In this document: piece after piece, positions 1 to 61,314 of the stretch
Layout of the letters: each line of letters starts with the position of its first letter
How positions within the stretch are numbered: position 1 is the stretch's first letter
Assembly: GCA_964401055.1 (NCBI GenBank)
Contig: CAYNWW010000001.1
Span: 41,689-103,002 of the forward strand
DNA: 61,314 nt
Direction of reading: 5' to 3'
Origin: an uncultured Candidatus Saccharibacteria bacterium
Lineage (GTDB): Bacteria > Patescibacteriota > JAUYIX01 > CAYNWW01
Position numbers and translations under genes: made by a program
The notes under the pieces: generated by a model
Told to the model about the DNA's origin: nothing
Database searches by the model: none
Seen by the model: the letters and a program-made list of their open reading frames with translations, nothing else

Positions 1-1
1 T

Positions 2-475
2 GGAAAAAAACCATGGAAACAAAAGGGAACTGGTCGCGCACGTCATGGTTCTATCCGTTCTCCGCTGTGGAGAAAAGGCGGTGTAACATTTGGTCCAACT
101 ACCGATATCAATCACACGCAAAAAATCAACAAGAATGCGAAGCGCAAAGCTTTGTTGATGTTGCTGTCTGACAAAGTTGCAACTGAAAAACTTGTTGTGC
201 TCGATAGTCTTGAGCTTCAAAACCACAAGACAAAGCCACTTGTTTCCTTACTGCACAAGCTTCCTGCAAAAGACGCTTCGGTTTTGTTTGTAACTGCAAA
301 GCAAAACAGCCAGCTCTTCCGCGCACAGAAAAATCTTGAATCAACTGCTTCCGTACTCGCCTCTGATTTGAATGTATACGATGTTTCTGCTCACGAATAT
401 CTTGTTGCAGATGAAGCGACTCTTGAGCTTTGGGAAAAGTCAAAAGAGTCCTCAAAGAAAGGAACCGGTAAATAA
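2..475 (+). CDS. rplD: 50S ribosomal protein L4 (5' end cut by window edge)
   Basis: Frame 2 from nt 2 reads GKKPWKQKGTGRARHGSIRSPLWRKGGVTFGP (L4 signature) and runs into ORF 152..475. TAA stop. Followed by rplW-rplB as in the S10 operon. Confidence 0.93.
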   Translation, partial: GKKPWKQKGTGRARHGSIRSPLWRKGGVTFGPTTDINHTQKINKNAKRKALLMLLSDKVATEKLVVLDSLELQNHKTKPLVSLLHKLPAKDASVLFVTAKQNSQLFRAQKNLESTASVLASDLNVYDVSAHEYLVADEATLELWEKSKESSKKGTGK

Positions 476-480
476 TCATT

Positions 481-873
481 ATGGCAAATAAACCAGCAAT
501 TGAGAAGAAGGCGACTGAAGAGAAAACTCCTGCAGCAAAGAAGTCGGCAACCAAGAAAGTGGCTCCAAAAAAAGCAGAATTGAACAAGAATTTTGTTGGT
601 TTTGAATATCGCATTGTGCGAGCTCCTCATGTAACTGAAAAAGCCGCTCATAGCGAAGAACACAAAACCTATGTGTTTGAAGTCGGTCAACTCGCAACAA
701 AAAATCAGATTACGGTTGCGATTGAGCACCTTTTCGGTGTTCGAGTCCTTGCTGTACGTACCTTGCGCGTGAAGTCAAAGCCAAAGCGAAGAGGTGTTTC
801 CGTCGGAAAGACGACCTCTTGGAAGAAGGCATACGTGACTATCCACAAAGAAGACACTATTTCGCTCTCCTAG
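481..873 (+). CDS. rplW: 50S ribosomal protein L23 with a Lys/Ala-rich N-terminal extension
   Basis: 130 aa. The core ...RAPHVTEKAAH...YVFEV...KAYVT matches L23. Sits between rplD and rplB. TAG stop. Confidence 0.93.
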   Translation: MANKPAIEKKATEEKTPAAKKSATKKVAPKKAELNKNFVGFEYRIVRAPHVTEKAAHSEEHKTYVFEVGQLATKNQITVAIEHLFGVRVLAVRTLRVKSKPKRRGVSVGKTTSWKKAYVTIHKEDTISLS

Positions 874-911
874 AGCTTGCCTCGAGCATTTATCCATGTT
901 ATATTTGATCC

Positions 912-1748
912 ATGCCAATTAAATCCTACAAACCAGTAACTCCTTCTCGACGGTACATCACTACCATTGATTTTTCACAGCTTTCAAAAACAAAGCCAAA
1001 GAAGGCTCTTCTGGCTTCAAAAACAAGAAAAGTTGGACGTGATCGCTCGGGTACTATCACCGTTCATCATCGTGGCGGCGGTGCTCGCAAGCGCTATCGC
1101 ATTGTCACGTTTGATCAACCTGTCCAAGATATTCAAGGCTCTATCCAGTCTATCGAATACGATCCAAACCGCACTGCGTTTATTGCGCATTTGTTGTTCC
1201 AGAATGGCCAGCAGCAATACATCCTTGCTCCTGATGGTTTGAAGGTTGGCGATACGGTTGTTGTTTCTTCAAAGAAAATTGACATTAAGCCAGCAAACCG
1301 AACGCAACTCCAGCATATTCCTGAAGGTATTATGATCCACAACATTGAGATGCAGCCTGACTCACGCGCAGGCATGGTGCGCTCGGCAGGTTCTTCTGCT
1401 CGCATTGTTTCTCACGAAGGCCGCTATACTCAAGTCCAGCTTCCATCAGGCGAAGTCCGTCTGTTTCTTTCTACCTGTTTCGCAAGTATTGGTCAGGTAA
1501 GCAACCTGGACCACTCCAACATGGTGATTGGGAAAGCAGGTCGCAGTCGCTGGCTTGGTCGCAGACCAACAGTCCGCGGTAAAGCGAAAAACCCAGTTGA
1601 TCACCCACATGGTGGTGGTGAAGGAAACCAGCCGATTGGTTTGCCGCAGCCGAGAACTCCTTGGGGCAAGCCTGCATTGGGCAAGATTACTCGCAAGCGC
1701 AATAAGCTTTCCAACAAGTATATTATCAAGAGAAGGAAGAAGAAATAA
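912..1748 (+). CDS. rplB: 50S ribosomal protein L2
   Basis: 278 aa with the L2 motifs [15 protein letters not shown] and [10 protein letters not shown]. Confidence 0.97.
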
Positions 1749-2062
1749 TGTCACGATCACTCAAAAAAGGACCATTTGTAGACGAGAAGCTGATGAAAAA
1801 GATCAAGGCTTTGAAAGTTGGCGAGAAAAAAATGATCAAGACCTGGTCTCGTGCATCAACTGTGTTCCCAGAAATGGTTGGACATACAATTGCTATTCAC
1901 AATGGTCGTGATCATATTCCTGTGCTGATCACTGAAAACATGGTTGGTCATAAGCTTGGCGAATTCTCACCAACACGTAAATTCGTTCAGCACGGTGGTC
2001 GCATGGCTCGTGAAGAGGCAGCAGCAGAGAAGCAGAAACCGGCAGCGGCTCCAGCAAAATAA
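1748..2062 (+). CDS. rpsS: 30S ribosomal protein S19
   Basis: [12 protein letters not shown]...[12 protein letters not shown]...GHKLGEF. C-terminal Ala/Lys tail. Confidence 0.96.
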
Positions 2063-2085
2063 TCCAGATCTAACAAGGACTTCAT

Positions 2086-2535
2086 ATGCAAGTAAAAGCA
2101 AGTCAGCAACATATCAGAATGGCAACCCGCAAAGTACGGCTGGTGGCGAATTTAATTCGCGGTCTCGACGTTGAAGATGCTCGCAACACCTTGCTTTTTA
2201 CGCGCAAAGCGATTACTCCTGTTATTTCAAAAATTTTGCAATCTGCAGTTGCAAACGCAGTCAATAATAACAAGCTGGACAAGAACAAGCTTTTTATTAA
2301 AGAAATCCTTGTGAATCAAGGCCCTACTATGAAGCGCGTGATGCCACGATCTCAAGGTCGCGCATATCGCATTTTGAAGCGTACGAGTCATGTAACGATC
2401 GTTCTTGATGAGCGAGTTTCTGGATCAGTTGCTCCCAAGAAATCGGATAAAGAAGTTTCTGAAAAAGTTGAACAAAAGCCTGCTCGAAAGCCTCGTGCCG
2501 CAAAAGCAGCTTCACCGAAAGGAAAGGGTAAATAA
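2086..2535 (+). CDS. rplV: 50S ribosomal protein L22
   Basis: ATRKVRLVANLIRG...RAYRILKRTSHVTIVL. Long basic C-terminal tail. Confidence 0.95.
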   Translation: MQVKASQQHIRMATRKVRLVANLIRGLDVEDARNTLLFTRKAITPVISKILQSAVANAVNNNKLDKNKLFIKEILVNQGPTMKRVMPRSQGRAYRILKRTSHVTIVLDERVSGSVAPKKSDKEVSEKVEQKPARKPRAAKAASPKGKGK

Positions 2536-3225
2536 ATGGGACAGAAAACACACCCAATTAGTTTTCGATTAGGAATCATCAAGACGTGGACATCCACCTG
2601 GTTTCATGACAAGAAGTATGCTGATTATCTTCTTGAAGATATTGCTATTCGCAAACTGGTTGAGTCGAAGTTGAAGGAGGCTGGCATAGCTCAGGTCGGT
2701 ATCGAGCGATCAGAAAAAGAAACTCGCATCAACATTTTCACTTCACGCCCCGGTGTTATCATCGGACGTGGCGGCACAGGCATCGAAGAGCTCCGTGCAT
2801 TTATTAAGAAGCATATTCCAAGCGCGGCAGAGTTCAAGATCAATATTGAAGAAATTCGCGATCCGAATGCAAATGCTCGTCTGCTCGGCCAGATGGTTGC
2901 AGAACAGCTTGAAAAACGCGTTGCATTCCGTCGTGCGTTGAAACAGGCGATTGAGCGAGCAACACAATCTTCTGCGGTTAAGGGTGTCAAGATTATGGTC
3001 TCAGGCCGCCTCAACGGCGCTGAAATGTCTCGTCGTGAATGGCTTGCAAAAGGAAAGATGCCATTGCATACCCTGCGAGCTGATATTGATTTCGCTCGCG
3101 TGAAAGCGCAAACTACCTATGGCGCTATTGGCGTGAAGGTGTGGATTTACAAAGGTGAAGTATTTGACCAGGCGCAGAAGCAGCAAGCAGCCGCTCCTCA
3201 AGCACAGCAAAAACCACGTAACTAA
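2536..3225 (+). CDS. rpsC: 30S ribosomal protein S3
   Basis: [13 protein letters not shown]...KH-domain GVIIGRGG...[10 protein letters not shown]. Confidence 0.97.
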
Positions 3226-3230
3226 TTTTT

Positions 3231-3683
3231 ATGTTGATTCCTAAAAAAGTCGCACACAGAAAGCATCAGAAAGGCCGGAATCGCTCGATTGCTACGAGAG
3301 GTTTTACGCTTGATTTTGGTACATTTGGCCTTAAGACTGTTGAGCATGGATTTATTACTTCTCGCCAAATCGAAGCAGCTCGTCGCGCAATGACTCGTTT
3401 TGTGCAGCGCGGCGGCAAGATCTGGATTCGCATTTTTCCGGACAAGCCGATTACTCGCAAAGCAGCAGAAGTTCCGATGGGTTCTGGAAAAGGCGATGTT
3501 GCGTTCTTTGCAGCTCCTGTTAAGCCGGGTACTATGTTGTTTGAGATGGACGGTATTGAATTGAAAGTTGCGCAGGAAGCACTTCGTTTGGCTGCACATA
3601 AGCTTCCCGTGAAGACGCGTTTTATTAGCAAAATGGCTCCTGTTGATTCTGCTGCAGATGCAGAAGAAAGTGAAGAGGAATAA
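3231..3683 (+). CDS. rplP: 50S ribosomal protein L16
   Basis: [16 protein letters not shown]...[15 protein letters not shown]...[10 protein letters not shown]. Confidence 0.96.
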
Positions 3684-3692
3684 TTTACCCGT

Positions 3693-3887
3693 ATGGATAT
3701 GAACACACTCCGCACCTCAACTGAACAAGATCTTCGCAAGCTGTTGAAAGAAAAGCAGGCAGAGCTTGGTGAGAAGAATTTTAAACTGCGCTTGGGTGAG
3801 CTTAAGAACAATCAATCTCTTCGCCTTTTGAAGAGAGAAATTGCTCAGATCATGACTGCGCTTCAGATGATTTCTGGAAAGAACTAA
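3693..3887 (+). CDS. rpmC: 50S ribosomal protein L29
   Basis: 64 aa, helical, motif LR.S.EQDL...L..REIAQI. Lies between rplP and rpsQ. Confidence 0.9.
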   Translation: MDMNTLRTSTEQDLRKLLKEKQAELGEKNFKLRLGELKNNQSLRLLKREIAQIMTALQMISGKN

Positions 3888-3895
3888 CTTTTTTT

Positions 3896-4174
3896 ATGAC
3901 ACAGCAGACCCCAAAAACTCAGGCAGCTCCGCTTACGCGCAAAACACTGGAAGGTAAGGTCTTGAGCACTGCAATGCAAAAGACGATCGTTGTTTCAGTT
4001 GAGCGTTTCACGACTCACCCGATTTACCGAAAGCAGCACAAAGTTGTGAAAAATTTTCATGTTCATGATACCAAATCTCAAGCTCAAGTCGGCGATTTGG
4101 TTCTGATTGAGGCGACTCGACCAATCTCCAAGCTCAAGCGCTGGAGATTGAAAGAAATTATCAAGCACTCGTAA
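3896..4174 (+). CDS. rpsQ: 30S ribosomal protein S17
   Basis: GKVLSTAMQKTIVVSVER...HP.Y.K......K..VHD...GD.V.I...RPISK.KRW. Confidence 0.93.
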   Translation: MTQQTPKTQAAPLTRKTLEGKVLSTAMQKTIVVSVERFTTHPIYRKQHKVVKNFHVHDTKSQAQVGDLVLIEATRPISKLKRWRLKEIIKHS

Positions 4175-4183
4175 TTTACCCGA

Positions 4184-4555
4184 ATGATTCAATTGCGAAC
4201 ACAATTAGTAGTAGCGGACAACACGGGAGCAAAGATTATTTCTTGCTTCAAGATTTTGGGCGGAACCGATCATCGCTATGGTCAGATCGGTGATATTATT
4301 ACGGCAAACGTAAAGTCTGCAGATCCGCACGCCGCAATTAAAAAAGGCGATGTTGTGCATGCTGTCATTGTACGTCAGCGACGCGCATTCCGCCGGAAAG
4401 ATGGCTCTTATATCAAATTTGATGATAACGCAGCCGTGATTATCACCAAAGAGAACAAGGAAATGAAGGGCACGCGTATTTTTGGACCTATTCCCCAAGA
4501 GCTTCGCGAACGTGGATATCAGAAGATTATTTCTTTAGCACCCGAGGTACTCTAA
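4184..4555 (+). CDS. rplN: 50S ribosomal protein L14
   Basis: [17 protein letters not shown]...RIFGPIP.ELRE. Confidence 0.97.
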
Positions 4556-4863
4556 TGAAGATTAAAACTGGCGACACAGTCGTCATTACATCAGGAAAAG
4601 ACACGAAGAAGAAGGGGAAAATCATCCAGGCGTTCCCTGCTCGTAATAAAATTGTTGTTGACGGTGTCAACAAGGTTATTAAGCATATCCGCGCTCAGAG
4701 CAAAGAAAAAAAGGGTCAGAAGATTGAATTCTTCGGTCCTATCTCTGCGGCAAACGCCATGCTGGTTTGTCCTCACTGTGGCAAGCCAACTCGAGTCGGG
4801 TTTGTAGTCAACGGGAAAGAGAAGCGGCGCATTTGCAAAAAATGCGAAAAGCAGATATCATAA
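4555..4863 (+). CDS. rplX: 50S ribosomal protein L24 with a C-terminal CxxC...CxxC ribbon
   Basis: KOW motif [19 protein letters not shown], then CPHCGKPTRVG...CKKCEK. Confidence 0.93.
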   Translation: MKIKTGDTVVITSGKDTKKKGKIIQAFPARNKIVVDGVNKVIKHIRAQSKEKKGQKIEFFGPISAANAMLVCPHCGKPTRVGFVVNGKEKRRICKKCEKQIS

Positions 4864-4890
4864 GCAACATACTGTTAATTTCAGAAATTT

Positions 4891-5565
4891 ATGCCTGTTA
4901 AAGAACTCAAGAAAGCCTATCACGAAGTTGTAGCACCTCAAATGATGCGCGATTTTGGCTATACAAACATCTGGCAAGTTCCTCGCATCGAGAAGGTTGT
5001 GCTCAACCTTGGCACCAGCAAGGCTCTTGACAATCAAAAACTGATGGATGTGATGCAGAGCACGCTCACGCGTATTACCGGTCAAAAGCCGGTTCTCACA
5101 AAGGCGCGCAAGTCAATTGCTGCGTTTCATGTCCGCGAAGGCCAGGTAGTCGGCATGAAAGTGACACTTCGAGGCAAGAGAATGTATGATTTCATTGAAA
5201 AGTGCATCAACATTGCATTACCTCGTGTGCGTGACTTTCAAGGAATTTCTCCGTATTCGTTTGACCCTGCAGGTCGCAGCTATACTCTTGCGTTCCGTGA
5301 GCAATTTGCTTTCCCGGAAATGATGTCCGACGAAATCGACAAGCTGCACGGCTTCGAAGTGACATTTTCTTTGAAATCATCAGGCACAAAAGAATCATTT
5401 GCCCTGATGAAACTTCTTGGTTTTCCTTTCCGAAGCGCTGAGCAAGAAAAGGAATATCTTGAAAATGTGAAGCGCATGAAAGAGGCTCGCAGACAGCGTG
5501 ATCGCGCCCGCGAACGTGTGGCCGCTCAGGCAAAGGCAGCAAGCGCTCCAGCAGCAACCGCATAA
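4891..5565 (+). CDS. rplE: 50S ribosomal protein L5 with a charged, Ala-rich C-terminal extension
   Basis: VPRIEKVVLNLG...ITGQKPVLTKARKSIA.F..REG...G.KVTLRG..MY.F. Confidence 0.95.
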   Translation: MPVKELKKAYHEVVAPQMMRDFGYTNIWQVPRIEKVVLNLGTSKALDNQKLMDVMQSTLTRITGQKPVLTKARKSIAAFHVREGQVVGMKVTLRGKRMYDFIEKCINIALPRVRDFQGISPYSFDPAGRSYTLAFREQFAFPEMMSDEIDKLHGFEVTFSLKSSGTKESFALMKLLGFPFRSAEQEKEYLENVKRMKEARRQRDRARERVAAQAKAASAPAATA

Positions 5566-5587
5566 CTTTTATACTAGATGAATTGAT

Positions 5588-5773
5588 ATGGCAAAAACCT
5601 CCGTTATCGCAAGAAGCGAAAAAGAACCCAAGTTTTCAACACGCATCGTAAGTCGCTGTCAGTTGTGTGGAAGAAAGCACGGGTATATGCGCAAGTTTAA
5701 GATTTGCCGTATCTGCTTCCGCCATTATGCCAATATGGGCGAAATCCCTGGCATCAAAAAAGCTTCTTGGTAA
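5588..5773 (+). CDS. rpsN: 30S ribosomal protein S14, short zinc-binding type
   Basis: 61 aa, CQLCGR...CRICFR...IPGIKKASW. Confidence 0.93.
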
Positions 5774-5790
5774 CTTACCTAATTACACGT

Positions 5791-6195
5791 ATGACGACAG
5801 ATCCAATCGCTGACATGATCACTCGCATTAGAAACGCTTCCCTTGTTCACCACAACGAGGTTGTTGTTGATTTTTCAAAAATGAAGCTTGCTGTGGCGAA
5901 AGTATTGAAAGAAGAGGGCTTTATTGCTGACGTGAAGAATCTGAAAAAGTCCGAAGTATCTCCTCAGGGGCACCTGGTTGTTACCTTGAAGTACACTCCA
6001 GAAGGTAAGTCGGTATTGCATCATATTCGTCGCATGAGTAAGCCAGGTCAGCGTTACTACACCCCATCAGAGAAACTACCGCGCGTAATGAATGGATTGG
6101 GCGTGTCAATTATTTCTACGTCAAAGGGCATTATGGCTGATCGCGATGCAAGAAAAGCGCGCGTCGGCGGTGAAGTTCTTTGTGCGGTCTGGTAA
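5791..6195 (+). CDS. rpsH: 30S ribosomal protein S8
   Basis: The ATG at 5791 gives MTTDPIADMITRIRNA, the canonical S8 N-terminus. The longer ORF from 5704 would overlap rpsN. Confidence 0.94.
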   Translation: MTTDPIADMITRIRNASLVHHNEVVVDFSKMKLAVAKVLKEEGFIADVKNLKKSEVSPQGHLVVTLKYTPEGKSVLHHIRRMSKPGQRYYTPSEKLPRVMNGLGVSIISTSKGIMADRDARKARVGGEVLCAVW

Positions 6196-6199
6196 ACCC

Positions 6200-6685
6200 A
6201 TGGAAGAAACCCTCCCTCCGCAACAACCAGCTCAAGAAACCGTTGGAGTACAGGCTCCAGCCACTTCGTCTCGGTGGATGAAGTTTGTGCTTCTCGGAAT
6301 TGGTATCGTTGTTGTGCCTGGTATCGTGGGTGCTATCGCAACTGTTCTTTTTACAAAGTCTCCTGAACAAGTGCTTTCTTCTTTTATTAAAGCATCTCAG
6401 GCACGAAAGCCGGTCGCAGAATCAGCTTTTTTTGATCAACAAGCGGAGCAAAATTTTGCAATCGTGTATAAAATTCCTCCGAAATCAGCGCATATTCGAA
6501 AGACGACAATATCAGACAAGACGGCGCTCGTAGAGGTTGATTGGACGATGATCGATTCGAGCCATCAATACCGCGAGCGAACCGACACAGTAATATTTTC
6601 TCTTCGCAAAGACGGACGTACATGGAAGCTGGATCGAGTGAAGCAAGGAGACATTGTGAATTTTGATTTTTTATTCGGTAATTAA
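6200..6685 (+). CDS. Hypothetical single-pass membrane protein with a small alpha+beta (NTF2/DUF4878-like) ectodomain, inside the spc operon
   Basis: ATG at 6200, 4 nt after the rpsH stop. One TM helix (FVLLGIGIVVVPGIVGAIATVLF) followed by about 110 aa. The stop lies 6 nt before rplF. No r-protein similarity recognised. Confidence 0.6.
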   Translation: MEETLPPQQPAQETVGVQAPATSSRWMKFVLLGIGIVVVPGIVGAIATVLFTKSPEQVLSSFIKASQARKPVAESAFFDQQAEQNFAIVYKIPPKSAHIRKTTISDKTALVEVDWTMIDSSHQYRERTDTVIFSLRKDGRTWKLDRVKQGDIVNFDFLFGN

Positions 6686-6691
6686 GCTTTT

Positions 6692-7240
6692 ATGTCACGC
6701 ATAGGTAAACAACCCATCGCAATTCCAGATCAGGTGCAGATTGAAGTCACCGGTCATCATGTGCAAGTCAAAGGCCCAAAGGGCACATTGGCTGCTGATT
6801 TTAGTCCTTCTGTGACGATTGAAAAAGCAGAAAAGGAAATTCGCCTCAGCGTAACTTCTCCAACAAAGATGCTCAAGACTATTTGGGGCACTACCCGGGC
6901 GCTTCTTGCAAATATGATTCTGGGCGTGAGCGCCGGTTTCACAAAGCAGCTCGAAATTCAGGGTGTTGGGTACAAAGCAAAAGTACAAGGCAAAGAATTG
7001 ACCTGTGAGCTTGGCTTTACGAATCCATGTGTGATGGAGATTCCTGCCGGCCTGACAGTTGCTGTAGAAAAGAATATTATTACTGTTTCCGGATCTGATA
7101 AACAGGTTGTTGGTGAATTTGCTGCTCAAATTAGAAAATTAAAGCCACCGGAGCCATACAAAGGCAAGGGCATTCGCTATGTTGGTGAGCATGTCATTCG
7201 CAAAGAAGGCAAGCGATCAGGCGGAGCTGAAGGGAAATAA
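6692..7240 (+). CDS. rplF: 50S ribosomal protein L6
   Basis: MSRIGKQPI.IP..V......V.VKGPKG...GVGYKA...PEPYKGKGIRY. Confidence 0.96.
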   Translation: MSRIGKQPIAIPDQVQIEVTGHHVQVKGPKGTLAADFSPSVTIEKAEKEIRLSVTSPTKMLKTIWGTTRALLANMILGVSAGFTKQLEIQGVGYKAKVQGKELTCELGFTNPCVMEIPAGLTVAVEKNIITVSGSDKQVVGEFAAQIRKLKPPEPYKGKGIRYVGEHVIRKEGKRSGGAEGK

Positions 7241-7243
7241 TAT

Positions 7244-7603
7244 ATGACACAGATGAATCAAAAACTCGCAGGTAGACTCGCGCGAAAAGCTCGCATCAGC
7301 GCTCGTATTAGAGGCACGCACGAACGTCCTCGTCTTTCGGTGTATCGCTCAAACACCACCATCTATGCACAAATTATTGATGATGTCGCAGGAAAAACAT
7401 TGGTGAGTGCGTCAAATTTTTCTCTGGGCAAATCTCCTAAAGGTACAAAGTCCGAACTCGCAGACTTGGTTGGTCAGGAAATTGCGAAAAAGGCAAAAGA
7501 GCAGCAAATCACTCTTGTTTCATTTGATCGCAACGGGTATCATTTTCATGGGCGCGTGAAGGCACTTGCTGAAGGTGCGCGGAAAGGTGGGCTGCAATTC
7601 TAA
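7244..7603 (+). CDS. rplR: 50S ribosomal protein L18
   Basis: RPRLSVYRSN..IYAQIIDD...FDRNGY.FHGRVKALAEGAR.GGL.F. Confidence 0.94.
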   Translation: MTQMNQKLAGRLARKARISARIRGTHERPRLSVYRSNTTIYAQIIDDVAGKTLVSASNFSLGKSPKGTKSELADLVGQEIAKKAKEQQITLVSFDRNGYHFHGRVKALAEGARKGGLQF

Positions 7604-8154
7604 TGAGAACTTCTATGAGAAAGAACAAAGAGCGGAGTGAAGTCGCCGAAGGGACGATTGATGTGGCTCGCGTGGCTCGCGTTGTCAAAGGTGGTCGTCG
7701 TTTTCGTTTCCGCGTCGTTGTCGTTGTAGGCAACAAAAAAGGCAAGATTGGCTTGGGCGTTGGAAAAGGTCCGGACGTATCGGTTGCCATGGAAAAAGCA
7801 ACGAGCCGCGCAAAAAAGAACATCACCGAGCTCATGATTGTCGACGGAACAATTCCGCACGAATTGAGCAATAAGTTTGGCTCAACGACTATCTTTTTGA
7901 AACCAGCTCCTCAGGGCGCCGGTATTATTGCAGGAAGCGCGCTGCGTTCGGTAATCGAATTGTCTGGCATTAAAAATGTCTTTTCAAAGATTCACGGCTC
8001 TACCAACAAGATTAACACGGCAAAAGCGGTTATTCAGGCTCTTGGTTCAATGAAAAACGCAGAGATGGTTGCTGCTGAGCGAGGAATTTCAATTGAAAAA
8101 CTTCAGGTTCGCAGCAAAAAAGCTGTTGAGCCCCAAGTGCAGCCAGCGAAGTAA
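7603..8154 (+). CDS. rpsE: 30S ribosomal protein S5
   Basis: VARVARVVKGGRRFRFR..VVVGN..G..G.G.GK...V..A. Start shares one nt with the rplR stop. Confidence 0.95.
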   Translation: MRTSMRKNKERSEVAEGTIDVARVARVVKGGRRFRFRVVVVVGNKKGKIGLGVGKGPDVSVAMEKATSRAKKNITELMIVDGTIPHELSNKFGSTTIFLKPAPQGAGIIAGSALRSVIELSGIKNVFSKIHGSTNKINTAKAVIQALGSMKNAEMVAAERGISIEKLQVRSKKAVEPQVQPAK

Positions 8155-8182
8155 TTTATTTTTGAGTTTTTAGGTTCCATTT

Positions 8183-8638
8183 ATGCAATCTCACGAATTT
8201 CATCCAATTAAAGCAAAGAAAGACTCTAAGCGTGTTGGACGTGGTCACGGAACAGGTCGCGGCACTTACGCTGGTCGCGGCACCAAAGGTCAGAAAGCAC
8301 GCTCAGGGTACAGTCGTAAAAAGGCGTTTGAAGGTGGTCAGAATAGCCTTATGCGTCGCATTCCAAAGAGACGCGGCTTTAAAAATCCAACAACTACTCG
8401 CTATGCAGTGGTTAATCTTGATACGTTGAACGAACTGTTTAAGGATGCCGAAATTGTTGATATCGCTTCTTTGGACGCAAAGAGATTGATTCCTAGCAGA
8501 ACGAAATTGCTGAAGATTCTTGGCCAGGGCGAGCTTGCAAAAAAGCTTACGATCAAAGCGCATGCATTTTCCAAGAGTGCACTTGAAAAGATTGAAAAAA
8601 GCGGCAGTACTGTGACATTGATTAAAACCCAAGAATAA
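8183..8638 (+). CDS. rplO: 50S ribosomal protein L15
   Basis: KRVGRGHGTGRGTYAGRGTKGQKARSG. Follows rpsE directly with no rpmD in between. Confidence 0.94.
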   Translation: MQSHEFHPIKAKKDSKRVGRGHGTGRGTYAGRGTKGQKARSGYSRKKAFEGGQNSLMRRIPKRRGFKNPTTTRYAVVNLDTLNELFKDAEIVDIASLDAKRLIPSRTKLLKILGQGELAKKLTIKAHAFSKSALEKIEKSGSTVTLIKTQE

Positions 8639-8651
8639 ATAACTCAACACC

Positions 8652-9929
8652 GTGTGGAAGAAATTAGCGCAGATTTTTTCCGTTCCTGAACTCAGAAAAA
8701 AACTCCTTATTACGATTGGCCTCCTGGTGATATTCAGAGCCCTTGCGCATATCCCAATCCCTGGAGTCGATGCTGATAATCTCAAAAACTTCTTTAACCA
8801 AAATCAGATTTTTGGTTTGTTAGATGTATTTTCCGGCGGTGGTCTTTCAAATCTCTCCATCGTGATGGCCGGCGTCAGTCCTTACATCACTGCATCGATT
8901 ATTATGCAGTTGTTGACGCTGATTATCCCGAGCTTTGAGCGCATGCAAAAAGAAGATGGAGAAGAGGGGCGTCGCAAGCTCAACCAGTATACCCGCTGGC
9001 TCACAGTCCCACTTGCATTGCTTCAGGCATACGGAACGCTTGCGCTGTTTAGTCGCTCAAGTTCGCAAGTAATTGGCGACTTGTCGGGCTTTCAGCTTGC
9101 TACTACGCTTTTGACTGTCTGTGCCGGCTCATTGCTGTTGATGTGGATTGGTGAGATCATTACTGAGCAGGGAATTGGCAACGGTGTCTCTATTGTGATC
9201 TTTGCCGGAATCATTGCGCGTTTGCCGGCAACGATTCAGCAATCGAGCGTCTCATTTGACTCTTCGAACCTCCTCAATCTCGGCGTGTTTTTGTTGATCG
9301 GCGTCGCGGTTATTGCAGCAGTGGTATTTATGACTGAGGCTCAGCGTAATATTCCGGTTTCCTACGCGCGGCGAATGCAGGGCGGCAAGCTCTCTGGCGG
9401 CCGCGGGACGTATTTGCCGCTTCGGGTCAACCAGTCAGGCGTGGTTCCTATTATTTTCGGTCTTTCCATCATGCTCTTTCCCGGCGTGATTGCCAATTTC
9501 TTTTTGACTTCAAAAAATGAAACCATTGCGCATCTTGCCAACTCGGTGAAGCTGCTGTTTGCTAACCAACTCTTTTATGGCTCGATTTATTTTGTCTTGA
9601 TTGTGCTGTTTACATTCTTTTACGCCTCGATCACGTTTGATCCTAAGGCAATTGCAGAAAATTTGCAGAAAAGCGGTGGGTTTATCCCGGGTATTCGGCC
9701 AGGAAAAAACACGATGGACTATTTGAGCATGATTTTGTATCGGGTATCGGTACTTGGCGCGCTGTTTCTTGCAGGTATTGCCGTGCTGCCATTTTTGACT
9801 GAGATCCTGACGCATTCAACTAGTCTCGTAGTCGGCGGCACGGGATTGTTGATCGTAGTAGGCGTGGTGCTTGAAGTGTCGAAGCAAATCGAATCTCAGC
9901 TCTTAATGAGGGACTACGATGGATTCTAG
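8652..9929 (+). CDS. secY: Preprotein translocase subunit SecY
   Basis: 425 aa, 10-TM pattern, GVSPYITASIIMQLL and GEIITE.GIGNG motifs. GTG start, TAG stop. Confidence 0.96.
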   Translation: MWKKLAQIFSVPELRKKLLITIGLLVIFRALAHIPIPGVDADNLKNFFNQNQIFGLLDVFSGGGLSNLSIVMAGVSPYITASIIMQLLTLIIPSFERMQKEDGEEGRRKLNQYTRWLTVPLALLQAYGTLALFSRSSSQVIGDLSGFQLATTLLTVCAGSLLLMWIGEIITEQGIGNGVSIVIFAGIIARLPATIQQSSVSFDSSNLLNLGVFLLIGVAVIAAVVFMTEAQRNIPVSYARRMQGGKLSGGRGTYLPLRVNQSGVVPIIFGLSIMLFPGVIANFFLTSKNETIAHLANSVKLLFANQLFYGSIYFVLIVLFTFFYASITFDPKAIAENLQKSGGFIPGIRPGKNTMDYLSMILYRVSVLGALFLAGIAVLPFLTEILTHSTSLVVGGTGLLIVVGVVLEVSKQIESQLLMRDYDGF

Positions 9930-10575
9930 CGCACCCATCACGATTATCCTCATGGGGATTCAAGGATCTGGGAAAGGAACCCAGGCACAATTATTAAAAG
10001 AACGACTCGGTTTTGTCGGCTTAGATGCTGGACACCTTCTGAGAAAAAAATCACAAGAATCATCGGAAATCGGACGCAAAATTTCAGAGATTCTGGCAAG
10101 CGGACAGTTGATACCAAATGAAATTACTGCCCCGATCGTGCTCGATGAATTGATCAAAATAGACGAACGCAAGCCGCTCGTAATCGACGGTTTCCCTCGC
10201 ACAAAAGAAAATGCCGATTCTCTGGAAGACATGCTTCTCACATCTGGACGCAAATCCAGCGCTGTTGTAGTAAATATCAACCTTGCTGAAGAGTCGGCGA
10301 TTGGCCGCTTGGCATCACGGAAAGTTTGCAGCAATTGCGGAAAAATTTTTGGTTCGACTGAACTGTTGCTCTGTGACAATTGTGGGGGCGAACTCAAAAA
10401 GCGCTCTGATTCTTCCGAAGAGGCCACTCGAAAGCGCCTCCAGTGGCATTGGACGAGCGTGAATCCAATTATCGAGCAGTATCGCCATCAGTACCCTTTT
10501 TATGACATTGACGGCAATCAGCCTGTGGAGCAGGTCTATCAATCCATCGTCACTGCATTAGGTTTGCGCCAATGA
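9919..10575 (+). CDS. adk: Adenylate kinase with a zinc-lid
   Basis: P-loop GIQGSGKGTQA, lid CSNCGK...CDNCGG. Overlaps the secY end by 11 nt. Confidence 0.93.
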   Translation: MDSSAPITIILMGIQGSGKGTQAQLLKERLGFVGLDAGHLLRKKSQESSEIGRKISEILASGQLIPNEITAPIVLDELIKIDERKPLVIDGFPRTKENADSLEDMLLTSGRKSSAVVVNINLAEESAIGRLASRKVCSNCGKIFGSTELLLCDNCGGELKKRSDSSEEATRKRLQWHWTSVNPIIEQYRHQYPFYDIDGNQPVEQVYQSIVTALGLRQ

Positions 10576-11123
10576 GTATTCGGTTAAAAACCAAGCAGCA
10601 GATTGCGGACATGCGTGTCGGAGGTCGGTTTTTGGCTGAGATGTTGCAACTTTTGAAAGATGATTGCTTGCCGGGCGCTCAGGTGTTGGATTTGGAAAAA
10701 AAGGCTGAGCGCTTGTTGAATACGTATCATGTTCAGCCAGCGTTTAAGGGATATCAAGGCTTTCCGTCAGTGATTTGCATTTCTCTGAATCAGGAAGTTG
10801 TTCATGGAATCCCGCGAGACTACCTACTGAAAGAGGGTGACTTGATTAGTCTTGATTTTGGTTTGATATATAAAAAAATGTATCTTGATGCTGCAGTGAC
10901 AGCAGGCGTTGGGCGTATTTCATCACAAGCACAGGAGCTTATCACGGTTGCGTCTGAGTCGCTAATGGTTGGTGTGGCGCAAGCTCAGAGCGGAAATAAG
11001 ATCGGCGCTATTAGTGCGGCTGTGCAAGAATCAGTGGAGTCGCGCGGGTTTTCGGTGGTTCGAGATCTGGTGGGGCATGGGGTGGGATTTGAGTTGCATG
11101 AAGACCCCCAAGTTCCTAAGTAG
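10572..11123 (+). CDS. map: Methionine aminopeptidase type I, N-terminal 183 codons ending at an in-frame TAG
   Basis: VVHGIPRDY...ISLDFG...YLDAA.T...GHGVGFELHEDPQVPK then TAG at 11121-11123. The family normally continues for about 65 more residues. Confidence 0.85.
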   Translation: MSIRLKTKQQIADMRVGGRFLAEMLQLLKDDCLPGAQVLDLEKKAERLLNTYHVQPAFKGYQGFPSVICISLNQEVVHGIPRDYLLKEGDLISLDFGLIYKKMYLDAAVTAGVGRISSQAQELITVASESLMVGVAQAQSGNKIGAISAAVQESVESRGFSVVRDLVGHGVGFELHEDPQVPK

Positions 11124-11324
11124 GGCAGAGCAACTCAGGGGCCGGTTATTCGACCGGGGCTTGTAATTGCGATCGAGCCAATGATTGCGGCGGGCTCCTA
11201 TGAAGTGGATTGGCTTGCAGACGGCTGGACGGTGGCGACAAAAGACGGCTCGTTGTCGAGTCATTGGGAACATACGGTGGCAGTCACTGATAATGGCCCG
11301 GAAGTATTGACTCAACTACCTTGA
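11124..11324 (+). pseudogene. map: Remainder of map, same frame, downstream of the internal TAG
   Basis: The same frame reads GRATQGPVIRPGLVIAIEPMIAAG...DGWTVATKDGSLSSHWEHTVAVTDNGPEVLT up to TGA at 11322-11324. This is the conserved C-terminal metal-ligand region (IEP, EHT). Confidence 0.7.
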
Positions 11325-11770
11325 TCGGTGACGGCGGGGCATATTTGGCAGTTGACCTGGGCGCTGCAAAGACTGGCATTGCGCTCAGTGAACACGGTAT
11401 GCTTGCTCATGCGTATGGGATTTTAAAAGAAAAGCGATTGTCGGTGCTCGTGCAACAAGTCATTGATTTGTGCGGACGCGAGCGGGTCGCATGTGTGGTG
11501 GTTGGCGTGCCATACTCGCTTCGCGGGGGTGTGTCGCACGAAAATGAGCGAACTGCCCGAGTCGACGAGTTTATGGATCGGTTGCGGCAAGCGGCAAGCG
11601 GCGCCGGCCTCGAAATAACGGTTTATGCGCATAATGAGCAATTTACGAGTGCGGCGGCCGGACATTTTCTTACAAAAAAGCATCAGTCAGACGACGCAAA
11701 AGCCGCGGAGCTGCTGCTGCAGCAATTTTTAGATATCAAAAATCGTGCCAGCAATGAGCGAACAATCTAA
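11321..11770 (+). CDS. ruvX: Holliday-junction resolvase-like nuclease RuvX/YqgF
   Basis: LAVDLGAAKTGIALSE matches the YqgF N-terminal motif. About 140 aa. TTG start overlaps the map stop, so the exact start is uncertain. Confidence 0.8.
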   Translation: MIGDGGAYLAVDLGAAKTGIALSEHGMLAHAYGILKEKRLSVLVQQVIDLCGRERVACVVVGVPYSLRGGVSHENERTARVDEFMDRLRQAASGAGLEITVYAHNEQFTSAAAGHFLTKKHQSDDAKAAELLLQQFLDIKNRASNERTI

Positions 11771-12524
11771 ACCAGTCGACCTTTCCATTGTCATCCCGGC
11801 AAAAAATGAGGAACGGCGGTTGGTACCTACGCTGCAATCAATTGCGGCATTTTGTGCTGCGCATGCAGATGAGTTGTCGGTGGAAGTCTTGGTTGTTGAA
11901 AACGGCTCGCACGACGCCACGGCGGCCGTTGCGCGTTCGTTTGCTCCGCGATTTCAGCGCTTGCGCGTGTTGGAGCTTGATCGGTCGCAAAGCGGAAAGG
12001 GAGCGGCGGTGCGGGAAGGTGTGCGGTGTGTGGCTGGAGAGTTTGTTGTATTTATGGATGCGGATAATGCGACGCACATCGAAGAAATCAATCAATTTTT
12101 GCCGCGTTTGCGCGCCGGCGTTGATGTTGTTATTGGGTCGCGCCATGTGGTAGGTTCGGTGATTGAAGAGCGACAGCCGTGGTTGCGCAGATTGATGGGG
12201 CGGTTGGCAAACTCGCTCATCCGGATGACGGTGCTGCCGGGGATTCATGATACTCAGTGTGGGTTTAAGGCTTTTCGTGCAGAGGCGGCGCGTGAAATTT
12301 TTGCATTACAAGAAATTACAGGATGGGGATTTGATATTGAAATACTTGCGATTGCACGCAGGCTGGGGTACGCGATCGAAGAGCTGCCGGTGCACTGGTA
12401 TCACGTGGGAGGGAGTCGATTGCGGCCGCTCAAGGCGATTGTCCACACCACCACTGATTTGCTTCGCGTGGCAAAAAATCTTATGCTACATGCATACGAG
12501 AACCGCAGAAGCGGAAAAAAATGA
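11745..12524 (+). CDS. Family 2 glycosyltransferase (polyprenol/dolichol-phosphate hexosyltransferase-like)
   Basis: LSIVIPAKNEE...VVENGS.D.T...FMDADNAT (DXD). An alternative ATG start lies at 11754. Confidence 0.8.
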   Translation: MPAMSEQSKPVDLSIVIPAKNEERRLVPTLQSIAAFCAAHADELSVEVLVVENGSHDATAAVARSFAPRFQRLRVLELDRSQSGKGAAVREGVRCVAGEFVVFMDADNATHIEEINQFLPRLRAGVDVVIGSRHVVGSVIEERQPWLRRLMGRLANSLIRMTVLPGIHDTQCGFKAFRAEAAREIFALQEITGWGFDIEILAIARRLGYAIEELPVHWYHVGGSRLRPLKAIVHTTTDLLRVAKNLMLHAYENRRSGKK

Positions 12525-12545
12525 AATAGTTTCTAACACACTGGC

Positions 12546-13568
12546 ATGTCTGAGCTTCGTCAAAATCCTGTCAACGAGCATTGGGTGATTATTGCAAAAG
12601 AACGAGCAAAGCGACCGCAAGATTTTATCCGTACGACTGAGCGCGTGCAAAATTCCATTCATGAGTGTCCGTTTGAGCAAGGCAAAGAGTCGTTGACGCC
12701 GCCTGAGGCGCTTGCGTACAGTCCAGATCCTGCACGCAAACCCAACACGCCCAATTGGACTATGCGTGTATTTGCAAATAAGTTTCCCGCTGTTGCGCCT
12801 GCGGCTGAGTTTGTGCTCGAGCGAGAAGACATGTACAAATTCGGTCCGGCTACGGGTTTTCATGAAATTATTGCCCCCGCCGACCACTACAAACATCCCG
12901 CGCTACTTTCGAACGAAGAGCTTTTTTTGCTCTTTAAAGCTCAAAAAGAGCGCATTATGTTTTATAAACAAACTCCCTTTATTCGCTACACCCAGCTTTT
13001 TTACAATCACGGTGAAAGCGCTGGAGCCTCGCTCGCGCATCCACATGCTCAATTCCTTGCACTACCGGTGGTGTCAAATTACGTGACACAAGAGTTGTAT
13101 TTTGAGCAACAATACCAGAAAAAGCATGGTACATGCGGGCATTGTGCGATGATCGCTGCTGAAATAAAGCTCAAAAAACGCGTGATCATGCAAAATAAAT
13201 CGTTTTTGAGTACGGCGCCATTTGCCTCTCGCAATCCGTTTGAAATTGTGATTTACCCACTCTGGCACACGCCGCGATATGAAGATGCCAACGATGAGCA
13301 GCTGCGTGATTTGGCTCAGGTTTTGAAGGATGCACTGCTGCGATTGCATGAAAAATTGAAGAATCCCGACTTTAACTATTATATTCACACTGTTCCGCAC
13401 CACAACGGAAATTATGATTATAGTCATTGGCATCTCAAAATTTTGCCTCGACTATCTACGCGAGGTGGATTTGAACTTGCGACCGGTATTGTGATCAATG
13501 TGGTGTCGCCTGAAGATGCTGCGGCATTTTTGCGTGGAGAGCGGGACGTAGAGGAGATTCAGAAATGA
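12546..13568 (+). CDS. galT: Galactose-1-phosphate uridylyltransferase family (HIT superfamily, GalT-like)
   Basis: N-terminal NP...HWVIIA.ERAKRP, CPFEQGKE, NKFPA, and HPHAQ (the HxHxQ nucleotidyl-transfer motif). Confidence 0.8.
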   Translation: MSELRQNPVNEHWVIIAKERAKRPQDFIRTTERVQNSIHECPFEQGKESLTPPEALAYSPDPARKPNTPNWTMRVFANKFPAVAPAAEFVLEREDMYKFGPATGFHEIIAPADHYKHPALLSNEELFLLFKAQKERIMFYKQTPFIRYTQLFYNHGESAGASLAHPHAQFLALPVVSNYVTQELYFEQQYQKKHGTCGHCAMIAAEIKLKKRVIMQNKSFLSTAPFASRNPFEIVIYPLWHTPRYEDANDEQLRDLAQVLKDALLRLHEKLKNPDFNYYIHTVPHHNGNYDYSHWHLKILPRLSTRGGFELATGIVINVVSPEDAAAFLRGERDVEEIQK

Positions 13569-14338
13569 GAAAACTGATCGTTGGTAACTGGAAAATGAAC
13601 ATGACCACGACGCAGGCTCGTGCGTATTTGGGAGAATTTTTGCCATTACTTCAAGATGCCCCGCGTCCCGGGCAGGAAATCGTACTGTGTCCTTCGGTGA
13701 TTTCGCTCGATGTGTGCCATGATGTGATTGCGCATGCCCAAGCGCAAGTGGTGCTCGGTGCACAGGACGTGTTTTGGGAGGAGCAGGGTGCGTTTACGGG
13801 CGAGATCAGTGCGGCCATGCTTGCCGGTGTTGCAAAATATGTGCTGGTTGGGCATTCGGAACGACGGATGTATCGCGGAGAAACCGACACCAACATTGCC
13901 CAAAAAATCACCCGCGCGTTGGCGCATGATCTTTCGCCGATCCTTTGCGTGGGCGAATCAATTGATGTCTATGCGCAGCAGGAATCCAAGCAATTTATTG
14001 CGCAACAATTGACCGAGGGGTTGCGGGGGATTTCCTGGCCGGAAGAAAAGGGTTTGATTGTTGCGTATGAGCCGATTTGGGCATTGAGCTCGAGCGTTGG
14101 GCGCCAAGAAGCTGATCCGGAAGGCGTGCAAGAAGTTGCTGCGCATATTCGCGCCACGGTTGCGACTATACTCGGAGATACGGCAGCGCGAAAATTGCGC
14201 GTATTGTTTGGCGGTAATGTCCAGCCGCAAACTGCGCATGCCTTTGCTTCAGGTCAAGATGTTGACGGTGTGCTTGTGGGAAGCGCGAGTACGCATCCCG
14301 CGTCATTTTTTCAGATTTTAACCGCCTTAGAGGAATAA
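13565..14338 (+). CDS. tpiA: Triosephosphate isomerase
   Basis: VGNWKMN, VGHSERR, YEPIWA. ATGA overlap with the galT stop. Confidence 0.93.
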   Translation: MRKLIVGNWKMNMTTTQARAYLGEFLPLLQDAPRPGQEIVLCPSVISLDVCHDVIAHAQAQVVLGAQDVFWEEQGAFTGEISAAMLAGVAKYVLVGHSERRMYRGETDTNIAQKITRALAHDLSPILCVGESIDVYAQQESKQFIAQQLTEGLRGISWPEEKGLIVAYEPIWALSSSVGRQEADPEGVQEVAAHIRATVATILGDTAARKLRVLFGGNVQPQTAHAFASGQDVDGVLVGSASTHPASFFQILTALEE

Positions 14339-14345
14339 AAATCAT

Positions 14346-15200
14346 ATGCTCGTTTCTGCAAAAGAGCCGTTGGGTCGCGCGTATCGTGAGCACTATGCTG
14401 TCGGTGCGTTTAATGTATTTAATATGGAAACGGCGATTGCGGTCGTGCGTGCGGCTGTGGCACTGCGTTCTCCAGCGATTGTCCAGATTTCAGAAAAAGC
14501 GTTTGCGTATTCAGATCGTGAGTTGGTTTCCCGGCTTGTGCGCGAGGTCATTGCTCAGGCGCCGGAAATCCCGCTTGTCCTCAATCTTGACCATGGCCGC
14601 AGCGTGGAAGTTGCACACGCGTGTATTGATGGTGGGTATACCTCGGTGATGTTTGATGGGTCACAGCTGCCGTTTGAAGAAAATATCGCAAGCTCGGCAG
14701 GTGTTGCGGCTTATGCACACACCAAAGGAGTGACTGTTCAGGCTGAACTTGGTCGCTTGCCCAAAAGCGCGCATGACGCTGCGCAGATGCAACCGAGTGA
14801 CTACATGACTGACCCGTCTGAAGCTGCGGATTTTTGCGCCCGTACCGGCGTAGATTTTTTGGCGGTGGCGATCGGAAATATTCATGGCATTTCTCCGGAT
14901 GAGCCGCGGATTGATTTGGCGCGTTTGGCTGAAATTCGTAAGGCGGTGAGTATTCCGCTTGTGCTGCATGGCGGCTCTGGAATTCCTGAAGAGGATATTC
15001 GCACGGCGATCGCCTCGGGAATTGCAGAAATCAATATTGACACTGAAATTCGCTTAGCATTTACCGGCGCGTTGCGCAAAAGTATTGCTGAGCATCCGCA
15101 CGAAATTGATCCGCGCGTACTGCTTGCGCCCACTATGCCGGCAGTGCAGGCCCTTGTGGAGCAAAAAATGCGCTTGTTTGGCAGTGTTGGTAAGGCGTAA
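14346..15200 (+). CDS. fba: Class II fructose-bisphosphate aldolase
   Basis: AVGAFNV.N.E...SPAIVQISE...LNLDHG...LVLHGGSG. Confidence 0.88.
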   Translation: MLVSAKEPLGRAYREHYAVGAFNVFNMETAIAVVRAAVALRSPAIVQISEKAFAYSDRELVSRLVREVIAQAPEIPLVLNLDHGRSVEVAHACIDGGYTSVMFDGSQLPFEENIASSAGVAAYAHTKGVTVQAELGRLPKSAHDAAQMQPSDYMTDPSEAADFCARTGVDFLAVAIGNIHGISPDEPRIDLARLAEIRKAVSIPLVLHGGSGIPEEDIRTAIASGIAEINIDTEIRLAFTGALRKSIAEHPHEIDPRVLLAPTMPAVQALVEQKMRLFGSVGKA

Positions 15201-15224
15201 TATTACAAAATTAAACATATTCCC

Positions 15225-16241
15225 ATGGCACTCCGCGTTGCAATCAATGGATTTGGCCGCATCGGTCGCCCCGCATTCAAAATCGCTTCAGCTCGCAAAG
15301 ATATCGAACTCGTGGCAATCAACGACCTGACTGATACAAAAACGCTCGCATATTTGCTGCAATTTGATTCGGTGTATGGGACATTTGAAAAGCAAGTTGA
15401 GGCGACTGCGGACGGGCTGCGCGTAGACGGAAAAGAGATTAAAGTATTTGCAGAAAAAGACCCGGCGCAACTGCCATGGAAAGAACTCGGAGTCGATGTC
15501 GTGATCGAAAGTTCGGGCTTTTTTACCGACGGCGCAGGCGCATCCAAGCACCTCCAGGCCGGCGCAAAAGCAGTGGTGCTTTCAGCAAACTGCAAAGCAG
15601 AGTCGGATATGCGGACATTTGTCTACAAGGTGAACACGGACGGATTTGATCCTGCGCGCGACCAGATGACGTCGATGGGTTCATGCACCACCAACTGTCT
15701 TGCGCCTCTTGCGAAAGTGCTGAACGACAAATTTGGCATCGTCAAAGGCATGATGACAACCGTGCATAGCTATACCAATTCGCAGCGATTAGTGGATACG
15801 CCGGCAAAAGAATTGCGCGAAGCGCGAAGTGCAGTATTGTCTATGATTCCAACTACTACCGGTGCGGCAAAGGCAATTTCACGCGTGATTCCGGCGCTCA
15901 AGGGCAAAGTGGATGGCCATGCGGTGCGTGTCCCAACCCCGACGGTTTCGATCACTGATTTTGTGTGTGAAGTCGAACGTGCGACTACGGCCGAAGAAGT
16001 AAATGCGGCACTGCGCGAAGCCGCAGCTGGGGAGCTTGCCGGCGTGTTGGCGTGTGAGTCGCGCGAGTTGGTCTCGGCGGATTTTCGAAAAAATCCCCAT
16101 GGTAGCATTGTGGACGAGTCGCTCACTCTTGTGGTGAGTGGCAATCTCGTCAAGGTGCTTTCGTGGTATGATAATGAATGGGGTTACTGCACTCGACTGA
16201 TTGATTATGTGCAGTTTGTCGGTGATAAAATGAAAAACTAA
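15225..16241 (+). CDS. gap: Glyceraldehyde-3-phosphate dehydrogenase (type I)
   Basis: RVAINGFGRIGR and the active site SCTTNCLAP. WYDNEWGY at the C-terminus. Confidence 0.96.
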   Translation: MALRVAINGFGRIGRPAFKIASARKDIELVAINDLTDTKTLAYLLQFDSVYGTFEKQVEATADGLRVDGKEIKVFAEKDPAQLPWKELGVDVVIESSGFFTDGAGASKHLQAGAKAVVLSANCKAESDMRTFVYKVNTDGFDPARDQMTSMGSCTTNCLAPLAKVLNDKFGIVKGMMTTVHSYTNSQRLVDTPAKELREARSAVLSMIPTTTGAAKAISRVIPALKGKVDGHAVRVPTPTVSITDFVCEVERATTAEEVNAALREAAAGELAGVLACESRELVSADFRKNPHGSIVDESLTLVVSGNLVKVLSWYDNEWGYCTRLIDYVQFVGDKMKN

Positions 16242-16254
16242 TTTCTAAAACGCG

Positions 16255-17496
16255 ATGCCACTTTTGAGTGTCCGCGATGTCTCACTCGCAGAAAAAATAG
16301 TGTTGGCGCGGCTCAATTTGGATAGTCCGGTGGATCCTGCGACCGGACTCGTGGTCATGAATGACCGCTTGCAAGAAAGCGCGGAAACGCTCCGTTTTTT
16401 GCTTGCGCAGCGTGCGCGAGTGGTGATTTTGGGTCATCAAGGCAGGCCGGGAAAGTCGGATTTTACTCCGACTGAAGAACATGTGCGACTGCTCTCGGCT
16501 GCTGCTGGCTGTGAGATCGCATATTGTGATGATCTGTATGGATCGCGAGTGCGTGAGATGATTACTGCGGTCGCGCCCGGCAAGGCATTGATGTTGCAAA
16601 ATGCGCGTTTTTCTTCGGAAGAAATGCTTGAGCGTTCACCTGACGAACACGCAACTAGCCACTTGGTGCGCGGCATTGCTCCATTGATACACGTGTATTT
16701 CACTGATGCATTTACCAATTTTCACCGCGATCATGCGAGTATGATCGGGTTTACCGGAGTGCCAAACGTAGTCAGCGATGAGGCGCTCAAGGAAATACAG
16801 GGAATTAAAAAGGCTGCAAGCGAAGCGCATCGGCCATTTGTGCTGGTGCTTGGCGGAGCAAAAATTGATGATTACATTGGCGTGATGCGACGCATGCTCC
16901 ACGAGGGGAGAGTAGACAAAATTCTCGCCGGCGGCATGCTTGGCAACCTCGCGCTCGTTGCTCAAGGAATTGAATTGGGCGGGGCGGAAGAGCGAGTGAT
17001 TCATCAGGTGGATTCGCTCACCAAAAGCTCACTTGCTGATTTGTTGCCTGAAATCCAGCAACTCATGCGCGAGTATCCGGGCGTGATTGAGCCTCCGCTT
17101 GATGTTGCTATTGATCATGATGGAAAGCGAGAAGAAATTGCGGTTGCGGATTTGCCTTCGGTGTATCGCATCAAAGATATCGGAAGCCGGACGATTGCCC
17201 GTTTTTCTCACTTGATCAGTACGGCTGAGACACTGTTTGTGAAAGGGCCAATGGGTTTGTATGAAGAAGCACAATTTGCGACCGGTTCGAAAGAAATTAT
17301 TCAAGCGCTTGCGGCCGCTCAGGGATACACATTGGTAGGCGGCGGGAACACAACCAACGTGATTGAATTGTATTCCGACCCCGCACAGTTTGATCACATT
17401 AGTTTGGCAGGTGGGGCAACGCTTGCGCTGCTCGAGCGAGGCACGCTTCCGTGCATTGAAGCATATGAAAAAAATTATGAGCGCTACCATGTTTGA
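16255..17496 (+). CDS. pgk: Phosphoglycerate kinase, archaeal-like sequence type
   Basis: 413 aa. The N-terminus RLNLDSPVDPATG...VVILGHQGRPGKSDFT resembles archaeal PGKs (HQ.RPG..DF) rather than the bacterial SHLGRP form. GGG.T near the C-terminus. Confidence 0.88.
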   Translation: MPLLSVRDVSLAEKIVLARLNLDSPVDPATGLVVMNDRLQESAETLRFLLAQRARVVILGHQGRPGKSDFTPTEEHVRLLSAAAGCEIAYCDDLYGSRVREMITAVAPGKALMLQNARFSSEEMLERSPDEHATSHLVRGIAPLIHVYFTDAFTNFHRDHASMIGFTGVPNVVSDEALKEIQGIKKAASEAHRPFVLVLGGAKIDDYIGVMRRMLHEGRVDKILAGGMLGNLALVAQGIELGGAEERVIHQVDSLTKSSLADLLPEIQQLMREYPGVIEPPLDVAIDHDGKREEIAVADLPSVYRIKDIGSRTIARFSHLISTAETLFVKGPMGLYEEAQFATGSKEIIQALAAAQGYTLVGGGNTTNVIELYSDPAQFDHISLAGGATLALLERGTLPCIEAYEKNYERYHV

Positions 17497-18784
17497 AATT
17501 GCGGCCATTCGTGGTCTTGAAGTTCTTGATTCTCGCGGTAATCCAACTATTCGGGCAGAAGTTGAGCTGCGCGGTGGTGCGGTCGGCGTATTTTTTGTGC
17601 CATCCGGAGCATCTACCGGGACGCGCGAGGCGTTGGAGTTGCGCGATCAGGACAAGAGTCGATTTGCCGGCAAAGGCGTACTGAAGGCAATTGCGCATCT
17701 GGAAGGAGAAATCTCTGGGCATGTGATGGGAATGGATGCGAGGGATCAAGCTGCGCTGGATCATGCGTTGATTGCGTTGGATGCCACTCCCAACAAAAGC
17801 CGCTTGGGAGCAAATGCGCTGCTGGCAGTTTCGTGTGCGTCCGCTGTCGCTGCCGCGCGCCAATCCAAACTTCCGCTCTATCGCCACCTCGAATCCTTGT
17901 ATCTTGGTGTGCAGAAGCGCGATGACCGCTCGGTTGTGATGCCGATGCCGCTGTGTAATGTGCTGAATGGTGGCAGACATGCCATCGGTGGATTGGATAT
18001 TCAGGAGTTTCAAATCCTTCCGCATGGGGCTGGGGATTTTCCGCAGGCGATCCAGATGACGGCCGAGATTTTTGCTCGGCTTGGCGAGTTGCTTCGCGAG
18101 AAACAGCTTCTTACGCTGGTTGGCGACGAAGGTGGGTATGCACCATCGCTGGGGTCATATCGCGATGCACTTGAGTTGATGGTTGCGGCTATCGAGCGCG
18201 CCGGATACAAGCCGGGCGCGCAGGTTTCTTTGGGACTCGATGTTGCTGCGTCTGAACTCTATCGCGACGGCGCCTATGAATTCACTCATGAACAACAAAC
18301 GTATTCGACTCCTCAACTGCTTGCAGAGTACAAGAAGCTGGTGACTGACTACCCGCTTGTCTCGATCGAGGATCCGTTTTCTGAAGATGATTGGGCGGGT
18401 TGGACTGCTCTGACTGCAGAAATAGGGCAGAATGTAGAGATTATCGGAGATGACTTATTTACTACGAACAGTGAATTTATTCAAAAAGGAATCACTCAAA
18501 AAGCTGCAACCGCGGTGCTTATTAAGCTTAATCAAATCGGAACACTTACCGAAACATTCGCCGCTATGCACCTTGCTCAAGACAACGGCCTTGCGTCCGT
18601 GGTGTCGCATCGTTCAGGCGAAACAGAGGATTCCTTTATTGCCGATCTTGCAGTGGCGACCGGATGCGGCCAGATCAAAACTGGCTCGATGTCGCGCTCG
18701 GATCGCTTGGCAAAATACAACCGCCTGCTTGTCATTCAAGATGAGCTTCGTCGTGCGGGCACTCGTTTTATCTATATGAAATAA
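17477..18784 (+). CDS. eno: Enolase
   Basis: EVLDSRGNPT, SGASTG..EA.ELRD, SHRSGETED, and IKTGS..RSDR.AKYN. The start is ambiguous (17465, 17477 or 17489). 17489 would overlap the pgk stop. Confidence 0.95.
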   Translation: MSATMFEIAAIRGLEVLDSRGNPTIRAEVELRGGAVGVFFVPSGASTGTREALELRDQDKSRFAGKGVLKAIAHLEGEISGHVMGMDARDQAALDHALIALDATPNKSRLGANALLAVSCASAVAAARQSKLPLYRHLESLYLGVQKRDDRSVVMPMPLCNVLNGGRHAIGGLDIQEFQILPHGAGDFPQAIQMTAEIFARLGELLREKQLLTLVGDEGGYAPSLGSYRDALELMVAAIERAGYKPGAQVSLGLDVAASELYRDGAYEFTHEQQTYSTPQLLAEYKKLVTDYPLVSIEDPFSEDDWAGWTALTAEIGQNVEIIGDDLFTTNSEFIQKGITQKAATAVLIKLNQIGTLTETFAAMHLAQDNGLASVVSHRSGETEDSFIADLAVATGCGQIKTGSMSRSDRLAKYNRLLVIQDELRRAGTRFIYMK

Positions 18785-18793
18785 CATCCGCTC

Positions 18794-19675
18794 ATGTTTA
18801 TTGCAAAAAAACCAGTTCCAAAATATGCGCCGGTCATTTTGGTGATCATCGACGGTTGGGGGATTGCGCCAGCCGCAGACAACAACCCCTTTTTTCAAGC
18901 AACGGACAGTACGCTGCGGGATTTGACTTCGCAGTATCGGACGTTTGCACTTGAGGCGCCGCACTCGGTGGATGGATCGGAAATTGGACATACCATGCTT
19001 TCTGCTGGCCGGCCAGTGAGTGAGCTTGATCAGGGGGTGCTGTCCAACTGCTTGCCTGAAGCTATTTCTCATGCGGATATGCGCCAATTTTATGTGGCGG
19101 AAACAAAAAAATACGGCTATTTGACGTATTATTTCAACGGCCGTTCGAGCACGGTATTTCCTAATGTAAAAACGCAGCTAGTTGAAGCGAATCATGTGGC
19201 CGGGTACAAGTTTCATCCGCGCATGCAGACGCCAGAGATCGCTTCGCAAATTATTTCAAAAGTATCTCAGGGGTGGTATGCATTTTTTGCCACCAATTTG
19301 CCCAATATTGATATGGTCGCGCATACCGGTGATCTTAAGCTGACTTGCGCCGCGGTCAATCACGTGAGTCGCGCGGTGCGTAAAATCGTAGATGTGGCGT
19401 TGTCCTGCGGCGGGGTGGTGGTGCTTGCGGCTGATCACGGAAATGCTGAGCGCGTGGAAGCGAAAATCCCCGGCCAATCTGCGCTGACGCACACCAACAA
19501 CCCGGTGCCGTGCTGCATTGTGGGTCAAGATTTCGCGTGGTCAGCTGAAGAGGTTGCAATACCGTTGCACGAACGTCCGGTGGCTGGTTCGATCGCGCGA
19601 GTGGCGCCGACGATCTTGAGTCTGCTTGGTATTGCGCAACCGCCCGAAATGACCGAGAAGAGTTTACTCATTTAG
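18794..19675 (+). CDS. Cofactor-independent phosphoglycerate mutase-like protein lacking the phosphotransferase domain
   Basis: 293 aa. Aligns to iPGM at the N-terminus (VILVIIDGWG, GSEIGH) and from about residue 95 onward (AETKKYGYLTYYFNG, NIDMVAHTGD, ADHGNAE, THTNNPVP, EMTEKSLLI). The roughly 230-aa middle domain is absent. Confidence 0.7.
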   Translation: MFIAKKPVPKYAPVILVIIDGWGIAPAADNNPFFQATDSTLRDLTSQYRTFALEAPHSVDGSEIGHTMLSAGRPVSELDQGVLSNCLPEAISHADMRQFYVAETKKYGYLTYYFNGRSSTVFPNVKTQLVEANHVAGYKFHPRMQTPEIASQIISKVSQGWYAFFATNLPNIDMVAHTGDLKLTCAAVNHVSRAVRKIVDVALSCGGVVVLAADHGNAERVEAKIPGQSALTHTNNPVPCCIVGQDFAWSAEEVAIPLHERPVAGSIARVAPTILSLLGIAQPPEMTEKSLLI

Positions 19676-19691
19676 CGTTAATTTTATATCC

Positions 19692-20702
19692 ATGGTGGAC
19701 GTAATTACAATCGGAAGCGCGTTGCAAGATGTGGTGATCCAAACAGAGGGCGGAGTTTTTGTTGATACGCCGGAAGATGCATTGTCGTTGCGCAAGTTGG
19801 CCTTTGAATTGGGTGCAAAAGTGCCGGTGCAGGCGGTGACTGTCGGGGTGGGTGGCGGTGCAGCAAACACGGCGGTTGCTTTTACGAAGCTGGGTGTGCG
19901 CACGGCGATTGCAGCGCGTGTCGGCAACGATGATCAAGGGCGAAAAATTAGCGAAGAGCTTGCGCGGCAACATATCGACACCACGCTCATGCAGCGCGAT
20001 TCTGTGTTACAAACCGGACTTTCGACAGTGGTCATCAAAACTCCTGAAAGCGAGCATGTGGCATTTCCGTACAGAGGCGCAAATGAAGCGTTGGTGGCGC
20101 CCTCGCCGGATGCTCTTGATCGGCTTAGTCCGCGGTTGCTATATGTGTGTGCACTGCAAGGTGCGCATTGGCAGCGCGAATGGGATGTGATTGCCGAATA
20201 CGCTGCGCGCCGAAAGATTGCACTCGTATCCAACCCGGGAAGTCCGCAGTTGTCACTCCCGATTGACGAGTTGCGGGGGTATATTAAGCGATTGAGCATT
20301 TTGTTGGTCAACAAAGATGAGGCGTCAGAAATCGTGGCGCGCGAGACGCCGGGCGAGAAGAATTTTTCTATCAAGCATTTGCTTGCGCAGCTGAGCGGGT
20401 TTGGCGCGGAGTGGGTTGTGATCACTGATGGCGAACAAGGCGCGTATGCGACTGATGGCCGATCGACGTATCATGCGCAAGCGCTTCAGGTGAAGGCAGT
20501 GGATACCATCGGTGCCGGAGATGCATTTGGATCGGCGTTGGCGGCCGGGATGATTTTGTCCAGCTGGAATATGGAGACCGCACTTGCGTATGGCGTGATC
20601 AATGCAGCGTCGGCAGTGACTATTGTTGGTGCGCAGACCGGGTTTTTGACGCGGGATGAAATCGAGCAGCAGCGCAAGCGAGCTATTATTAAATTAATCT
20701 AA
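19692..20702 (+). CDS. PfkB-family carbohydrate kinase
   Basis: GGGAANTAVAF..LG near the N-terminus and DTIGAGDAF near the C-terminus (ribokinase/PfkB signatures). Confidence 0.8.
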   Translation: MVDVITIGSALQDVVIQTEGGVFVDTPEDALSLRKLAFELGAKVPVQAVTVGVGGGAANTAVAFTKLGVRTAIAARVGNDDQGRKISEELARQHIDTTLMQRDSVLQTGLSTVVIKTPESEHVAFPYRGANEALVAPSPDALDRLSPRLLYVCALQGAHWQREWDVIAEYAARRKIALVSNPGSPQLSLPIDELRGYIKRLSILLVNKDEASEIVARETPGEKNFSIKHLLAQLSGFGAEWVVITDGEQGAYATDGRSTYHAQALQVKAVDTIGAGDAFGSALAAGMILSSWNMETALAYGVINAASAVTIVGAQTGFLTRDEIEQQRKRAIIKLI

Positions 20703-21323
20703 ATGACTGAAATGAATGCGGGCACGAACCCGAGTCAGGTGATTCCGATCGAGGTATCTGCGCGACACGTGCATTTGACGAAGGCGGATTTTGAGATGCT
20801 GTTTGGCGTGGGAGCTGAATTGCATGTGGCAAAAGAATTATCCCAGCCGGGTCAGTTTGCAGCTGTGGAAACGGTGGGCGTGGTTGGCGCGCGCGGTGAA
20901 TTTGAACGCGTGCGGATTGTGGGGCCGTTGCGAGCGTATACACAAGCTGAGCTTGCGTGGACGGATGCTCTGCATCTGGGTGTGCGTCCGCCGGTGCGGA
21001 TGTCCGGGGATTTGCGTGATGCTGCGAGCGTGACGTTGCGCGGGCCTGTGGGCATGGTGTCGGATCGCGCGTGTGCGATCGTGGCCAAACGCCACATTCA
21101 TATCAACCCTGCGCAAGCGGCGTCGCTCGGTGTGACGCAAGGTGCGTTGGTGGCTGTGCATGTGCCGGGTGAGCGGGGCGCGGTGTTTGATCAGGTGATT
21201 GTGCGCATTGATGCGCAATTTGATTTGCGATTACATCTGGATACTGATGAAGGCAATGCGTGTGGTGCGTCGGCTGCGATGGCCGCAGGCAGTGGCGAGG
21301 CGCTCGAGGCGTATTTGGCATGA
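20703..21323 (+). CDS. pduL: Phosphate acyltransferase PduL (phosphotransacetylase/propanoyltransferase)
   Basis: IPIEVSARHVHL, LSQPGQFAA.ETV, RHIHI and HLDTDEGNA, the duplicated PduL motifs. Confidence 0.85.
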   Translation: MTEMNAGTNPSQVIPIEVSARHVHLTKADFEMLFGVGAELHVAKELSQPGQFAAVETVGVVGARGEFERVRIVGPLRAYTQAELAWTDALHLGVRPPVRMSGDLRDAASVTLRGPVGMVSDRACAIVAKRHIHINPAQAASLGVTQGALVAVHVPGERGAVFDQVIVRIDAQFDLRLHLDTDEGNACGASAAMAAGSGEALEAYLA

Positions 21324-23146
21324 GTGTCGATGGAGCTGTCGAGTTTGATCCGTTGCGGGTCGGCGCGGTCGCTGAGCGGAAATCGCTGCGATTGAAAGAA
21401 TGGCGGGTGGCGCCGCGTTTTGAGGGCGCGCTGAGTGCGGCACTTCCCGGGCTGGCGCCTTTGGAACTGCAATTGTTGTCCAACCGCGGTTTGCGCGATC
21501 CGCAGGCGGTGGATGAATTTTTGCGTTCGGAATTTGCCGAACATATTTATGATCCGGCATTGCTGAAAGACGCCGAGCGTGCGGTGGAGCGGATCAGCGC
21601 GGCGTTGCGTTCAGGTGAAAAAATCTTGGTGTTTGGAGATTTTGACGGTGACGGCGTGACCGCAAGCGTGGTGCTGCACAAGACATTTGCATTTTTGGGC
21701 ACAGCTGTCGATCTGTATATTCCGGATCGGGAAAAAGAAAGTCACGGCTTGCGGCGGGAGTCGCTTGCGGAGATCGCGGCGCGCGGAGTGAAGCTGGTGA
21801 TCACGGTGGATTGTGGGATTTCCAACGTGGATGAGGTCGCGTATGCGGCTACGCTCGGGATGGATGTGATTATTACCGATCACCACGAGGTGCCGCCGGT
21901 GTTGCCGGCTGCGGTGGCGGTCGTGAACCCCAAGCGTGCGGATTGCCCGTATCCGTGCAAGGTGTTGTGTGGGGCGGGAGTGGCGTTTAAGCTCGCGCAG
22001 TTGTTATTGCGGCGCGTCGGCGCTGAGCGCGGCAAGACTCTTGCGGAGTGCACGGCGTTTGAAAAATGGCTCCTGGATGTGGTCGCGATCGGCACGATCG
22101 GTGACTGCGTGCCGTTGCGCTCGGAAAACCGGACATTGGTGAAATATGGACTGATTGTGTTAAATAAAACCCGCCGACCGGGGATTCAAAAATTGCTCGA
22201 GCGGGCGGCTGGTGTGGCGCGAGTTGGTGCGCCACCGGCGGTGCTCAGCTCAACCGATGTGGCGTTTCGCATTGTGCCGCGGATCAATGCGGCCGGGCGG
22301 CTGGCGCATGCGCAACTCGCGTTTGATTTGCTTGCGACCGGTGATCTACTCGAAGCCGACGCGCTCTCCTTGCGTCTCGACAAGCTCAACGGCAAACGCC
22401 AGCAGCTGACCGAAACCGTCAGCAAAGAAGCGCGCGATCAGATCCTCGCGCGCGGCACGGACAAGTCGATCTTGTGGGCGATAGGCGGGGCTGCGTGGCC
22501 GGCTGGGATCAACGGAATCGTCGCGTCCAAGATTATGGACGAATTCCACCTGCCCGCGATCGTGATGCAACGTCGCGCGGATGAGACCGTGGCGTCCGGC
22601 CGAAGTATTCCTGAGTTTGATATTACGCGTGCGATCACGCAGGGCAAGCACTTGCTTACCCGGTTTGGTGGTCATCCTGGCGCGTGCGGATTTTCGCTGA
22701 AGAATGAACACGTGGAAGAATTTTTGGCTCTGCTGGAGCGCGTGGCGGCTGAGCAATTTGCGGCCGGCGGCGTGGTGGCGGGTCCGCATTTGGCTATCGA
22801 GGCCGAGCTCGGATTTGCGGATATTGGCTGGGATCTGGTGAAGCAGGTGGAGCGATTTCAGCCGTTTGGTCAGGACAATAAAGAGCCGCTGTTCGTGTTT
22901 CGTGGCATGGAAGTGGTGGATACGCGCGTGATGGGGAAGAAAAATGAGCACCTGAAATTGTTTTTTGCGGGCGCGGGTGGCGGTCGGGCGCGGGTGGCGG
23001 CGGTGGGATTTTACGCAGCTGAGCGCTTGAAATCGGCCGTGATAGGATCAATATTGGATGTGGTTGGCCGCTTGCGTGTCAACGAATGGCGCGGCGAGCG
23101 CAGTGTGGAAATCGAGCTCGTGGATGCGGATTTTTCTATTAGTTAA
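21320..23146 (+). CDS. recJ: Single-stranded-DNA-specific exonuclease RecJ
   Basis: DHH motifs FGDFDGDGVTA, TVDCGI and ITDHH, plus DHHA1 GGH.GA.G. ATGA overlap with the pduL stop. The ORF-track start at 21260 is inside pduL. Confidence 0.9.
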   Translation: MSVDGAVEFDPLRVGAVAERKSLRLKEWRVAPRFEGALSAALPGLAPLELQLLSNRGLRDPQAVDEFLRSEFAEHIYDPALLKDAERAVERISAALRSGEKILVFGDFDGDGVTASVVLHKTFAFLGTAVDLYIPDREKESHGLRRESLAEIAARGVKLVITVDCGISNVDEVAYAATLGMDVIITDHHEVPPVLPAAVAVVNPKRADCPYPCKVLCGAGVAFKLAQLLLRRVGAERGKTLAECTAFEKWLLDVVAIGTIGDCVPLRSENRTLVKYGLIVLNKTRRPGIQKLLERAAGVARVGAPPAVLSSTDVAFRIVPRINAAGRLAHAQLAFDLLATGDLLEADALSLRLDKLNGKRQQLTETVSKEARDQILARGTDKSILWAIGGAAWPAGINGIVASKIMDEFHLPAIVMQRRADETVASGRSIPEFDITRAITQGKHLLTRFGGHPGACGFSLKNEHVEEFLALLERVAAEQFAAGGVVAGPHLAIEAELGFADIGWDLVKQVERFQPFGQDNKEPLFVFRGMEVVDTRVMGKKNEHLKLFFAGAGGGRARVAAVGFYAAERLKSAVIGSILDVVGRLRVNEWRGERSVEIELVDADFSIS

Positions 23147-23164
23147 TGCAAGGAGACGGCGTGC

Positions 23165-23590
23165 ATGCGTGTGCAATTATTTACTGATGGCGGGTCGCGG
23201 GGCAATCCCGGCAAAGCCTCGAGCGGGTCGGTCGTGCTTGATGAAGCAGGCAAAGTCGTGCTGGCGCGCGCGGGGTATTATCTCGGCGTCACTACAAATA
23301 ACCAAGCTGAATACCAAGGCCTGATTCGCGGTTTTTTGCTGTGCCGCCAGCTGGGCGCGCGCGAAGTCGCGGTGTTTATGGATAGCAACCTGATCGTCAA
23401 CCAAATGCTGGGCAAATTTCGCGTCAAAAACGCTGAGTTGCGCCCGCGCTACCTCGAAGCCTGCCGCCTCGCAGGCGAATTTGAACGCGTGACTTTTACG
23501 CATGTCTACCGCGAATACAACAAGCTCGCGGACAAAATGGTCAACCGCGCGTTGGACGAGGGGCGGGATGTGGTGGAGATGGGAAAATAA
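23165..23590 (+). CDS. rnhA: Ribonuclease HI family protein
   Basis: LFTDGGSRGNPG...TNNQAEYQGLI......DS.L...Q......N..AD (the DEDD-type RNase H pattern). Confidence 0.88.
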   Translation: MRVQLFTDGGSRGNPGKASSGSVVLDEAGKVVLARAGYYLGVTTNNQAEYQGLIRGFLLCRQLGAREVAVFMDSNLIVNQMLGKFRVKNAELRPRYLEACRLAGEFERVTFTHVYREYNKLADKMVNRALDEGRDVVEMGK

Positions 23591-23594
23591 AAAT

Positions 23595-23618
23595 AAGCCC
23601 AATATCGATATCGGGCTT
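23595..23618. terminator. Bidirectional hairpin between convergent genes
   Basis: AAGCCCAATATCGATATCGGGCTT. The GC-rich ends pair, with A/T runs on both sides. This is the first hairpin of this kind I noticed after nt 1. Confidence 0.55.
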
Positions 23619-23629
23619 ATGGACGCGTA

Positions 23630-24196
23630 TTAGTGATCAAACTTCTCTTCAGCAAGTGGCTTGCTCACGCCGAGAGAAATTTGCCGCAGTTGTGAACTGG
23701 AAATTTTCACCACTACTTTTTTGAGGAGATTAATGTCCTCCATGGTGTAATAGTTTGGCTCTTCGTGTGTTTCATCAACGCGCCAATTTGGCTCCTGTTC
23801 AAATATAAATTGGATGCTCGGGTTTTGCGCTGCTTCATTGAGTTGAAATTCAAACTTGCTGCAAGGAAGGGTGGTAATGAATACTTTTTCGCCATTCGTT
23901 TTCCATTGAAACGAAAGATACGGCTCAGATTGAATTTTCCCCGTGACGGAGCCGGCGAAGAAAAAGCTTCCGCCGGAGAGCGAGCCGTTGATTCCTTGTG
24001 AAACTCCTGTTGAAAGGAGTGGTTTTTCACCTATAACCCCTGCATTGTTCAAGGTATCAGCAAGAGCTGCAATGCGAGCTAATCTCTCATTCTCCCGCTG
24101 TTGCGCATCATGCGCAACAGCGTATTTTATCAACGAGATAAGCGCCGCAATAATTACAATCGCAATGAGCCAGCGAAGCATAGCGTCTTTTGTCAT
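23630..24196 (-). CDS. Hypothetical N-terminally membrane-anchored protein
   Basis: The ATG at 24196 is preceded by AAGGAGGT. One TM helix (WLIAIVIIAALISLI), then about 150 aa with no motif I recognise. Confidence 0.6.
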   Translation of the reverse strand: MTKDAMLRWLIAIVIIAALISLIKYAVAHDAQQRENERLARIAALADTLNNAGVIGEKPLLSTGVSQGINGSLSGGSFFFAGSVTGKIQSEPYLSFQWKTNGEKVFITTLPCSKFEFQLNEAAQNPSIQFIFEQEPNWRVDETHEEPNYYTMEDINLLKKVVVKISSSQLRQISLGVSKPLAEEKFDH

Positions 24197-24243
24197 GAGC
24201 AACCTCCTTGTTGATCCGCTAGACATATTATAGCGGAAAGAGC

Positions 24244-24272
24244 ACTATATCATTGAATTTTTATCTCGTCAA
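24244..24272 (-). promoter_or_regulatory. Sigma70-like promoter TTGACG-17-TATAGT for the 23630..24196 gene
   Basis: Read on the minus strand: -35 at 24272..24267, -10 at 24249..24244, 17-nt spacer. Confidence 0.35.
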
Positions 24273-24287
24273 CGGCGGATCTGAAAT

Positions 24288-24318
24288 TAAAAAACACCTC
24301 CGTGAGAGGTGTTTTTTA
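24288..24318. terminator. Intrinsic terminator downstream of rpmA (bidirectional form)
   Basis: AAAAAACACCTC-CGTGA-GAGGTGTTTTTT. Confidence 0.65.
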
Positions 24319-24329
24319 ATTTGTTGAAT

Positions 24330-24668
24330 CTATTTCTTCTTTGCCGCAGGAGCCTTTTTCGCCACTTTCGCTGGTTTCTCAACTTCTTCGTTCATCGGCA
24401 CTACATGCACATACTGTGCGCGGCGGAGTTGGCCGTTGAAGCGCGCGGTCTTGCGGATGGTAAATTTGACCATGCCGTCTTGGAGCGCGAAGAGGCTGAA
24501 GTCTTTGGCGACGGCCACGTTTTTGCCGGCGCGGAAGCGAGTGCCGTGCTGGCGGACGATGATGTTGCCTGTTTTGCAGACCTGGCCGCCAAAGATTTTG
24601 ACGCCAAGGCGCTGGGAATTACTGTCGCGTACGTTTGCTGTAGAGCCACCGGCTTTTTTATGTGCCAT
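24330..24668 (-). CDS. rpmA: 50S ribosomal protein L27 with a Lys/Ala C-terminal tail
   Basis: [27 protein letters not shown]. Confidence 0.96.
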
Positions 24669-24688
24669 TGAGGTGAATTAAAAATGCG

Positions 24689-25966
24689 TTATCGTGCGCT
24701 TGTAGCGCGGGATCGCGCCTGGAAAACAAAAATCTCTCGACCCACCACCTGGTCTTCGCGCGCGTAGAGCAGCGAATTCCGCGGTGTTGCTTGTTCGGGT
24801 CGGAGGTACTGAACAACATCATAGCCTAGCGCTCGGACTTTGTCAATAAATCCGTCGCTCATGACAAACGCGCGTTTGCCCTGCTTGTCTTGGTAAAACG
24901 GGAAGGTGATCGCGATGCGTGCGCCCGGTTTGAGGACCTCCAGAAACGCTTGCAGCGAGCGGCCGATCAGCGGCTCGAGGGTGCTACGTAATTGAGCGAT
25001 TTGGGTGTCGGAGGGAAATGTCTCGAGCGCCGGGCCGAGCGTGGACTCGGTGGCGATGGCGTCGAAATAGTGTTTTTGAAAGGTTTTGCCCACGTCTCGG
25101 GCATCTGATTGGGACAGACGTGGCGGGTTGACCGTGCGCTTGATGCGCTCGAGTGCGGTTGTCACAAACCAATCCGCATTTTTTTGCGCGAGTTCGATCG
25201 CGTACGGGTCGCGGTCCGAGCCGGTCATGTTGTAGTCCGCGAGCATACCTTCTTGCAGCACGGTGCCGACGCCGCAAAACGGGTCAAGGATGCGCGCGCC
25301 CGGCTTGGCGCCTGCGAGGTTGAGGAGGATTTGCGCGAGCTTGGGTGGGAGCATGCCGATTTTCATATTGCGGCGCGGGCGGCCGACATCGCGCAGAGTG
25401 TAGAAATCAATGTCTTGGATGCCGCGCGTGATGCCGCAAAAGAGCAATCCTTTGTCGACAAAAAAGCAGAGTTCGGCGCCGCCTTCTTCGAGCAGGCGGT
25501 TTTTGTTGATTGAGCCGGCGTCGAGTGAGGTTTTCTTTTGTGCGCGGACAAAGCGCACGCTGCGGGAGTGCGCGCGCAGTTCGTTTTTGATCGACATGCC
25601 GACGGCGCGCATTTCATCCACGGAAAATCCGTGTCCGTATGCGCTGGTGCCGACCGTGATTTTTTTGCTTTTCATCGCGAGCAGCGGCGCGGTGATTGCC
25701 GCGAGGTTTTTTTGGAGAAAATTTACTTTGTTGCCGCCGATGACCGGGGATTGCCAAAACACTTCAATAATCTTGACCGTGCCACCGAGCGTGTTGAGCA
25801 ATTGTTGGGGCTGTGGAAAACTTTTTTCGTCTCCCTCGGTCTTGACCAAGCAGATGGAATTGCTGATTTGCTGCATCTGGTGCGAGATTGAGCGGTTGGC
25901 AAGAGCCGCGCGAATTTCAGCGACCGAGAGTTGGGGATTGGATCCGAGGACAAATGCGATCGTCAT
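24689..25966 (-). CDS. SAM-dependent RNA methyltransferase with a THUMP-like N-terminal domain (Trm11/RlmL/UPF0020-like)
   Basis: The ATG at 25966 gives MTIAFVLGSNPQLS. SAM motif I is DPFCGVGT. The 5' extension of the ORF to 26272 is rejected because it overlaps the divergent gene. Confidence 0.7.
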   Translation of the reverse strand: MTIAFVLGSNPQLSVAEIRAALANRSISHQMQQISNSICLVKTEGDEKSFPQPQQLLNTLGGTVKIIEVFWQSPVIGGNKVNFLQKNLAAITAPLLAMKSKKITVGTSAYGHGFSVDEMRAVGMSIKNELRAHSRSVRFVRAQKKTSLDAGSINKNRLLEEGGAELCFFVDKGLLFCGITRGIQDIDFYTLRDVGRPRRNMKIGMLPPKLAQILLNLAGAKPGARILDPFCGVGTVLQEGMLADYNMTGSDRDPYAIELAQKNADWFVTTALERIKRTVNPPRLSQSDARDVGKTFQKHYFDAIATESTLGPALETFPSDTQIAQLRSTLEPLIGRSLQAFLEVLKPGARIAITFPFYQDKQGKRAFVMSDGFIDKVRALGYDVVQYLRPEQATPRNSLLYAREDQVVGREIFVFQARSRATSAR

Positions 25967-26004
25967 TTTAACAAAATTTAATCTTGGGTTGCTAGAGTGA
26001 ATAT

Positions 26005-26394
26005 ATGAAAAGGTTTTTCGCAAAGTATAAGCGCGAGCTCGGCACGACCTTGTGTGTCCTGTTGGTCGGCTCGGCGTCATTTGCGCTCGGCCGGATTTCG
26101 GTCCTGTATCACCAGGAGCCGCTGCACATCGCCGACGGTGCGCCGATCGAGCAACGAATTCAGGAGTCGTTGGCGCGGCTGCAAGAGGGGAGTGCGCCGT
26201 CTGTTTCGTCCTCGCCTGCCGATACCGCCACTCCTCCCAAAGGCGCATTTGTGGCCAGTTCCGGAGGGACAAAGTATTATCCCATAGATTGCAAGACTGC
26301 GCAACGGATTAGCGAAGAAAACCGCGTGTATTTTCAAACTGCCCAAGATGCAGAAGCGGCGGGGTATTCACTCACGACCGCGTGTAAAAACTAG
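26005..26394 (+). CDS. Hypothetical membrane-anchored protein with a C-terminal Ada-like ('sunset'-type) domain
   Basis: N-terminal TM helix. The C-terminus KYYPIDCKTAQRISEENRVYFQTAQDAEAAGY resembles the ..YH..C....I...N...F.S..EA...GY domain. Confidence 0.55.
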   Translation: MKRFFAKYKRELGTTLCVLLVGSASFALGRISVLYHQEPLHIADGAPIEQRIQESLARLQEGSAPSVSSSPADTATPPKGAFVASSGGTKYYPIDCKTAQRISEENRVYFQTAQDAEAAGYSLTTACKN

Positions 26395-27266
26395 CGTTTC
26401 TTTTTGGATTTCGCGCCGACGATTTTTTCGTATTCTTTTTTCATCAGCAGTGCGTCCTGCTCTTTGTCCGGGCTTTCGCAAATTGCGATTCCGCCTACGC
26501 CGCAATCCACAAACGCGCGCGCCAGTGCTTTGTAATCAAAATCGCATTCGGCGAAGTTGAGGTGGTTTTTTTCACCTTTTGTGGTGTAGGCGATGCCAGC
26601 AAATTGGATATGAATATCTTCGACGGCCTCCGACCCCAATTCGCGCCGGATCTGCTCAAATACACCGCAAAAACCTTCGTACGAATTAACCGCGCCTTGC
26701 GTACGTCCGACCAAATGTGCGAAATCAATGCACGGGCGGATGTTGTCGCGCAATTTGGACAGCTCGATGAGTTCCTCCAATGTGCCAAACACGCCCAATT
26801 TCCCACCGATTTCCGGTCGCAAGATGGCTGGGATTTTTTGCATACGCAACTCGTCGGCGACTTCGAGGAGATTTTTCTTTACATGTTCATAGGCTTCTTC
26901 CGGCGCTTGTTTCAGATAGGATCCTGGATGAAACGCGATATCGCGTGCGCCCGCCAGCGCACCGATTTTGGCAGCTTGCAGCAGCATGGATTTGGAGCCG
27001 GCGCCATCTGAGCCGGGTTTGGGATTGAGGTTGATATAATACGGCGCGTGGACGGTGAGTTTGATGCCGGCAGTCTCGACTTCTTTGCGCACGCGGGCGG
27101 CGAGCATGGGCTTCATAAATACGCCATGCACGAAGGCGAGCTCCATCGCCTGGAGGCCGATTTTTTTGACAAACGCGACGTTGGTCACGCTGTCGAGTTT
27201 TTTTGGTGCGAGCGGCGGCTGGGCGATGCCCGAACTGCCAAAAATGAGTGATGCCATATCAATCAT
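26391..27266 (-). CDS. nfo: Endonuclease IV (Nfo) family TIM-barrel protein
   Basis: HAPYYINL, FHPGSY, RPEIGG, CIDFAHL and ICESP align with the Endo IV metal-ligand blocks. Its stop overlaps the convergent gene at CTAG. Confidence 0.75.
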   Translation of the reverse strand: MIDMASLIFGSSGIAQPPLAPKKLDSVTNVAFVKKIGLQAMELAFVHGVFMKPMLAARVRKEVETAGIKLTVHAPYYINLNPKPGSDGAGSKSMLLQAAKIGALAGARDIAFHPGSYLKQAPEEAYEHVKKNLLEVADELRMQKIPAILRPEIGGKLGVFGTLEELIELSKLRDNIRPCIDFAHLVGRTQGAVNSYEGFCGVFEQIRRELGSEAVEDIHIQFAGIAYTTKGEKNHLNFAECDFDYKALARAFVDCGVGGIAICESPDKEQDALLMKKEYEKIVGAKSKKKR

Positions 27267-27298
27267 GTTAACGTCTTGTCTTCTAGGGTATCATGAGA

Positions 27299-27326
27299 AT
27301 TGATTTTTACCCAATTTTCATAGTAT
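27299..27326. repeat. Left copy of a promoter-like direct repeat flanking the AT-rich insertion
   Basis: ATTGATTTTTACCCAATTTTCATAGTAT. 20 of its first 23 positions match 29481..29503. Confidence 0.45.
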
Positions 27327-27393
27327 TCTTAGGTTAAATCGCTTGCTTTGAATGGAAATAGAAACATAGTAAAAACGTAAAATCATTTTAAAC

Positions 27394-29454
27394 ATGGAAA
27401 GATCTCCTGAGTTTGAAAAATATATAGATAGTGTTCGAAAACTTCCGCAAGAAACGATTGTAGAGAAGAGTGAAAAGCAAGAAAAGGCAAAGATTTTGCG
27501 CATGGAAGTCATGCTTGAGAATGCTGCGCTTACAGAGGAGCTTGTTGAATTTTTGAAAGACGACCCTTTAATTACCTCAGATGATTTAATCGCAAGATAT
27601 AATAAAAAGGGTCGAAAAACGCGTGATCCAAAGATTACCTCGGCCGATGTTGTTACTAAGTTTAAAGAAAAAAACCCTCAAAGGATGATAGCTCACCCAG
27701 AAGTTGTACAGGTTTATGTCAAGGAATTACTAGAGCAAAGAACGCGATTCTTAAAAATAGTGGAGTTTCTTAAGCGATCTACTTTTGATTCCCCTCAGGC
27801 TTTAGGCGGTAAGTTGTATGAATACTATATTCCTCAAAAGGGAAAAATAAACAAAAGGCCCCAGGGACCTATCCTAGTTGATACATCTTTCCCGCTCTCG
27901 GTGGTTATGTATGTTTTTGATGAATATGATTTTAGCAACATTGACTCACGCGTCGACTTGGGAGGATTTTATAATCCAAGCGCTAAATTAGACCCTCAAA
28001 AAGTTGATTTTAAAGAAACATTCCCTTTAATTGTTCTTAATGGCGCAGGAATTGATGCTAAGGAATTGACAAGACAAAAGGATCATGAGAAGGGACATGT
28101 TGAAAACAAGCCTTTTCGAGATACATTCTCACAAATGAAAAAGAAGGCGGTCTGGGGTCATCCTCAATATTTTCCAAGTTTTGAAAGCCTAGAGAGCGCG
28201 CAACAGGAATACGAGCTTGAAACTAATCCTCATGCTGCGAACCTAAAAGAGAAGACGAGACCTGCTTTAGAAATCGCATTGCTTTTGGGCAAAGACGAAA
28301 TCCTTGCAGATTTAAATTCAACAGGAAGTATTACCCAATACGTGCCTAGGTTAATCGAACGAGGAGGAACTTATGATTACTTTGAGAAAGTCATGAAAAT
28401 CAATCCCGGCTCGAAAATGCATAACGAGCTTTGGAGTGAATACGAATCCATTATTGCTTCATCCACAAAAGCTGCTGATCGAGTTCTTCGTGGATATGAT
28501 AAATTGTCACAAATACTTGAGCCAGAAGCTAAAAAAGTTATTACAAAAAAAAGTGAGCTATTTAGGTGGGTATTGGCTCAAATTCCGCTTGATAGATGGG
28601 AAAAGCAGCTGAACGAAACACTTTTTGTGAAGGAAGCAGAGGAGATAGATGAATTTTTTGAACTATATGAGAACTACAAAGATGATGATAAATCACAAGT
28701 AAGACAGGGATTAGTTTTTTTGCAGAAAAAGTTAGAAGCTGAAGGGGCTACAAAGTCTCTGCATCTTGAATTGGCAAAAACACTGGATACAATAAAAGAT
28801 TATGATAAAAAAGCAAGTGCTGAGGTTGTTGTTTCTTTTATAAAACAAGGGAGTGGCGAGGGTTGGCTAAATGCAGAAGAGGTAATTACAGAATGGAATA
28901 GCAAATTTCCTCTTTTGGATTCCGCAATAGAAAGAGATCATCTAAATAAATGGAAAGAAGCTATAACACAGGGCGATTTTAAAAAAGCATTCAATTTATT
29001 AAAAGATGATCCATTGCGCGGGTCTGAGGTTGATTTTAGCGATGACTTTAAACGATCTGATCCATATAAATTATTAAGCCTGTCTCGGCTAAAGGGCGGT
29101 GCAAATTTACAATTCAAAAGGATTCTGAAGACTTTTAAAATTGCTAAGGCGCAGTACGAAGCATGCAAAGATGTTGTCATGACGCCTCAAGCGCTAGAGA
29201 ACCTTTCTTCTAGTCAGCAGGAAGAATTACTCAGAACCACTGTGGGTGCTTTGGAAAACTTATACAATAATGTTGAGGCTATTGCTTCCCATCAGTCCGT
29301 TGAGAAATATATTCGGAAGGAGTTGAGGAATATTCAGGAATCTCTTCAGGATAATCGCTTCCTTTTCGATAGGCAAAAACTAGCTAAATTAGAAGAAAGA
29401 AAGCTAAGATTATTAGAGGCAGGCCAAAGATTAGAACATCGGATGAAGCCCTGA
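27394..29454 (+). CDS. Large orphan protein (686 aa), Lys/Glu-rich and helical, with HEKGH...EILAD (gluzincin-like) motifs
   Basis: A long uninterrupted ORF in strongly AT-rich DNA. HExxH at 28084-28098 and ExxxD at 28297-28311. No family recognised. Confidence 0.7.
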   Translation: MERSPEFEKYIDSVRKLPQETIVEKSEKQEKAKILRMEVMLENAALTEELVEFLKDDPLITSDDLIARYNKKGRKTRDPKITSADVVTKFKEKNPQRMIAHPEVVQVYVKELLEQRTRFLKIVEFLKRSTFDSPQALGGKLYEYYIPQKGKINKRPQGPILVDTSFPLSVVMYVFDEYDFSNIDSRVDLGGFYNPSAKLDPQKVDFKETFPLIVLNGAGIDAKELTRQKDHEKGHVENKPFRDTFSQMKKKAVWGHPQYFPSFESLESAQQEYELETNPHAANLKEKTRPALEIALLLGKDEILADLNSTGSITQYVPRLIERGGTYDYFEKVMKINPGSKMHNELWSEYESIIASSTKAADRVLRGYDKLSQILEPEAKKVITKKSELFRWVLAQIPLDRWEKQLNETLFVKEAEEIDEFFELYENYKDDDKSQVRQGLVFLQKKLEAEGATKSLHLELAKTLDTIKDYDKKASAEVVVSFIKQGSGEGWLNAEEVITEWNSKFPLLDSAIERDHLNKWKEAITQGDFKKAFNLLKDDPLRGSEVDFSDDFKRSDPYKLLSLSRLKGGANLQFKRILKTFKIAKAQYEACKDVVMTPQALENLSSSQQEELLRTTVGALENLYNNVEAIASHQSVEKYIRKELRNIQESLQDNRFLFDRQKLAKLEERKLRLLEAGQRLEHRMKP

Positions 29455-29480
29455 TTTACACCATTTTTCACTATGTAAGC

Positions 29481-29510
29481 ATTGATTTTTCGCCAATTTT
29501 CCTGTATACT
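29481..29510 (+). promoter_or_regulatory. Right copy of the direct repeat, which is also a near-consensus promoter TTGATT-17-TATACT
   Basis: -35 at 29482-29487 and -10 at 29505-29510. The ATG of the next gene lies 7 nt after the -10. Confidence 0.45.
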
Positions 29511-29517
29511 GCCGGCT

Positions 29518-30693
29518 ATGTCTCATTCTCGCTTATATCTTGATTATGCAGCTACCACATCGCTTGATCCGGCGGTGCGCGCAGCCATGGCGCCCTACGA
29601 AACGCAGGCCTTTGGCAACGCGTCCTCGGTGCATCAGTTTGGTTTTGATGCCCTCGCAGGTGTGGATCGCGCCAAGGATCAGGTGGCGGAATTTTTGAAT
29701 TGTCTGACGTCGGAAATAATTTTTACCAGTGGCGCGACCGAAGCCAACAACTTGGCTATCCAGGGTGTGGTACTCGCAGCACATGGTGGCCTCACGCCTC
29801 GCGCCGACCAAGTGCGTCGGCAACTCATTACCACCGCGATCGAACACCCGTCGGTGCTGCATGTGTATCAATTTTTGGAGCAGCAGGGGTTTGAAGTGGT
29901 GTATCTGCCGGTGAATCACGAAGGCATTGTTGAGCTCGACGCCTTGCGTGCCGCGCTGAGCGAGCGGACGCTGTTGGTGTCCGTCATGCAGGTAAATAAT
30001 GAAATCGGCACTATTCAGCCCATCACTCGCATCGGCCGTTTGGTGAAAAAAGTGGGCGCGGTATTTCATGTGGATGCGGTGCAGGCTGCTCCATACTTGT
30101 CGTGCGATGTGGATCAGCTTAAGGCGGATTTGCTCACACTTTCTGGGCACAAGATACGCGGTCCGAAAGGGGTAGGGGTGCTGTATGTGCGCAAGGGAAC
30201 GGCAATCAATCCGCTCATGCATGGCGGTGAACAAGAATATGGATTGCGGCCTGGTACGTATGCGACGCCTGCGATCGTGGGGTTTGGTGAAGCGGTTGCG
30301 CTGCTTCAGGCGCGTGATCGCGCTCAAGAGGCGAGTAGTGTCGCACAAGTGAGAGATACGGGGGTAGAGAAGCTGCTTGCCGCGTTCCCGTCCGCGCATA
30401 TCAATGGGTCTCGCGCGGCAGCTGAGCGTACGCCCAACAACATCAATATTACATTTCCCGGCGTCGATGCAGAGAATTTGATCTTGCAACTGGATCAAGA
30501 CGGCATAGCCGTATCAACCGGTTCGGCGTGTTCGGCGGGCTCATTGGAGCCGTCGCACGTGTTGCAAGCGATCGGTTTGTCTGCCGAAGACGTGCGCTCG
30601 AGCATCCGCATCACGATCGGGCACGAGACGACGATACGGGAGATGGATGTATTGGTCGCCGCGATCGCAAAAAGAATCACCCAGGTCAAATAA
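29518..30693 (+). CDS. Cysteine desulfurase (class V aminotransferase, NifS/IscS-like)
   Basis: LYLDYAATT, the PLP lysine in SGHKIRGPKGVG, and the catalytic Cys in GSACSAGS. Confidence 0.9.
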   Translation: MSHSRLYLDYAATTSLDPAVRAAMAPYETQAFGNASSVHQFGFDALAGVDRAKDQVAEFLNCLTSEIIFTSGATEANNLAIQGVVLAAHGGLTPRADQVRRQLITTAIEHPSVLHVYQFLEQQGFEVVYLPVNHEGIVELDALRAALSERTLLVSVMQVNNEIGTIQPITRIGRLVKKVGAVFHVDAVQAAPYLSCDVDQLKADLLTLSGHKIRGPKGVGVLYVRKGTAINPLMHGGEQEYGLRPGTYATPAIVGFGEAVALLQARDRAQEASSVAQVRDTGVEKLLAAFPSAHINGSRAAAERTPNNINITFPGVDAENLILQLDQDGIAVSTGSACSAGSLEPSHVLQAIGLSAEDVRSSIRITIGHETTIREMDVLVAAIAKRITQVK

Positions 30694-31023
30694 ACAGCGA
30701 GGTCACGGCGACCTAGCAGAGGTAGTAATGTTTTGGTGAGCCTAAATAAATAATGTCGCACAATATATCTTATGCGACAAAATAAGTCCAAATCAGCCGT
30801 CAGAACCTCATGTATGCCTGCTTTTGTCATATGTGGCTGCTTTGCATAATTGGCACCTCATATATCGAGTGAAACCTATTGTTCTATTCCTCTCTGGTTA
30901 AAAGGAAAAAATCTACCTTGTGCACAGTCGTCATTTGCATTGAATTCACTATTTTATTATGATGACATCAATACATTAAGTATCGAGCCTCGAGGTATAA
31001 ATTATTTTTTAACAGAATCATAT

Positions 31024-31365
31024 ATGAATTTTTCCACGGAGTTGCTCAAGGGATCTGTGCGTACATTGATACTATCGCTTCTGGCAGATGGCGAAATGTA
31101 CGGCTATCAACTCATCAAAGAAATGCAATCGCGCAGCGTGAACGAATTCCACCTCAGCGAAGGCAGCCTCTACCCTGCCCTGCACGAGCTCGAGCACCAA
31201 AAGCATATCTCGAGTCGGTGGGAGAAAATCGACGGCAAGCGGCCACGTAAATATTATGCGATCACACCTAAGGGGAAAAAAATCCTCGCCGGCCAGCTGC
31301 AGGAATGGAATTCATTTACGGCCGCGGCCAATCGTATTTACAAGCAGCTTGCCCAAGCAAATTAA
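31024..31365 (+). CDS. PadR-family transcriptional regulator
   Basis: LILSLLADGEMYGYQLIKE...SEGSLYPALHELE......W......RKYY.IT..G. Confidence 0.85.
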   Translation: MNFSTELLKGSVRTLILSLLADGEMYGYQLIKEMQSRSVNEFHLSEGSLYPALHELEHQKHISSRWEKIDGKRPRKYYAITPKGKKILAGQLQEWNSFTAAANRIYKQLAQAN

Positions 31366-31368
31366 TCC

Positions 31369-32133
31369 ATGCCTATGAATATTCAATTACGTGAACTCGC
31401 CTCTCGAGTTGCCCAGGCCACGCGGTTTGAACCTGAGGTGCAGGAAGAAATCAAGCTTGAGATCGAGTCACATCTCGCCGACGAAGCCCAAGAATTGGCG
31501 CTCTCCGGTACGACGCCTGACGAAGCCACTCGGCAAGTCATCGTCCGGTTTGGTGATCCGCAAGCGGTCGGCCGCGAACTTGCTCTTGCAAAACGACCTT
31601 GGGCGCGCCTCCCACTGATCGGGCCGCTCATCTACTATTGGCCGTTGCGGATGGGGATGAAGCTGTTTTTTTTGCAGATCGGCGCGTTGGTGTCCTGGGC
31701 TGTTGGGTTGATCGTCGTGAACACAATTGCATCATTTGTGACAGCAGCCTTCGCCAGTGCATATCTGCTGTTTTGGCTAATGCCGTTTATTATAGCAATT
31801 CCTCTCGCGTACAACTTTGCCATTGTTCGCTGGCTTCTTCGTATTACAACAACACGCGGCAGCGCGTGGGAAATATGGGTGATATCTGAGCTCCCATTTT
31901 TCATCTGGTTTGTAATGGATATCTCAAATGTTGCGCTGCGCCTATTGACGCAGGGCAAGAGCCCGTTGTTGTCAGAAGGATATGGGTATATGTATAGACT
32001 CATTTGGACGCGATTTGAGTACATCATTGGTCCGCAATTTATCCTTTTCGCTATTGTGTTTATCGTATGCTGGACAGTTAGATTGTCCAGAATGTATCGT
32101 TCGCTTCTTACAACTAAAAAGCAAAACGTATGA
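31369..32133 (+). CDS. PadR-associated membrane protein (N-terminal helical sensor/anti-sigma-like prefix domain plus 4-5 TM helices)
   Basis: ...EIESHL.DE...L...G..PDEA....V.RFGDP..V, followed by hydrophobic helices. Starts 4 nt after padR. Confidence 0.6.
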   Translation: MPMNIQLRELASRVAQATRFEPEVQEEIKLEIESHLADEAQELALSGTTPDEATRQVIVRFGDPQAVGRELALAKRPWARLPLIGPLIYYWPLRMGMKLFFLQIGALVSWAVGLIVVNTIASFVTAAFASAYLLFWLMPFIIAIPLAYNFAIVRWLLRITTTRGSAWEIWVISELPFFIWFVMDISNVALRLLTQGKSPLLSEGYGYMYRLIWTRFEYIIGPQFILFAIVFIVCWTVRLSRMYRSLLTTKKQNV

Positions 32134-33146
32134 GCAAAGAATTTCCTGATTTTTCAAATCCTAAGCGCATTCGTATCCGCTTTTTTGTCAGCGTCTTTGT
32201 GCTGGTCGTTGTCTTATTGGTGGGGCTTGGTTGCTTTCAATTCGTATTGACAAGGTCATATCCTCGCCCAACCGCCCATCCGGGCGATTTTAGTGAAGTT
32301 GTTAGCAAAAATTATCTGTTGATCCAGGATCATGCTGGTGATGCTTCGCCCATACAAGCGGAAATTGTTCGTCTTGATGGGAACACACTGAAGAAGGCGA
32401 GCCATATCGACGCATTTTATCCGGGTGGTGACAAAACTCTTTTGCAATCTTGGCAAGGCGTGGAATTTTCAGGTAATCCCGTGTTGGAATTTTTTGATTC
32501 TTCGACCGGTGCATTTCAGGCGCTTGTAGCCCCAACAAATAAGATACTAACTCAGGTCTCGTATTCTCCGGACATGAAGTATTTGCTGGTTCAATTTGGC
32601 GATGAGGCATTTATCCAAGATGTTCAGAGCGGCAACTGGAAAAATATCGGTGAATTTTCTCAGCTGCCTGTAGGGACAAGTGCCTTTGAGTGGACGCAAG
32701 CCGACTCGCATGCACTGTTTGTGGTTGTGCTCGGATATGCTAAAGATGGCAAAGAGGAACAGCGAGCGCGGTATGTGATTGATCCGAGAAGTTGGAAGAT
32801 CTCGCCGTACGCTATGGATGCATCGTACGGACCGCTCAAGGTCAACAAAAGACTCGTTGAAGAATACGAAAGTCCGCTGATTGAATTGAAACGTCCGCTT
32901 TTTGTCGGTTGGGCAAAAATTATTTCAAAAGCAAGTGGAGAAATAAAACTCTCGTGGTTTACCAGTCGTAATAGGATTGCTGTTAATTCGTATACAATAA
33001 AAGGCGATGCGAGCCACGTACTTCTCCAGCTTGATAATCGCATGGGCTTGCTTGATCTCGAAAGTGGTCGCTATGCACAGCTGTTTGAAAGCCCGTTTTT
33101 TCATCCAGAAATAGGAATTCCTACCGTGGATGTATTTTCGTTGTAG
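32130..33146 (+). CDS. Hypothetical membrane-anchored protein
   Basis: ATGA overlap with the upstream gene. One TM helix, then about 290 aa that look beta-rich. No motif recognised. Confidence 0.55.
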   Translation: MSKEFPDFSNPKRIRIRFFVSVFVLVVVLLVGLGCFQFVLTRSYPRPTAHPGDFSEVVSKNYLLIQDHAGDASPIQAEIVRLDGNTLKKASHIDAFYPGGDKTLLQSWQGVEFSGNPVLEFFDSSTGAFQALVAPTNKILTQVSYSPDMKYLLVQFGDEAFIQDVQSGNWKNIGEFSQLPVGTSAFEWTQADSHALFVVVLGYAKDGKEEQRARYVIDPRSWKISPYAMDASYGPLKVNKRLVEEYESPLIELKRPLFVGWAKIISKASGEIKLSWFTSRNRIAVNSYTIKGDASHVLLQLDNRMGLLDLESGRYAQLFESPFFHPEIGIPTVDVFSL

Positions 33147-33166
33147 TGATGAAGCAAGCCGTTGCT

Positions 33167-34423
33167 TTACGGCAGCACTTTCATCGGGTCGATCGCTACC
33201 CCATTTTTGCGAGTTTCAAAATGAAGATGGGCTCCTGATGATGTGCCAGAGCCAATTGAGCCAGGTCGTCCGCCGCTGGTGCCAATAGTTTGGCCAGCGC
33301 TTACGCGGTCACCTACATTCACCGCAAATGAGGTCATGTGCCCATAGATCGTTGTCCATCCCCCATCGTGCAAGATGATCGCGTATTGATACTGCGTGGT
33401 TCCTGTATAGCGCACTTTTAGAATAACGCCAGCCGCCGCTGCCGCTATTTGTGTTCCTTGAGGCGTGGGGATGTCGAGGCCGGGATGGCAGCCGTTTGGA
33501 TACAAGTACTTAAAAGGATATCCTGGGTCGCAAAATCGCGTAGAGATGCCGCGAAGTGGCTGCACCGGCCAGCTGAAAATGGCGTCGCCATTGGGATCAA
33601 TGCTGTCCAGTGGTGATGTTTGGCCGGAGGAAGAATTTTGTCGTTGGCGCTCCTCTTCCTCTTTTATCTGACGCTGAATATCCGCGATGTCTGCATTTTC
33701 TTGATCGACTTCGGCCTTGGATTCTTTGAGCAAATTTTGGTAAGTCTGCTCATCGTTATGAGTTTGGTCAAGGAATTCCTGTTTGGAGGCTTGCTGTGAT
33801 TCAAGTGCTGCTTCTTGGTCTTTGAGTTGTTTTTGCAGCGCAGTGACTTCATCTTTTTGTGCGCCGAGCGTTTGGTTTTTCCATTCTAGATCAGCCTTGA
33901 GCGATTGGACTTGGTCAAGGGTGGTTTGCCCTTGCTTTTGCAAATCCTGAACGTATGCGCTTTCGTTCAAAAAATCCGAGAACGAATTGTTTTTTAGCCA
34001 AATCTCAATCGGGTTTTCTTGATCGCGCTCAGCAAGATCTACAATAAATGCCGCAAGTAACTGCTTTTCTTTGGCAATGTCTTTTTCCTTTGCGCTGATT
34101 TCGAGATTGGTTTTGTCTATTTCTGACTTCAAGAGATCGATTTTCTTTGCGTTTGCATCGATTTCGGCTTGGGTTTTGTCGATGTTTGTGGAAAGAAGTG
34201 AAATTTCATTTTCAATTGTCGCTGCCTGTCCTTGCTTTTCGCTGATCTGTTTATTGTATTGATCAATCTTATTTTGTTGATCAAGGAGGGCTTGGCGCTT
34301 TTGATCGATCTGATTGTTTAAGTCATCGAGTGTTCCCGCACTTGCCTCATGAGGAATGGAAAAAAGACTTGCAGCAAGAAAAAATAATATTCCACCAATC
34401 AGAGATGCGCGCGCGTGCTTCAT
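33167..34423 (-). CDS. M23 (LytM) peptidase with a long N-terminal coiled coil (EnvC/PcsB-like architecture)
   Basis: Signal/TM segment, about 250 aa of heptad-rich Q/K/E sequence, then HPGLDI....G..I.A...G and GAHLHFE. Confidence 0.85.
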   Translation of the reverse strand: MKHARASLIGGILFFLAASLFSIPHEASAGTLDDLNNQIDQKRQALLDQQNKIDQYNKQISEKQGQAATIENEISLLSTNIDKTQAEIDANAKKIDLLKSEIDKTNLEISAKEKDIAKEKQLLAAFIVDLAERDQENPIEIWLKNNSFSDFLNESAYVQDLQKQGQTTLDQVQSLKADLEWKNQTLGAQKDEVTALQKQLKDQEAALESQQASKQEFLDQTHNDEQTYQNLLKESKAEVDQENADIADIQRQIKEEEERQRQNSSSGQTSPLDSIDPNGDAIFSWPVQPLRGISTRFCDPGYPFKYLYPNGCHPGLDIPTPQGTQIAAAAAGVILKVRYTGTTQYQYAIILHDGGWTTIYGHMTSFAVNVGDRVSAGQTIGTSGGRPGSIGSGTSSGAHLHFETRKNGVAIDPMKVLP

Positions 34424-34432
34424 GTAAAAATG

Positions 34433-35128
34433 CTAGATGGTCTTGTATGACTTCACAATAGTAAGAATCGCTTCGCGAATCTTGTCGTAGTCGGCATAGG
34501 TATAGTTTGCATCCATTGATGAACCGTATTCAATTTTGACGCCGTTTGAAAGCGTAATCACGAGTGTTTCGTTGTGGACGCTGAGTTTGTCAGTCGCACC
34601 TTTTTTGGTAAAGCCTGTTGCTGTGTATTCTTTGCCTGCAACGGTGATTTTTTCCGTTTTTGCTGTCTTTGCCCCTGTTACTGAACGAAGACAGCTGGAT
34701 GTCGCGTCCTTGCTTGCGATTTTGACATAGCCCTGGTGGTGCTCGATGACAACGCAAGAGTCGTCGTCATCGGTAAGTACCGCACTTGCTGGGTAGCTAA
34801 TCTGATAACCCGCGACCGTGTTTTTAAAATCAGTGGTTGTGACCGTCGGCGCAGCCGAAGTGTTCGTGGTGGTTTTTGTGGGTTGTACCGAGGTCGTTGA
34901 ACTTGTTTTCTCGTCTGCAGTTGATTTTGCAGGTGCGTCGTTGATGAATTCTTTGATAAGCAAATTTTGCTGTTCAAATTTTTGAGACATAATCCAATCG
35001 CTTGCCACAAACAGCACCATGCTAGTGAGTGACAGCACAATCAATACGATCAAGAGAGATGTGGTTGGCGCGTGCTGGTGTTTTTTTGGTGCGCTTGCGG
35101 TAGGCTCGACGATTTTTTGCGACGGCAT
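34433..35128 (-). CDS. Hypothetical membrane-anchored protein with a Thr-rich linker
   Basis: TM helix LLIVLIVLSLTSMVLFV, a TTSVQPTKTTTNTSAAPTVTTT linker, and a C-terminal domain of about 110 aa. Confidence 0.55.
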   Translation of the reverse strand: MPSQKIVEPTASAPKKHQHAPTTSLLIVLIVLSLTSMVLFVASDWIMSQKFEQQNLLIKEFINDAPAKSTADEKTSSTTSVQPTKTTTNTSAAPTVTTTDFKNTVAGYQISYPASAVLTDDDDSCVVIEHHQGYVKIASKDATSSCLRSVTGAKTAKTEKITVAGKEYTATGFTKKGATDKLSVHNETLVITLSNGVKIEYGSSMDANYTYADYDKIREAILTIVKSYKTI

Positions 35129-35164
35129 GAATGTTGTTGTTAGTTTTTCGATGGCTCGAGTATA

Positions 35165-36679
35165 CTATTTTTTACCCAAAATCTCAATGGCAGTCTGGAT
35201 GCGAGCAAGTGAGCGTGTTTGTCCGAGGATTGCCGCGCTATCAAAAGGTCCGGGACTTTTTTGCTTACCGGTCAACGCCACGCGCATGGGCCACAGAAGT
35301 GCGCCGGTGGCAATTTTTTCTTGCTCGATTGCAGCAAAAAATGCTCGTTCGATATCTTGAGCGGCGAAGCTGGATTCTTCGAGCTGCTCGAGGAGAGAGG
35401 CGGCTTTTGTGAGCATGGCGATGGTGTCTGCTGCAGGCGATTGTTTCCAGCTCAGAAGAGTTGGATCATAGTGAAGCTCTTGATCAAAATAAAAACGAGT
35501 TTCTTCGCCCACCTCTTCGAGTGTTTGAATGCGCGATTTTTCAAGAGCCAATACAGACGCAAGTGTTGCAGCCGGAATATGTGCGGTATCAAGGCCTTTT
35601 TTCTCGAGAAATGGTTTTGCTACCGTCAAAAATTGTTCATCAGAGAGTTGCTTGATGTAGTGCGCGTTGATCCAGTTGAGCTTTTTGATATCAAAAACGG
35701 CCGGTGATTTGTTGACATGATCGAGCGAAAATGCGGCAACAAGCTCGTCCAGACTGAAAAACTCTTGGGTTGTTTTTGGATTCCACCCGAGGAATGCGAC
35801 AAAGTTGAGAAGCGCCTCCATGAGATATCCGCGCTGTAAAAACGAAGTCGCAGACACGTCACCGTCGCGCTTGCTGAGTTTTTTGCGCTGCTCGTTGATG
35901 ACTAAAGAAAAATGTGCAAATTGCGGTGGTTGCCAGCCAAATGCTTGATAGAGCAATAAGTGCTTGGGCGTGCTTGAAAGCCACTCCTCCGCCCGCGCCA
36001 CATGGGTAATCTGCATGGCATGATCGTCGATAACATTGGCAAAATGATAGGTCGGGAATCCATCGGACTTGATCAAGACTTGATCATCAACGGTGGCATG
36101 TTCAAAGCGAATTTTGCCTCTGATCTGGTCTCGAAATTCAGTAAAACCTGTTTCCGGCACGCGCAATCGCACGACAAACGGGATTGTTTGCGCAAGTTGA
36201 GCAGACACTTCTTCAGTGCTCAGGTTGCGACAAAAGCGATCATAGTGCGGTGGTAACTTTTGGGCAATTTGCTGGGCGCGCATCTGTTCGAGTCGCTCGG
36301 CTGTACAAAAGCACCGATACGCCCACCCGTTGTCGAGCAAGGTCTGCACGTGGGCGCGATAGGTGTCTGTTCGTTTTGATTGAATATATGGTCCATACTC
36401 CCCTTTTTCTCCCAGTGTGCCGTCGGATCCAAGCGTGACTCCCTCGTCTGGAGTGAGGCCGGCTTGATCAAGGAGCTGGATAATATTTTCCAATGATCCT
36501 GGAACAAAACGACCCTGATCGGTATCTTCGATGCGCAAAATAAAAGAGCCACCCGCGTGGTGTGCGAGCAAGAAATTGTAGAGCGCAGTGCGAAGACCGC
36601 CGATGTGCATCAGGCCGGTAGGGCTTGGTGCAAAACGGGTTCTGATCGGGGATTGCTGAGTGGGAGTTTGAGTATTCAT
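35165..36679 (-). CDS. gltX: Glutamate--tRNA ligase
   Basis: RFAPSPTGLMHIGGLRTAL.N (HIGH motif) and KLSKRDG (KMSKS motif). Confidence 0.95.
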   Translation of the reverse strand: MNTQTPTQQSPIRTRFAPSPTGLMHIGGLRTALYNFLLAHHAGGSFILRIEDTDQGRFVPGSLENIIQLLDQAGLTPDEGVTLGSDGTLGEKGEYGPYIQSKRTDTYRAHVQTLLDNGWAYRCFCTAERLEQMRAQQIAQKLPPHYDRFCRNLSTEEVSAQLAQTIPFVVRLRVPETGFTEFRDQIRGKIRFEHATVDDQVLIKSDGFPTYHFANVIDDHAMQITHVARAEEWLSSTPKHLLLYQAFGWQPPQFAHFSLVINEQRKKLSKRDGDVSATSFLQRGYLMEALLNFVAFLGWNPKTTQEFFSLDELVAAFSLDHVNKSPAVFDIKKLNWINAHYIKQLSDEQFLTVAKPFLEKKGLDTAHIPAATLASVLALEKSRIQTLEEVGEETRFYFDQELHYDPTLLSWKQSPAADTIAMLTKAASLLEQLEESSFAAQDIERAFFAAIEQEKIATGALLWPMRVALTGKQKSPGPFDSAAILGQTRSLARIQTAIEILGKK

Positions 36680-36735
36680 GCAGCCAGTATACGCGTCGCC
36701 GTGCTCTTGCGCAACAGGTGTGCTAGTATTTTGAT

Positions 36736-38814
36736 ATGTTTGCTTCTGATCGACATACTGTCCAAGTAATCCCGTTGACCAAGCTTCCTCGTATGCGAAG
36801 TCAGGTTTTTACTTATGGCGTGCCGGATGAATTGCGCGGCACGATGCGTGTTGGTCAGGTGGTGGAGGTTCAGTTTGGCCGACAAGTGATTAAGGCGTGT
36901 GTGATTGATGCGGAGACGCCAGCTCAGAAAACAACAACATACGAGATCAAAAATATTGTTCGCGTTTTGGATGAGCAGATTTTTATCCAGCCGCACCAGC
37001 TTGAACTCGCAAAACAAGTTTCTTCCTTTTATTTTAGCCCACTTTCGCTTGTTATTAAGCTGGTTGCTCCTCGGTGGTTTGCCCCACTGAAACGTAAGGA
37101 ACAAAAAAAGAGTTCAAAAAAAATAACTGCAGGCAACCCCAAAGTCCAACAGATTGTTGCCGGTGATCTTGTCTTGTCCCCGCTTCAGCAGGGTGTGTAT
37201 CAGCGGATCTCTACTGCGTGTGAGGCTGGTCGTGCTGATGTGTATCTCCTCCATGGCGTCACCGGAAGCGGCAAAACTGAGATTTACACTCGTGTCATTA
37301 AAGACGTGCTCGCTCAAGGAAAACAAGCGTTATTTTTGCTTCCAGAGATCGCTTTGACCACACAGTTTATCACTCATTTTCAGGAAAGATTTTTGCGTGA
37401 AGAGGTGGCGATCTTGCATAGTCATTTGACGCCAAAAGAACGCGCCCTTGAGGGGCGGGCTATCGCGAGTGGCAAAGCGCGAATCGTTATTGGGCCGCGA
37501 TCGGCCGTGTTTGCACCATTTCAATCGCTTGGTTGCGTTATTATTGACGAAGAGCACGACGCAAGCTACAAGCAATATGATCAATCGCCTCGCTACCATG
37601 CACGCGAGGTGGCCAAGATGCTTGGGCGGATTTGGCAGTGCCCGGTGGTGCTGGGGAGCGCCACTCCTTCAGTTGAATCATATTTTGATGCAGCCACGGG
37701 AAAGTCGGTACTGCTGGAGCTTCCTGATCGGTTTTCGCGCGCTCAACAAGAAGATGGCGCTGCGGCAAAAGAGCTTCCGCTGGTGTCTATTGTCGATATG
37801 CGCGAGGAGCTCAAAAAAGGCAACCGTACGGTGCTGAGCGAGGCGCTCCTTGAAGCTCTTGGCGAATTGCGCGCTCGTGGCGAACAGGCGATTTTGTTTT
37901 TGAATCGGCGCGGTATGTCCACGGTGGTTATGTGTCGCGATTGTGGTCATGTGATGCAGTGTCCGCGCTGCGAAATTCCTTTTGTCTATCATGAAACGCG
38001 CGGCGCGGCGCAGGGTTTGTTTTGCCATCACTGTGCTCTGCAGGTGCCTGTGCCAACGCGCTGCCCAGTCTGTTCAAGCAGCTATATTAAATTTTTGGGC
38101 GCGGGCACTCAGCGGGTTCAAGCGGAAATAGAGCGTGCGCTGCCCGAGTTGCGGATCGTGCGCATGGATGCCGATACGACCACGACGCGCGGTTCACATG
38201 GTCGCATCCTCGAATCATTCCGCGCCCATGAGGCCGACATCTTACTTGGTACTCAAATGATTACCAAGGGATTTGATTTGCCAAACGTGAACTTGGTGGG
38301 TATAATTTCTGTTGATAATCTGCTGAATATGCCCGATTTTCGTGCGTCTGAGCTGGCGTTTCAGTTGGTGACTCAAGTCGCTGGTCGCGCGGGGCGGCGC
38401 AACAAGCGGGGCGCGTGTATTGTGCAGACGTATACGCCCAAAAATCCATTGCTGCAAAAAGCCGCGTTGCACGATTATGCCGGATTTTACGAGCAAGAGA
38501 TTCGGGATCGCGAGGCGCTCTTTTATCCCCCGTTTGCTCGCCTGGTCAAGCTGATTTACTCCCATGAAAAGCCGGAAAAAGCTGCATCCGGAGCTCGAAG
38601 TTTGCAGGCGCAGATTGTGCGGGTAGTTGGGACGGATTTTGATGGCGAGATTATCGGTCCGAGCCCGGCATTTTTACCAAAAAAGGCCGGGAAATATTAC
38701 TGGCACGTGATTATCAAATACAATCCCGCCACTGAGCAGCCGCGAATAACAGAATTGCTCAACCAGATTCCTGACGACTGGACAGTGGATATTGATCCAT
38801 TTACGCTTTTATAG
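36736..38814 (+). CDS. priA: Primosomal protein N' (PriA helicase)
   Basis: LLHGVTGSGKTE, DEEHD, and the Cys-rich insert CRDCGH..QCPRC......CHHC.....P..CP.C. Confidence 0.93.
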   Translation: MFASDRHTVQVIPLTKLPRMRSQVFTYGVPDELRGTMRVGQVVEVQFGRQVIKACVIDAETPAQKTTTYEIKNIVRVLDEQIFIQPHQLELAKQVSSFYFSPLSLVIKLVAPRWFAPLKRKEQKKSSKKITAGNPKVQQIVAGDLVLSPLQQGVYQRISTACEAGRADVYLLHGVTGSGKTEIYTRVIKDVLAQGKQALFLLPEIALTTQFITHFQERFLREEVAILHSHLTPKERALEGRAIASGKARIVIGPRSAVFAPFQSLGCVIIDEEHDASYKQYDQSPRYHAREVAKMLGRIWQCPVVLGSATPSVESYFDAATGKSVLLELPDRFSRAQQEDGAAAKELPLVSIVDMREELKKGNRTVLSEALLEALGELRARGEQAILFLNRRGMSTVVMCRDCGHVMQCPRCEIPFVYHETRGAAQGLFCHHCALQVPVPTRCPVCSSSYIKFLGAGTQRVQAEIERALPELRIVRMDADTTTTRGSHGRILESFRAHEADILLGTQMITKGFDLPNVNLVGIISVDNLLNMPDFRASELAFQLVTQVAGRAGRRNKRGACIVQTYTPKNPLLQKAALHDYAGFYEQEIRDREALFYPPFARLVKLIYSHEKPEKAASGARSLQAQIVRVVGTDFDGEIIGPSPAFLPKKAGKYYWHVIIKYNPATEQPRITELLNQIPDDWTVDIDPFTLL

Positions 38815-38826
38815 AACAAGACGCAC

Positions 38827-39276
38827 ATGATTCGAAACATAATTCAATTTGATGATCCTCGGTTGCGGACGCGCTCGCGCGAGTTGCGGGCGGACGAGAT
38901 GAGATCTCCCGAGATCCAGAAGCTCATCAAAGACATGGCAGAAACCATGGATTTTGCTCGTGGGGTGGGAATTGCGGCTGTGCAAGTTGGTGAAAATCTG
39001 CGGATTTTTTGGGTGAGCTATGAAAAGCATCGATTTGTGATCATCAACCCGCGCGTCGAAATTTTGTCAAAAAAAGAGTCAAAAATGGAAGAGGGCTGCC
39101 TGAGCTATCCGGCCATTTGGGGCAATGTGGTTCGCGTAAAAAAGTTGCGTCTGACCGGACTTGACGCTATGGGCGCTCCGTATGAGATTGTTGCAAAAGA
39201 CTATCTTGCGCGCGTGATTCAGCATGAATTTGATCACCTTGAGGGCAAGGTGATTGTTGATAAATTTGTTCACTAG
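38827..39276 (+). CDS. def: Peptide deformylase
   Basis: GIAAVQVG, EGCLSYP and HEFDHLEG. Confidence 0.93.
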   Translation: MIRNIIQFDDPRLRTRSRELRADEMRSPEIQKLIKDMAETMDFARGVGIAAVQVGENLRIFWVSYEKHRFVIINPRVEILSKKESKMEEGCLSYPAIWGNVVRVKKLRLTGLDAMGAPYEIVAKDYLARVIQHEFDHLEGKVIVDKFVH

Positions 39277-39282
39277 CTTTTT

Positions 39283-40278
39283 ATGACAACTTTTCCGCGT
39301 GCGGGTGTGCCAATTCGAGTGCTGTTTATGGGAACCCCTGCGTTTGCTGCGCGGATATTGCGCGCGCTGGTGGATGCGCCTGATGTATTTCGCGTAGTTG
39401 GCGCGGTAACTAATCCGGATCAAGCGGTTGGGCGCAACTCGACGCCGGTAGCGAGTCCGGTCAAGCAGTTTGCAGAGAGCCAAGGTGTGCCTGTGTTTCA
39501 GCCTAAAAAGTTGCGTGATCCCGCGTTGGCTGATGAATTGCGTGCACTTGGCGCGGATGTGGTTGTGGTAGCTTCGTATGGTCGAATATTGCCTTCATCG
39601 CTGCTGCGCCTGACTCCAGTGGGATGCGTGAATGTGCATGCGTCGCTATTGCCCACCCTTCGTGGCTCTTCGCCTATCCAGAGCGCGGTTCTTGCCGGTC
39701 ATGAGCAAACTGGCATTACACTCATGCGGATGGATGAAGGTATGGATACGGGTGACATCATTGTGCAGCGCGCGATTCCGCTCACTCCCCGAGAAACCTA
39801 CCTCACGTTGCATGACAAGCTTGCCGAGCTCGGCGCCGAGTTGATTCAGGAATTTCTTCCCTCGTGGGTTGCGGGTGATCTTTCTGTCCAGCCGCAAGAT
39901 GCGCGTCACGCAACCACGACCGCTTTGTTGAAAAAATCTGATGGTCAGATTGATTGGCGTCGTTCGGCTAGCGAGATTGATCGGCAGGTTCGGGCATTTA
40001 TTGCCTGGCCGCAAAGTTTTACGTTTACACCTCAAGGCAAGCGCTTGGTCATTTGCGATGTGGAGGGGATCCGAGATTTTGCAAAAGACTCATCGTCTCA
40101 TCGCGCAGCCGGCACTATGGATTTTTCCGCAGGCTCTCCCGCGCACGAGCTGGTGATTTGGTGCGGTGACGGCAAGGCTCTCGCGGTGGGTCAGATTCAG
40201 CCTGAAGGAAAGCGCCCGATGTCGGCGCAGGAGTTTATGCGCGGTTATCGACAGCTGGATCAGGCAGTGTTAAAATAA
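39283..40278 (+). CDS. fmt: Methionyl-tRNA formyltransferase
   Basis: FMGTP.FA...L..L, N.HASLLP..RG.SPIQ.A. Lies downstream of def. Confidence 0.93.
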   Translation: MTTFPRAGVPIRVLFMGTPAFAARILRALVDAPDVFRVVGAVTNPDQAVGRNSTPVASPVKQFAESQGVPVFQPKKLRDPALADELRALGADVVVVASYGRILPSSLLRLTPVGCVNVHASLLPTLRGSSPIQSAVLAGHEQTGITLMRMDEGMDTGDIIVQRAIPLTPRETYLTLHDKLAELGAELIQEFLPSWVAGDLSVQPQDARHATTTALLKKSDGQIDWRRSASEIDRQVRAFIAWPQSFTFTPQGKRLVICDVEGIRDFAKDSSSHRAAGTMDFSAGSPAHELVIWCGDGKALAVGQIQPEGKRPMSAQEFMRGYRQLDQAVLK

Positions 40279-40282
40279 TCTT

Positions 40283-40768
40283 ATGAAGAAATTTATTGGT
40301 CTCGGTGCGATTTTATTGGTTTGTGGCAGTATTGCCGCAGTCGCGTATGCGCAGTATTTTCAGCCTGCTCAGCTTCCTGGAGTAAGCGCGACCACCTCTG
40401 CAAAATCTGCGGCGAGCGATGAGCCGCTTGCTCCAATCATTACTGCTGAAGAATTGCACACAAAAATAGCCGCAAAAGAAACATTTATTCTTGTGGATGT
40501 TCGTGACGCGGCTGCATACAATCAAGAGCATGTGGCGGGCGCGATCAACATTCCGGTCAAGGAAATTGAAGCAAACACCAGCAAGCTCCTTCCTCTTGAT
40601 CGCTCGATTGTGACTATGTGTGCGGGCGACGAATGCAAAGCAAGCACCAAAGCTGCAACCAAGCTTCTTGAGCTTGGATTTACGCAAGTGTTAAATTATG
40701 ACGGCGGCATCAGCGGCTGGAAAATCCATGGCTACTCTGTTGTTTCCTCGCCTTCATCAACTCATTAG
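40283..40768 (+). CDS. Secreted/anchored rhodanese-domain protein
   Basis: Signal-like N-terminus. ILVDVRD...Y...HV.GAINIP with a Cys-containing loop VTMCAGDEC. Confidence 0.75.
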   Translation: MKKFIGLGAILLVCGSIAAVAYAQYFQPAQLPGVSATTSAKSAASDEPLAPIITAEELHTKIAAKETFILVDVRDAAAYNQEHVAGAINIPVKEIEANTSKLLPLDRSIVTMCAGDECKASTKAATKLLELGFTQVLNYDGGISGWKIHGYSVVSSPSSTH

Positions 40769-40780
40769 TAATTTATTTCT

Positions 40781-41209
40781 ATGCAAGAAGTATTTGCTCA
40801 CTGTGACGTGCCTTGTGGAATCTATGATCCGCGTCCGGCTGAAATCGCTGCCGCGACCGTAGAAACCATGGTAAAAAAACTCCTTGATCTCAAAAAGCCC
40901 GCGCCTGATGCGGATATGCAAACCGTGCTGGCTTTTCACAACAGTCTTTCGCGCATGGTGATGACCAAAGAGGAGCACGCGCGTGCCTGCAAGCGCGAAC
41001 TGCTGATTTTGTGGACGGATTATTTTAAGCCTGAGCACCTGGTGCTATTTCCCGGCTTGCACGAGACGTTTTGGAAAGCGGCAAAGTTGTGCTCAAAAAA
41101 TAAACAAGAAGTCAATCTGGCAGCTGCGCAAGAGCTCACTCATGCAGTGCACGAGATTGCGCATCTATTTGCCCAAGCTGAGGCTGCAAAAGCGAAAAAA
41201 GTTGCCTAA
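40781..41209 (+). CDS. sodN: Nickel-containing superoxide dismutase precursor
   Basis: MQEVFA|HCDVPCGIYDP is the Ni-hook (HCxxPCGxY) after a 6-aa propeptide. LWTDYFKP is the conserved central motif. Confidence 0.9.
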   Translation: MQEVFAHCDVPCGIYDPRPAEIAAATVETMVKKLLDLKKPAPDADMQTVLAFHNSLSRMVMTKEEHARACKRELLILWTDYFKPEHLVLFPGLHETFWKAAKLCSKNKQEVNLAAAQELTHAVHEIAHLFAQAEAAKAKKVA

Positions 41210-41520
41210 TGCGGCTGGTGCGCTTTCTGCGCGTGCGCGGACAGAGTATGGAGCCAATTATTCGTGATGGCGCCGTTGTGCTTGTGAGCTCCCTCCCCTA
41301 TGTGTTTCGCAAGCCGCGTGCGGGTGATGTTGTGGTTGCGCAGCATCCGTTTGAACGCAGACTGATTGTGAAGCAAGTTGAGCGCATTGTGCGCGATGGT
41401 CGTGGCGATCGGGTATTTCTTCGGGGCGTAAATAAAGCGCAAAGTCAGGACAGCGAGGCATTTGGCTCGCTTGCTATTTCTTCACTTGTTGGAAAGGTGT
41501 GTTATGTCAGATCAAGCTGA
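41209..41520 (+). CDS. sodX: S26/S24-type serine peptidase, NiSOD maturation protease SodX-like
   Basis: VRGQSMEP (nucleophile Ser) and IVKQV (Lys). Immediately downstream of sodN, sharing one nt with its stop. Confidence 0.75.
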   Translation: MRLVRFLRVRGQSMEPIIRDGAVVLVSSLPYVFRKPRAGDVVVAQHPFERRLIVKQVERIVRDGRGDRVFLRGVNKAQSQDSEAFGSLAISSLVGKVCYVRSS

Positions 41521-42079
41521 TCTCCAATTTTCATTTACTGACCGCGGACGCGTGATTGCCATGGCGAGCACGTGGGGTCTTTTTAGCCCTCGTGCGCTGG
41601 ATGAGGGCTCTCAATTGCTTTTGGAGCATGTGGATGTGCATTCTGTGCATGACGATGTGCTGGATATTGGCTGCGGCACCGGCGTGCTTGGTATTGCGCT
41701 CGGCTTGCGCGCCCCGCAAGGACAAACGCATCTCGTTGACAAAGACTTTGTTGCAGTTGCGTATGCACAAAAAAATGCACTCGCCAACGGTCTGGCGCAT
41801 GCGTCGGTGTATTTGAGCAACGGTTTGCAGCAGGTTTCGGAAATCCAGACATTTGATCTGATTGTTTCAAATCTTCCGGGAAAAGTCGGACGCGAGTTGC
41901 TGCATGCGTTTATTACGGACTCGTTTGCTCATCTCAAGCCGGGTGGTCAGCTGTGTGTGGTGACTATTACCGGCATTCGCGAATATATCAAAAAAGAATT
42001 CCTCGCGACGTTCGGGAATTATGAAAAAGTAAAACAAGGTGCACGATATACGGTTGCTCGCGCGATCAAATCGGCGTAG
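41504..42079 (+). CDS. Class I SAM-dependent methyltransferase (RsmC/RsmD-like small MTase domain)
   Basis: The ATG at 41504 gives MSDQADL. VLDIGCGTGVLG (motif I) and VSNLPG (an NPPY-type variant). Confidence 0.65.
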   Translation: MSDQADLQFSFTDRGRVIAMASTWGLFSPRALDEGSQLLLEHVDVHSVHDDVLDIGCGTGVLGIALGLRAPQGQTHLVDKDFVAVAYAQKNALANGLAHASVYLSNGLQQVSEIQTFDLIVSNLPGKVGRELLHAFITDSFAHLKPGGQLCVVTITGIREYIKKEFLATFGNYEKVKQGARYTVARAIKSA

Positions 42080-42671
42080 CTGCGCCTGTGCAGGCAGAAT
42101 CTGCCCACAAACCCGCATGTTGTTGTTCGGCTTGTTTTTGTGCCTGACGAAATTCGGATTGATAGCGATAGGGCTTGTCGTAGGTATATTCGTGCGCGAA
42201 GCCTGATTGAATTAAGATTTTGTTGACAAATAATCCATCATCTCGCGTGACGTACCGCAGGAGGCGGTCATAGCGATCGCGATTGCCTTGGGACTGGTCG
42301 GATTCAAGCACAACGGTGGCGTTGTCGAGCAGCTCATGCGTTTTTGCAGATGCTTCTTTTCCAAAACACTCGACCGGCTTGCGTGGATCGACGGTTTCGG
42401 GAGTGTTAACGCCAATGAGGCGTATTTTTTCTTTTTTGCCACTCAGTATGACCTCGATTGTGTCTCCATCAACTACCTTGGTGACTTGCGCAAGCTCTTG
42501 TTGGCGTGTTTGTGAATTGAGAAGCTCGGCAGTGGATGCGCGGAGATTTACTGTTTGCGTATTGTGTTGTTGCACATAAAAAAATCCACCAAGCAGGGCG
42601 ACAATAGCGGCAAGCGAAGAAAAAGTCCTCCGTAGACGTCGAGGTAAAATATGCAAGTGTCTTGATCGCAT
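42066..42671 (-). CDS. Secreted thermonuclease (staphylococcal nuclease homologue)
   Basis: N-terminal anchor. VVDGDTI.V......IRLIGV.TPE and ...DRY.R.L.YV. Confidence 0.85.
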   Translation of the reverse strand: MRSRHLHILPRRLRRTFSSLAAIVALLGGFFYVQQHNTQTVNLRASTAELLNSQTRQQELAQVTKVVDGDTIEVILSGKKEKIRLIGVNTPETVDPRKPVECFGKEASAKTHELLDNATVVLESDQSQGNRDRYDRLLRYVTRDDGLFVNKILIQSGFAHEYTYDKPYRYQSEFRQAQKQAEQQHAGLWADSACTGAATPI

Positions 42672-42677
42672 ATTGCG

Positions 42678-43055
42678 TTAGGAGAGCATGTTGTTAATAT
42701 AGTCTACGATCTCGGCAATTGAAGTGTCGGCTTTGATGAAAAACTTTTTTGCACCAAGTGCTTTTGTGCGGAGTTCGTCTTCTTTTTGACTGAGGTTCGT
42801 AATAATAATCACTGGCGTTGTTGCGTTGCGCTGTTTCATTTTTTCCAAAAATTCGAATCCGTCCATGCGCGGCATCACTAAATCCAGAAGAATAAGCGCG
42901 AACGTTTCTTCGTCAACGTGTCGGAGAGCCTCAACTCCATCGGTTGCGACTTGTGGGTCATAACCGGCATTTTTGAGTTTGAGTTGAAGGGCTTGATAGA
43001 CAGATGGTTCGTCTTCGACGATCAGGATACGTTTCATTTTTTTGCTTGCTGCCAT
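42678..43055 (-). CDS. Stand-alone response-regulator receiver domain (CheY-like)
   Basis: ILIVEDE, LILLDL.MP..DG and T.L..K. No output domain. An alternative start lies at 43037. Confidence 0.85.
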   Translation of the reverse strand: MAASKKMKRILIVEDEPSVYQALQLKLKNAGYDPQVATDGVEALRHVDEETFALILLDLVMPRMDGFEFLEKMKQRNATTPVIIITNLSQKEDELRTKALGAKKFFIKADTSIAEIVDYINNMLS

Positions 43056-43169
43056 ACGCGTCGATTAAAAAATAAATCTACATTTCAAGTATACCATACG
43101 CACATAGGCTTGCATAAAGCGAGTTTTCCTGATAAAGTGAGTAGCTTGATTCAAGCAGGAGGTGTGGAC

Positions 43170-43874
43170 ATGAACAGGTTGTTTACTGCGATGCTTCTAT
43201 TTTTGGTTGCTTCGGTTGCCTCTGCGAGCGGTGATTTTACTGCTTCGTATGCGGAGAAGTCAATCTTAAAAATATTCGGCACAGTGCTGGATCAGCATTC
43301 GGTGGTGTTGCTGGAGGCTAACTACTATTTGGGAAAAAACAAAGAGTGGTTCGCGTATGCCGGCACGTCCCAGGAAATAAATCCGAGCAACCGAGTTCCT
43401 GGGGATGAGGGCGAATGGTACGACCTTATTGCGCTCAGGACCGTCACGGGGCCGCTCATGGCAGGTCTGGAAGTCTTCCATATTCCGAGTAAACGCGGGC
43501 TTCCGCATTTCACCTATCTGCAGCCGCAGATTTATCTCTATCTGAAATATGCGGTGGTGGGTGCTCAGATTATTCGTCCGATCGATACCACGGACGAAAA
43601 CGATCGCGCGATGGTGTATGCGGAGGGCATTCTCACGAAAACCTTTGCGGAAGATCGGGTGAGTGTGACTTTGAAGCCAGGGGCTTCCTATGGAGATTCG
43701 GGTGGCGGGAGAAAAACCATTTATCTCGACAGCCAGGCCGAGCTTGGGATTGACGAGAATAAAAGCTTTTCTTTGATCGCGCGATTTATTGTCGGGCGGA
43801 CGTGGTATGCGGATGCGCCCGATCCTGTCGATATGAAACCGACATGGACGGTTGGGCTCAAAACCGCATGGTAA
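43170..43874 (+). CDS. Hypothetical secreted protein, possibly a beta-barrel
   Basis: AGGAGG lies 7 nt upstream of the ATG at 43170. Signal peptide MNRLFTAMLLFLVASVASA. Alternating hydrophobic pattern. Ends ...GLKTAW. Confidence 0.55.
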   Translation: MNRLFTAMLLFLVASVASASGDFTASYAEKSILKIFGTVLDQHSVVLLEANYYLGKNKEWFAYAGTSQEINPSNRVPGDEGEWYDLIALRTVTGPLMAGLEVFHIPSKRGLPHFTYLQPQIYLYLKYAVVGAQIIRPIDTTDENDRAMVYAEGILTKTFAEDRVSVTLKPGASYGDSGGGRKTIYLDSQAELGIDENKSFSLIARFIVGRTWYADAPDPVDMKPTWTVGLKTAW

Positions 43875-43886
43875 ATTTGTATACTC

Positions 43887-43918
43887 GCCGGTGCTTTATC
43901 TGCACCGGCGATTTTTTA
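43887..43918 (+). terminator. Intrinsic terminator
   Basis: CGCCGGTGC-loop-GCACCGGCG followed by ATTTTTT. Confidence 0.65.
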
Positions 43919-43937
43919 TGAGCAAAAAAAGAACTCA

Positions 43938-44489
43938 CTAGTGTGAGTTCGGCGCAATGAGCGCGTAGAGCATTTCGTTTTCGAAACTGCCTCCCGTAGT
44001 AATTATACGGTCGGTGCGGTTTGCTTCTTCGAGAAATCCGAGCTTTTGCGCGATTTTTCTGCTTGCGTGATTTTGCTCGGAGCAGTGAATCTCAAGCCGG
44101 TGTAGATTGAGCTGAGAAAAAGCAAAATCTACAAGAGCGGCGACGCATCTAGAAACAATCCTCTGTCCTGCATAGTCCGCATCGATCCAATAGCCGATAG
44201 ATGCGCGCCGGTGCCGCGCGTTGATACTATGCAGTTCCATCCAGCCAACACAGGTATCTTCGGCGTAGATACCAATCGGGATCAGATGCGGTTCTGCGGC
44301 AAATGCGTGGTCGCAGGACTCAAAGTATGTGATTGTTTCCTCGAGCGTTGCGAAACTTGGCATGGAATCAAGCCACCGATGGAGATGAGCTCGATTTTTC
44401 TCTATGAGCTCGAAGAAAACTTTAGCATCAGCCGCAGTTCTTCTGCGGAGAGAAAGGCTTGGAGCAACCTCAATGAAAAAAAAGTTCAC
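43938..44489 (-). CDS. GNAT N-acetyltransferase (RimJ/RimL-like)
   Basis: GTG start preceded by GGAGGT. LRR....DA..F.......L..W... and the ..G.....L.....N..S....KLGF pattern. Confidence 0.8.
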   Translation of the reverse strand: MNFFFIEVAPSLSLRRRTAADAKVFFELIEKNRAHLHRWLDSMPSFATLEETITYFESCDHAFAAEPHLIPIGIYAEDTCVGWMELHSINARHRRASIGYWIDADYAGQRIVSRCVAALVDFAFSQLNLHRLEIHCSEQNHASRKIAQKLGFLEEANRTDRIITTGGSFENEMLYALIAPNSH

Positions 44490-44601
44490 GCGTAACCTCC
44501 GTGATTAAGCGTGCATATTATGACATGATAAATAAAAAAAGTCAACAAAAAACGGCAATTCTTAAGCGTGTGCTTCAGAGCTACCGTTTTTTGGATTTTC
44601 T

Positions 44602-44675
44602 TGGCTGCCCGGGTAGGATTCGAACCTACGATGGTGGATTCAGAGTCCACTGCCTTACCACTTGGCTACCAGGCA
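44602..44675 (-). tRNA. tRNA-Gln (anticodon CUG), CCA encoded
   Basis: The reverse complement folds as a cloverleaf. Acceptor UGCCUGG/CCGGGCA (the U1-A72 pair typical of bacterial tRNA-Gln), anticodon loop CUCUGAA, T-loop GGUUCGAAUCC. Confidence 0.9.
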
Positions 44676-44742
44676 ATACTGGTGTATTATTGCTTGTTCA
44701 GAGGAAAATTTCAAGAGCAAGCGCGGGCGCAGGTTGGAGTAG

Positions 44743-45660
44743 CTAAATTTTCAAATAGCGCCTGATGGCGATAAAGCTCGACAGGACGCCAATTGTGAGC
44801 GCGATGAGGAACTGACCGCCCACGAGTGCGACCCAGTGTTGTTGGGCATATGCGATCAGGTCGAGGTTGGTGTCTTTGAATAATGTGTTGACGCTGGGGC
44901 TTGCAATCACAAGCGCTGGATACAGGAGTGCGAGATTGGTGACTGTTGCAAAAATTGCGTATAGTACGCCTTCAAAAATGAATGGCCAGCGAATAAACCA
45001 GTTGGAGGCACCGACCAAACGCATGATTTCAACTTCTTCTTTGCGCGTATAAATGGTGAGGCGTACCGTGTTGAATGAAACAAGGATTGAGATCAGAATA
45101 AATACTACGCTTACTGTATACCCAGCGGTGCGGATTGTATTCGTTATATGAGTAAGGTTGTCTATTATTTCTTTATTGTCTTTGTAGTTGACGCTCTGGA
45201 CAGTTGCTTTGAATTTGTCTTGGCTCAGCTCTGCGGCAATGTCTTTGTAAAGCGTGGGGTTTTCTGCGACCACGGTGAAACTTGGCTGGAGCGGATTTTG
45301 ATCAAGCTCGGTAAGCGATTTGAGTATGAGCTCGTTGTCTTTGTGTTTTTCACGAAAATTTTTGAGCGCATCTTCCTGAGAAATGTAGGTGACGTCTTTG
45401 ATGCCGGAGTATGATTTGATGGTGCGCTCGATCGTGTCGATATCGTCCGGCTTTGCCGCCACTTTGAGATAGATACTGAGATCGACTTTTTGTTGCACGC
45501 TTTTGATGGCTGCGTCGCCGAGGATCTGCAGGGAACCTAAAATCGAAAGTGTAATCAGTGTGAGCGCAAGCACGGTGGTGGCGACAATCGAAAGCCAGAC
45601 ATTGCGGCGAATGTTGGTGAAGCCCATTTTGAATACGCGGAAGGCGCTGGTAGAAAGCAT
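44743..45660 (-). CDS. ftsX: Cell-division ABC transporter permease FtsX
   Basis: 305 aa, topology TM - large loop - 3 TM. Immediately downstream of ftsE. Confidence 0.88.
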   Translation of the reverse strand: MLSTSAFRVFKMGFTNIRRNVWLSIVATTVLALTLITLSILGSLQILGDAAIKSVQQKVDLSIYLKVAAKPDDIDTIERTIKSYSGIKDVTYISQEDALKNFREKHKDNELILKSLTELDQNPLQPSFTVVAENPTLYKDIAAELSQDKFKATVQSVNYKDNKEIIDNLTHITNTIRTAGYTVSVVFILISILVSFNTVRLTIYTRKEEVEIMRLVGASNWFIRWPFIFEGVLYAIFATVTNLALLYPALVIASPSVNTLFKDTNLDLIAYAQQHWVALVGGQFLIALTIGVLSSFIAIRRYLKI

Positions 45661-45664
45661 AGGT

Positions 45665-46357
45665 TTACAAAATGTATTTTCCGTTTTCTTGGCTGCGAAT
45701 GAGGCGACCGCTGTCGAGCGTAATGACGCGTTTGTTGATCATATTGACGATGTCGCGTGCGTGACTTGCAAAAATAACAGTGGTGCCGAGGGAGTTTATT
45801 TTGAGTAGGAGCTGGACGATTTCCCAAGAGTTGATGGAATCGAGATCGCCGGTGGGTTCGTCTGCAATCAGAAGCAGTGGCTTGTTGATCATCGCGCGGG
45901 CGATTGCTACACGTTGCTGTTCGCCACCGGAGAGTTGCTTTGGAAAACTATCTGCTTTGTGGCCAAGCCCCACGAGGTTCAGCATGCGCGGGACATCTTG
46001 GCGAATTTGTTTGCGTGGTTGGCCGGAAACTTCCATTGCGAATGCAATATTTTCGTACGCGGTCTTTTTTTCCAGTAATTTAAAATCCTGAAACACTACG
46101 CCGATGTCGCGGCGAAACAATGGCTTGTGTCGTTTGCGAATATGCTCAAGTCGCCAGATATGATCGTCAAGTTTGATATGAATCCGACCCGATGTTGGCG
46201 GCTCTTCTGCGATCAATAAACGAACGAGTGTGGTTTTCCCTGATCCGCTTTTACCGACGATGGAGACAAATTCGCCTTGCTGAATATCAAGACTGACGTC
46301 TTTAACCGCAGCCGTGTCGTTGTTGTAAATTTTTGTGACGTGGCGAAGTTTGATCAT
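45665..46357 (-). CDS. ftsE: Cell-division ABC transporter ATP-binding protein FtsE
   Basis: The ATG at 46357 gives MIKLRHVTKIY. Walker A GKSGSGKTT, signature LSGGEQQR, Walker B LLIADEPTG. Confidence 0.93.
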   Translation of the reverse strand: MIKLRHVTKIYNNDTAAVKDVSLDIQQGEFVSIVGKSGSGKTTLVRLLIAEEPPTSGRIHIKLDDHIWRLEHIRKRHKPLFRRDIGVVFQDFKLLEKKTAYENIAFAMEVSGQPRKQIRQDVPRMLNLVGLGHKADSFPKQLSGGEQQRVAIARAMINKPLLLIADEPTGDLDSINSWEIVQLLLKINSLGTTVIFASHARDIVNMINKRVITLDSGRLIRSQENGKYIL

Positions 46358-46363
46358 AGTGTG

Positions 46364-46508
46364 AGCTAATCCGTATCTCTCCAACCTCCCTGTTCCGGGG
46401 CAAGGCAGTTTGGAGAGATACGGATTAGCTTAAATTTTATTTGATGGGTTGGATTCCTCTCTCGCGTTGCCGTTCCGGGGCAAGCAACTTGCGAGAAGAA
46501 AGGAAACC
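46364..46508 (-). promoter_or_regulatory. Two tandem RNA hairpins with a shared 13-nt apical sequence in the prfB-ftsE spacer
   Basis: Hairpin 1 has a perfect 21-bp stem (46364-46384 / 46410-46430). Hairpin 2 has an imperfect stem over 46451-46508. Both apices carry GTTCCGGGGCAAG (46392-46404 and 46472-46484). Confidence 0.4.
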
Positions 46509-46517
46509 TCAGTTTTG

Positions 46518-47619
46518 TTATGTGATGTTTGCGCGCAGGGCGTGTTCGATAAATGTGTCGATGTGTCCATCCAGGACGGCGTCCACGTTGGATTCTTCGT
46601 AATTGGTGCGGTGGTCTTTGACGAGGCGGTACGGCTGCAACACGTAGGAGCGTATCTGATTGCCAAATTCTGCAGTGACATGCTCGCCTTTCATGCGTTT
46701 TTTTTCTTGCTCGTGGGCTAAGCGTTCGCGTTCGAAGAGTTTTGCGCGGAGGATTTTCATGGCCGCTTCTCTGTTTTGATGCTGAGAGCGCTCGCTCTGG
46801 CAGGCAACCACGATGCCGGACGGGATATGGGTGAAGCGGACAGCGGAGGATGTTTTGTTCACGTGCTGGCCGCCGGCGCCGCTTGCTCGAAAAGTGTCAA
46901 CGCGGAGGTCTTCTTTGCGGATTTCAAATTGTTTTTCTGCGATCACGGGCAGTACTTCCACAAGTGCAAATGAAGTCTGGCGGAGATGATCGGAGTTGAA
47001 TGGCGATAGACGCACCAGTCGATGCACGCCCGCTTCGGTGCGCAGATTGCCATAGGCATACGTGCCTGATATTTCAAGCACTGCGCTTTTGATCCCTGCT
47101 TCGGCGCCTTCAATTTTCGTCACGACTGTGATCGAAAATCCTTTTTCTTCCGCGTAGCGTGTATACATGCGCAGGAGCATATCGGCCCAATCCATGGCGT
47201 CCACTCCCCCGGCGCCTGCGTGGATCGAAAGGATGGCGTCGCCGCGATCGTATTCGCCGCTCAGCAAAAGTTCAATTTCTTTTTGCTCGAATGTGGCGGT
47301 TAGTTTTTGTAACGTGCCGGTAATCTCTTTTTCCAATTCAGCGCTTGAGGCGTCTTGTCCCACAAGTTCGGCCAGTTCCTGGATATAGTGTACTTCTTTT
47401 TCAAAGTCTTGCCAAAACACCACCTCAGCGCGCAGCGCCTCGGCTTGTTTGATAATTTCTTGAGCTTCGCTCGCGTCGTGAGATTGCCAAAAATCCGTCG
47501 CGCTGATTTGCGCGTCTAGTGCCGCGAGATCCTGAGCTACGTGGCGCTTGTCAAAGATACTCCTTGCGCTTGAGCAGCTTTTGGGCTAATTCTTGAATTT
47601 GCGACGCAAGTGATTGCAT
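46518..47619 (-). CDS. prfB: Peptide chain release factor 2, with programmed +1 frameshift
   Basis: Frame 0 starts at ATG 47619 and gives MQSLASQIQELAQKLLKRKEYL, then CTT TGA C at 47556-47550, preceded by AAGGAG. The +1 frame joins ORF 46518..47423. SPF and GGQ motifs are present. Total 366 codons. Confidence 0.93.
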
Positions 47620-47628
47620 GGCGTGATG

Positions 47629-48693
47629 TTAGGCCTCGTCGATGATTCGATCGAGAAATTTGATGCTGTTGTATGTTTCTTTTGCGCGCGCACCACCGCG
47701 GAAATAATTGTGAAGGTAGATTGGCTTGGGCGAAAGCTCGAGATTGATCACGCCGGTTTTTACGACGCCTGTTTTTTGGATGAGCAGCTTGATGAGCTCT
47801 TCGCTTTCTTCTTCTGTTTCTACGTCATAAATTTTGCCGTGCTTGTCGGCGTCGCCAGTGATGCGCATGGGCACGCGAAGTCGGGCGAAATATTTTGGAT
47901 ATGGGCTTGAATGTGGAGCTGGGCGTTCGGTCGGGAGAACTTGTGGATGATTGATGTGCGCGTAATTAATCAAATGTGCATAGGTGGTGATTGCTTTGCG
48001 CGCAGCCTTGAAGTCACCCTTCATGTTGATCAGTGTGTGACTCAGATCCATGGTGATGCCGACGTGCGCATCGATGTTCTGCGTTTTGCACCATGCGTTA
48101 ACAGTCTCTGCAACTGCAGCCACATTTTCATACGTATATCCGAAGCAATTGGAGAATCCATTCATCACGTCAATCTCGAGTGAGATCTGGACGCGCTGCT
48201 CTGCTGCGAGCTGCATGTTTTCTTTGAATTGATTGGAAATAACTTTTGTCATGCTGTCGTGATTTTCCGGACATACGGAGTTGTCGAGGTGAAACACGAG
48301 TAATGCGCGCGGTGCGTGTGTGCCGTCACTGAGTTGGCGTACGAGCTTGATTTGTGCAGCGATCGCGCGTACATTTTTATCGTAATCACTGAGGTTGCCT
48401 AAGAAAACAGCATTTTGAGGACGATGCGGCGGCGCAATGCCAATCATGCCGTGATAAGTCCCAACATTTTTCAATACTCCCCGCTCGTGATCGCGGACAA
48501 ATGCCGCAACTTCGTGTTCGCGAATGCTCCAGTCTGAATTAAAATAAGAACGCAGTGGAACATGCGCCTCAATTTGGCGATTGCACTCGGTGAGAAGTTT
48601 CCGCGAATAGGTCGTCCAAGGCAATTTGGACATCGCGTGGTAATACCGTAAATGTAGCTCAGGAATGACGATTTCGACGTTTTTTCTATTCAT
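47629..48693 (-). CDS. Xylose-isomerase-like TIM-barrel protein with an Endo IV-like metal-ligand pattern
   Basis: VFHLDN, SLEIDV, MDLSH, AHINH, DADKHG and INLE, in the order and spacing of the Endo IV ligands. Otherwise divergent. Confidence 0.5.
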   Translation of the reverse strand: MNRKNVEIVIPELHLRYYHAMSKLPWTTYSRKLLTECNRQIEAHVPLRSYFNSDWSIREHEVAAFVRDHERGVLKNVGTYHGMIGIAPPHRPQNAVFLGNLSDYDKNVRAIAAQIKLVRQLSDGTHAPRALLVFHLDNSVCPENHDSMTKVISNQFKENMQLAAEQRVQISLEIDVMNGFSNCFGYTYENVAAVAETVNAWCKTQNIDAHVGITMDLSHTLINMKGDFKAARKAITTYAHLINYAHINHPQVLPTERPAPHSSPYPKYFARLRVPMRITGDADKHGKIYDVETEEESEELIKLLIQKTGVVKTGVINLELSPKPIYLHNYFRGGARAKETYNSIKFLDRIIDEA

Positions 48694-48712
48694 CGGCGTG
48701 GGTTATAAAAGC

Positions 48713-49429
48713 TCATGTATAAAGGTATAATATACAATTTACCATCGCAAAAGTCAATCCGTGTGCGAGCATCGCCGACGCCAGCCCTTTTTTCCAATAC
48801 AGTACGCCGTAGACCAATTGAGGTACTGCAAAAATCGCTATGCCCAGAGTGGTTGTTTGCGGGTTCGATAGCCACTGCATGTGCACTGTGCTTGACGGGA
48901 GAGACAAAAATCCTGCTGCGATGCCTGTGAGTAAAATCGCTCCGGCAGCCGCAATTTTTCGCGGGAGATGGAGTGCGGTGGCAAGTGCCGCGATGACGCT
49001 GAACCCAAACCAGCGGAATACTATTTCTTGTGTGAGCGCATGATATGGTGCGAGTTCAGCGATATAGACGAGCGGAAGATGGGGGAAAAAATTGCCTGCT
49101 GCGGGCACAAACAATCGGCTCGCGAGTGCAAGTCCTCCAACCAAAACTACGAGTCCCACGCTTGCAAAAAATCCCGCAAGTACCCCGCCCTTTTCGATGA
49201 GTTGCAGATCAAACGTGCGAGCCATTGTGGTGCCAATGACCGTCATGACGCTCAGCAGCCCAGCAATCAGCGCAATGAGCAGCAAAAATGTGAGCCCAAG
49301 GTGCGGCGAGATTTCGGCAAGCGATGAGTGAAACGTCGCAAACGTGCTAATGAGCAGCGGGAGTATTCCGATGAATGCCGCGCAAAAAAGAATGGTATTT
49401 GTTTTGATATGGTGATGTCCGACTGTCAT
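48713..49429 (-). CDS. CPBP-family (CAAX/Rce1-like) intramembrane protease homologue
   Basis: The ATG at 49429 gives MTVGHHH. 6-7 TM helices. QEIVFRWFG (a variant of EExxxR) and HGLTFAMVN (the H...N motif). Confidence 0.65.
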   Translation of the reverse strand: MTVGHHHIKTNTILFCAAFIGILPLLISTFATFHSSLAEISPHLGLTFLLLIALIAGLLSVMTVIGTTMARTFDLQLIEKGGVLAGFFASVGLVVLVGGLALASRLFVPAAGNFFPHLPLVYIAELAPYHALTQEIVFRWFGFSVIAALATALHLPRKIAAAGAILLTGIAAGFLSLPSSTVHMQWLSNPQTTTLGIAIFAVPQLVYGVLYWKKGLASAMLAHGLTFAMVNCILYLYT

Positions 49430-49436
49430 GTGCGCG

Positions 49437-50573
49437 TTAGTTGTTTTTGAGGGATGCGCCGATGCCGCTGATTTGCTGCATGAGGCCTTCTTGTGCGCCT
49501 TCGCCTTGAGTGTGAACAAACTCGATAAATCCTTCGTCGTTCATTACACGTTTGACGAGAAATGGAATGATGTCCGTGACGTGGTGCAATTGGGCGCCAC
49601 AATGAGTGCAGGTCATGGTTGCGGTGGATTCTTTTGTGGCAAGTGAGGAGCAGCTTTCGCAATGGAGGCCTTCGAATGCGGTATCAAAATCGACGATCAG
49701 TTCGTGGATCTGTCCTTTGTTGGCAGCCGCAATCACGTCTGCGATGCCGCGAACGCCGTGCATGCCAGATTGTGTGAGTGCGGTGATTTTCTTCACTTCT
49801 TCCGCGTGTTCATATGCACGCGCTTCGCGCTTAAATTGATCGATCAGCGCGGCATCCGGCTGGAAAAGCTCTGCGTGAAATGTACCGATGAGGTACTTGG
49901 TGAGATGCTCTGGGAGTAGACCGCGAATGCTGTCGAGAGTGCTTTTTGGTGCGCCGATGATGAGACGTTGTGCATGAGATTTTTTGAAAAATGTGTCGAC
50001 GAGTGCGATAAGCTTGCGTTCGTGATTTGTCTCGCGGCCGATGACTTGGCGATCGTGGTCGCTCTTTGAGTGATCATCGCCATGGCGAGCGGGCTCTTCC
50101 TGCTCTTCTTCGTGATGTTCGCGCGCGATCACGGCGCCTGCGTGAATCGCAAACAAGCGCACACGTTTTTTATCCAGCGCGGCTCCGACAAAGAGTTCTT
50201 CATTGTCGATGAGCGCCATGAGCGGATGCACAAAAAAGCTTTGGTCAACAAATAGTTGGGTTCGCACTTCGGTCTCGACTTCGATCACGCGCCAAATTTT
50301 TTCTTCGGCATTGGCAAAAATTACCAGGCCTTCAGTACCCTTTTTGATTTCCGGGTTGGCGCGAAACTCTGCGATCTGCGCAAACGTCTTGGTAAGCGAT
50401 TTGAGTTCGGCTTTGCTTGCGTACATGTTTTCGTAGCTCTTGATGAGATTTTTGAGGCGCAGCTCAAATTCCTGTTTGTGTGTGCCCTCTTCTTTGAGAT
50501 TGAGGTAGAGCGAGACGGACGGGCTTGTGGTGCGGATGAGCGCGATTTCTTTCAGTTCGTTGAAGGTAAACAT
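49437..50573 (-). CDS. Bacterial aeRF1/Pelota-like protein (baeRF-type) with a Zn-ribbon insert
   Basis: The ATG at 50573 gives MFTFNELKEIA...SVSLYLNL, the N-terminus typical of bacterial eRF1-like families. The C-terminus ...GIGASLK is comparable to GGI(A/G)xxLR in eRF1/Pelota. CESC...CTHC. The ORF-track extension to 50777 overlaps tRNA-Gly. Confidence 0.55.
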   Translation of the reverse strand: MFTFNELKEIALIRTTSPSVSLYLNLKEEGTHKQEFELRLKNLIKSYENMYASKAELKSLTKTFAQIAEFRANPEIKKGTEGLVIFANAEEKIWRVIEVETEVRTQLFVDQSFFVHPLMALIDNEELFVGAALDKKRVRLFAIHAGAVIAREHHEEEQEEPARHGDDHSKSDHDRQVIGRETNHERKLIALVDTFFKKSHAQRLIIGAPKSTLDSIRGLLPEHLTKYLIGTFHAELFQPDAALIDQFKREARAYEHAEEVKKITALTQSGMHGVRGIADVIAAANKGQIHELIVDFDTAFEGLHCESCSSLATKESTATMTCTHCGAQLHHVTDIIPFLVKRVMNDEGFIEFVHTQGEGAQEGLMQQISGIGASLKNN

Positions 50574-50660
50574 ATGCGTTCGTGTTACTGTTCTTATGCC
50601 TTTATTATAGCACTTCGTCTGGATAATTGTAGGGTGCGGCGCGGGTGCGGGTGGCTTAAA

Positions 50661-50689
50661 TTGCGAAAAATCGGGCGCGCTGCTATGAT
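50661..50689 (+). promoter_or_regulatory. Candidate promoter TTGCGA-17-TATGAT for tRNA-Gly
   Basis: -35 at 50661-50666 and -10 at 50684-50689, 31 nt upstream of the tRNA 5' end. Confidence 0.35.
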
Positions 50690-50720
50690 GGACGTGTTCG
50701 CGCTTGGTGCGCGTCGCTGT

Positions 50721-50795
50721 GCGGGCGTAGTTTAGCGGTAGAATGTCTGCTTCCCAAGCAGAAGATCGTGGGTTCAAATCCCATCGCCCGCTCCA
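50721..50795 (+). tRNA. tRNA-Gly (anticodon CCC), CCA encoded
   Basis: Acceptor GCGGGCG/CGCCCGC, anticodon loop UUCCCAA, T-loop GGUUCAAAUCC. Confidence 0.92.
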
Positions 50796-50807
50796 AATTG
50801 GTGAAAG

Positions 50808-50838
50808 AAAAATCGGCCTTCGCGGCCGATTTTGTTTT
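50808..50838. terminator. Bidirectional intrinsic terminator
   Basis: AAAAATCGGCC-TTCGC-GGCCGATTTTGTTTT, between tRNA-Gly (+) and the Nudix gene (-). Confidence 0.6.
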
Positions 50839-51316
50839 ACATAAGTATTATGTTGGTCGGGTGCCCCATGTTTTTCCGATACATCTCCAGCGCATCCGCA
50901 TGGTCAAATGCGATTTGGTCCTGGGGCGGCAGGTCGTCCGGCGCGAACCACTGGAGGCGAGAAACTTCATCGTCTTTTGTCGGGTGCTGGGTTGTCGCGC
51001 GAGCGACAAAAACAAAGTCCACATTTTGACGATCTTCGGCTGGGCGGTGCGGATTTGTGTTGATGAGGAGCGGCTGAATGTCGGTCACTTCCCACCCGCT
51101 TTCTTCAAGGATTTCGCGCGCGGCGGCTTCGGTTGCGGATTCGTCGCGCGACATGTAGCCGCCAAGCAAACCCCACTTCCCTGCCTCGAGCATGATTTTT
51201 CCCGGCACGAGTGCGCGCTTGCCCAAGAGAATTTTTTCGTCTTTCACTACGATGGTGCTGACGGTGACGTGGCGCAGCTCGGCTGAGTTTCCATTTTCAA
51301 ATGCGCAGGTGATCAT
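50837..51316 (-). CDS. NUDIX hydrolase
   Basis: Nudix box GGYMSRDESATEAAAREILEESG. Confidence 0.88.
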   Translation of the reverse strand: MITCAFENGNSAELRHVTVSTIVVKDEKILLGKRALVPGKIMLEAGKWGLLGGYMSRDESATEAAAREILEESGWEVTDIQPLLINTNPHRPAEDRQNVDFVFVARATTQHPTKDDEVSRLQWFAPDDLPPQDQIAFDHADALEMYRKNMGHPTNIILM

Positions 51317-51330
51317 GGGCGTGGCGTGAT

Positions 51331-51940
51331 TTATTTGTTGATGAAATGCGCGACGATGCCGCGGGGCTTGAGGAGTTTGCCTTCGATCAGCCAGCGTCCA
51401 CGTGTAAATTTTATACCGTTTTCTTCGAGTGTGACAACATCGTCTGAAATATCTGTGATAATTGCGAATCGATCACCCTTCTGTAGGTATGATAACTCGT
51501 TTTGATATGACACTTTGCCCCCCCCCGTGAGAAAATTGCGATCCCAGCTGTTTATGATGAAGTATTCGTTGTTTATTTTTGTTGCATTGCCTGTCGTTGC
51601 AATAGTTCCGATTATGGCTAATGTGGAAATGGCCAGGATTGATGCGATGAAGATAATTTTTTTGCTCGATTGATTCTAAATCCTCATTGCGCAATTCCCG
51701 CCAGCCTACAAGATACGAGACATTCAGAATTATAAATGCGGCAAATGGTATCCACGCAGGATTGAAGTGCAATAGTGTATTGCTTCGCCATTCGGATATA
51801 AAGTTTACTGATGTGACGGTTATCAATGCTGCAAGCACCTTGAATGCTTTTTCGTATGCTTTGTGAAATATCGCAATCTAGCGTTCATCGGTCGGTTTTG
51901 CTTGGAACCAGAGGATGTTGTTGAAAAATGGTTTTTTCAT
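51331..51940 (-). pseudogene. Disrupted membrane-protein gene (in-frame TAG plus a frameshift at an A7 run). Its N-terminal module is paralogous to 51949..52590.
   Basis: MKKPFFNNILWFQAKPTDER-TAG(51880-51878)-IAIFHKAYEKAF...YLVGWRELRNEDLESIEQK parallels ALWFLRSPQDERENALYQKAYHNAF...YLVGWLALKNEELIEIQ. After the A7 run (51663-51657) the +1 frame continues KKIIFIASILAISTLAIIG... up to ORF 51331..51513. Confidence 0.55.
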
Positions 51941-51948
51941 TTTGGTGA

Positions 51949-52590
51949 TTAATAAATTGTAGTCGTGGTTGTGCTGCTCGTTGCCCCAAAGATCAGTACG
52001 TATGCTCCGAGCATGAGTGCGCCGATGATAATTGTTGTGAATATTGCGTTGATGATGCGCTTGCCCACTGGTGCAGTCGGCTCCAGGAAAAATCCGATCG
52101 TTTGGATTGGGAACAGGAGGCAAATTGGGATGCGGATGAAGAGCGGGACGCCTGCGGTGAGGTCTTTTGCGGTAAGGTACACATAGGAAATCGTACTCAC
52201 GCCGGCGATGATCGCAAATGGAAGTGCTGCGCTAAGAAAGATTTTTGCCAGCAAAGCGACGCCTGCGATGAAGATGGTGAGCATGATCGCAATAATCCAT
52301 ATTGGCGAGACGCTGCGTTTGCTTTGGTTGGATTGAATTTCTATTAACTCTTCATTCTTGAGTGCAAGCCAGCCGACAAGATATGCGATCGCAAATGCGA
52401 GCAGGATGATTGCTCGGACGTGAACTAGGTCGACACGCGTGTCAGTTCCAAAAAGCGAAATCCCCACAATCGCGGCGCTCGCAATCGCGCCGAGGGTGAA
52501 GAAGGCGTTGTGGTAGGCTTTTTGGTAGAGAGCGTTTTCGCGTTCGTCTTGAGGACTGCGAAGAAACCAAAGGGCGTTTGACTGCTTCAT
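51949..52590 (-). CDS. Multi-pass membrane protein downstream of an XRE regulator (DUF2178-like arrangement)
   Basis: 213 aa, about 5 TM helices. Starts 8 nt after the HTH gene. Confidence 0.6.
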   Translation of the reverse strand: MKQSNALWFLRSPQDERENALYQKAYHNAFFTLGAIASAAIVGISLFGTDTRVDLVHVRAIILLAFAIAYLVGWLALKNEELIEIQSNQSKRSVSPIWIIAIMLTIFIAGVALLAKIFLSAALPFAIIAGVSTISYVYLTAKDLTAGVPLFIRIPICLLFPIQTIGFFLEPTAPVGKRIINAIFTTIIIGALMLGAYVLIFGATSSTTTTTIY

Positions 52591-52598
52591 ATGCGTAA

Positions 52599-52808
52599 TT
52601 ATGAATTAAATGTAAAAATCTGTTCGATGGACGTGTTGAACAGGCGCGCGGCCTTGTGCGCGAGGTAGAGCGTGGGCTGGTATTTGCCTTGCTCGATCGC
52701 GTTGATGGTCTGGCGGGTGACTTCGAGGCGCTGGGCCAGTTCCTCTTGGGTGAGGTTGGCCTGGACGCGGAAGTCCTTAAGATGAGAAATGAGGGGTGGT
52801 GTGGGCAT
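52599..52808 (-). CDS. XRE-family helix-turn-helix transcriptional regulator (short, YozG-like)
   Basis: LTQEELAQRLEVTRQTINAIEQGKY.P.L.LA.K.A..F...IE.IF. Confidence 0.88.
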   Translation of the reverse strand: MPTPPLISHLKDFRVQANLTQEELAQRLEVTRQTINAIEQGKYQPTLYLAHKAARLFNTSIEQIFTFNS

Positions 52809-52850
52809 GGCGCGTAGAGGTGAAATGTAAAATACTCTTTACTTATTGAG

Positions 52851-52879
52851 AGTGTAAAGCATGTTTTACATAATGTCAA
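52851..52879 (-). promoter_or_regulatory. Promoter TTGACA-17-TACACT overlapped by the palindrome TGTAAAGCATGTTTTACA (candidate XRE operator)
   Basis: On the minus strand, -35 is at 52879..52874 and -10 at 52856..52851. The palindrome is at 52853-52870. Extra TGTAAAA/TTTTACA half-sites lie at 52826-52833 and 52885-52891. Confidence 0.5.
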
Positions 52880-52907
52880 GAGAGTTTTACATTTTGTGAT
52901 TTTGACG

Positions 52908-52937
52908 AAAAAGAAAAAACCGATCTGTGTGATCGGC
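52908..52937 (-). terminator. Intrinsic terminator of the 52947..53735 gene
   Basis: On the minus strand: CCGATC-ACACA-GATCGG followed by TTTTTTCTTTTT. Confidence 0.6.
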
Positions 52938-52946
52938 CTGAATGAA

Positions 52947-53735
52947 TCATTTTGCGGTTGCAATTCGTCCAATTGCGTTATACTCGTTTTCTATTCGTTG
53001 GAGCGCATATTGTTCTGCTTGAGTGAGCTTAAAGCCCTCAGAAATTGCGCGTTCTATAATTAGTTTGAGCACAAGTTCGCTGCCTCGAGCGTCTGATGAC
53101 TCAATGTGTATCTCGCTGACCCACCGTTGAAGATAGTTCAGCTCTTGGTGAGCTTTATTGAAAATGCTCTTCAGTGGTTTTTTTATGTCCGCAAGTCTTC
53201 GTTTTCCTACTCCTATCTCATTTGCAAGTCTATTAAAGCCCTCGATGAAATAGCTTATTCGCTGCACTAAGGAGCGCAAGTATATTATCCGACCATAGGC
53301 GATTGCGGGACTTGCTGGTTCGTGCGAGCTATGAAAACCGACTCCATAGCGTTTTTCGAACTGAGCCGCGCTTCTTTTTGCAGCATTCGCGCATCCACTT
53401 GCACGTTGTGTGAGCTCTGTGTCAGAAGCACTCTTTGCCGCACGAGCCTTCTTGCTGGCGCTTTGTACTAAGTCTCTATTCTCAATCCATTGATGAAGAA
53501 AGCTTCTTTCTTGGTCTCGTGTTTCAATCGCTTTGTGAGCTTTATCTTGCCATTCAATGCGGTCTTTTCCCGTCTTAAAAGACAGCTTCTTGATGTTTAG
53601 AAGTTGGTCTGAGATTTGAGTAATTTCTTCCGATAGGTTCTCGATTCGAGCAAAGGCGTCGTCAAATGACGATGGTGGATTATTCGCGCCGAAAGGTCTT
53701 GATGTCGTCTCCTGCTCTCTAGCTGCCGCTTGCAT
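52947..53735 (-). CDS. Hypothetical helical protein (262 aa)
   Basis: The ATG at 53735 lies 7 nt after AGGAGGG. The longer TTG-start ORF to 53792 has less support. No motif recognised. Confidence 0.6.
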   Translation of the reverse strand: MQAAAREQETTSRPFGANNPPSSFDDAFARIENLSEEITQISDQLLNIKKLSFKTGKDRIEWQDKAHKAIETRDQERSFLHQWIENRDLVQSASKKARAAKSASDTELTQRASGCANAAKRSAAQFEKRYGVGFHSSHEPASPAIAYGRIIYLRSLVQRISYFIEGFNRLANEIGVGKRRLADIKKPLKSIFNKAHQELNYLQRWVSEIHIESSDARGSELVLKLIIERAISEGFKLTQAEQYALQRIENEYNAIGRIATAK

Positions 53736-53832
53736 GAAAATGCCCTCCTGTTTGGGTCTCAGCCAGTATGGCACGGTCGGGCGAAAAGTCAAGGGTTGAG
53801 CTTCATGAGCAGACGTGTTATTATGGCCATGC

Positions 53833-53907
53833 GCCGGAGTAGCTCAGTGGTAGAGCGGCTGTTTCGTAAACAGTAGGTCGCGAGTCCGATTCTCGCCTTC
53901 GGCTCCA
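53833..53907 (+). tRNA. tRNA-Thr (anticodon CGU), CCA encoded
   Basis: Acceptor GCCGGAG/CUUCGGC, D-arm AGCUCAGUGGUAGAGC, anticodon loop UUCGUAA. The T-loop UCCGAUU is slightly non-canonical. Confidence 0.85.
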
Positions 53908-53929
53908 GAAGATAATTTGTGTGTTATGA

Positions 53930-53958
53930 AAAATACCGCCCAGCTGGGCGGTATTTTG
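53930..53958. terminator. Bidirectional intrinsic terminator
   Basis: AAAAATACCGCCC-AGCT-GGGCGGTATTTTG. Confidence 0.6.
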
Positions 53959-53989
53959 ATTGTTAAACATATGAATAAAAAATCCGACT

Positions 53990-54280
53990 TCAGGCAGTCG
54001 GATAGTCAACAGGTCTCTCGCTCAAGACATTCCAGTAACCGCCGGCGTCAATTTCCCATTCGGGATGATCCCACATCATTTCGACGAGTTGTCGTTTGCG
54101 CAGGCCTATTGATGCAAATGCGGACATGTAGGCGGATTCAGTCCTGGATGATAGCTGCCGGAGCAAAATCTCAGGTCGGTTTTTTGCCACCCATTGAAGT
54201 CTCCTTGGAATTCCATCAACAGTAATCACTTCTCTCTCTTCAAGCGGCTTCTTTGCTTTTTGCTTTTGGTAATGTGACAA
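53990..54280 (-). CDS. Hypothetical small protein (96 aa)
   Basis: TTG start preceded by AAGGAGGTG at 5-nt spacing. No motif recognised. Confidence 0.6.
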   Translation of the reverse strand: MSHYQKQKAKKPLEEREVITVDGIPRRLQWVAKNRPEILLRQLSSRTESAYMSAFASIGLRKRQLVEMMWDHPEWEIDAGGYWNVLSERPVDYPTA

Positions 54281-54334
54281 GATACACCTCCTTCATGGAA
54301 GGTTTTAGACTATCATAAGCGCAGATTTTTTTCA

Positions 54335-54364
54335 ACAAAAAAGCCCGAAATTTCCTACGGGCCT
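54335..54364 (-). terminator. Intrinsic terminator after the PPIase gene
   Basis: On the minus strand: GCCCG-TAGGAAATTT-CGGGC followed by TTTTTTG. Confidence 0.55.
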
Positions 54365-54385
54365 TCTTGCTGAATTGAAGAGCTA

Positions 54386-55330
54386 TTAAATGTACTTCGA
54401 AACCTTGAAATTCTTTTTCTGATCCCCGAGCCAGGTGTCGAAATCTTTTGGCTTCACGAGGATGTGGCGCGCAGTGAGTTTGTCGCCGTCTTTTTTCTCG
54501 AGTTTGATGATGTGGTAGCCGAATTCGGTTTGGACGATGCCGCTGATGTCGCCCGGCTGGAGCGCGTACGCTGCATCTTGAAATTCTTTGACCATGTCGC
54601 CTTTGGTGAATTCGCCCAAGCTGCCGCCGTCTGCTGCCGAGGTGTCTTCGCTTTCCTTTTTTGCGATTTCACCAAAGTCGGCGCCAGGTTTCTTCACTTC
54701 TTCCAACACGCGGTTGATTTTGTCCCACGCGTCTTTGTTTTCGCCGGTGTCTGCGATGAGCTTTTTCTGCAATTTGGTGCGCTCGATGTATGGGACTAAG
54801 ACGTTGTGCTTGAATTGGTCAGTATTCCAGCCATAGAGCTGCTTGAGGGTTTTTTTCACATCGTCTTCGCTGCCGGTTTGCTTGACTACGTTGCCAAATT
54901 CGGTATCGATGTCTGACTGCGCCACTGTGACGTCGTATTTTTTGCCGAGTTCATGCACGATTTCGTTTTCGATCAAGCGGTCGAGGACGGAGTCGATGAG
55001 TTGTTTCTTGTCTGCTGCCTGCTGGTCGGGAGAGGTCGCACTGTCTTTGGTCGCGTCCACGTAGGTCTCGATCGCCTTCACGTTCATGCGATAATCACCC
55101 ATGGTGATGATATTCCAGCCCACGCGCGCGGCCGGATATGGGATGAAATCTGCGATGGCTGCGGTTGCTTTGTTATTCCAGTGAAATTTGTATGCGTCGA
55201 GCGCAGGTACTGCAAGAATGGCTACTACAACAACGCCTGCTGCAACGCCGGCGGCAATTTTCATTTTTTTGTTGGATTTTTTTGGAGCTGTTGGTTCAGC
55301 TGGAGTGACGGGCGGCATCTGGTCAGACAT
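54386..55330 (-). CDS. Membrane-anchored parvulin-type peptidyl-prolyl isomerase (PrsA/SurA-like)
   Basis: The ATG at 55330 gives MSDQMPP, followed by a TM helix. PpiC domain GGSLGEFTKGDMV.EF..A...L.PG.IS.IV.T.FGYHII. Confidence 0.85.
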   Translation of the reverse strand: MSDQMPPVTPAEPTAPKKSNKKMKIAAGVAAGVVVVAILAVPALDAYKFHWNNKATAAIADFIPYPAARVGWNIITMGDYRMNVKAIETYVDATKDSATSPDQQAADKKQLIDSVLDRLIENEIVHELGKKYDVTVAQSDIDTEFGNVVKQTGSEDDVKKTLKQLYGWNTDQFKHNVLVPYIERTKLQKKLIADTGENKDAWDKINRVLEEVKKPGADFGEIAKKESEDTSAADGGSLGEFTKGDMVKEFQDAAYALQPGDISGIVQTEFGYHIIKLEKKDGDKLTARHILVKPKDFDTWLGDQKKNFKVSKYI

Positions 55331-55340
55331 GGAGATCAAG

Positions 55341-55769
55341 TTAATTATGTTCGGAAGAGAAAAAATAATTCCACCATTTTTCCGGATTGCTCGAATTGTC
55401 ATCAGGATGGTCGACTTTCGCTTGCGCACTGGCGATTTTATCCTGATCAGTCTCGTTGGCTTTCGCCGGAGGAATCGCGACTGCGGTCTCGCCCGGTTTC
55501 TGGAGGTTGAGCTTTTGGCGCGCTTCTTTTTCCTGGTAGGAATCGGTTTTGAAATAATCAATCACGTGAGCCAGCTCGGCGTTTTTTTGCTGCAGCTGCG
55601 CGATATCCGCGCGCACTGAGGAAATCTCCTGGTTGATCTGGTAGCTGCGATACACTTCTTTGCCGAGCGAAATGCTGAGCAGTACCAGCACCACAAATGT
55701 GCCGGCGAGCACTGCTTTCGAGGTCAAAAATCGCGTCTTGAGATCGGTACTTGGCCGTTGATTTGCCAT
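55341..55769 (-). CDS. Septum formation initiator family protein (FtsB/DivIC-like)
   Basis: TM helix plus a coiled coil, ...L...N..L...I........E..AR..L.L..PGE. Confidence 0.7.
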   Translation of the reverse strand: MANQRPSTDLKTRFLTSKAVLAGTFVVLVLLSISLGKEVYRSYQINQEISSVRADIAQLQQKNAELAHVIDYFKTDSYQEKEARQKLNLQKPGETAVAIPPAKANETDQDKIASAQAKVDHPDDNSSNPEKWWNYFFSSEHN

Positions 55770-55793
55770 AACTATAGCATCAGTTAGTCATTT

Positions 55794-56384
55794 CTACAAC
55801 TGCTTTTTCTGAGAATCTGTTGAGCGCGCTTTCTGTTGCTCGAGGAGATCGAGAAGTTGGCGGGCTGTGAGCTCTTGCTGGTTTTCTGAGTGTTCTTCTT
55901 TGTATTCACGCTGAATTTGCACAAGAAGCTCTTGGAGCTCGTGCGGACGATGAATGTGGTCGAGGCTGATGAGATTTTGTGAGCCTGCAGTTTCGACCAG
56001 GCAGCTGCCGTAGCCAAAAATCGTTGCGATAATTCCGTTGATCGAGTACGTCACATCCTGGATTTTATCAATCTCAGTCTCGGAAACCGACCGGCGAAAC
56101 AGCCCGCGTTGATCGATATCGATGATGCGCAAATTGGTAATGATGAAACTGTCGAGGTACCAGGTGATCGACTCATATGCGACATACAACAGACAAAGCG
56201 CGAGCCAGCCGACGAGTACTGTACCTCCCAGTGGCGAAGCAAGCAAAAATGTGATAAAAAAGAACGGGAGCGCGGCCGCAACGACCGCCTTCAGAAGCGG
56301 TGCCGCAAGTGTAATCCAATGCTTGCGCACGATCTGAATGATCTGTTCATTTTCTTTAAGTTCGTGAGAAAAGTAGTTAAACAT
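55794..56384 (-). CDS. Membrane protein with a bacterial PH-like (YdbS/bPH_2-like) organisation
   Basis: L.ENE.II.IVRKHW, then two TM helices, then a beta-rich domain. The call is tentative. Confidence 0.55.
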   Translation of the reverse strand: MFNYFSHELKENEQIIQIVRKHWITLAAPLLKAVVAAALPFFFITFLLASPLGGTVLVGWLALCLLYVAYESITWYLDSFIITNLRIIDIDQRGLFRRSVSETEIDKIQDVTYSINGIIATIFGYGSCLVETAGSQNLISLDHIHRPHELQELLVQIQREYKEEHSENQQELTARQLLDLLEQQKARSTDSQKKQL

Positions 56385-56404
56385 TAAACGCGGAGATTGA
56401 TGAT

Positions 56405-56500
56405 ATGAAACAAGCTGTAAAAAAATGGGTCATGGTCGGACTGGTTGGAATCGTGAGTCTGAGCATGGTGCTGTCGCTCATTATACCGTTTTTGCAGTAA
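56405..56500 (+). CDS. Small hydrophobic peptide (31 aa), below the ORF-track cutoff
   Basis: GGAGA lies 8 nt upstream of the ATG. MKQAVKKWVMVGLVGIVSLSMVLSLIIPFLQ. Followed directly by a terminator. Confidence 0.45.
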   Translation: MKQAVKKWVMVGLVGIVSLSMVLSLIIPFLQ

Positions 56501-56504
56501 AAAT

Positions 56505-56533
56505 AAAAAGCGCCTCTTTGTGAGGCGCTTTTG
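56505..56533. terminator. Bidirectional intrinsic terminator
   Basis: AAAAAGCGCCTC-TTTGT-GAGGCGCTTTT, between the small ORF (+) and lepA (-). Confidence 0.65.
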
Positions 56534-56543
56534 CTGTGTCGAG

Positions 56544-58352
56544 CTAGTTTTTGAGAATATCCAAAAACGCCTGGTGCGGAATATCCACTTTGCCAAACGC
56601 GCGCATGCGTTTTTTGCCTTTTCTCTGCTTGTCGAGGAGTTTGTGTTTGCGGGTAACGTCGCCGCCGTACAGCTTGGCCGTCACGTCTTTGTGTAGTGAG
56701 CCGATGGTTTCGCGCGCCACGATTTTGCCGCCGACGACGGCTTGGATCGGGATCTGGAATTGGTGGCGCGGGATGAGCTCTTTGAGTTTTTTCGCTAAGC
56801 GGCGGCCGATCATCTCGGCTTCTGAGCGATGGACGATCATCGAAAACGGATCGACTTGTTCTTCATTGACGAGGATGTCTACGCGCACCAGATCTGACGG
56901 ACGGAAATCCAGCACTTCATAATTGAGCGACGCGTAACCTTGGGTGCGGCTTTTGAGTTGATCATAAAAATCTGTGATCACGTTGCGCAGCGGAATTTCA
57001 TACTCAATAATCACTGTCTGCTGGTTGAGATAATTGGTATTTTTATATACTGCTTGTTTTTCTTGGCAAAGTTCCATGAGCGAGCCGATGTATGCGACCG
57101 GCGTGACCAGCTCGAGTTTGCACCAGAGTTCTTCAAATACCTTGATGTGATCTGCGCGTGGGAGTTCTTCTGGGCTGTAGAGCGTAAACGGTTCGCCCGC
57201 GGTTGGCGTGATGCGAAATGGAACGGTTGGCGACGTGATGATGACATCGAGATCGTATTCGCGCTGGAGTCGCTCTTTTGTGATTTCCAAATGCAACAAT
57301 CCCAAGAATCCGCAGAAAAATCCAAATCCGAGCGCTTGCGAATGGCGCGATTCGAAATACAGCGAGGAATCGTTGAGCTGGAGTTTGCTGAGGGCGTATT
57401 TGAGATCGTCAAAGCGATTATTTTCCACACAATACAATCCCGAGTACACCAGCGGCTGGACTTTTTTGTATCCGGGAAGCGCGGTGACTGCGTTGTGCGT
57501 GACATCTTTGCTCAGCGCGACCGTGTCGCCCACTCGCGTTTTGGCGATATCTTTCAAGCCGGTGACGATGTAGCCGATTTGTCCAGCCTCCAGGCGGTCT
57601 TGTGCCAGGCGCAGCGGGGTGAAAATCCCGACTTCTTGCGCAGTAAACGGCGTGTTGGTGGCGATCAGGTGGAGTAAATCATTTTTGGTGGATGTGCCGG
57701 TCATCTGGCGCACGTACAAAATAATTCCTTGATAGGTGTCAAAGACCGAATCAAAAATAAGTGAGCGCGCGGGTGCCTGGGGATCGATGGCAGGTTGGGG
57801 CGCAGGAATGCGTGAGACCACGGCTTCGAGGAGCTTGTCGACGCCGGTGCCGATTTTTCCAGATACTTCTAGGATTTCGTCGCGCGAAAATCCAAATGTT
57901 TTTTCAATTTCTTCTTTGACTTGATCAGGCTGCGCATTGGGAAGGTCGATTTTATTTACGACCGGAATAATCTCGAGTCCCTGCTCGATTGCCTGATACA
58001 CGTGCGCGATGGTTTGCGCCTGGATTCCTTGCGTGGCATCAACTACGAGGATTGCACCTTCGCACGCCGCAAGCGATCGCGAAACTTCATAACTAAAATC
58101 CACATGCCCGGGCGTGTCGATCAAGTTGAGCGTGTAGGTCGTGCCGTCGGCGGCAGGATATTGCATGCAGACCGGCTGGAGCTTGATGGTAATCCCCCGC
58201 TCACGTTCGAGATCCATCTGATCCAAAAATTGCGACTGCATGTCGCGACGTTCGACGCGGTGAGTCAATTCCAAAAAGCGATCCGCGAGAGTGGATTTAC
58301 CGTGATCAATATGGGCGATAATGCAAAAATTGCGAATCTGGGATTGGGTCAT
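56544..58352 (-). CDS. lepA: Elongation factor 4 (LepA)
   Basis: IRNFCIIAHIDHGKSTLADR, DTPGHVDF, and the LepA-specific C-terminus ...GKKRMR.FG.V.IPQ.AF. Confidence 0.97.
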   Translation of the reverse strand: MTQSQIRNFCIIAHIDHGKSTLADRFLELTHRVERRDMQSQFLDQMDLERERGITIKLQPVCMQYPAADGTTYTLNLIDTPGHVDFSYEVSRSLAACEGAILVVDATQGIQAQTIAHVYQAIEQGLEIIPVVNKIDLPNAQPDQVKEEIEKTFGFSRDEILEVSGKIGTGVDKLLEAVVSRIPAPQPAIDPQAPARSLIFDSVFDTYQGIILYVRQMTGTSTKNDLLHLIATNTPFTAQEVGIFTPLRLAQDRLEAGQIGYIVTGLKDIAKTRVGDTVALSKDVTHNAVTALPGYKKVQPLVYSGLYCVENNRFDDLKYALSKLQLNDSSLYFESRHSQALGFGFFCGFLGLLHLEITKERLQREYDLDVIITSPTVPFRITPTAGEPFTLYSPEELPRADHIKVFEELWCKLELVTPVAYIGSLMELCQEKQAVYKNTNYLNQQTVIIEYEIPLRNVITDFYDQLKSRTQGYASLNYEVLDFRPSDLVRVDILVNEEQVDPFSMIVHRSEAEMIGRRLAKKLKELIPRHQFQIPIQAVVGGKIVARETIGSLHKDVTAKLYGGDVTRKHKLLDKQRKGKKRMRAFGKVDIPHQAFLDILKN

Positions 58353-58367
58353 ACGCGTGCGAATGTG

Positions 58368-59984
58368 TTAGGAATGTGTATCCTCGCCTTCTTGCTGCGG
58401 GAGCGCAGACAGCGGGCGCTGCTGGCGCAGGGTGATCTGCTTGAGCTTGCCAAACACGTTGAGCTCGTCGTTTTTTAGCAAATAGGAAGTGCACAAAAAG
58501 CTGATGACGCCGGTGAGTGCGGCGCACGCACCTTGGGTGGCGATGCCGGCAAACGTCTGCATATTGACCAGCGGTGCGACTGCATACAGCGTCCCATAAC
58601 TATACATGCCCATCACGAGCGAGGCAAGAGTAGTCTTGAGCATGGATGCCATAATGGTGGCGTCGTCCAGATTTTTGAGCTTGAGGTGGAGGAAAAACAG
58701 GAGCAAAAATACATTGGTGAAACTCGATGCCGCAAATGCGATGCCGAGCCCTTCAACCCCGTACACGCGAGAAAATACGACGGAACAGACCACGTCGACA
58801 ATGACGGAAAAAATACTCACGAGCACCGGTGTGCGCACGTCTTTCTTTGCATAAAACGTGCGCGACAACAGCGGCACCAGACTTTGCGCCACCAAGCTCA
58901 GCGCAAAATATCCCAACACGCGGGCGGTGTGGACGGTATCGTCCCAGCTAAATTTGTTACTTCCGAGGAATACGCGCACAATCTGCGCGCGAAGGAGCAA
59001 GATGAGTACGCTCGATGGAATGATGAAAAAAATAATACGGCGAAATGTTTTTGAAAATGTGTCACGCAGTCCGTCAGTGTCGTCGCGCGAAGAAAGTTCG
59101 GATAAGATAGGAAACGCCGCAATCGCAAATGAGATGCCAAACATGCTGACCGGTACTGATTGGATGTTATTCGCCAAGTTGAAAATGCTAATGCTCCCGG
59201 GCGCAAGTCCGGATGCGATCGTGGTGCTGATCACCAGGTCGAGCTGAAATGCCACGAGTCCAATGATGCGCGCACTAATCATGCGAAAGAGGGCTTTGAC
59301 GTCATCAGTGAGACGAAACAGCGGTTGGTAGCGATACCCTGCGCGGATCGCGCTTGGGAGTTGAATGCCGAAATGCAGCGCTGCGCCGACCACTACACCG
59401 ATCGCGACACCCTTGATACCCATCGACGGTCCGAGTATGATCGTGCCGGCTATGATTCCCGCGTTGTACATGATTGGCGCCAGTGAATAGATGAAAAATT
59501 TTTTAAATGAATTGAGGATGCCACTCAAAATGTTGCTGAGCGCAAAAAACACCGGCGCACAGAGCATGATTCGTGTGAGAGAGACGGTTTCGGCCGCTTT
59601 TTCCGGCGAAAAACCGTGCGCGAGCAGGCTTACGAGTGCGGGTGCTGCGAGATAGAGTGCGGCCGTGCATGCGAGTAGCGCGGCAAGCAAGATGTTGATG
59701 AGCGAGTTCGTCACGTGCCACGCTTTTGCGAGCTGTTTTTTGACGATGAACTCGGTGAAGACCGGCACAAACGCGGCTGAGATCACGCCGCCGATGATGA
59801 TGTTGTACAGAAAATCCGGAATCCGAAACGCAGAGTAATACACGTCGAGCTGTGAGGTCTTGAATTGGGACACCAGCACGCGATCGCGTATTAGTCCGAG
59901 CGCTTTGCTTGCGATGGAAGAAATCGCAATGATCGTTGCGGCCGAGAGAATGCTCAGATGTTTTTGCGGTTTCGGTGTGATCAT
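58368..59984 (-). CDS. murJ: Lipid II flippase MurJ (MviN)
   Basis: 538 aa, about 14 TM helices. N-terminus S..LG..RD......FG......D.Y..AFRIP. Confidence 0.92.
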   Translation of the reverse strand: MITPKPQKHLSILSAATIIAISSIASKALGLIRDRVLVSQFKTSQLDVYYSAFRIPDFLYNIIIGGVISAAFVPVFTEFIVKKQLAKAWHVTNSLINILLAALLACTAALYLAAPALVSLLAHGFSPEKAAETVSLTRIMLCAPVFFALSNILSGILNSFKKFFIYSLAPIMYNAGIIAGTIILGPSMGIKGVAIGVVVGAALHFGIQLPSAIRAGYRYQPLFRLTDDVKALFRMISARIIGLVAFQLDLVISTTIASGLAPGSISIFNLANNIQSVPVSMFGISFAIAAFPILSELSSRDDTDGLRDTFSKTFRRIIFFIIPSSVLILLLRAQIVRVFLGSNKFSWDDTVHTARVLGYFALSLVAQSLVPLLSRTFYAKKDVRTPVLVSIFSVIVDVVCSVVFSRVYGVEGLGIAFAASSFTNVFLLLFFLHLKLKNLDDATIMASMLKTTLASLVMGMYSYGTLYAVAPLVNMQTFAGIATQGACAALTGVISFLCTSYLLKNDELNVFGKLKQITLRQQRPLSALPQQEGEDTHS

Positions 59985-59986
59985 GA

Positions 59987-61314
59987 CTATTTGTCCGTGG
60001 CGGATGTAAATGTTACAGCCGCATACATGTCTTGAGTGATTGTATTGCGCCAGGTGATCTGGTGATGTTCGGCATCGATCGTGGCATCAGTCGGGTACTG
60101 GAACAATGGTTTCATTGAAGCTGGATATGTGACGGTCAGCGTGTGCGTGTGCGCTCCACTCCCCGGCTGCTTTTGCAACAACTCGGTGTAGGTTTGCGCA
60201 TGAGTGCGAACACTACCCAATGAAATCGAAAATGGTAGTCGATATGTGAGAACGACCGTTGTTTGATCTTGCGGCTCGACCTGAGCCCAATTTCCAAATA
60301 CGGTTTTGCCGCTTTCTTTCATGATGCGCGTTTGGCTGGCGGGATGAATAGTGGTCGACTGCTCTTGCTGGGCAACACTTGGCTCGTCAGCGTAAGCAGG
60401 ATTTTTGGGGATTTCCGGAAGGGGTTGGAAGCCTTGTGCGTCCAGGAGCACGCTGCCCTCGGGCACGTAGATTTTCATGAAATCAATATTTTTTACGCTG
60501 AGGCCTGCCCGTGGGCCGGTATGGTTGCGCGTGATGGTGAGTTTTTTGATTACAGTACCGTCATCTTGAATGGTGACTTCTTCAGTGATGTGCTCATTGA
60601 TCAGTAAATCAGTTTTTCCGCCGCCAATGTTGTTGTCCGCGATGGCAAGATAATCTTTGTCGGTTGCTTTGACTTCTGCCGTCCAATTGAATTCTTGCGC
60701 TTTGCGCTGAAGCGTCTCATCCAAGAAATACATGCCCATTTGTTTTTCTGCCAACGCCTGGATAATCACAGGCGTGATGTGCTGAAGAGCTTGTTTGTCC
60801 TCGAAGAGTTTGGATAGTAATTTTGGTGCAAAATCGGCGAGGAATTTTTTCGGACGGTTGAGCTCGCGATCGTAATTTGTCTCTACCTCATCTTGCGTTT
60901 GCGCAATAAAATTATCTTGCGAGATAGTTGTGTGATATTCGGGCATATCGATCGGTCCGGTGATTGCAAGGAGCTGCTGGATGACGCCAGGTGTCAATCC
61001 GATCACGCCATCCACGGTCGGACCGCCGGCTTTTTCAAAAAACCATTCCTCGAGTCGAGCGCTTGTTGGGTAATCCAGGAAAAAATTGGCATCATGCAGC
61101 GACCAGCGCGGCGTCAGGTGCGCGAGCGGTTCGGGCGGGTTGATATGTGCTTTCAACTGACCGTCAATGTTGTAAATGTCATCGACCGCAACTTTTTTGA
61201 TGTCGCCTTGGTCAATGTCGACGAGTGCATACGTGCCGTTGAAGCCGAAGTCTGCACGAAGCTCGTTGTTGTTGTGAAAAATGACGAGATACCGTTTTTG
61301 CTGCGTTGATCCAA
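59987..61314 (-). CDS. DUF4012-domain protein (5' end beyond the window)
   Basis: The frame stays open to the window edge: ...RYLVIFHNNNELRADFGFNGTYALVDIDQGDI...DIYNIDGQL matches the DUF4012 core. The track start at 61156 is only an internal TTG. Confidence 0.8.
   Translation of the reverse strand, partial: GSTQQKRYLVIFHNNNELRADFGFNGTYALVDIDQGDIKKVAVDDIYNIDGQLKAHINPPEPLAHLTPRWSLHDANFFLDYPTSARLEEWFFEKAGGPTVDGVIGLTPGVIQQLLAITGPIDMPEYHTTISQDNFIAQTQDEVETNYDRELNRPKKFLADFAPKLLSKLFEDKQALQHITPVIIQALAEKQMGMYFLDETLQRKAQEFNWTAEVKATDKDYLAIADNNIGGGKTDLLINEHITEEVTIQDDGTVIKKLTITRNHTGPRAGLSVKNIDFMKIYVPEGSVLLDAQGFQPLPEIPKNPAYADEPSVAQQEQSTTIHPASQTRIMKESGKTVFGNWAQVEPQDQTTVVLTYRLPFSISLGSVRTHAQTYTELLQKQPGSGAHTHTLTVTYPASMKPLFQYPTDATIDAEHHQITWRNTITQDMYAAVTFTSATDK

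Follow-up and report, generated by a model that had tools for sequence, protein, structure and literature searches.

The window, that is, the whole stretch of DNA that was analysed (61,314 nt), carries a co-directional glycolytic block on the forward strand, composed of galT-like (12546-13568), tpi (13565-14338), class II fba (14346-15200), gap (15225-16241), pgk (16255-17496), eno (17489..18784), a short open reading frame (18794..19675), a gene for a PfkB-family sugar kinase (pfkB, 19692-20702) and one for a PduL-type phosphate acyltransferase (pduL, 20703-21323), followed by recJ and rnhA. The host is a tiny wastewater bacterium of the Patescibacteria. The neighbouring genes were assigned by Pfam, and eno (Enolase_N/Enolase_C) also by the gene call in L001. 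Only 9 nt separate the end of eno from the short ORF, which is in frame with it, as expected from an earlier note placing it directly after eno inside the glycolytic block, and pfkB is its immediate downstream neighbour. A six-frame profile scan of the window revealed no remnant of a cofactor-independent phosphoglycerate mutase (iPGM) between eno and the short ORF and no other iPGM-like stretch.

The ORF has an ATG start, 293 codons and a TAG stop, and encodes a stand-alone PF01676 (Metalloenzyme) core, which was the sole Pfam domain match of the protein (residues 13-281, E=6e-47); the 293-aa product gave no Pfam match to PF06415 (iPGM_N). An iPGM profile of 513 positions, derived from 80 full-length proteins, was matched at positions 4-77 and 309-510; the 231 positions in between, comprising the whole transferase domain, were skipped, which leaves a linker of five unaligned residues. 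The N-terminal segment of the phosphatase domain spans residues 1-76 (18794..19021), in which residues 11-76 correspond to profile positions 4-77, and the C-terminal segment spans residues 82-293 (19037..19672; profile positions 309-510). Between them, residues 77-81 (ELDQG; 19022..19036) form the junction at which the two hinge peptides are joined and residues 77-310 of 1ejj are absent. Similarly, a phmmer search of the PDB paired residues 12-76 with residues 4-76 of 1ejj and residues 83-293 with residues 313-510 (E=1.8e-33 to 1ejj).

All nine active-site equivalents are kept in this protein: the metal ligand D20 (18851-18853), the nucleophile S62 (18977-18979), H66 (18989-18991), K106 (19109-19111), D173 (19310-19312), H177 (19322-19324), D214-H215 (19433-19438) and H233 (19490-19492), whose counterparts in Bacillus iPGM are, in the same order, Asp12, Ser62, His66, Lys336, Asp403, His407, Asp444, His445 and His462. 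The residue table across short forms was taken from a MAFFT alignment; hmmalign puts the N-terminal parts of the short forms into insert columns. In the same region, the loop preceding S62 carries an 8-residue deletion relative to P0121, another short form, and to full-length iPGMs. The description given in the earlier note, of a 293-aa ORF retaining both halves of the phosphatase domain with intact metal and nucleophile sites (IIDGWG, GSEIGH, DMVAHTGD, ADHGNAE, THTNNPVP), the terminal EMTEKSLLI and the linker, and missing a transferase domain of about 230 aa, was therefore confirmed in every motif. In the comparison with GpmI and ApgM profiles that it had proposed, the protein scored 182.5 bits with TIGR01307, below the GpmI equivalog cut-off of 330.65, 150.7 with NF003897 (cut-off 862) and 14.4 bits with the ApgM model TIGR00306 (E=0.014; cut-off 320). 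The protein has the PF01676 domain of GpmI with both metal sites and the Ser nucleophile, and lacks the PF06415 transferase domain inserted between the hinge peptides.

Structure prediction, also proposed earlier, yielded a confident AF2 model (pLDDT 91.5, pTM 0.92), for which the phosphatase domains of iPGM structures were the top Foldseek matches (TMq 0.81-0.84), phosphopentomutase, sulfatases and alkaline phosphatases being matched as well with probability 1.0. The predicted structure displays the alkaline-phosphatase superfamily core, with its alpha/beta fold, binuclear metal site and nucleophile at a helix N-terminus. GpmI/GpmM (TIGR01307, EC 5.4.2.12; PDB 1ejj, 1o98, 2ify, 4my4) is the nearest relative in both sequence and fold, sharing the phosphatase domain, both metal sites, the Ser nucleophile, His66, Lys336 and the post-eno slot, whereas the window protein is without the PF06415 domain and is a paralogue born beside a full-length iPGM. 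ApgM (TIGR00306; PH0037, PDB 2zkt) and DeoB (PDB 3m7v, 3m8w) have the same PF01676 superfamily core and binuclear metal site (TMq 0.57-0.62); however, they carry an inserted substrate-holding cap domain, while the window protein is capless, and the sequence likeness is marginal (E=0.014 for TIGR00306 and 1e-5 for phosphopentomutase). Alkaline phosphatases such as TAB5 AP (PDB 2iuc) also share the superfamily core, with a nucleophile and two metals, and are hydrolases, which is the mode of action predicted here; the structural resemblance to TAB5 AP is only remote (TMq about 0.58, 14-15% identity), the window residues being of the Mn-type iPGM kind and the window protein, with its 293 aa, much smaller.

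An assembly or sequencing artefact, whether through a deletion inside an ordinary gpmI or through collapsed tandem copies, is an exceedingly improbable source of this gene. An independent Logan assembly contains the same protein, unchanged in sequence and with unchanged gene order around it. Contigs of four runs from two studies (X1-X4, X1 being SRR12487045) span both the domain junction and the eno/ORF junction; they are free of indels and joints and show 0-1 differences, and the eno junction is spanned by contigs of additional runs as well. Moreover, orthologous short genes occur in unrelated samples. On the other side, one or more local errors or variants do occur in other parts of the window, as seen from a TAG within map that is absent from three other runs. 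The assembly deletion that the earlier note had named as a threat to its claim is thus contradicted by the junction coverage and the independent assembly. A 264-nt contig from an RNA run also spans the domain junction and possibly represents a transcript. Across eight runs, four SNPs were found in the short gene, two synonymous and two non-synonymous (T40A, R196C), which are too few for strain-level dN/dS.

The order of the upstream genes, from galT-like to pgk, is repeated in five related loci (L086, L087, L089, L091 and L094), and these loci differ in what lies between eno and pfkB. The distant relatives L091 and L094 present eno, a first iPGM (527/529 aa), a second iPGM (535/528 aa), pfkB, pduL and ackA. 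In L086 and L089, eno is followed by a full-length iPGM (514/518 aa), a short form (295/286 aa) with all nine sites intact, pfkB and pduL; these are the two nearest relatives having both the full-length and the short gene. The window and L087 present eno, the short form, pfkB, pduL, recJ and rnhA, with no adjacent full-length iPGM. Since gene order is conserved in the relatives, the slot between the first iPGM (iPGM-a) and pfkB is the place of either the second one (iPGM-b) or the short form, which means that the short protein corresponds in position to the second tandem paralogue and indicates that the full-length gene was also lost from the operon of the window organism. A full-length gpmI in close relatives had been regarded earlier as grounds for abandoning the claim; such genes do exist in L086 and L089, but each is separate from, and immediately upstream of, a short orthologue of its own, so that paralogy and not assembly deletion is indicated. 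The short gene of L089 shares 4 nt with each of its neighbours, iPGM on the upstream side and pfkB on the downstream side, and these overlaps suggest co-translation.

The upstream genes of L086 and L089 are clearly orthologous to copy 1 in L091/L094 (531 vs 397 bits and 495 vs 373 bits). The short forms of the window, L086 and L087 formed one clade with 100% bootstrap in a neighbour-joining (NJ) tree, and by SecY comparison the same relatives are the closest organisms as well (65% and 63% identity). Descent of the short form from paralogue b is suggested by gene position together with an identity that is slightly higher to copy 2 than to copy 1; in the NJ tree, support for the deep nodes is 1-45%. 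Scoring against copy 2 versus copy 1 in 45 tandem pairs provided no discrimination, as the full-length controls of L086 and L089 (L086a, L089a) prefer copy 2 too, and for this reason the comparison with the syntenic L091/L094 is the sole informative copy test. Tandem pairs were found in 49 of the 163 fetched loci with a full-length iPGM; iPGM paralogues have been described as rare and present only in large genomes (4 of 702 genomes; PMC2964296).

The window protein belongs to a group of at least 23 known short forms, with a Patescibacteria context wherever this is visible, defined by a length of 280-312 aa, PF01676 halves joined by 0-12 residues and the omission of 223-235 profile positions, bounded by the two hinges. 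The window protein, with 293 aa, a linker of 5 residues and 231 omitted positions, fits this definition, as do the other intact short forms; in the dead forms, the N-terminal alignment is shorter. A literature search found no description of iPGMs lacking domain B nor of the short-form group. Common descent of all short forms was not borne out, several being nearer to particular full-length proteins than to one another: for example, P0152 grouped with the full-length protein of L040 (77% NJ bootstrap) and L060 with the full-length protein P0161 (67%). These groupings with different full-length proteins imply at least two independent domain losses, and the group is therefore a grade and not a clade. 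Short forms occurred in 2 of 80 loci of the genome scan (L060 and L063) and in 0 of 80 loci of the metagenome scan. Most of the other genome-contig rows that matched query residues 10-292 came from full-length genes, their tblastn segments having been merged into one match. Likewise, a profile scan of metagenome contigs retrieved only full-length genes, and a degenerate clade-specific DNA pattern (ETKK[YF]G[YH]L...FNG), which matches L001, L086 and L087, was absent from metagenome contigs.

At least two of the nine catalytic residues were lost in 14 of the 23 short forms, against 7 of 334 full-length proteins (Fisher p=1.6e-14). Within the window subclade, the full set of nine is present in three of four orthologues, and five are missing in that of L087. 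At an overall identity of 35-46%, the nine residues are conserved between the window protein, P0121 and P0170, which argues for selection on the metal/nucleophile site in this subclade. A catalytically dead clade (P0047, P0067, P0076, P0104, P0120 and L063, the last on the 809-kb JBAZKQ010000001.1), positioned directly after pgk-eno, is nonetheless under purifying selection (pS 0.68-0.84 vs pN 0.33-0.37), and its member P0120, carried by a 282-kb contig, is predicted to fold confidently (pLDDT 85.9, pTM 0.88). Synonymous sites are saturated (pS 0.76-0.86 vs pN 0.36-0.42) with amino-acid identity still at 35-60%. The identity of the window short protein to its L086, L087 and L089 orthologues (45/40/35%) is close to that of tpi (39/39/35) and pfkB (43/42/34). 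Judging from these comparisons, short forms evolve under purifying selection, the window protein at about the rate of its glycolytic neighbours.

Taken together, the gene is best read, with moderate confidence, as a genuine and selected domain-deleted iPGM paralogue, most likely neofunctionalised as a capless phosphatase-type core and not a self-sufficient mutase. Related Patescibacteria have two full-length iPGM genes in tandem between eno and pfkB; in the lineage of the window organism, clean excision between the hinge peptides removed the entire transferase domain from the gene in the second slot, yielding the 293-aa core, and the upstream full-length gene was later lost from the operon as well. 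This core retains the binuclear metal site and the Ser nucleophile, and also His66 and Lys336. In the Bacillus structures, the glycerate- and carboxylate-binding residues of iPGM all lie in the transferase domain. The iPGM active site is formed when the phosphatase and transferase domains close into a solvent-inaccessible cavity (PMC5382265). As the glycerate-holding residues are absent and a closed two-domain cavity is impossible, acceptance of a phosphoryl group on Ser62 is probable, and its return to a retained glycerate is not. The protein would thus most likely be a metal-dependent phosphomonoesterase, or else transfer phosphoryl groups, and its substrate would be a small phospho-metabolite from lower glycolysis, with 3PG, 2PG and PEP as candidates; the intact metal/Ser site is compatible with such a phosphatase. 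It is probably not the mutase of the cell, whose PGM activity, if any, would come from a gene outside the window.

A comparable outcome is known from Bacillus subtilis, in which PhoE, the 'predicted dPGM', is a duplicate within a PGM family that lost mutase activity and proved to be a phosphatase (PMC2964296); PhoE differs in having the unrelated fold of the histidine phosphatase superfamily and in having undergone no domain deletion. Several observations count against the phosphatase-type reading. Full-length E. coli iPGM had undetectable phosphatase activity on pNPP (PMC2964296), so the iPGM core is no inherently promiscuous hydrolase, and the 8-residue deletion before Ser62 also weighs against it. 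Moreover, the full-length gene is gone from an operon that keeps pgk and eno, and no PGM was found in the 61 kb, which makes a role at the PGM step possible.

That role would be filled if the core, alone, as a homodimer or together with a glycerate-binding protein, were a minimal or partner-dependent PGM and the only one of the organism, as the earlier note had suggested. Within the operon, the gene takes the place of a PGM, and its active site is intact. The roughly 50 ORFs scanned in the window contained no second PF01676, no PF06415 and no His_Phos_1 domain; the best 120 matches to the full-length iPGM of L086 included none from the 196,942-nt source contig, and PGM is apparently absent in some shallow Parcubacteria clades (Jaffe et al. 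2020, PMC7304191). However, the window covers 61 kb of a genome of about 1 Mb, and the short form arose beside a complete iPGM and hence did not evolve as a stand-alone mutase. The known glycerate and carboxylate ligands belong to the missing domain. Catalysis also depends on the two domains closing (PMC5382265). A split enzyme, with domain B encoded by an ORF of its own, was rejected for the window and for the loci of the relatives, where no such ORF was found. Furthermore, L087 has pgk and eno, no full-length iPGM in the operon and a depleted short form, so it must obtain PGM elsewhere or live without it; with about 60% of the other short forms catalytically depleted as well, the suggestion of a sole minimal PGM is weakened and is considered very unlikely.

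An alternative that is somewhat unlikely is a non-catalytic, pseudoenzyme-like accessory protein with a structural or regulatory role, for example as a binding partner of enolase, of full-length iPGM or of a different glycolytic enzyme; the window protein would then have its intact active site as an ancestral leftover or for metal-dependent stability only. As 14 of 23 short forms are catalytically depleted under purifying selection, the family-wide function may be non-catalytic; the position, selection and predicted fold of the dead clade, as well as the 4-nt overlaps in L089, are in line with this. Conversely, the proposed partner is hypothetical, both the window and L087 have lost the obvious one, full-length iPGM, from the adjacent position, and most orthologues of the window subclade keep the complete active site. 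The same repeated loss of catalytic residues, and the scarcity of short forms relative to full-length genes, could also be expected of a functionless truncated duplicate heading for deletion. Such a decaying relic is improbable, given that the reading frame is open in all lineages seen, that synonymous sites are saturated while the proteins stay alike, that divergence equals that of neighbouring housekeeping genes, that the predicted folds are confident, and that two lineages dropped the full-length gene and kept the short one in strongly streamlined genomes.

The names given to short forms are inconsistent, JGI calling them 2,3-bisphosphoglycerate-independent PGM and NCBI, in one case, hypothetical protein, and TIGRFAM cut-offs reject them; consequently, metabolic reconstructions of Patescibacteria may wrongly count or miss the PGM step. 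These loci represent a natural stepwise series in reduced genomes, from tandem duplicate to clean domain excision, loss of the intact paralogue and finally decay of the active site with the fold kept, and the intact short forms offer a way to ask what the iPGM phosphatase core does without its cap. If a capless core were indeed the only PGM of its host, it would be the smallest known iPGM and the transferase domain would be dispensable for the reaction; on the milder reading, if true, the short forms would constitute a new family of iPGM-derived pseudoenzymes governing lower glycolysis in Patescibacteria.

The ORF at 18794..19675 (+), which opens with ATG and encodes 293 aa, proved to lack the inserted transferase domain (domain B, PF06415, iPGM_N) of cofactor-independent phosphoglycerate mutases (iPGMs), as the earlier note had claimed. 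All the motifs quoted there were present, the sole Pfam domain was PF01676 (Metalloenzyme; residues 13-281, E=6e-47), and PF06415 was not found in the protein by the Pfam search. In an iPGM profile of 513 positions, built from 80 full-length iPGMs, positions 4-77 and 309-510 were matched and 231 were skipped. The alignment to the Geobacillus iPGM 1ejj also came in two pieces (residues 12-76 with 4-76, and 83-293 with 313-510), and the gap was bridged by five unaligned residues, 77-81 (ELDQG). The metal and nucleophile positions, likewise said to be kept, were all recovered: D20, S62, H66, K106, D173, H177, D214, H215 and H233 are the equivalents of Asp12, Ser62, His66, Lys336, Asp403, His407, Asp444, His445 and His462 of the Bacillus enzyme. 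They correspond to the nucleophile and both metal triads described for iPGMs (PMC5382265). The AlphaFold2 model was confident (pLDDT 91.5, pTM 0.92) and its closest solved structures were iPGMs (TMq 0.81-0.84), with phosphopentomutase, the ApgM-like PH0037, sulfatases and alkaline phosphatases far behind. Although this machinery is shared with GpmI, the protein lacks the transferase domain and scores only 182.5 bits against the NCBIfam iPGM equivalog TIGR01307, well under the cut-off of 330.65; these being two defining features of GpmI, that designation was rejected. The protein belongs to the core of the alkaline-phosphatase superfamily.

An independent assembly check was needed because the window differs from other runs elsewhere, in map (methionine aminopeptidase; 10572-11320, +), which is interrupted by an in-frame TAG at 11121-11123 (HEDPQVPK*GRATQG). 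Conserved Map sequence resumes beyond the TAG in the same frame. Contigs of three sequencing runs (X2, X3 and X4) read AAT TAT (Asn-Tyr) at the stop, giving the canonical PNYG motif, with four differences from the window within 25 nt (11120, 11123, 11128 and 11144), and the Logan contigs of a fourth run (X1) break in this region, at 11095-11152. No suppressor tRNA was found within the window, and the TAG probably reflects an error in the local consensus or variation between strains rather than recoding. Elsewhere in the window, a release-factor ORF (PCRF and RF-1; 46518-47423, -) starts at profile position 41, as would presumably be expected for a prfB with a programmed +1 frameshift (putative prfB). 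About 2 kb away, at higher coordinates on the same minus strand, a 446-aa protein (49437-50777, -) that carries a baeRF family 10 domain (bacterial archaeo-eukaryotic release factor) overlaps a tRNA-Gly(CCC) on the opposite strand.

For the short iPGM-like gene, the assembly deletion of a full-length gene that the earlier note had envisaged was not borne out. The identical protein, in the same gene order, was found on an 11-kb contig of an independent Logan assembly from a wastewater run, and the sequence recurred in numerous runs from wastewater, sludge and freshwater. Contigs of four runs from two studies read across the domain junction as well as the one between eno and the ORF, showing 0-1 differences and neither indels nor joints, and the eno junction was covered in further runs; an assembly artefact is thus so improbable as to be negligible. 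Strain variants in other runs comprised two replacements (18911, T40A; 19379, R196C) and two synonymous changes (19150, S119; 19186, E131), too few for measuring selection. Moreover, a 264-nt metatranscriptome contig (18983-19246) crossed the domain junction with zero differences, which is weak evidence of transcription given possible DNA carry-over.

The truncated architecture is shared by a family. When 1.8 billion cluster representatives were searched exhaustively, the best matches were themselves short: P0121 (295 aa, 46%), P0122 (280 aa, 42%) and a dozen further proteins of 286-308 aa, each aligned across the whole query in a single stretch; a word-indexed search contributed others. Short forms skipped 223-235 profile positions, always between the same pair of hinges, which are joined by 0-12 residues; in those that have lost the active site (dead forms), the alignment reaches less far at the N-terminus. 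Nearest-neighbour comparison and neighbour-joining (NJ) bootstrap indicated that short forms are not one clade: the window protein grouped with those of loci L086 and L087 at 100%, P0152 with a full-length Parcubacteria protein (77%) and the L060 protein with another full-length protein (67%). Because the latter two group with full-length proteins, domain B was lost at least twice, a lower bound given that the NJ tree resolves no deep nodes. Two full-length proteins with a degenerate domain B may be intermediates toward domain loss: the paralogue P0129 (523 aa), which lacks the TDGRD motif and is one of the closest full-length matches of the window protein (43%), and a third copy with altered motifs in a Berkelbacteria locus (L031 10724-12277). 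In a Falkowbacteria MAG (L051), one iPGM copy lies as two 261-aa ORFs (1889-2674 and 2692-3477), covering profile positions 5-244 and 255-505, beside an intact 526-aa copy; a frameshift, a pseudogene or a true split could each account for the pair.

In the window, the ribosomal protein/secY/adk/map cluster is followed by ruvX, a GT2 glycosyltransferase and a glycolytic block (galT-like, tpi, fba, gap, pgk, eno, short ORF, pfkB, pduL, recJ, rnhA), so that the placement after eno reported earlier stands; the spacing from eno is only 9 nt. SecY shared 60-62% identity with proteins named Doudnabacteria, Moranbacteria and Parcubacteria group, and its top two matches (65% and 63%) lay on the contigs of P0121 and P0122, the closest short-iPGM relatives; from these matches we place the organism in a sparsely sampled lineage of the Parcubacteria group of Patescibacteria (CPR).

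More distant loci (L091 and L094) carry the same operon with two tandem full-length iPGMs, of 527/529 aa and then 535/528 aa (tpi, fba, gap, pgk, eno, iPGM, iPGM, pfkB, pduL, ackA ... recJ). L086 and L089 have eno, a full-length iPGM (514/518 aa), a short form (295/286 aa), pfkB and pduL. Their full-length gene is clearly the orthologue of the first tandem copy (531 vs 397 and 495 vs 373 bits), and therefore the short form fills the slot of the second, to which its identity over the shared domain is slightly higher (36-43% vs 30-36%). The window and L087 have eno, short form, pfkB, pduL, recJ and rnhA, with no full-length iPGM gene or remnant between eno and pfkB. These loci form a series of four stages: two full-length copies (L091, L094), a full-length and a short copy (L086, L089), and then only a short copy, whose active site is intact in the window and dead in L087. 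We are highly confident that the window protein is a true paralogue of the second tandem iPGM, one that has lost a domain and is under selection. The operon is under remodelling in this lineage. After pduL, ackA occurs in L089, L091 and L094 and is not at that position in the window (20703-23146), L086 or L087; recJ follows pduL directly in the window and L087 and after two other ORFs in L086; and gap is missing from the L089 block. Tandem full-length iPGMs were found in 49 of the 163 fetched loci holding a full-length iPGM, mostly Patescibacteria MAGs and usually directly after eno (within L006-L162; for example, L006 4693-8337, L024 7595-10885, L091 6001-9191 and L138 3623-8428), with two copies, or three in L031 and L138. 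In the survey of Foster et al. 2010, only 4 of 702 genomes had iPGM paralogues, and paralogy was tied to large genomes (PMC2964296).

The short forms are kept by selection, though in many cases catalysis is not what is selected. Synonymous sites were saturated between orthologues (pS 0.68-0.86) with pN of 0.33-0.42, in intact and dead forms alike. The identity of the window protein to its L086, L087 and L089 orthologues (45/40/35%) equals that of the neighbouring tpi (39/39/35), pfkB (43/42/34) and recJ (46/47/36%). A decaying relic is accordingly improbable. Among 23 short forms, the nine active-site residues are complete in 7, K336R is the sole change in 2, and 14 have lost at least two, against 7 of 334 full-length iPGMs (Fisher p=1.6e-14, a value that overstates the evidence since the sequences are not phylogenetically independent). 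Within the window subclade, the window protein, P0121 (from L086) and P0170 (from L089) keep nine of nine at 35-46% overall identity, and P0122 (from L087) has lost five. A separate dead clade (P0120, P0104, L063 and others) also lies directly after pgk-eno, and the P0120 model was confident (pLDDT 85.9, pTM 0.88). Dead forms at L002 10001-10909, L005 10001-10900, L063 9950-10852 and L087 10001-10843 miss the Ser62 motif and have the His407, Asp444/His445 and His462 equivalents replaced, yet they still lie after pgk-eno, have an uninterrupted frame, evolve under purifying selection and are predicted to fold with confidence, which makes them candidate pseudoenzymes.

As for the mutase step, scanning about 50 window ORFs by Pfam and all six frames by the iPGM profile gave no PF01676 beyond that of the short ORF, nor any PF06415 or histidine-phosphatase dPGM, and the L086 full-length iPGM as query returned nothing from the window's source contig among its best 120 matches. 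Still, a role as the organism's sole, minimal PGM is very unlikely. Archaeal-type iPGM, which in bacteria is frequently the only PGM (PMC2964296) and is also present in CPR (PMC7304191), is the obvious candidate for a further one. Jaffe et al. 2020 reported an apparent absence of PGM from shallow Parcubacteria clades, with sequences too divergent for the HMM threshold as a possible cause (PMC7304191), an explanation that the short forms fit. Full-text literature searching turned up no account of iPGMs that lack domain B, nor of pseudoenzymes derived from iPGM.

In iPGMs, phosphate goes to the phosphatase-domain Ser while the transferase domain holds and re-orients glycerate, whose cavity forms only on closure of both domains (PMC5382265). 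The window protein has the phosphoryl-accepting half complete and none of the glycerate-holding half, and neither the window nor the relatives' loci contained a stand-alone domain-B ORF; we therefore infer that it would be unable to carry out intramolecular transfer alone. If catalytic, it would release a dephosphorylated product, acting as a metal-dependent phosphatase or a phosphoryl-transfer protein, and the prospect of an active phosphatase-type enzyme in this genome is rated at close to even. Counting against a simple phosphatase are the undetectable pNPP phosphatase activity of E. coli iPGM (PMC2964296) and the surrender of the active site in more than half of the short forms, so a non-catalytic, pseudoenzyme-like role, while unlikely, is given substantial weight. 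Since the short form arose beside a working iPGM, its function would have been other than mutase from the start, and since two lineages retained it after losing the full-length gene, that function has value by itself.

Follow-up and report, generated by a model that had tools for sequence, protein, structure and literature searches.

The AT-rich stretch that separates a gene for an endonuclease IV-like protein (nfo) from a gene for a NifS/IscS-type cysteine desulfurase (nifS) is a real, laterally acquired insertion of a single gene. The original prediction of a foreign insert at this position was supported by the composition of the stretch, by empty syntenic sites in relatives, by joins that proved to be real and by flanking direct repeats that are not random. 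An empty site, a site holding alternative cargo and two occupied strains are at hand, and the gain of this one gene by a reduced CPR genome is well documented. The case is clean but fairly ordinary and leaves current ideas in place; a search of the literature returned nothing specific.

Extent and composition of the inserted block

The features listed below are numbered along the window, meaning the whole stretch of 61,314 nucleotides that was analysed.

26391–27266, minus strand: endonuclease IV-like gene (nfo; AP_endonuc_2 TIM barrel), left flank, GC 0.527
27267–29520, no strand: inserted block including the AT-rich junction region on either side, located between the starts of nfo and nifS, GC 0.376
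27296–27326, plus strand: left repeat copy (L), AGAATTGATTTTTACCCAATTTTCATAGTAT, with a -35-like TTGATT, 30–60 nt from the nfo start and facing ORF686
27394–29454, plus strand: ORF686, sole gene of the insert, 686 aa
28084–28098, plus strand: codons of the HExxH motif (H231-E232-K-G-H235), conserved in family alignments
28297–28299, plus strand: codon of E302, candidate third metal ligand, conserved in family alignments
29446–29477, plus strand: third, degenerate copy of the repeat (T), which overlaps the stop codon of ORF686 and is in tandem with R
29478–29510, plus strand: right repeat copy (R), AGCATTGATTTTTCGCCAATTTTCCTGTATACT, which reads as a nifS promoter, 10 nt before the nifS ATG
29521–30693, plus strand: NifS/IscS-type cysteine desulfurase gene (nifS), right flank, GC 0.559

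The GC content of positions 27267–29517 was 0.376 as compared to 0.540 in the 2 kb on the left, 0.559 in the nifS gene and 0.495 in the window as a whole. An abrupt step in composition had been reported from spot counts, which were exact on recount (35/60 at 27121, 37/60 at 29581 and 17/60 at 28501), and an identical step was obtained in a sliding GC profile. A maximum-likelihood fit of two breakpoints to positions 26001–31000 placed these at 27241 and 29550. In the tetranucleotide profile, the 2-kb segment starting at 27501 was the strongest outlier of the 61 kb.

A single long ORF was found in the low-GC block, as had been claimed. Its GC content of 0.381 and GC3 of 0.325 were the lowest among the 70 ORFs of the window. 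Under the synonymous codon usage of the host a GC content of 0.460 is predicted for ORF686, and the deficit in GC at the level of synonymous usage (-0.079) exceeded that of every other gene among the 61 compared (z = -2.7). An amino-acid content rich in K, E and L accounts for roughly one third of the GC deficit; the composition of ORF686 is foreign-like beyond this contribution. The low GC may in part be intrinsic to the family of ORF686, because members in two other genomes are somewhat AT-richer than their hosts. Family members span a GC content of 0.34–0.40 regardless of host GC, which equals that of the host in the low-GC genomes L022 and L024, and the 0.38 of ORF686 matches the value seen for members carried by low-GC CPR genomes.

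Direct repeats, putative promoters and the insertion event

The block had been described as bracketed by promoter-like direct repeats, and L and R were indeed located on its two sides, with 20 identities in the first 23 positions. Their identity is 19/21 (21/24), and they share two identical cores, ATTGATTTTT and CCAATTTTC, with a variable centre in between. The sequence ATTGATTTTTNNCCAATTTTC occurs exactly at 27299 and 29481, at a chance expectation of 0.05 matches when up to 3 mismatches are allowed. Comparison of the repeat with chance had been set beforehand as a refuting test. The best ungapped intergenic match was reached in only 1 of 5000 Markov-1 simulations and in 0 of 5000 permutations (p ~2e-4), and L and R stood out as the sole outlier when 465 pairs of upstream regions from across the window were compared, with a score of 15 against 11 for the next best pair. 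A third copy, T, had been put forward as weaker; it is so, yet it stands above chance in gapped alignment (p ~0.003–0.01), its score being equalled by 29 of 3000 shuffles against L and by 8 of 3000 against R. Two properties speak against a simple duplication: an imperfect repeat of 21–24 nt far exceeds the usual target-site duplications, and the degenerate third copy does not fit.

Read as a sigma-70-like promoter, R consists of TTGATT (29482–29487), a spacer of 17 nt and TATACT (29505–29510), a score of 9/12. The earlier description of R as promoter of the desulfurase gene holds in that the site is promoter-like, but at this score the wording "near-consensus" was slightly generous. In L, the TTGATT can be combined with TAGTAT at 15 nt or with TATTCT at 18 nt. 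With its best -10 candidates at these spacings L fell under the threshold of the promoter scan, and L would by consensus be a weak promoter. The predicted nifS promoters of the relatives L016 and L017 lie at the position equivalent to R. Between ORF686 and nifS no terminator-like site was found, and read-through from L is therefore also possible. We infer from these sequence elements that R would have promoter activity and that L may have it too. Pieces of ORF686 were recovered from two metatranscriptomes, in shallow contigs that could be contaminating DNA.

On this evidence, a gene from a lower-GC donor was probably inserted into the spacer between nfo and nifS, leaving two copies of the nifS promoter behind. 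The host would be a wastewater lineage of the Patescibacteria (CPR) with a GC content of around 50%, and the donor of the single gene a bacterium of lower GC, probably another member of the CPR. The target would have been the short spacer from which nfo and the nifS-type cysteine desulfurase gene diverge, and the insertion would have left a promoter piece of roughly 24–30 nt, comprising the -35 box plus spacer, in two copies. Of these, L would remain by nfo in the position of the ancestral bidirectional promoter and now read into ORF686, while R, with a good -10 box, would directly precede nifS, so that nifS would keep its own promoter. That the insertion event itself created the repeat is suggested by the positions of the copies: L lies beside nfo where the ancestral promoter is expected and R 10 nt before the nifS ATG, which supports promoter duplication by insertion. 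With a copy of the same promoter before each of the two genes, the arrangement illustrates how an incoming gene could be expressed while the housekeeping gene next to it is not silenced.

The repeats could instead be functional look-alikes maintained by selection, through which one regulator or sigma factor acts on both ORF686 and nifS, rather than scars of insertion; such a site would have come along with ORF686 or evolved afterwards. We regard this as unlikely, though it is the alternative that keeps the most weight. All three copies lie on the coding strand of the genes that follow them, where promoters would be placed, the tandem of T and R, 32 nt apart, resembles operator arrays, and the copies vary exactly where promoters tolerate change, that is in the centre of the spacer and around the -10 box. 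A shared regulatory site would however have to be reconciled with a motif that precedes no other gene in the window, where the only other weak match is inside the coding sequence of an M23 peptidase, and of which no copy was found in the nfo–nifS spacers of relatives. Furthermore, no inverted-repeat symmetry typical of operators was visible in the repeat.

The nfo–nifS site in relatives and strains

Useful relatives were obtained by means of a protein index followed by contig look-up. Adjacency of nfo and the desulfurase gene in relatives, with the ORF absent, had been named as a check on the insertion and was found in two distant relatives of conserved gene order. In L017 the two genes are separated by a 106-nt spacer, and the order beyond nifS and nfo continues with a small ORF, a UPF0020 methyltransferase and L27. 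In L020 the conserved order runs from nifS and nfo through to RecJ, and the spacer of about 120 nt has no gene inside. The closest relative found, L016, holds an unrelated ORF of 153 aa at the same site. The empty site in L017 and L020 and the different ORF in L016 therefore support insertion. Scans for nfo in GTDB genomes and JGI metagenome contigs returned relatives of at most 41% identity or a fragment of 49%, with no nifS synteny. None of the relatives that lack the insert is closer than 76% nfo identity, so that neither the precise limits of the insert nor an ancestral promoter in single copy could be seen.

The insert is carried by at least two strains, whose copies of ORF686 differ at synonymous sites only. 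Divergence between the strains is roughly 0.1% in the insert as compared to 3–6% in the adjoining flanks. The boundaries of this mosaic are at 26718 and 29560–29778, within nfo and nifS and away from the repeats, and the exchange between strains is therefore attributed to ordinary homologous recombination. A gene-specific sweep was considered as the cause of the near-identical insert and was dropped, since alignment of the full 21 kb with strain L019 revealed a general mosaic with further blocks of zero difference at 23717–25216 and 30917–32416. No strain-level empty site, excision joint or circular junction was found in 16 runs. Two sludge runs had no coverage over 26172–29511, at a depth of about 2x that makes them uninformative.

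It had been claimed that no integrase or transposase is present, and none was found either within the insert or in the surrounding 21 kb of annotated sequence. Similarly, there was no tRNA target, IS or integrase remnant nearby, and neither terminal inverted repeats nor an att-like palindrome that would explain integration, the best terminal inverted pair being 25 nt long with 72% identity. A small cassette integrated by site-specific recombination at a promoter-like att site, with the recombinase supplied in trans by the genome or a helper and with L and R as hybrid attL and attR, would account for an insert that lacks a recombinase and for imperfect direct repeats that have two identical cores around a variable centre. 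It would also fit the different cargo of L016 at the same intergenic site and the gene neighbourhood of the family, which differs in every genome examined. We nevertheless consider this reading doubtful. Direct repeats do not flank the cargo of L016, the window and the related loci contain no other copy of the site, and a search for a viral, phage or plasmid-like context was negative; in addition, the mosaic boundaries between strains fall in the flanking genes rather than at the repeats, and neither an empty-site nor a circular junction was obtained from any run. It is equally improbable that the 24–30-nt repeats are attachment sites of an undescribed kind of CPR single-gene insertion whose cargo is a mobile, CPR-specific zinc protease family. 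If this were true, the promoter would be the target and would be copied, the cargo would be expressed at once and the resident gene would keep its promoter.

Less probable still is that ORF686 is ancestral at the site and that its absence from the relatives is due to independent losses, for instance through the precise deletion that direct repeats can mediate, the low GC of the gene being due only to amino-acid content and weak selection. The AT-richness of family members relative to two other hosts and the part of the GC deficit explained by amino-acid content agree with such a history, but it requires at least three independent losses (L016, L017 and L020) plus a separate gain in L016, it does not account for the extreme deficit at synonymous sites, and family members elsewhere are never found between nfo and nifS. 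An assembly chimera joining DNA of two organisms, which the change in composition at both ends and the metagenome source might bring to mind, can be set aside, as it is refuted by three independent assemblies together with contigs from other runs that extend across a junction: a 6,539-nt independent Logan contig covers both junctions with 0 mismatches at a uniform depth of 9.5, the arrangement is repeated in an independent JGI contig of 207 kb, and individual junctions are crossed by short contigs in runs X2, X3, X5, X7, X11, X13 and X30.

The ORF686 protein and comparison with known systems

Residues 1–430 of ORF686 make up a conserved family domain, while residues 430–686 form a helical C-terminal extension that is predicted with low confidence and is specific to this copy. 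Searches with ORF686 gave no significant match in Pfam, NCBIfam or PHROG and no family among the PADLOC defence models up to E = 1. Sequence search of the PDB gave nothing significant, and profile searches matched only helical low-complexity proteins. No second copy of the gene was found in the window and no conserved partner gene among family members. Twelve homologues were identified at 24–34% identity, one of them a named member from Candidatus Yanofskybacteria, and the profile matched about 199 clusters of an unannotated family, to whose members a look-up of the clusters assigned no taxon.

The HExxH motif and E302 are invariant across 13 sequences. In 67 diverse members H231 is invariant and E232, H235 and E302 are each at least 90% conserved, a pattern of HExxH...E conservation that suggests a gluzincin-like metallopeptidase. 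The model of the domain was confident (pLDDT 84, pTM 0.84; full-length model pLDDT 68) and shows a beta-sheet, then the HExxH helix and, further along the chain, a helix (282–310) on which E302 is located. Foldseek comparison of the full and domain models to PDB and BFVD gave nothing significant (best E 0.17–0.7, zincin matches E 0.6–6). The N-terminal domain is most likely a putative zinc metallopeptidase of the gluzincin type, as judged from sequence and model. The basis of this assignment is a short motif together with topology. Peptidase activity would be expected from the same features, and the product looks cytoplasmic. With its roughly 199 clusters sharing HExxH...E, and having neither a Pfam model nor a structural relative, the family is a candidate new zinc peptidase family, and proteases may be important to the episymbiotic life of CPR bacteria.

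Gluzincins such as thermolysin (M4), anthrax lethal factor (M34) and ImmA/IrrE (M78) combine HExxH with a downstream Glu. The ORF686 family resembles them in that its HExxH is on a long helix after a small beta-sheet and a conserved Glu follows on a further helix; Foldseek matches, though weak, recurred to lethal factor, a Bacteroides zinc peptidase, IrrE-like and M48 proteins. In contrast to gluzincins, it matches no peptidase family significantly in sequence or fold, the Glu of ORF686 is 67 residues past the motif, large helical additions are present, and the family is found only in metagenomic contigs, with its single named member from a CPR bacterium.

Target-site duplications of transposons also leave an insert flanked by directly repeated target sequence. 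These are usually 2–15 nt and exact whereas the repeat observed here is imperfect and spans 21–24 nt or more, and unlike transposons, IS and MITEs the insert has no terminal inverted repeats or transposase. Site-specific integration of the Campbell type leaves attL and attR as direct repeats, and elements without an integrase make use of host recombinases (IMEX/dif modules). As in these modules, cargo that lacks a recombinase is found between imperfect direct repeats of roughly 20–30 nt with identical core segments. The Xer/dif site, however, is 28 nt long, consists of two 11-nt arms in inverted orientation that enclose a 6-nt spacer, and occurs in multiple copies, a symmetry that the repeats described here do not have; the insert also differs in its one-gene cargo and in having no further site copies or excision product.

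Genomic islets are small, horizontally acquired single-gene insertions in a conserved backbone. The insert resembles these in its anomalous GC and codon usage, its absence from the syntenic site of relatives, its short flanking direct repeats and its location in an intergenic spacer between housekeeping genes. It differs from them in that a tRNA target, an integrase remnant or a nearby IS is missing, and in that its repeats coincide with a promoter, of which the new gene and the gene downstream each get a copy.

Composition and authenticity of the insert

The segment between nfo and nifS is a single-gene islet that this CPR genome gained by lateral transfer, with copies of the neighbouring promoter on either side. 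The locus comprises:

26391–27266, minus strand: nfo, endonuclease IV-like
27296–27326: left repeat copy
27394–29454, plus strand: ORF686, sole ORF of the insert
29446–29477: degenerate third repeat copy
29478–29510: right repeat copy
29521–30693, plus strand: nifS, NifS/IscS-type cysteine desulfurase

The GC content was 0.376 in 27267–29517, a block holding one long ORF (27394–29454, 686 aa), as compared to 0.540 in the 2 kb leftward, 0.559 in the cysteine desulfurase gene and 0.495 in the whole window. A two-breakpoint likelihood fit located the changes in composition at 27241 and 29550, and the step was also visible in the sliding GC profile. The 60-nt G+C spot counts of the original prediction (35, 37 and 17), along with all its other figures, were reproduced. 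Both GC (0.381) and GC3 (0.325) of ORF686 were the lowest among 70 ORFs. Recoding the protein with host synonymous preferences gave a GC of 0.460, meaning that roughly one third of the deficit is due to a K/E/L-rich composition and the remainder to codon choice, for which the deficit was the most extreme of 61 genes (z = −2.7). Family members elsewhere had a GC of 0.34–0.40 irrespective of host GC, equal to the host in two low-GC contigs (L022 and L024) and 5–8 points below it in two others (L001 and L005). On this basis ORF686 looks like the gene of a low-GC CPR donor, seemingly unadapted to a 50% GC host, and part of its AT-richness may be intrinsic to its family.

A chimeric join is contradicted by an independent run, in which one Logan contig of 6,539 nt spans 25500–30063 with 0 mismatches and even depth, by a 207,527-nt JGI contig from a different sample with the identical arrangement, and by short contigs of at least 7 further runs that cross one or other junction. 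One 741-nt contig (run X3, depth 4) tracks the window over 26817–27473 and continues into 84 nt of unrelated sequence (CAAAATAGGTTTGACAACAC...), which is either an alternative junction within ORF686 or an assembly artefact. At 27604, within a 23-aa insertion specific to this copy (ORF686 residues 70–95), an A-run is one base shorter in a Logan contig from run X7, the cause being either an allele with a frameshift or an error in the homopolymer.

The nfo–nifS site in relatives and in a second strain

The lineage is poorly sampled, and protein-index searches followed by contig look-ups gave four informative relatives. Scanning of species-representative genomes and JGI metagenome contigs returned distant nfo relatives only, none of them syntenic.

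L017 (57-kb contig): nfo 58% identical; nifS and nfo are divergent neighbours with a 106-nt gap; order nifS, nfo, small ORF, UPF0020 methyltransferase, L27
L020: nfo 51%, nifS 56%; nfo–nifS spacer of about 120 nt; order kept from PfkB and RecJ through L27 and UPF0020 to nfo and nifS
L016 (closest relative found): nfo 76%, nifS 64%; an unrelated 153-aa ORF (1867–2328) between nfo and nifS, in the opposite orientation, co-oriented with nfo
L019 (second strain of the window organism): ORF686 present at the nfo–nifS site

The original prediction of a foreign cassette was thus borne out at this site, as ORF686 is missing from L017 and L020 and a different ORF occupies L016. The L016 ORF had no Pfam or PHROG match and no flanking direct repeats. 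The simplest history would start from a spacer that was empty in the ancestor and was filled independently in the window lineage and in L016, and this spacer may serve repeatedly as an insertion site. A block of PadR, HAAS-domain and 338-aa genes (30850–33146, GC 0.44–0.49) separates nifS from the M23 gene; the M23 gene follows nifS directly in another relative (L021) and after a single 163-aa ORF in L017. This block looks like a second lineage-specific addition next to the same backbone.

Alignment of the window to L019 over 21 kb (19517–40634) revealed a general mosaic in which identical blocks alternate with blocks of 3–9% divergence. The insert falls within the longest identical block, with 0 differences in 26719–28967 and three (28968, 29367 and 29503) from there to the end of the right copy at 29510; both differences within ORF686 are synonymous. 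The insert at first seemed far more conserved than its flanks. As the strains are mosaic throughout, with other identical blocks (e.g. 23717–25216 and 30917–32416), an insert-specific sweep is not claimed. The edges of the block that holds the insert lie inside nfo and nifS, which argues for homologous recombination of the ordinary kind and against exchange at the repeats, and the mosaic indicates that homologous recombination is frequent in this CPR population. No empty-site junction was found in any run examined. In two sludge runs (X31 and X33) the genes around were covered at about 2x while 26172–29511 (nfo and ORF686) was uncovered, even at 80% likeness; these data are too sparse for calling absence. 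A hypervariable stretch at 33317–35116 diverges by 25–35% from L019, with a 63-nt indel, between adjoining blocks at 0–2%. It spans the M23-peptidase gene (33167–34423, minus strand) and a 231-aa gene (34433–35128, minus strand), and may have arisen through replacement of alleles or through diversifying selection acting on a cell-wall hydrolase.

Flanking repeats and the nifS promoter

The sequence ATTGATTTTTNNCCAATTTTC occurs exactly at both 27299 and 29481, and the extended repeat is identical at 21 of 24 positions. Of 5000 first-order Markov simulations, one equalled the best ungapped match of the two AT-rich intergenic regions, and of 5000 permutations none did. When all 465 pairings of upstream regions from the window were scored, the left/right pair was the sole outlier (score 15; next 11, mode 6–7), meaning that the motif is not a consensus shared by the organism's promoters in general. 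The similarity therefore exceeds chance for AT-rich promoter DNA. The third copy, across the ORF686 stop codon, is of marginal significance (gapped alignment, p ~0.003–0.01). The motif was not found in the nfo–nifS spacers of relatives. The only other weak match in the window (33986–34006) lies within the M23 peptidase coding sequence and recurs in L019 (2 mismatches) and in the L017 M23 gene (4 mismatches); it was rejected as a promoter copy and regarded as a coding-sequence coincidence.

The right copy reads TTGATT-17-TATACT (9/12) and ends 10 nt upstream of the nifS ATG. As nifS promoters occupy the equivalent place in L016 (TTGATT-17-TATAAT) and L017 (a perfect TTGACA-17-TATAAT), the right copy is by position the predicted working nifS promoter, in agreement with its earlier assignment to the desulfurase gene. 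The left copy lies 30–60 nt from the nfo start, where empty-site relatives have their bidirectional nfo/nifS promoter region, and overlaps the probable nfo promoter on the opposite strand. It faces ORF686, 67 nt before its ATG, and has poorer −10 candidates than the right copy (15- or 18-nt spacers). Read-through into nifS is possible, as the interval from the ORF686 stop to nifS showed no terminator-like site. The −10 box of nifS and its ATG are just 10 nt apart (29505–29523), with no Shine-Dalgarno sequence; the equivalent distance is 26–29 nt in L016 and L017, and GGAG is present in L017. The nifS mRNA may be leaderless in the window lineage.

Neither integrase nor transposase was found in the insert, consistent with the lack of both noted previously. 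Terminal inverted repeats and dif-like symmetry are likewise missing, and annotation of the surrounding 21 kb contains no recombinase family. While the foreign insertion of the original prediction passed all its tests, duplication of the promoter by that insertion is a step that we infer: integration would have split or copied the promoter region, leaving one copy for each gene. A simple one-step duplication does not fit the degenerate third copy. Events of this type are already well known, and what is noteworthy here is the promoter duplication and the protein family.

A family of putative zinc peptidases

ORF686 had no match in Pfam, NCBIfam, PADLOC or PHROGs. Twelve homologues (24–34% identity) aligned over its first ~420 residues, the sole named one from Candidatus Yanofskybacteria; for the flanking nifS, the best matches with a name came from Patescibacteria, Pacebacteria and Minisyncoccia. 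A profile search of 1.84 billion representatives gave 199 family clusters, typically of 410–550 aa. Neighbourhoods differed in every genome examined, with no conserved partner gene. The last 250 residues of ORF686 are helical and mostly unique to this copy, and their structure prediction is poor. Four pieces of ORF686 occurred at low depth in contigs from two wastewater metatranscriptomes, which is weak evidence of transcription.

H231, E232, H235, D301 and E302 were invariant in 13 sequences; among 67 diverse members H231 and Y327 were invariant and E232, H235 and E302 at least 90% conserved. Residues 96–433 were modeled confidently (pLDDT 84, pTM 0.84) as a four-stranded sheet followed by a long helix with HExxH and a helix with E302, an order that is the layout of gluzincin peptidases. 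Counting against this, PDB sequence searches gave nothing relevant and Foldseek gave no significant match in PDB or BFVD, the recurrent matches (anthrax lethal factor, a Bacteroides zinc peptidase, IrrE-like and M48 proteins) having E = 0.6–6 only. The family would comprise unannotated putative zinc peptidases, the enzyme activity being predicted.

Follow-up and report, generated by a model that had tools for sequence, protein, structure and literature searches.

Family 10 of the bacterial aeRF1 homologues (baeRF_family10) was described by Burroughs and Aravind in 2019 and singled out by them as possibly active (PMC6514570). Balon of P. urativorans and its mycobacterial homologues (M. smegmatis MSMEG_1130 and M. 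tuberculosis Rv2629) are three-domain members of the aeRF1 superfamily, about 370 aa in length, that lack GGQ and inhibit translation, and their genes are found in neighbourhoods with RaiA, Hsp20 or RtcB (PMC10901736). A third point of comparison is eukaryotic Vms1, which makes cP-deltaCCA-tRNAs requiring a cyclic phosphatase (PMC11831146). Here we describe a family-10 gene in a different setting, within a 61,314-nucleotide stretch of DNA from a rare uncultured bacterium (the window, which denotes the whole stretch analysed). The gene order prfB-ftsE-ftsX is conserved in Gram-positive-type and CPR genomes, and in the window it is extended upstream by three non-canonical genes, encoding the baeRF, a CPBP/Rce1-like membrane protein and an Endo IV-like TIM barrel. 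We regard the locus as a new neighbourhood variant around a known protein family.

The order on the minus strand is baeRF10, CPBP-like, Endo IV-like, prfB, ftsE and ftsX (Table 1). The ORF list and a reading of the sequence bear out the three upstream ORFs and the short gaps first described for them, these being 7 nt between the baeRF and membrane protein genes (TAA at 49437-39 to ATG at 49429), 19 nt between the membrane protein and TIM genes (TGA at 48713-15 to ATG at 48693), and 9 nt between the TIM gene and prfB (TAA at 47629-31 to ATG at 47618). The prfB gene codes for a genuine RF2 (430.9 bits against a TIGR00020 cut-off of 370), and its programmed +1 frameshift site, AGGAG-TAT-CTT-TGA-C, can be read at 47565-47551, with the Shine-Dalgarno-like AGGAG at 47565-47561, CTT at 47557-47555 and TGA at 47554-47552; sequence comparison finds the site also in the divergent contig L001, described below.

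Table 1. Coordinates of the features of the prfB block and its upstream border in the window.
Feature	Position	Strand	Remarks
ftsX	44743-45660	-	ORF list; Pfam FtsX_ECD/FtsX on near-identical contig L003
ftsE	45665-46384	-	ORF list; Pfam ABC_tran on near-identical contig L003
prfB-ftsE spacer	46385..46517	-	predicted fold, two hairpins
prfB (RF2)	46518..47618	-	TIGR00020 430.9 bits; programmed +1 frameshift site
Endo IV-like TIM gene	47629..48693	-	354 aa, TIM barrel, rare family
CPBP/Rce1-like membrane protein gene	48713..49429	-	238 aa, polytopic
baeRF gene	49437..50573	-	378 aa, Pfam baeRF_family10
Candidate extended -10 element TGcTATAAT	50604..50612	-	sequence reading; resemblance to consensus only
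tRNA-Gly	50721-50795	+	upstream of baeRF gene
Terminator-like palindromic GC-rich hairpin	50809..50833		terminator scan; A and T runs either side

The six genes probably form a single candidate transcription unit. The gaps separating the three upstream genes from one another and from prfB are too short to hold a terminator, and terminator-like matches inside genes are no more frequent than expected by chance (13 found against 11.7 +/- 3.8 expected), in agreement with the absence of a terminator before prfB noted at the outset. The candidate extended -10 element precedes the start codon of the baeRF gene by about 31 nt. Further upstream, the hairpin sits between a minus-strand NUDIX gene and the plus-strand tRNA-Gly gene, has the form of a bidirectional terminator, and is likely to mark the 5' limit of the transcription unit. 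A sigma-70-like match (TTGACT-17-TATATT, 48757-48729) falls in the 3' end of the membrane protein gene just upstream of the TIM start codon, so that an internal promoter before the TIM gene is possible.

At the other end of prfB, the structured spacer and ftsEX mentioned in the preliminary description are both present on the same strand. RNA folding gives the spacer a minimum free energy of -45.9 kcal/mol (z -3.26 relative to shuffled sequences) and predicts two hairpins, each with UUGCCCCGGAAC in its loop region, the second of them spanning the ftsE Shine-Dalgarno sequence and start codon. The UUGCCCCGGAAC motif occurs twice in the whole window, both times in this spacer, and no Rfam family matches the spacer.

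The 378-aa protein had been taken for a relative of aeRF1 and Pelota, and profile comparisons agree. It matches baeRF_family10 (PF18854) with 48.1 bits against a gathering threshold of 27.1 (E 1.8e-12), and its L001 ortholog does so with 73.1 bits. Single-sequence searches of the PDB returned no matches for any of the three proteins, but family profiles did match: among solved structures the family-10 profile finds Balon MSMEG_1130 best (8v9j, E 3.2e-24, residues 20-375 of 375), followed by eRF1 (~1e-13), Rv2629 Balon, P. urativorans Balon and Pelota (~1e-6), and it aligns with residues 21-392 of aRF1 4af1. Whereas the preliminary description could name no characterised counterpart, the family is already described, and the closest solved relative of its profile is Balon (PMC10901736). 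Like Balon, the window protein has three domains (N, M and C), and it aligns with family 10 over its full length, sharing the residues invariant in the family, S21, Y23 and K41..K45 (K41-N42-x-x-K45), together with an invariant C-terminal CxxC...CxxC zinc ribbon (C305, C308, C322 and C325) where the C domain of Balon has a beta-hairpin insert.

The loop equivalent to GGQ differs within the family. Most family-10 members, including those of Nitrospirota, have GGW..S(Q/E) at this position, the GG aligning with that of eRF1 GGQ in the profile alignment, and the L001 ortholog has GGWSQ; in the window protein the loop is degenerate, D166-D167-H168-S169-K170, and both the Gly-Gly and the Gln are absent, as the GGQ is from Balon. 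Because of this loop the protein is probably a non-hydrolytic A-site binder, but GGWSQ is retained by the ortholog in L001, which has the only other complete block, so that the block may ancestrally have had a catalytic function. No NIKS string was seen in the N domain. The relationship to Balon is distant. The Balon-type models NF052287 and NF052288 are the top NCBIfam matches, but their equivalog cut-offs are not reached (52.1 bits against 330, and 37.2 bits against 480), and a profile of the two sequences of the window clade matches archaeal aRF1 (1.4e-6) better than Balon (0.007). Balon is marked by an HP motif, a lasso loop, a bL27 trap and a C-domain beta-hairpin, and by EF-Tu-assisted binding in the A site; in the window protein H116-P117 aligns with FIHPL of MSMEG_1130 but not with P. 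urativorans Balon.

The TIM barrel belongs to a very small family, with 45 representative clusters at E<=1e-3 among 1.84e9 proteins. The window protein itself scores below the AP_endonuc_2 gathering threshold (26.8 bits against 31.1) and far below the cut-off of the nfo model TIGR00587 (13.2 bits against 129.65), but 33/34 family members match AP_endonuc_2 (E<=0.01, best 7e-25), and the family profile matches MJ1311 (3wqo, 2e-18) and Endo IV structures (~1e-14). The TIM-barrel fold is shared with Endo IV (Nfo) and MJ1311, the H..H..E..DxxH..H..DxH..E ligand pattern with Nfo, and the putative tri-metal ligands (H81, H135, E173, D216, H219, H246, D283, H285 and E319) occupy columns conserved in 29-34 of 34 members, which upholds the original Endo IV-like assignment. 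The trinuclear metal site of E. coli Nfo consists of H69, H109, E145, D179, H182, H216, D229, H231 and E261. Alignment of the window protein to the E. coli Nfo sequence with hhalign (96 % probability) places 8/9 ligands in register, and HMMER alignments to Endo IV entries of the PDB agree for five of them; H81, which is invariant and located at the end of a strand, would be the ninth ligand. The AF2 model (pLDDT 63, pTM 0.73) resembles xylose-isomerase-like barrels, Endo IV among them. The protein exceeds Endo IV in length by about 70 residues, having an N-terminal extension that carries an invariant E42 and two inserts, at 83-99 and 258-283. Comparison with a 98.35 %-identical strain contig reveals 34 synonymous and 5 non-synonymous codon changes, indicating purifying selection on the gene. 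A second, more canonical Endo IV-like gene is located at 26391-27266, so the prfB-linked gene is not the sole candidate AP endonuclease in the window. The two are only distantly related; we considered whether the TIM gene is a recent duplicate of the other and rejected this, as BLASTP gives no significant match and the profile comparison an E of 8.5e-5.

The full-length membrane protein, like its L001 ortholog, has no family match in profile scans, and a word-indexed homologue search returned only the protein itself. When the C-terminal half is scanned alone, PF02517 is matched at 27.1-27.6 bits against a gathering threshold of 22.4 (E ~4e-6, four cut points), and the same half of the L003 variant also passes the threshold. 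These matches place a probable CPBP/Rce1-like domain at residues ~120-226, in line with the proposed CPBP identity. The AF2 model, built from the single sequence, has a pLDDT of 52, and its Foldseek matches are meaningless. We read the motifs Q134-E135-xxx-R139, H183 and H223...F227 against the canonical CPBP set, EExxxR, FxxxH and HxxxN. The second Glu, the Arg and the two His of these motifs are present. The first (catalytic) Glu and the Asn appear to be replaced, the first motif being QExxxR in the window and GExxxR in L001, and the last HxxxF in both; H183 lacks the canonical Phe. Because two catalytic positions appear to be lost, the protein is more likely to be a scaffold or regulator than a protease. 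The processing of stalled nascent chains or damaged RNA ends, suggested in the preliminary description, accordingly finds no catalytic support in two of the three proteins.

We then asked how far the arrangement extends beyond the window. All six genes are found again, as a complete block, in a single divergent contig of metagenomic origin, L001, so that synteny with prfB is found in a related genome; the products of the three upstream genes are 31.5, 26 and 48 % identical to those in the window (26 % for the membrane protein). The six genes are contiguous in both, with overlaps or gaps of <42 nt, and in L001 the baeRF and membrane protein genes overlap by 4 nt. The genes flanking the block have been exchanged, with NUDIX/HTH/tRNA genes in the window and Na_Ca_ex in L001, and macro-synteny extends beyond the block to MurJ, LepA, bPH_2, DivIC and PpiC rotamase genes. 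The complete block was seen in these two independent lineages only.

Parts of the block are more widespread. The TIM gene adjoins prfB (by an overlap or 2-41 nt) in five loci, namely window/L003, L001, L002, L004 and L014, and prfB, ftsE and ftsX follow one another on a single strand in the window, L001, L002 and L004. The closest members of the TIM family are always directly upstream of prfB and come from uncultured lineages of small-genome type, including Saccharibacteria. In another lineage, whose upstream genes differ, the adjacency persists at TIM identities as low as 28-32 %, and loci of Saccharibacteria type have the TIM-prfB pair with neither a baeRF nor a CPBP gene. Conversely, family-10 genes of Nitrospirota adjoin a gene for an AI-2E-family membrane protein, where the window has CPBP, TIM and prfB partners, with no TIM or prfB nearby. 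The three genes earlier proposed as a module recur together in L001, but as judged from these neighbourhoods they do not behave as one evolutionary unit. RaiA/HPF, Hsp20 and RtcB genes, described as neighbours of Balon or baeRFs, were not seen in the scanned parts of the window, where the neighbours are instead prfB, ftsEX and the Endo IV-like and CPBP genes. Scans of metagenome contigs with TIM and baeRF profiles returned no relatives; scans of GTDB genomes found nothing with the baeRF pair and a single Saccharibacteria MAG with TIM profiles, and the relatives of the window prfB found there at ~52 % identity are not syntenic. The best LepA matches in these genomes reach 54 % identity and belong to unrelated phyla.

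In the Saccharibacteria-type loci the slot upstream of TIM-prfB is occupied by a gene for a BCAM0308-family protein. We considered whether this Zn-ribbon protein might be related to the baeRF, or be a piece of it, and rejected the idea (hhalign probability 0.9 %). The BCAM0308 family is named after a gene of a Burkholderia low-oxygen-activated stress locus (PMC4981469), a link that parallels the hypoxia-induced homologues of Balon.

As the best explanation of these observations we tentatively favour a co-transcribed block in which a Balon/Pelota-like, non-hydrolytic baeRF is expressed together with RF2, with the TIM and CPBP-like proteins as accessories. By homology to Balon, aRF1 and Pelota, the baeRF would dock in the ribosomal A site and, without hydrolysing peptidyl-tRNA, would serve as a ribosome-parking (hibernation) or rescue factor. 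The TIM protein, whose conserved partner is prfB and not the baeRF, would be a trinuclear-metal phosphoesterase of Endo IV type that cleans AP sites or the 3' ends of nucleic acids, and the membrane protein a scaffold or regulator; both would be co-expressed accessories more than demonstrated subunits. A-site binding, lack of hydrolase activity, a common transcript and a role of the block in stress or dormancy are what we infer from homology, motifs and gene order. A joint function of the three proteins is possible, and the evidence for their working together is modest. It may be that they share no function at all, a less likely explanation, in which genome compaction drew the genes into the conserved prfB-ftsEX neighbourhood and they were inherited together. 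The TIM protein would then act in DNA repair, the CPBP-like protein would, like ftsEX, belong to envelope biology, and the baeRF would be an independent stress gene. The macro-synteny with L001 reaches well beyond the block, so that gene order may reflect common descent, all three families have different neighbours elsewhere, and the two lineages with a complete block are consistent with this. It is harder to reconcile with six genes that stayed contiguous while the genes around them were swapped, and with a TIM-prfB pairing that persists across lineages at low TIM identity.

A further, improbable explanation likens the block to the tRNA-recycling branch of eukaryotic ribosome quality control (Vms1/ANKZF1 - ELAC1/TMS5). 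On stalled ribosomes, peptidyl-tRNA would be cut or hydrolysed by a family-10 baeRF with a VLRF1-type GGxSQ loop. The TIM protein would clear the resulting tRNA end of its 2',3'-cyclic or 3'-phosphate to allow CCA to be re-added, and the membrane protein would serve as a tether or handle the released chain. In broader form, and with the same low probability, the TIM protein would be an RF2-associated RNA-end phosphoesterase with interchangeable ribosome-silencing factors upstream, a baeRF in the window lineage and a BCAM0308/NMD3-like protein in Saccharibacteria. The L001 baeRF passes the acVLRF1 and eRF1_2 Pfam thresholds in addition to having GGW..S(Q/E) as most of its family does, and two homologues carry the NCBI name 'Vms1/Ankzf1 family peptidyl-tRNA hydrolase'. 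The cyclic phosphatase required by Vms1 products could be sought in the TIM family, which keeps the metal site with which Endo IV cleans 3' ends, and one member of which, in L017, overlaps a gene for a LigD_N 3'-phosphoesterase; family-10 genes are also translationally coupled to those of membrane proteins in two phyla. The DDHSK loop of the window protein, having neither GG nor Gln, argues against this, as do the Saccharibacteria TIM genes beside prfB without any baeRF and the Nitrospirota family-10 genes without a TIM neighbour. Neither an RqcH gene nor one for a CCA-adding enzyme was seen in the vicinity, and we know of no Endo IV-type enzyme that acts on RNA cyclic phosphates. We regard it as very improbable that the block is a conflict or defence module in which the baeRF counters effectors that target the ribosome, a role suggested for some families of baeRF-1; baeRF-1 pathways are proposed to arise in biological conflicts and to spread laterally (Burroughs and Aravind, PMC6514570), but PADLOC matches none of the three proteins, PHROGs matches are not significant, and the block lies among housekeeping genes, is syntenic between divergent genomes and contains no mobile-element signatures.

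It was only in 2024 that Balon-type homologues of aeRF1 were recognised to be hibernation factors, and among the bacterial aeRF1 families family 10 alone is suspected of having kept catalysis. The described neighbourhoods include no family-10 gene linked directly to an RF2 gene, and the difference between GGWSQ in L001 and DDHSK in the window indicates that loss of the catalytic loop can occur inside one conserved block. The locus also brings to light a very small Endo IV-like family, the closest members of which lie directly upstream of prfB. If this link is not functional, the cluster would represent a lineage-specific gene arrangement; if it is functional, a nucleic-acid end-processing step would be coupled to termination or ribosome rescue.

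The three ORFs upstream of prfB lie on the minus strand exactly where the preliminary description placed them, with gaps of 7, 19 and 9 nt (baeRF/membrane, membrane/TIM, TIM/prfB). They encode an aeRF1-like protein (baeRF), a CPBP-like membrane protein and an Endo IV-like TIM barrel (TIM). The prfB product is a true RF2, scoring 430.9 bits with TIGR00020 (cut-off 370), and ftsE, ftsX and then tRNA-Gln follow downstream, the two fts genes on the same strand. On the other side, tRNA-Gly and a palindromic terminator-like hairpin, likely a bidirectional terminator, set the block apart from a NUDIX gene, and a TGcTATAAT extended -10-like element is situated about 31 nt ahead of the baeRF start. The gaps are too small to hold terminators, and within the genes terminator-like matches are no more frequent than chance predicts (13 versus 11.7 +/- 3.8). 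For promoters, a match to TTGACT-17-TATATT within the membrane gene's 3' end, immediately ahead of TIM, makes an internal promoter possible. This match is kept in a sister strain (JGI contig 3300013121 Ga0172278_1040, L003), but not in L001, a Logan contig from a clearly different organism. The prfB-ftsE spacer is predicted to fold as two hairpins (z -3.26) that both display UUGCCCCGGAAC, a motif with no further copy in the window; in the predicted fold the second hairpin sequesters the ftsE SD and TTG start. A search of the spacer against Rfam matched no family, and in L001, which has no such spacer, prfB and ftsE overlap.

Coordinates of features in the window and in related loci
Feature	Location	Strand	Remarks
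baeRF	49437-50573	minus	378 aa, ORF
Membrane protein	48713-49429	minus	238 aa, ORF
TIM	47629-48693	minus	354 aa, ORF
prfB first exon	start 47618	minus	sequence reading
prfB +1 frameshift site	47565-47551	minus	AGGAG-TAT-CTT-TGA-C, textbook type, read from sequence
Promoter-like match	48757-48729		
prfB-ftsE spacer	46385-46517	minus	
tRNA-Gly	50721-50795	plus	divergent, upstream of block
Perfect 10-bp GC-rich palindrome	50809-50833		A and T runs either side; between NUDIX gene (minus) and tRNA-Gly (plus)
Second Endo IV-like TIM-barrel gene, more canonical than TIM	26391-27266	minus	291 aa
Zn-ribbon protein	L002 821-1285; L004 5522-5983; L014 3548-3955		ahead of TIM-prfB
baeRF + AI-2E_transport pair	L009 3959-6122; L010 3923-6122		
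Distant TIM member with LigD_N	L017 2943-4449		

The aeRF1-like protein had been described as having an eRF1/Pelota fold and no characterised counterpart that could be named. Residues 114-252 match Pfam baeRF_family10 (48.1 bits, GA 27.1), and the best two NCBIfam matches are models of Balon-type ribosome hibernation factors (52 and 37 bits, far under the equivalog cut-offs). Among the closest database relatives (22–28 % identity, about 373 aa), several are Nitrospirota or Thermodesulfovibrionales proteins and two belong to Planctomycetota; two relatives carry the NCBI name 'Vms1/Ankzf1 family peptidyl-tRNA hydrolase'. When a family profile built from 17 sequences was searched against solved structures, it matched Balon MSMEG_1130 (8v9j) over its full length (E 3.2e-24), followed by eRF1/aRF1 (about 1e-13), Balon Rv2629 (3.6e-9), P. 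urativorans Balon (3e-8) and Pelota (1.6e-6). The fold is thus confirmed and a counterpart can be named, the protein adding a divergent member to a family already described. It is not a Balon ortholog: a profile of the window and L001 sequences finds its better match in archaeal aRF1 (1.4e-6), with Balon at 0.007, and we therefore regard it as a family-10 aeRF1 homologue.

A zinc ribbon in the C-domain (C305, C308, C322 and C325) is invariant in the family alignment. The loop that aligns with the eRF1 GGQ reads D166-D167-H168-S169-K170 in the window, GGW..S(Q/E) in the Nitrospirota members and GGWSQ in the L001 ortholog. The latter two conform to the VLRF1-type GGxSQ pattern, on account of which Burroughs & Aravind suggested that family 10 in particular might be catalytic (PMC6514570). 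On the eRF1/Vms1 paradigm the DDHSK loop would probably leave the window protein unable to hydrolyse or cleave peptidyl-tRNA, a presumed non-hydrolytic character that it would share with Balon and Pelota (PMC10901736).

The Endo IV-like assignment of the TIM barrel is upheld by its family. The window protein alone scores 26.8 with AP_endonuc_2, against a Pfam threshold of 31.1, and 33 of 34 aligned family members match that model. The family is very small: among 1.84 billion representative proteins, an exhaustive HMM search recovered only 45 clusters at E<=1e-3 and 24 at 1e-10. Residue E42 and the putative metal ligands H81, H135, E173, D216, H219, H246 and E319 are present in all 34 members, and the putative ligands D283 and H285 in 31 and 29 respectively. 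Against structures the family profile matches MJ1311 best (3wqo, 2e-18), followed by a number of Endo IV entries (about 1e-14 to 1e-8), with sugar epimerases much weaker. Alignment by hhalign with what we take to be the E. coli Nfo sequence, whose numbering reproduces the published ligand positions, gives 96 % probability and equates H135, E173, D216, H219, H246, D283, H285 and E319 with Nfo H109, E145, D179, H182, H216, D229, H231 and E261; we infer that H81 is equivalent to H69. An AF2 model (pLDDT 63, pTM 0.73) resembles xylose-isomerase-like barrels including Endo IV (TM 0.5–0.65). TIM is not simply the organism's AP endonuclease, since the window has another Endo IV-like gene that is more canonical and only remotely akin to it (AP_endonuc_2 97.6 bits; PDB Endo IV 1xp3, E 9e-10; TIGR00587 nfo 51.8 bits, under the model cut-off).

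The description of the membrane protein as a CPBP protease homologue holds in part. At full length it matched nothing in Pfam, NCBIfam, PDB, PHROGs or PADLOC, and a word-indexed homologue search returned solely the protein itself. The C-terminal half alone matches PF02517 (Rce1-like/CPBP; 27.1–27.6 bits, GA 22.4, E about 4e-6), a result reproduced with each of four cut points and with the variant from the sister strain, and the hydrophobic N-terminal half evidently masks this match at full length; the L001 ortholog, searched alone, has no PF02517 match. CPBP motifs include EExxxR and HxxxN. In the alignment the Arg, two His and the second Glu are kept, but the first Glu is Gln in the window and Gly in L001, and the Asn is Phe in both. 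The protein probably has a CPBP fold and, with these two positions replaced, is probably inactive as a protease.

The proposed synteny with prfB is found in L001, where the same six genes occur in the same order with protein identities of 31.5 % (baeRF), 26 % (membrane) and 48 % (TIM), a 4-nt overlap of the baeRF and membrane genes and an identical prfB frameshift site; directly upstream is Na_Ca_ex, versus NUDIX/HTH/tRNAs in the window. Three Saccharibacteria-type loci (L002, L004 and L014, L004 being from a 'Candidatus Saccharibacteria' MAG) have the order GreA, a Zn-ribbon protein of about 150 aa, TIM, prfB, ftsE, ftsX, with TIM and prfB overlapping or 2 nt apart and neither a baeRF nor a CPBP gene present. 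The Zn-ribbon protein belongs to the BCAM0308 family (NF040826, 106.8 bits against 100), has weak similarity to NMD3 and could conceivably be ribosome-associated; comparison shows no kinship with baeRF. In Nitrospirota/Thermodesulfovibrionales (L009 and L010), the family-10 baeRF gene overlaps an upstream AI-2E_transport (PF01594) membrane-protein gene by 8 nt, with no TIM or prfB neighbour. L010 also carries a Ribosomal_S30AE hibernation factor gene with rpoN, about 3.3 kb off on the opposite strand. The three genes are thus not a fixed trio; TIM-prfB is the robust pair, and baeRF appears to be paired repeatedly with a membrane protein of one kind or another. Distant TIM members at four loci (L013, L016, L098, L099) are not adjacent to prfB, and another (L017) follows a wHTH-like gene and overlaps a stand-alone LigD_N (3'-phosphoesterase) gene by 8 nt, an arrangement that may point to the healing of nucleic-acid ends as the family's chemistry.

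The sister strain L003 is 98.35 % identical to window positions 43399-58691 (15.3 kb); collinearity stops at about 43399, where a resolvase/Toprim element is present in L003. The differences are mosaic, suggesting recombination tracts: 123 fall in 47000-49000 (the prfB 5' part, TIM and the 3' half of the membrane gene), 92 in 54500-57500 and just 2 in 49500-54500, with none in the baeRF gene. Changes between the two strains show TIM to be under purifying selection (34 synonymous against 5 non-synonymous), and the membrane gene (11 and 8) appears weakly constrained. The window lineage is essentially absent from the GTDB representatives and JGI contig collection as searched, which restricts both the power of comparisons and how widely the finding matters; among the GTDB representatives found, none exceeds 54 % identity in LepA. 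Window positions 900-20700 (plus strand), a ribosomal-protein/SecY operon (L2, S3, L5, SecY) and then sugar/glycolysis genes (GT2, GalT-like, TPI, class II FBA, GAPDH, PGK, enolase, a PF01676 metalloenzyme-superfamily protein and a PfkB kinase), would be useful for phylogenetic placement.

The interpretation we tentatively favor as the most likely, at somewhat less than even confidence, is that the genes make up an operon-like block that would co-express RF2 with a Balon/Pelota-like A-site factor lacking hydrolytic activity; a phosphoesterase of Endo IV type and a CPBP-fold membrane protein that looks inactive would be co-expressed as accessories. A serious rival, which we consider unlikely on balance, is that the gene order is purely inherited with no shared function; macro-synteny between the window and L001 does reach well beyond the block. 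A pathway of Vms1-like cleavage and 3'-end healing, as in eukaryotic RQC, is improbable: the GGWSQ loop of the L001 ortholog, the Endo IV-type site of TIM and the LigD_N neighbour in L017 are compatible with it, but the DDHSK loop contradicts it for this genome and TIM-prfB occurs without baeRF.

Three features are undescribed in two papers on baeRF and Balon proteins (PMC6514570, PMC10901736): a baeRF gene set beside prfB and ftsEX, a conserved family-10 block in which the catalytic loop has been lost, and a small family of Endo IV-like proteins linked to prfB. Balon homologues are induced by hypoxia and stationary phase (PMC10901736), and the Burkholderia stress locus lxa, which is activated by low oxygen, includes the hypothetical gene BCAM0308 (PMC4981469). 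Induction of Balon homologues and the BCAM0308-family member in the Saccharibacteria slot upstream of TIM-prfB together suggest, by analogy, that the favored A-site factor block may have a role in stress or dormancy.
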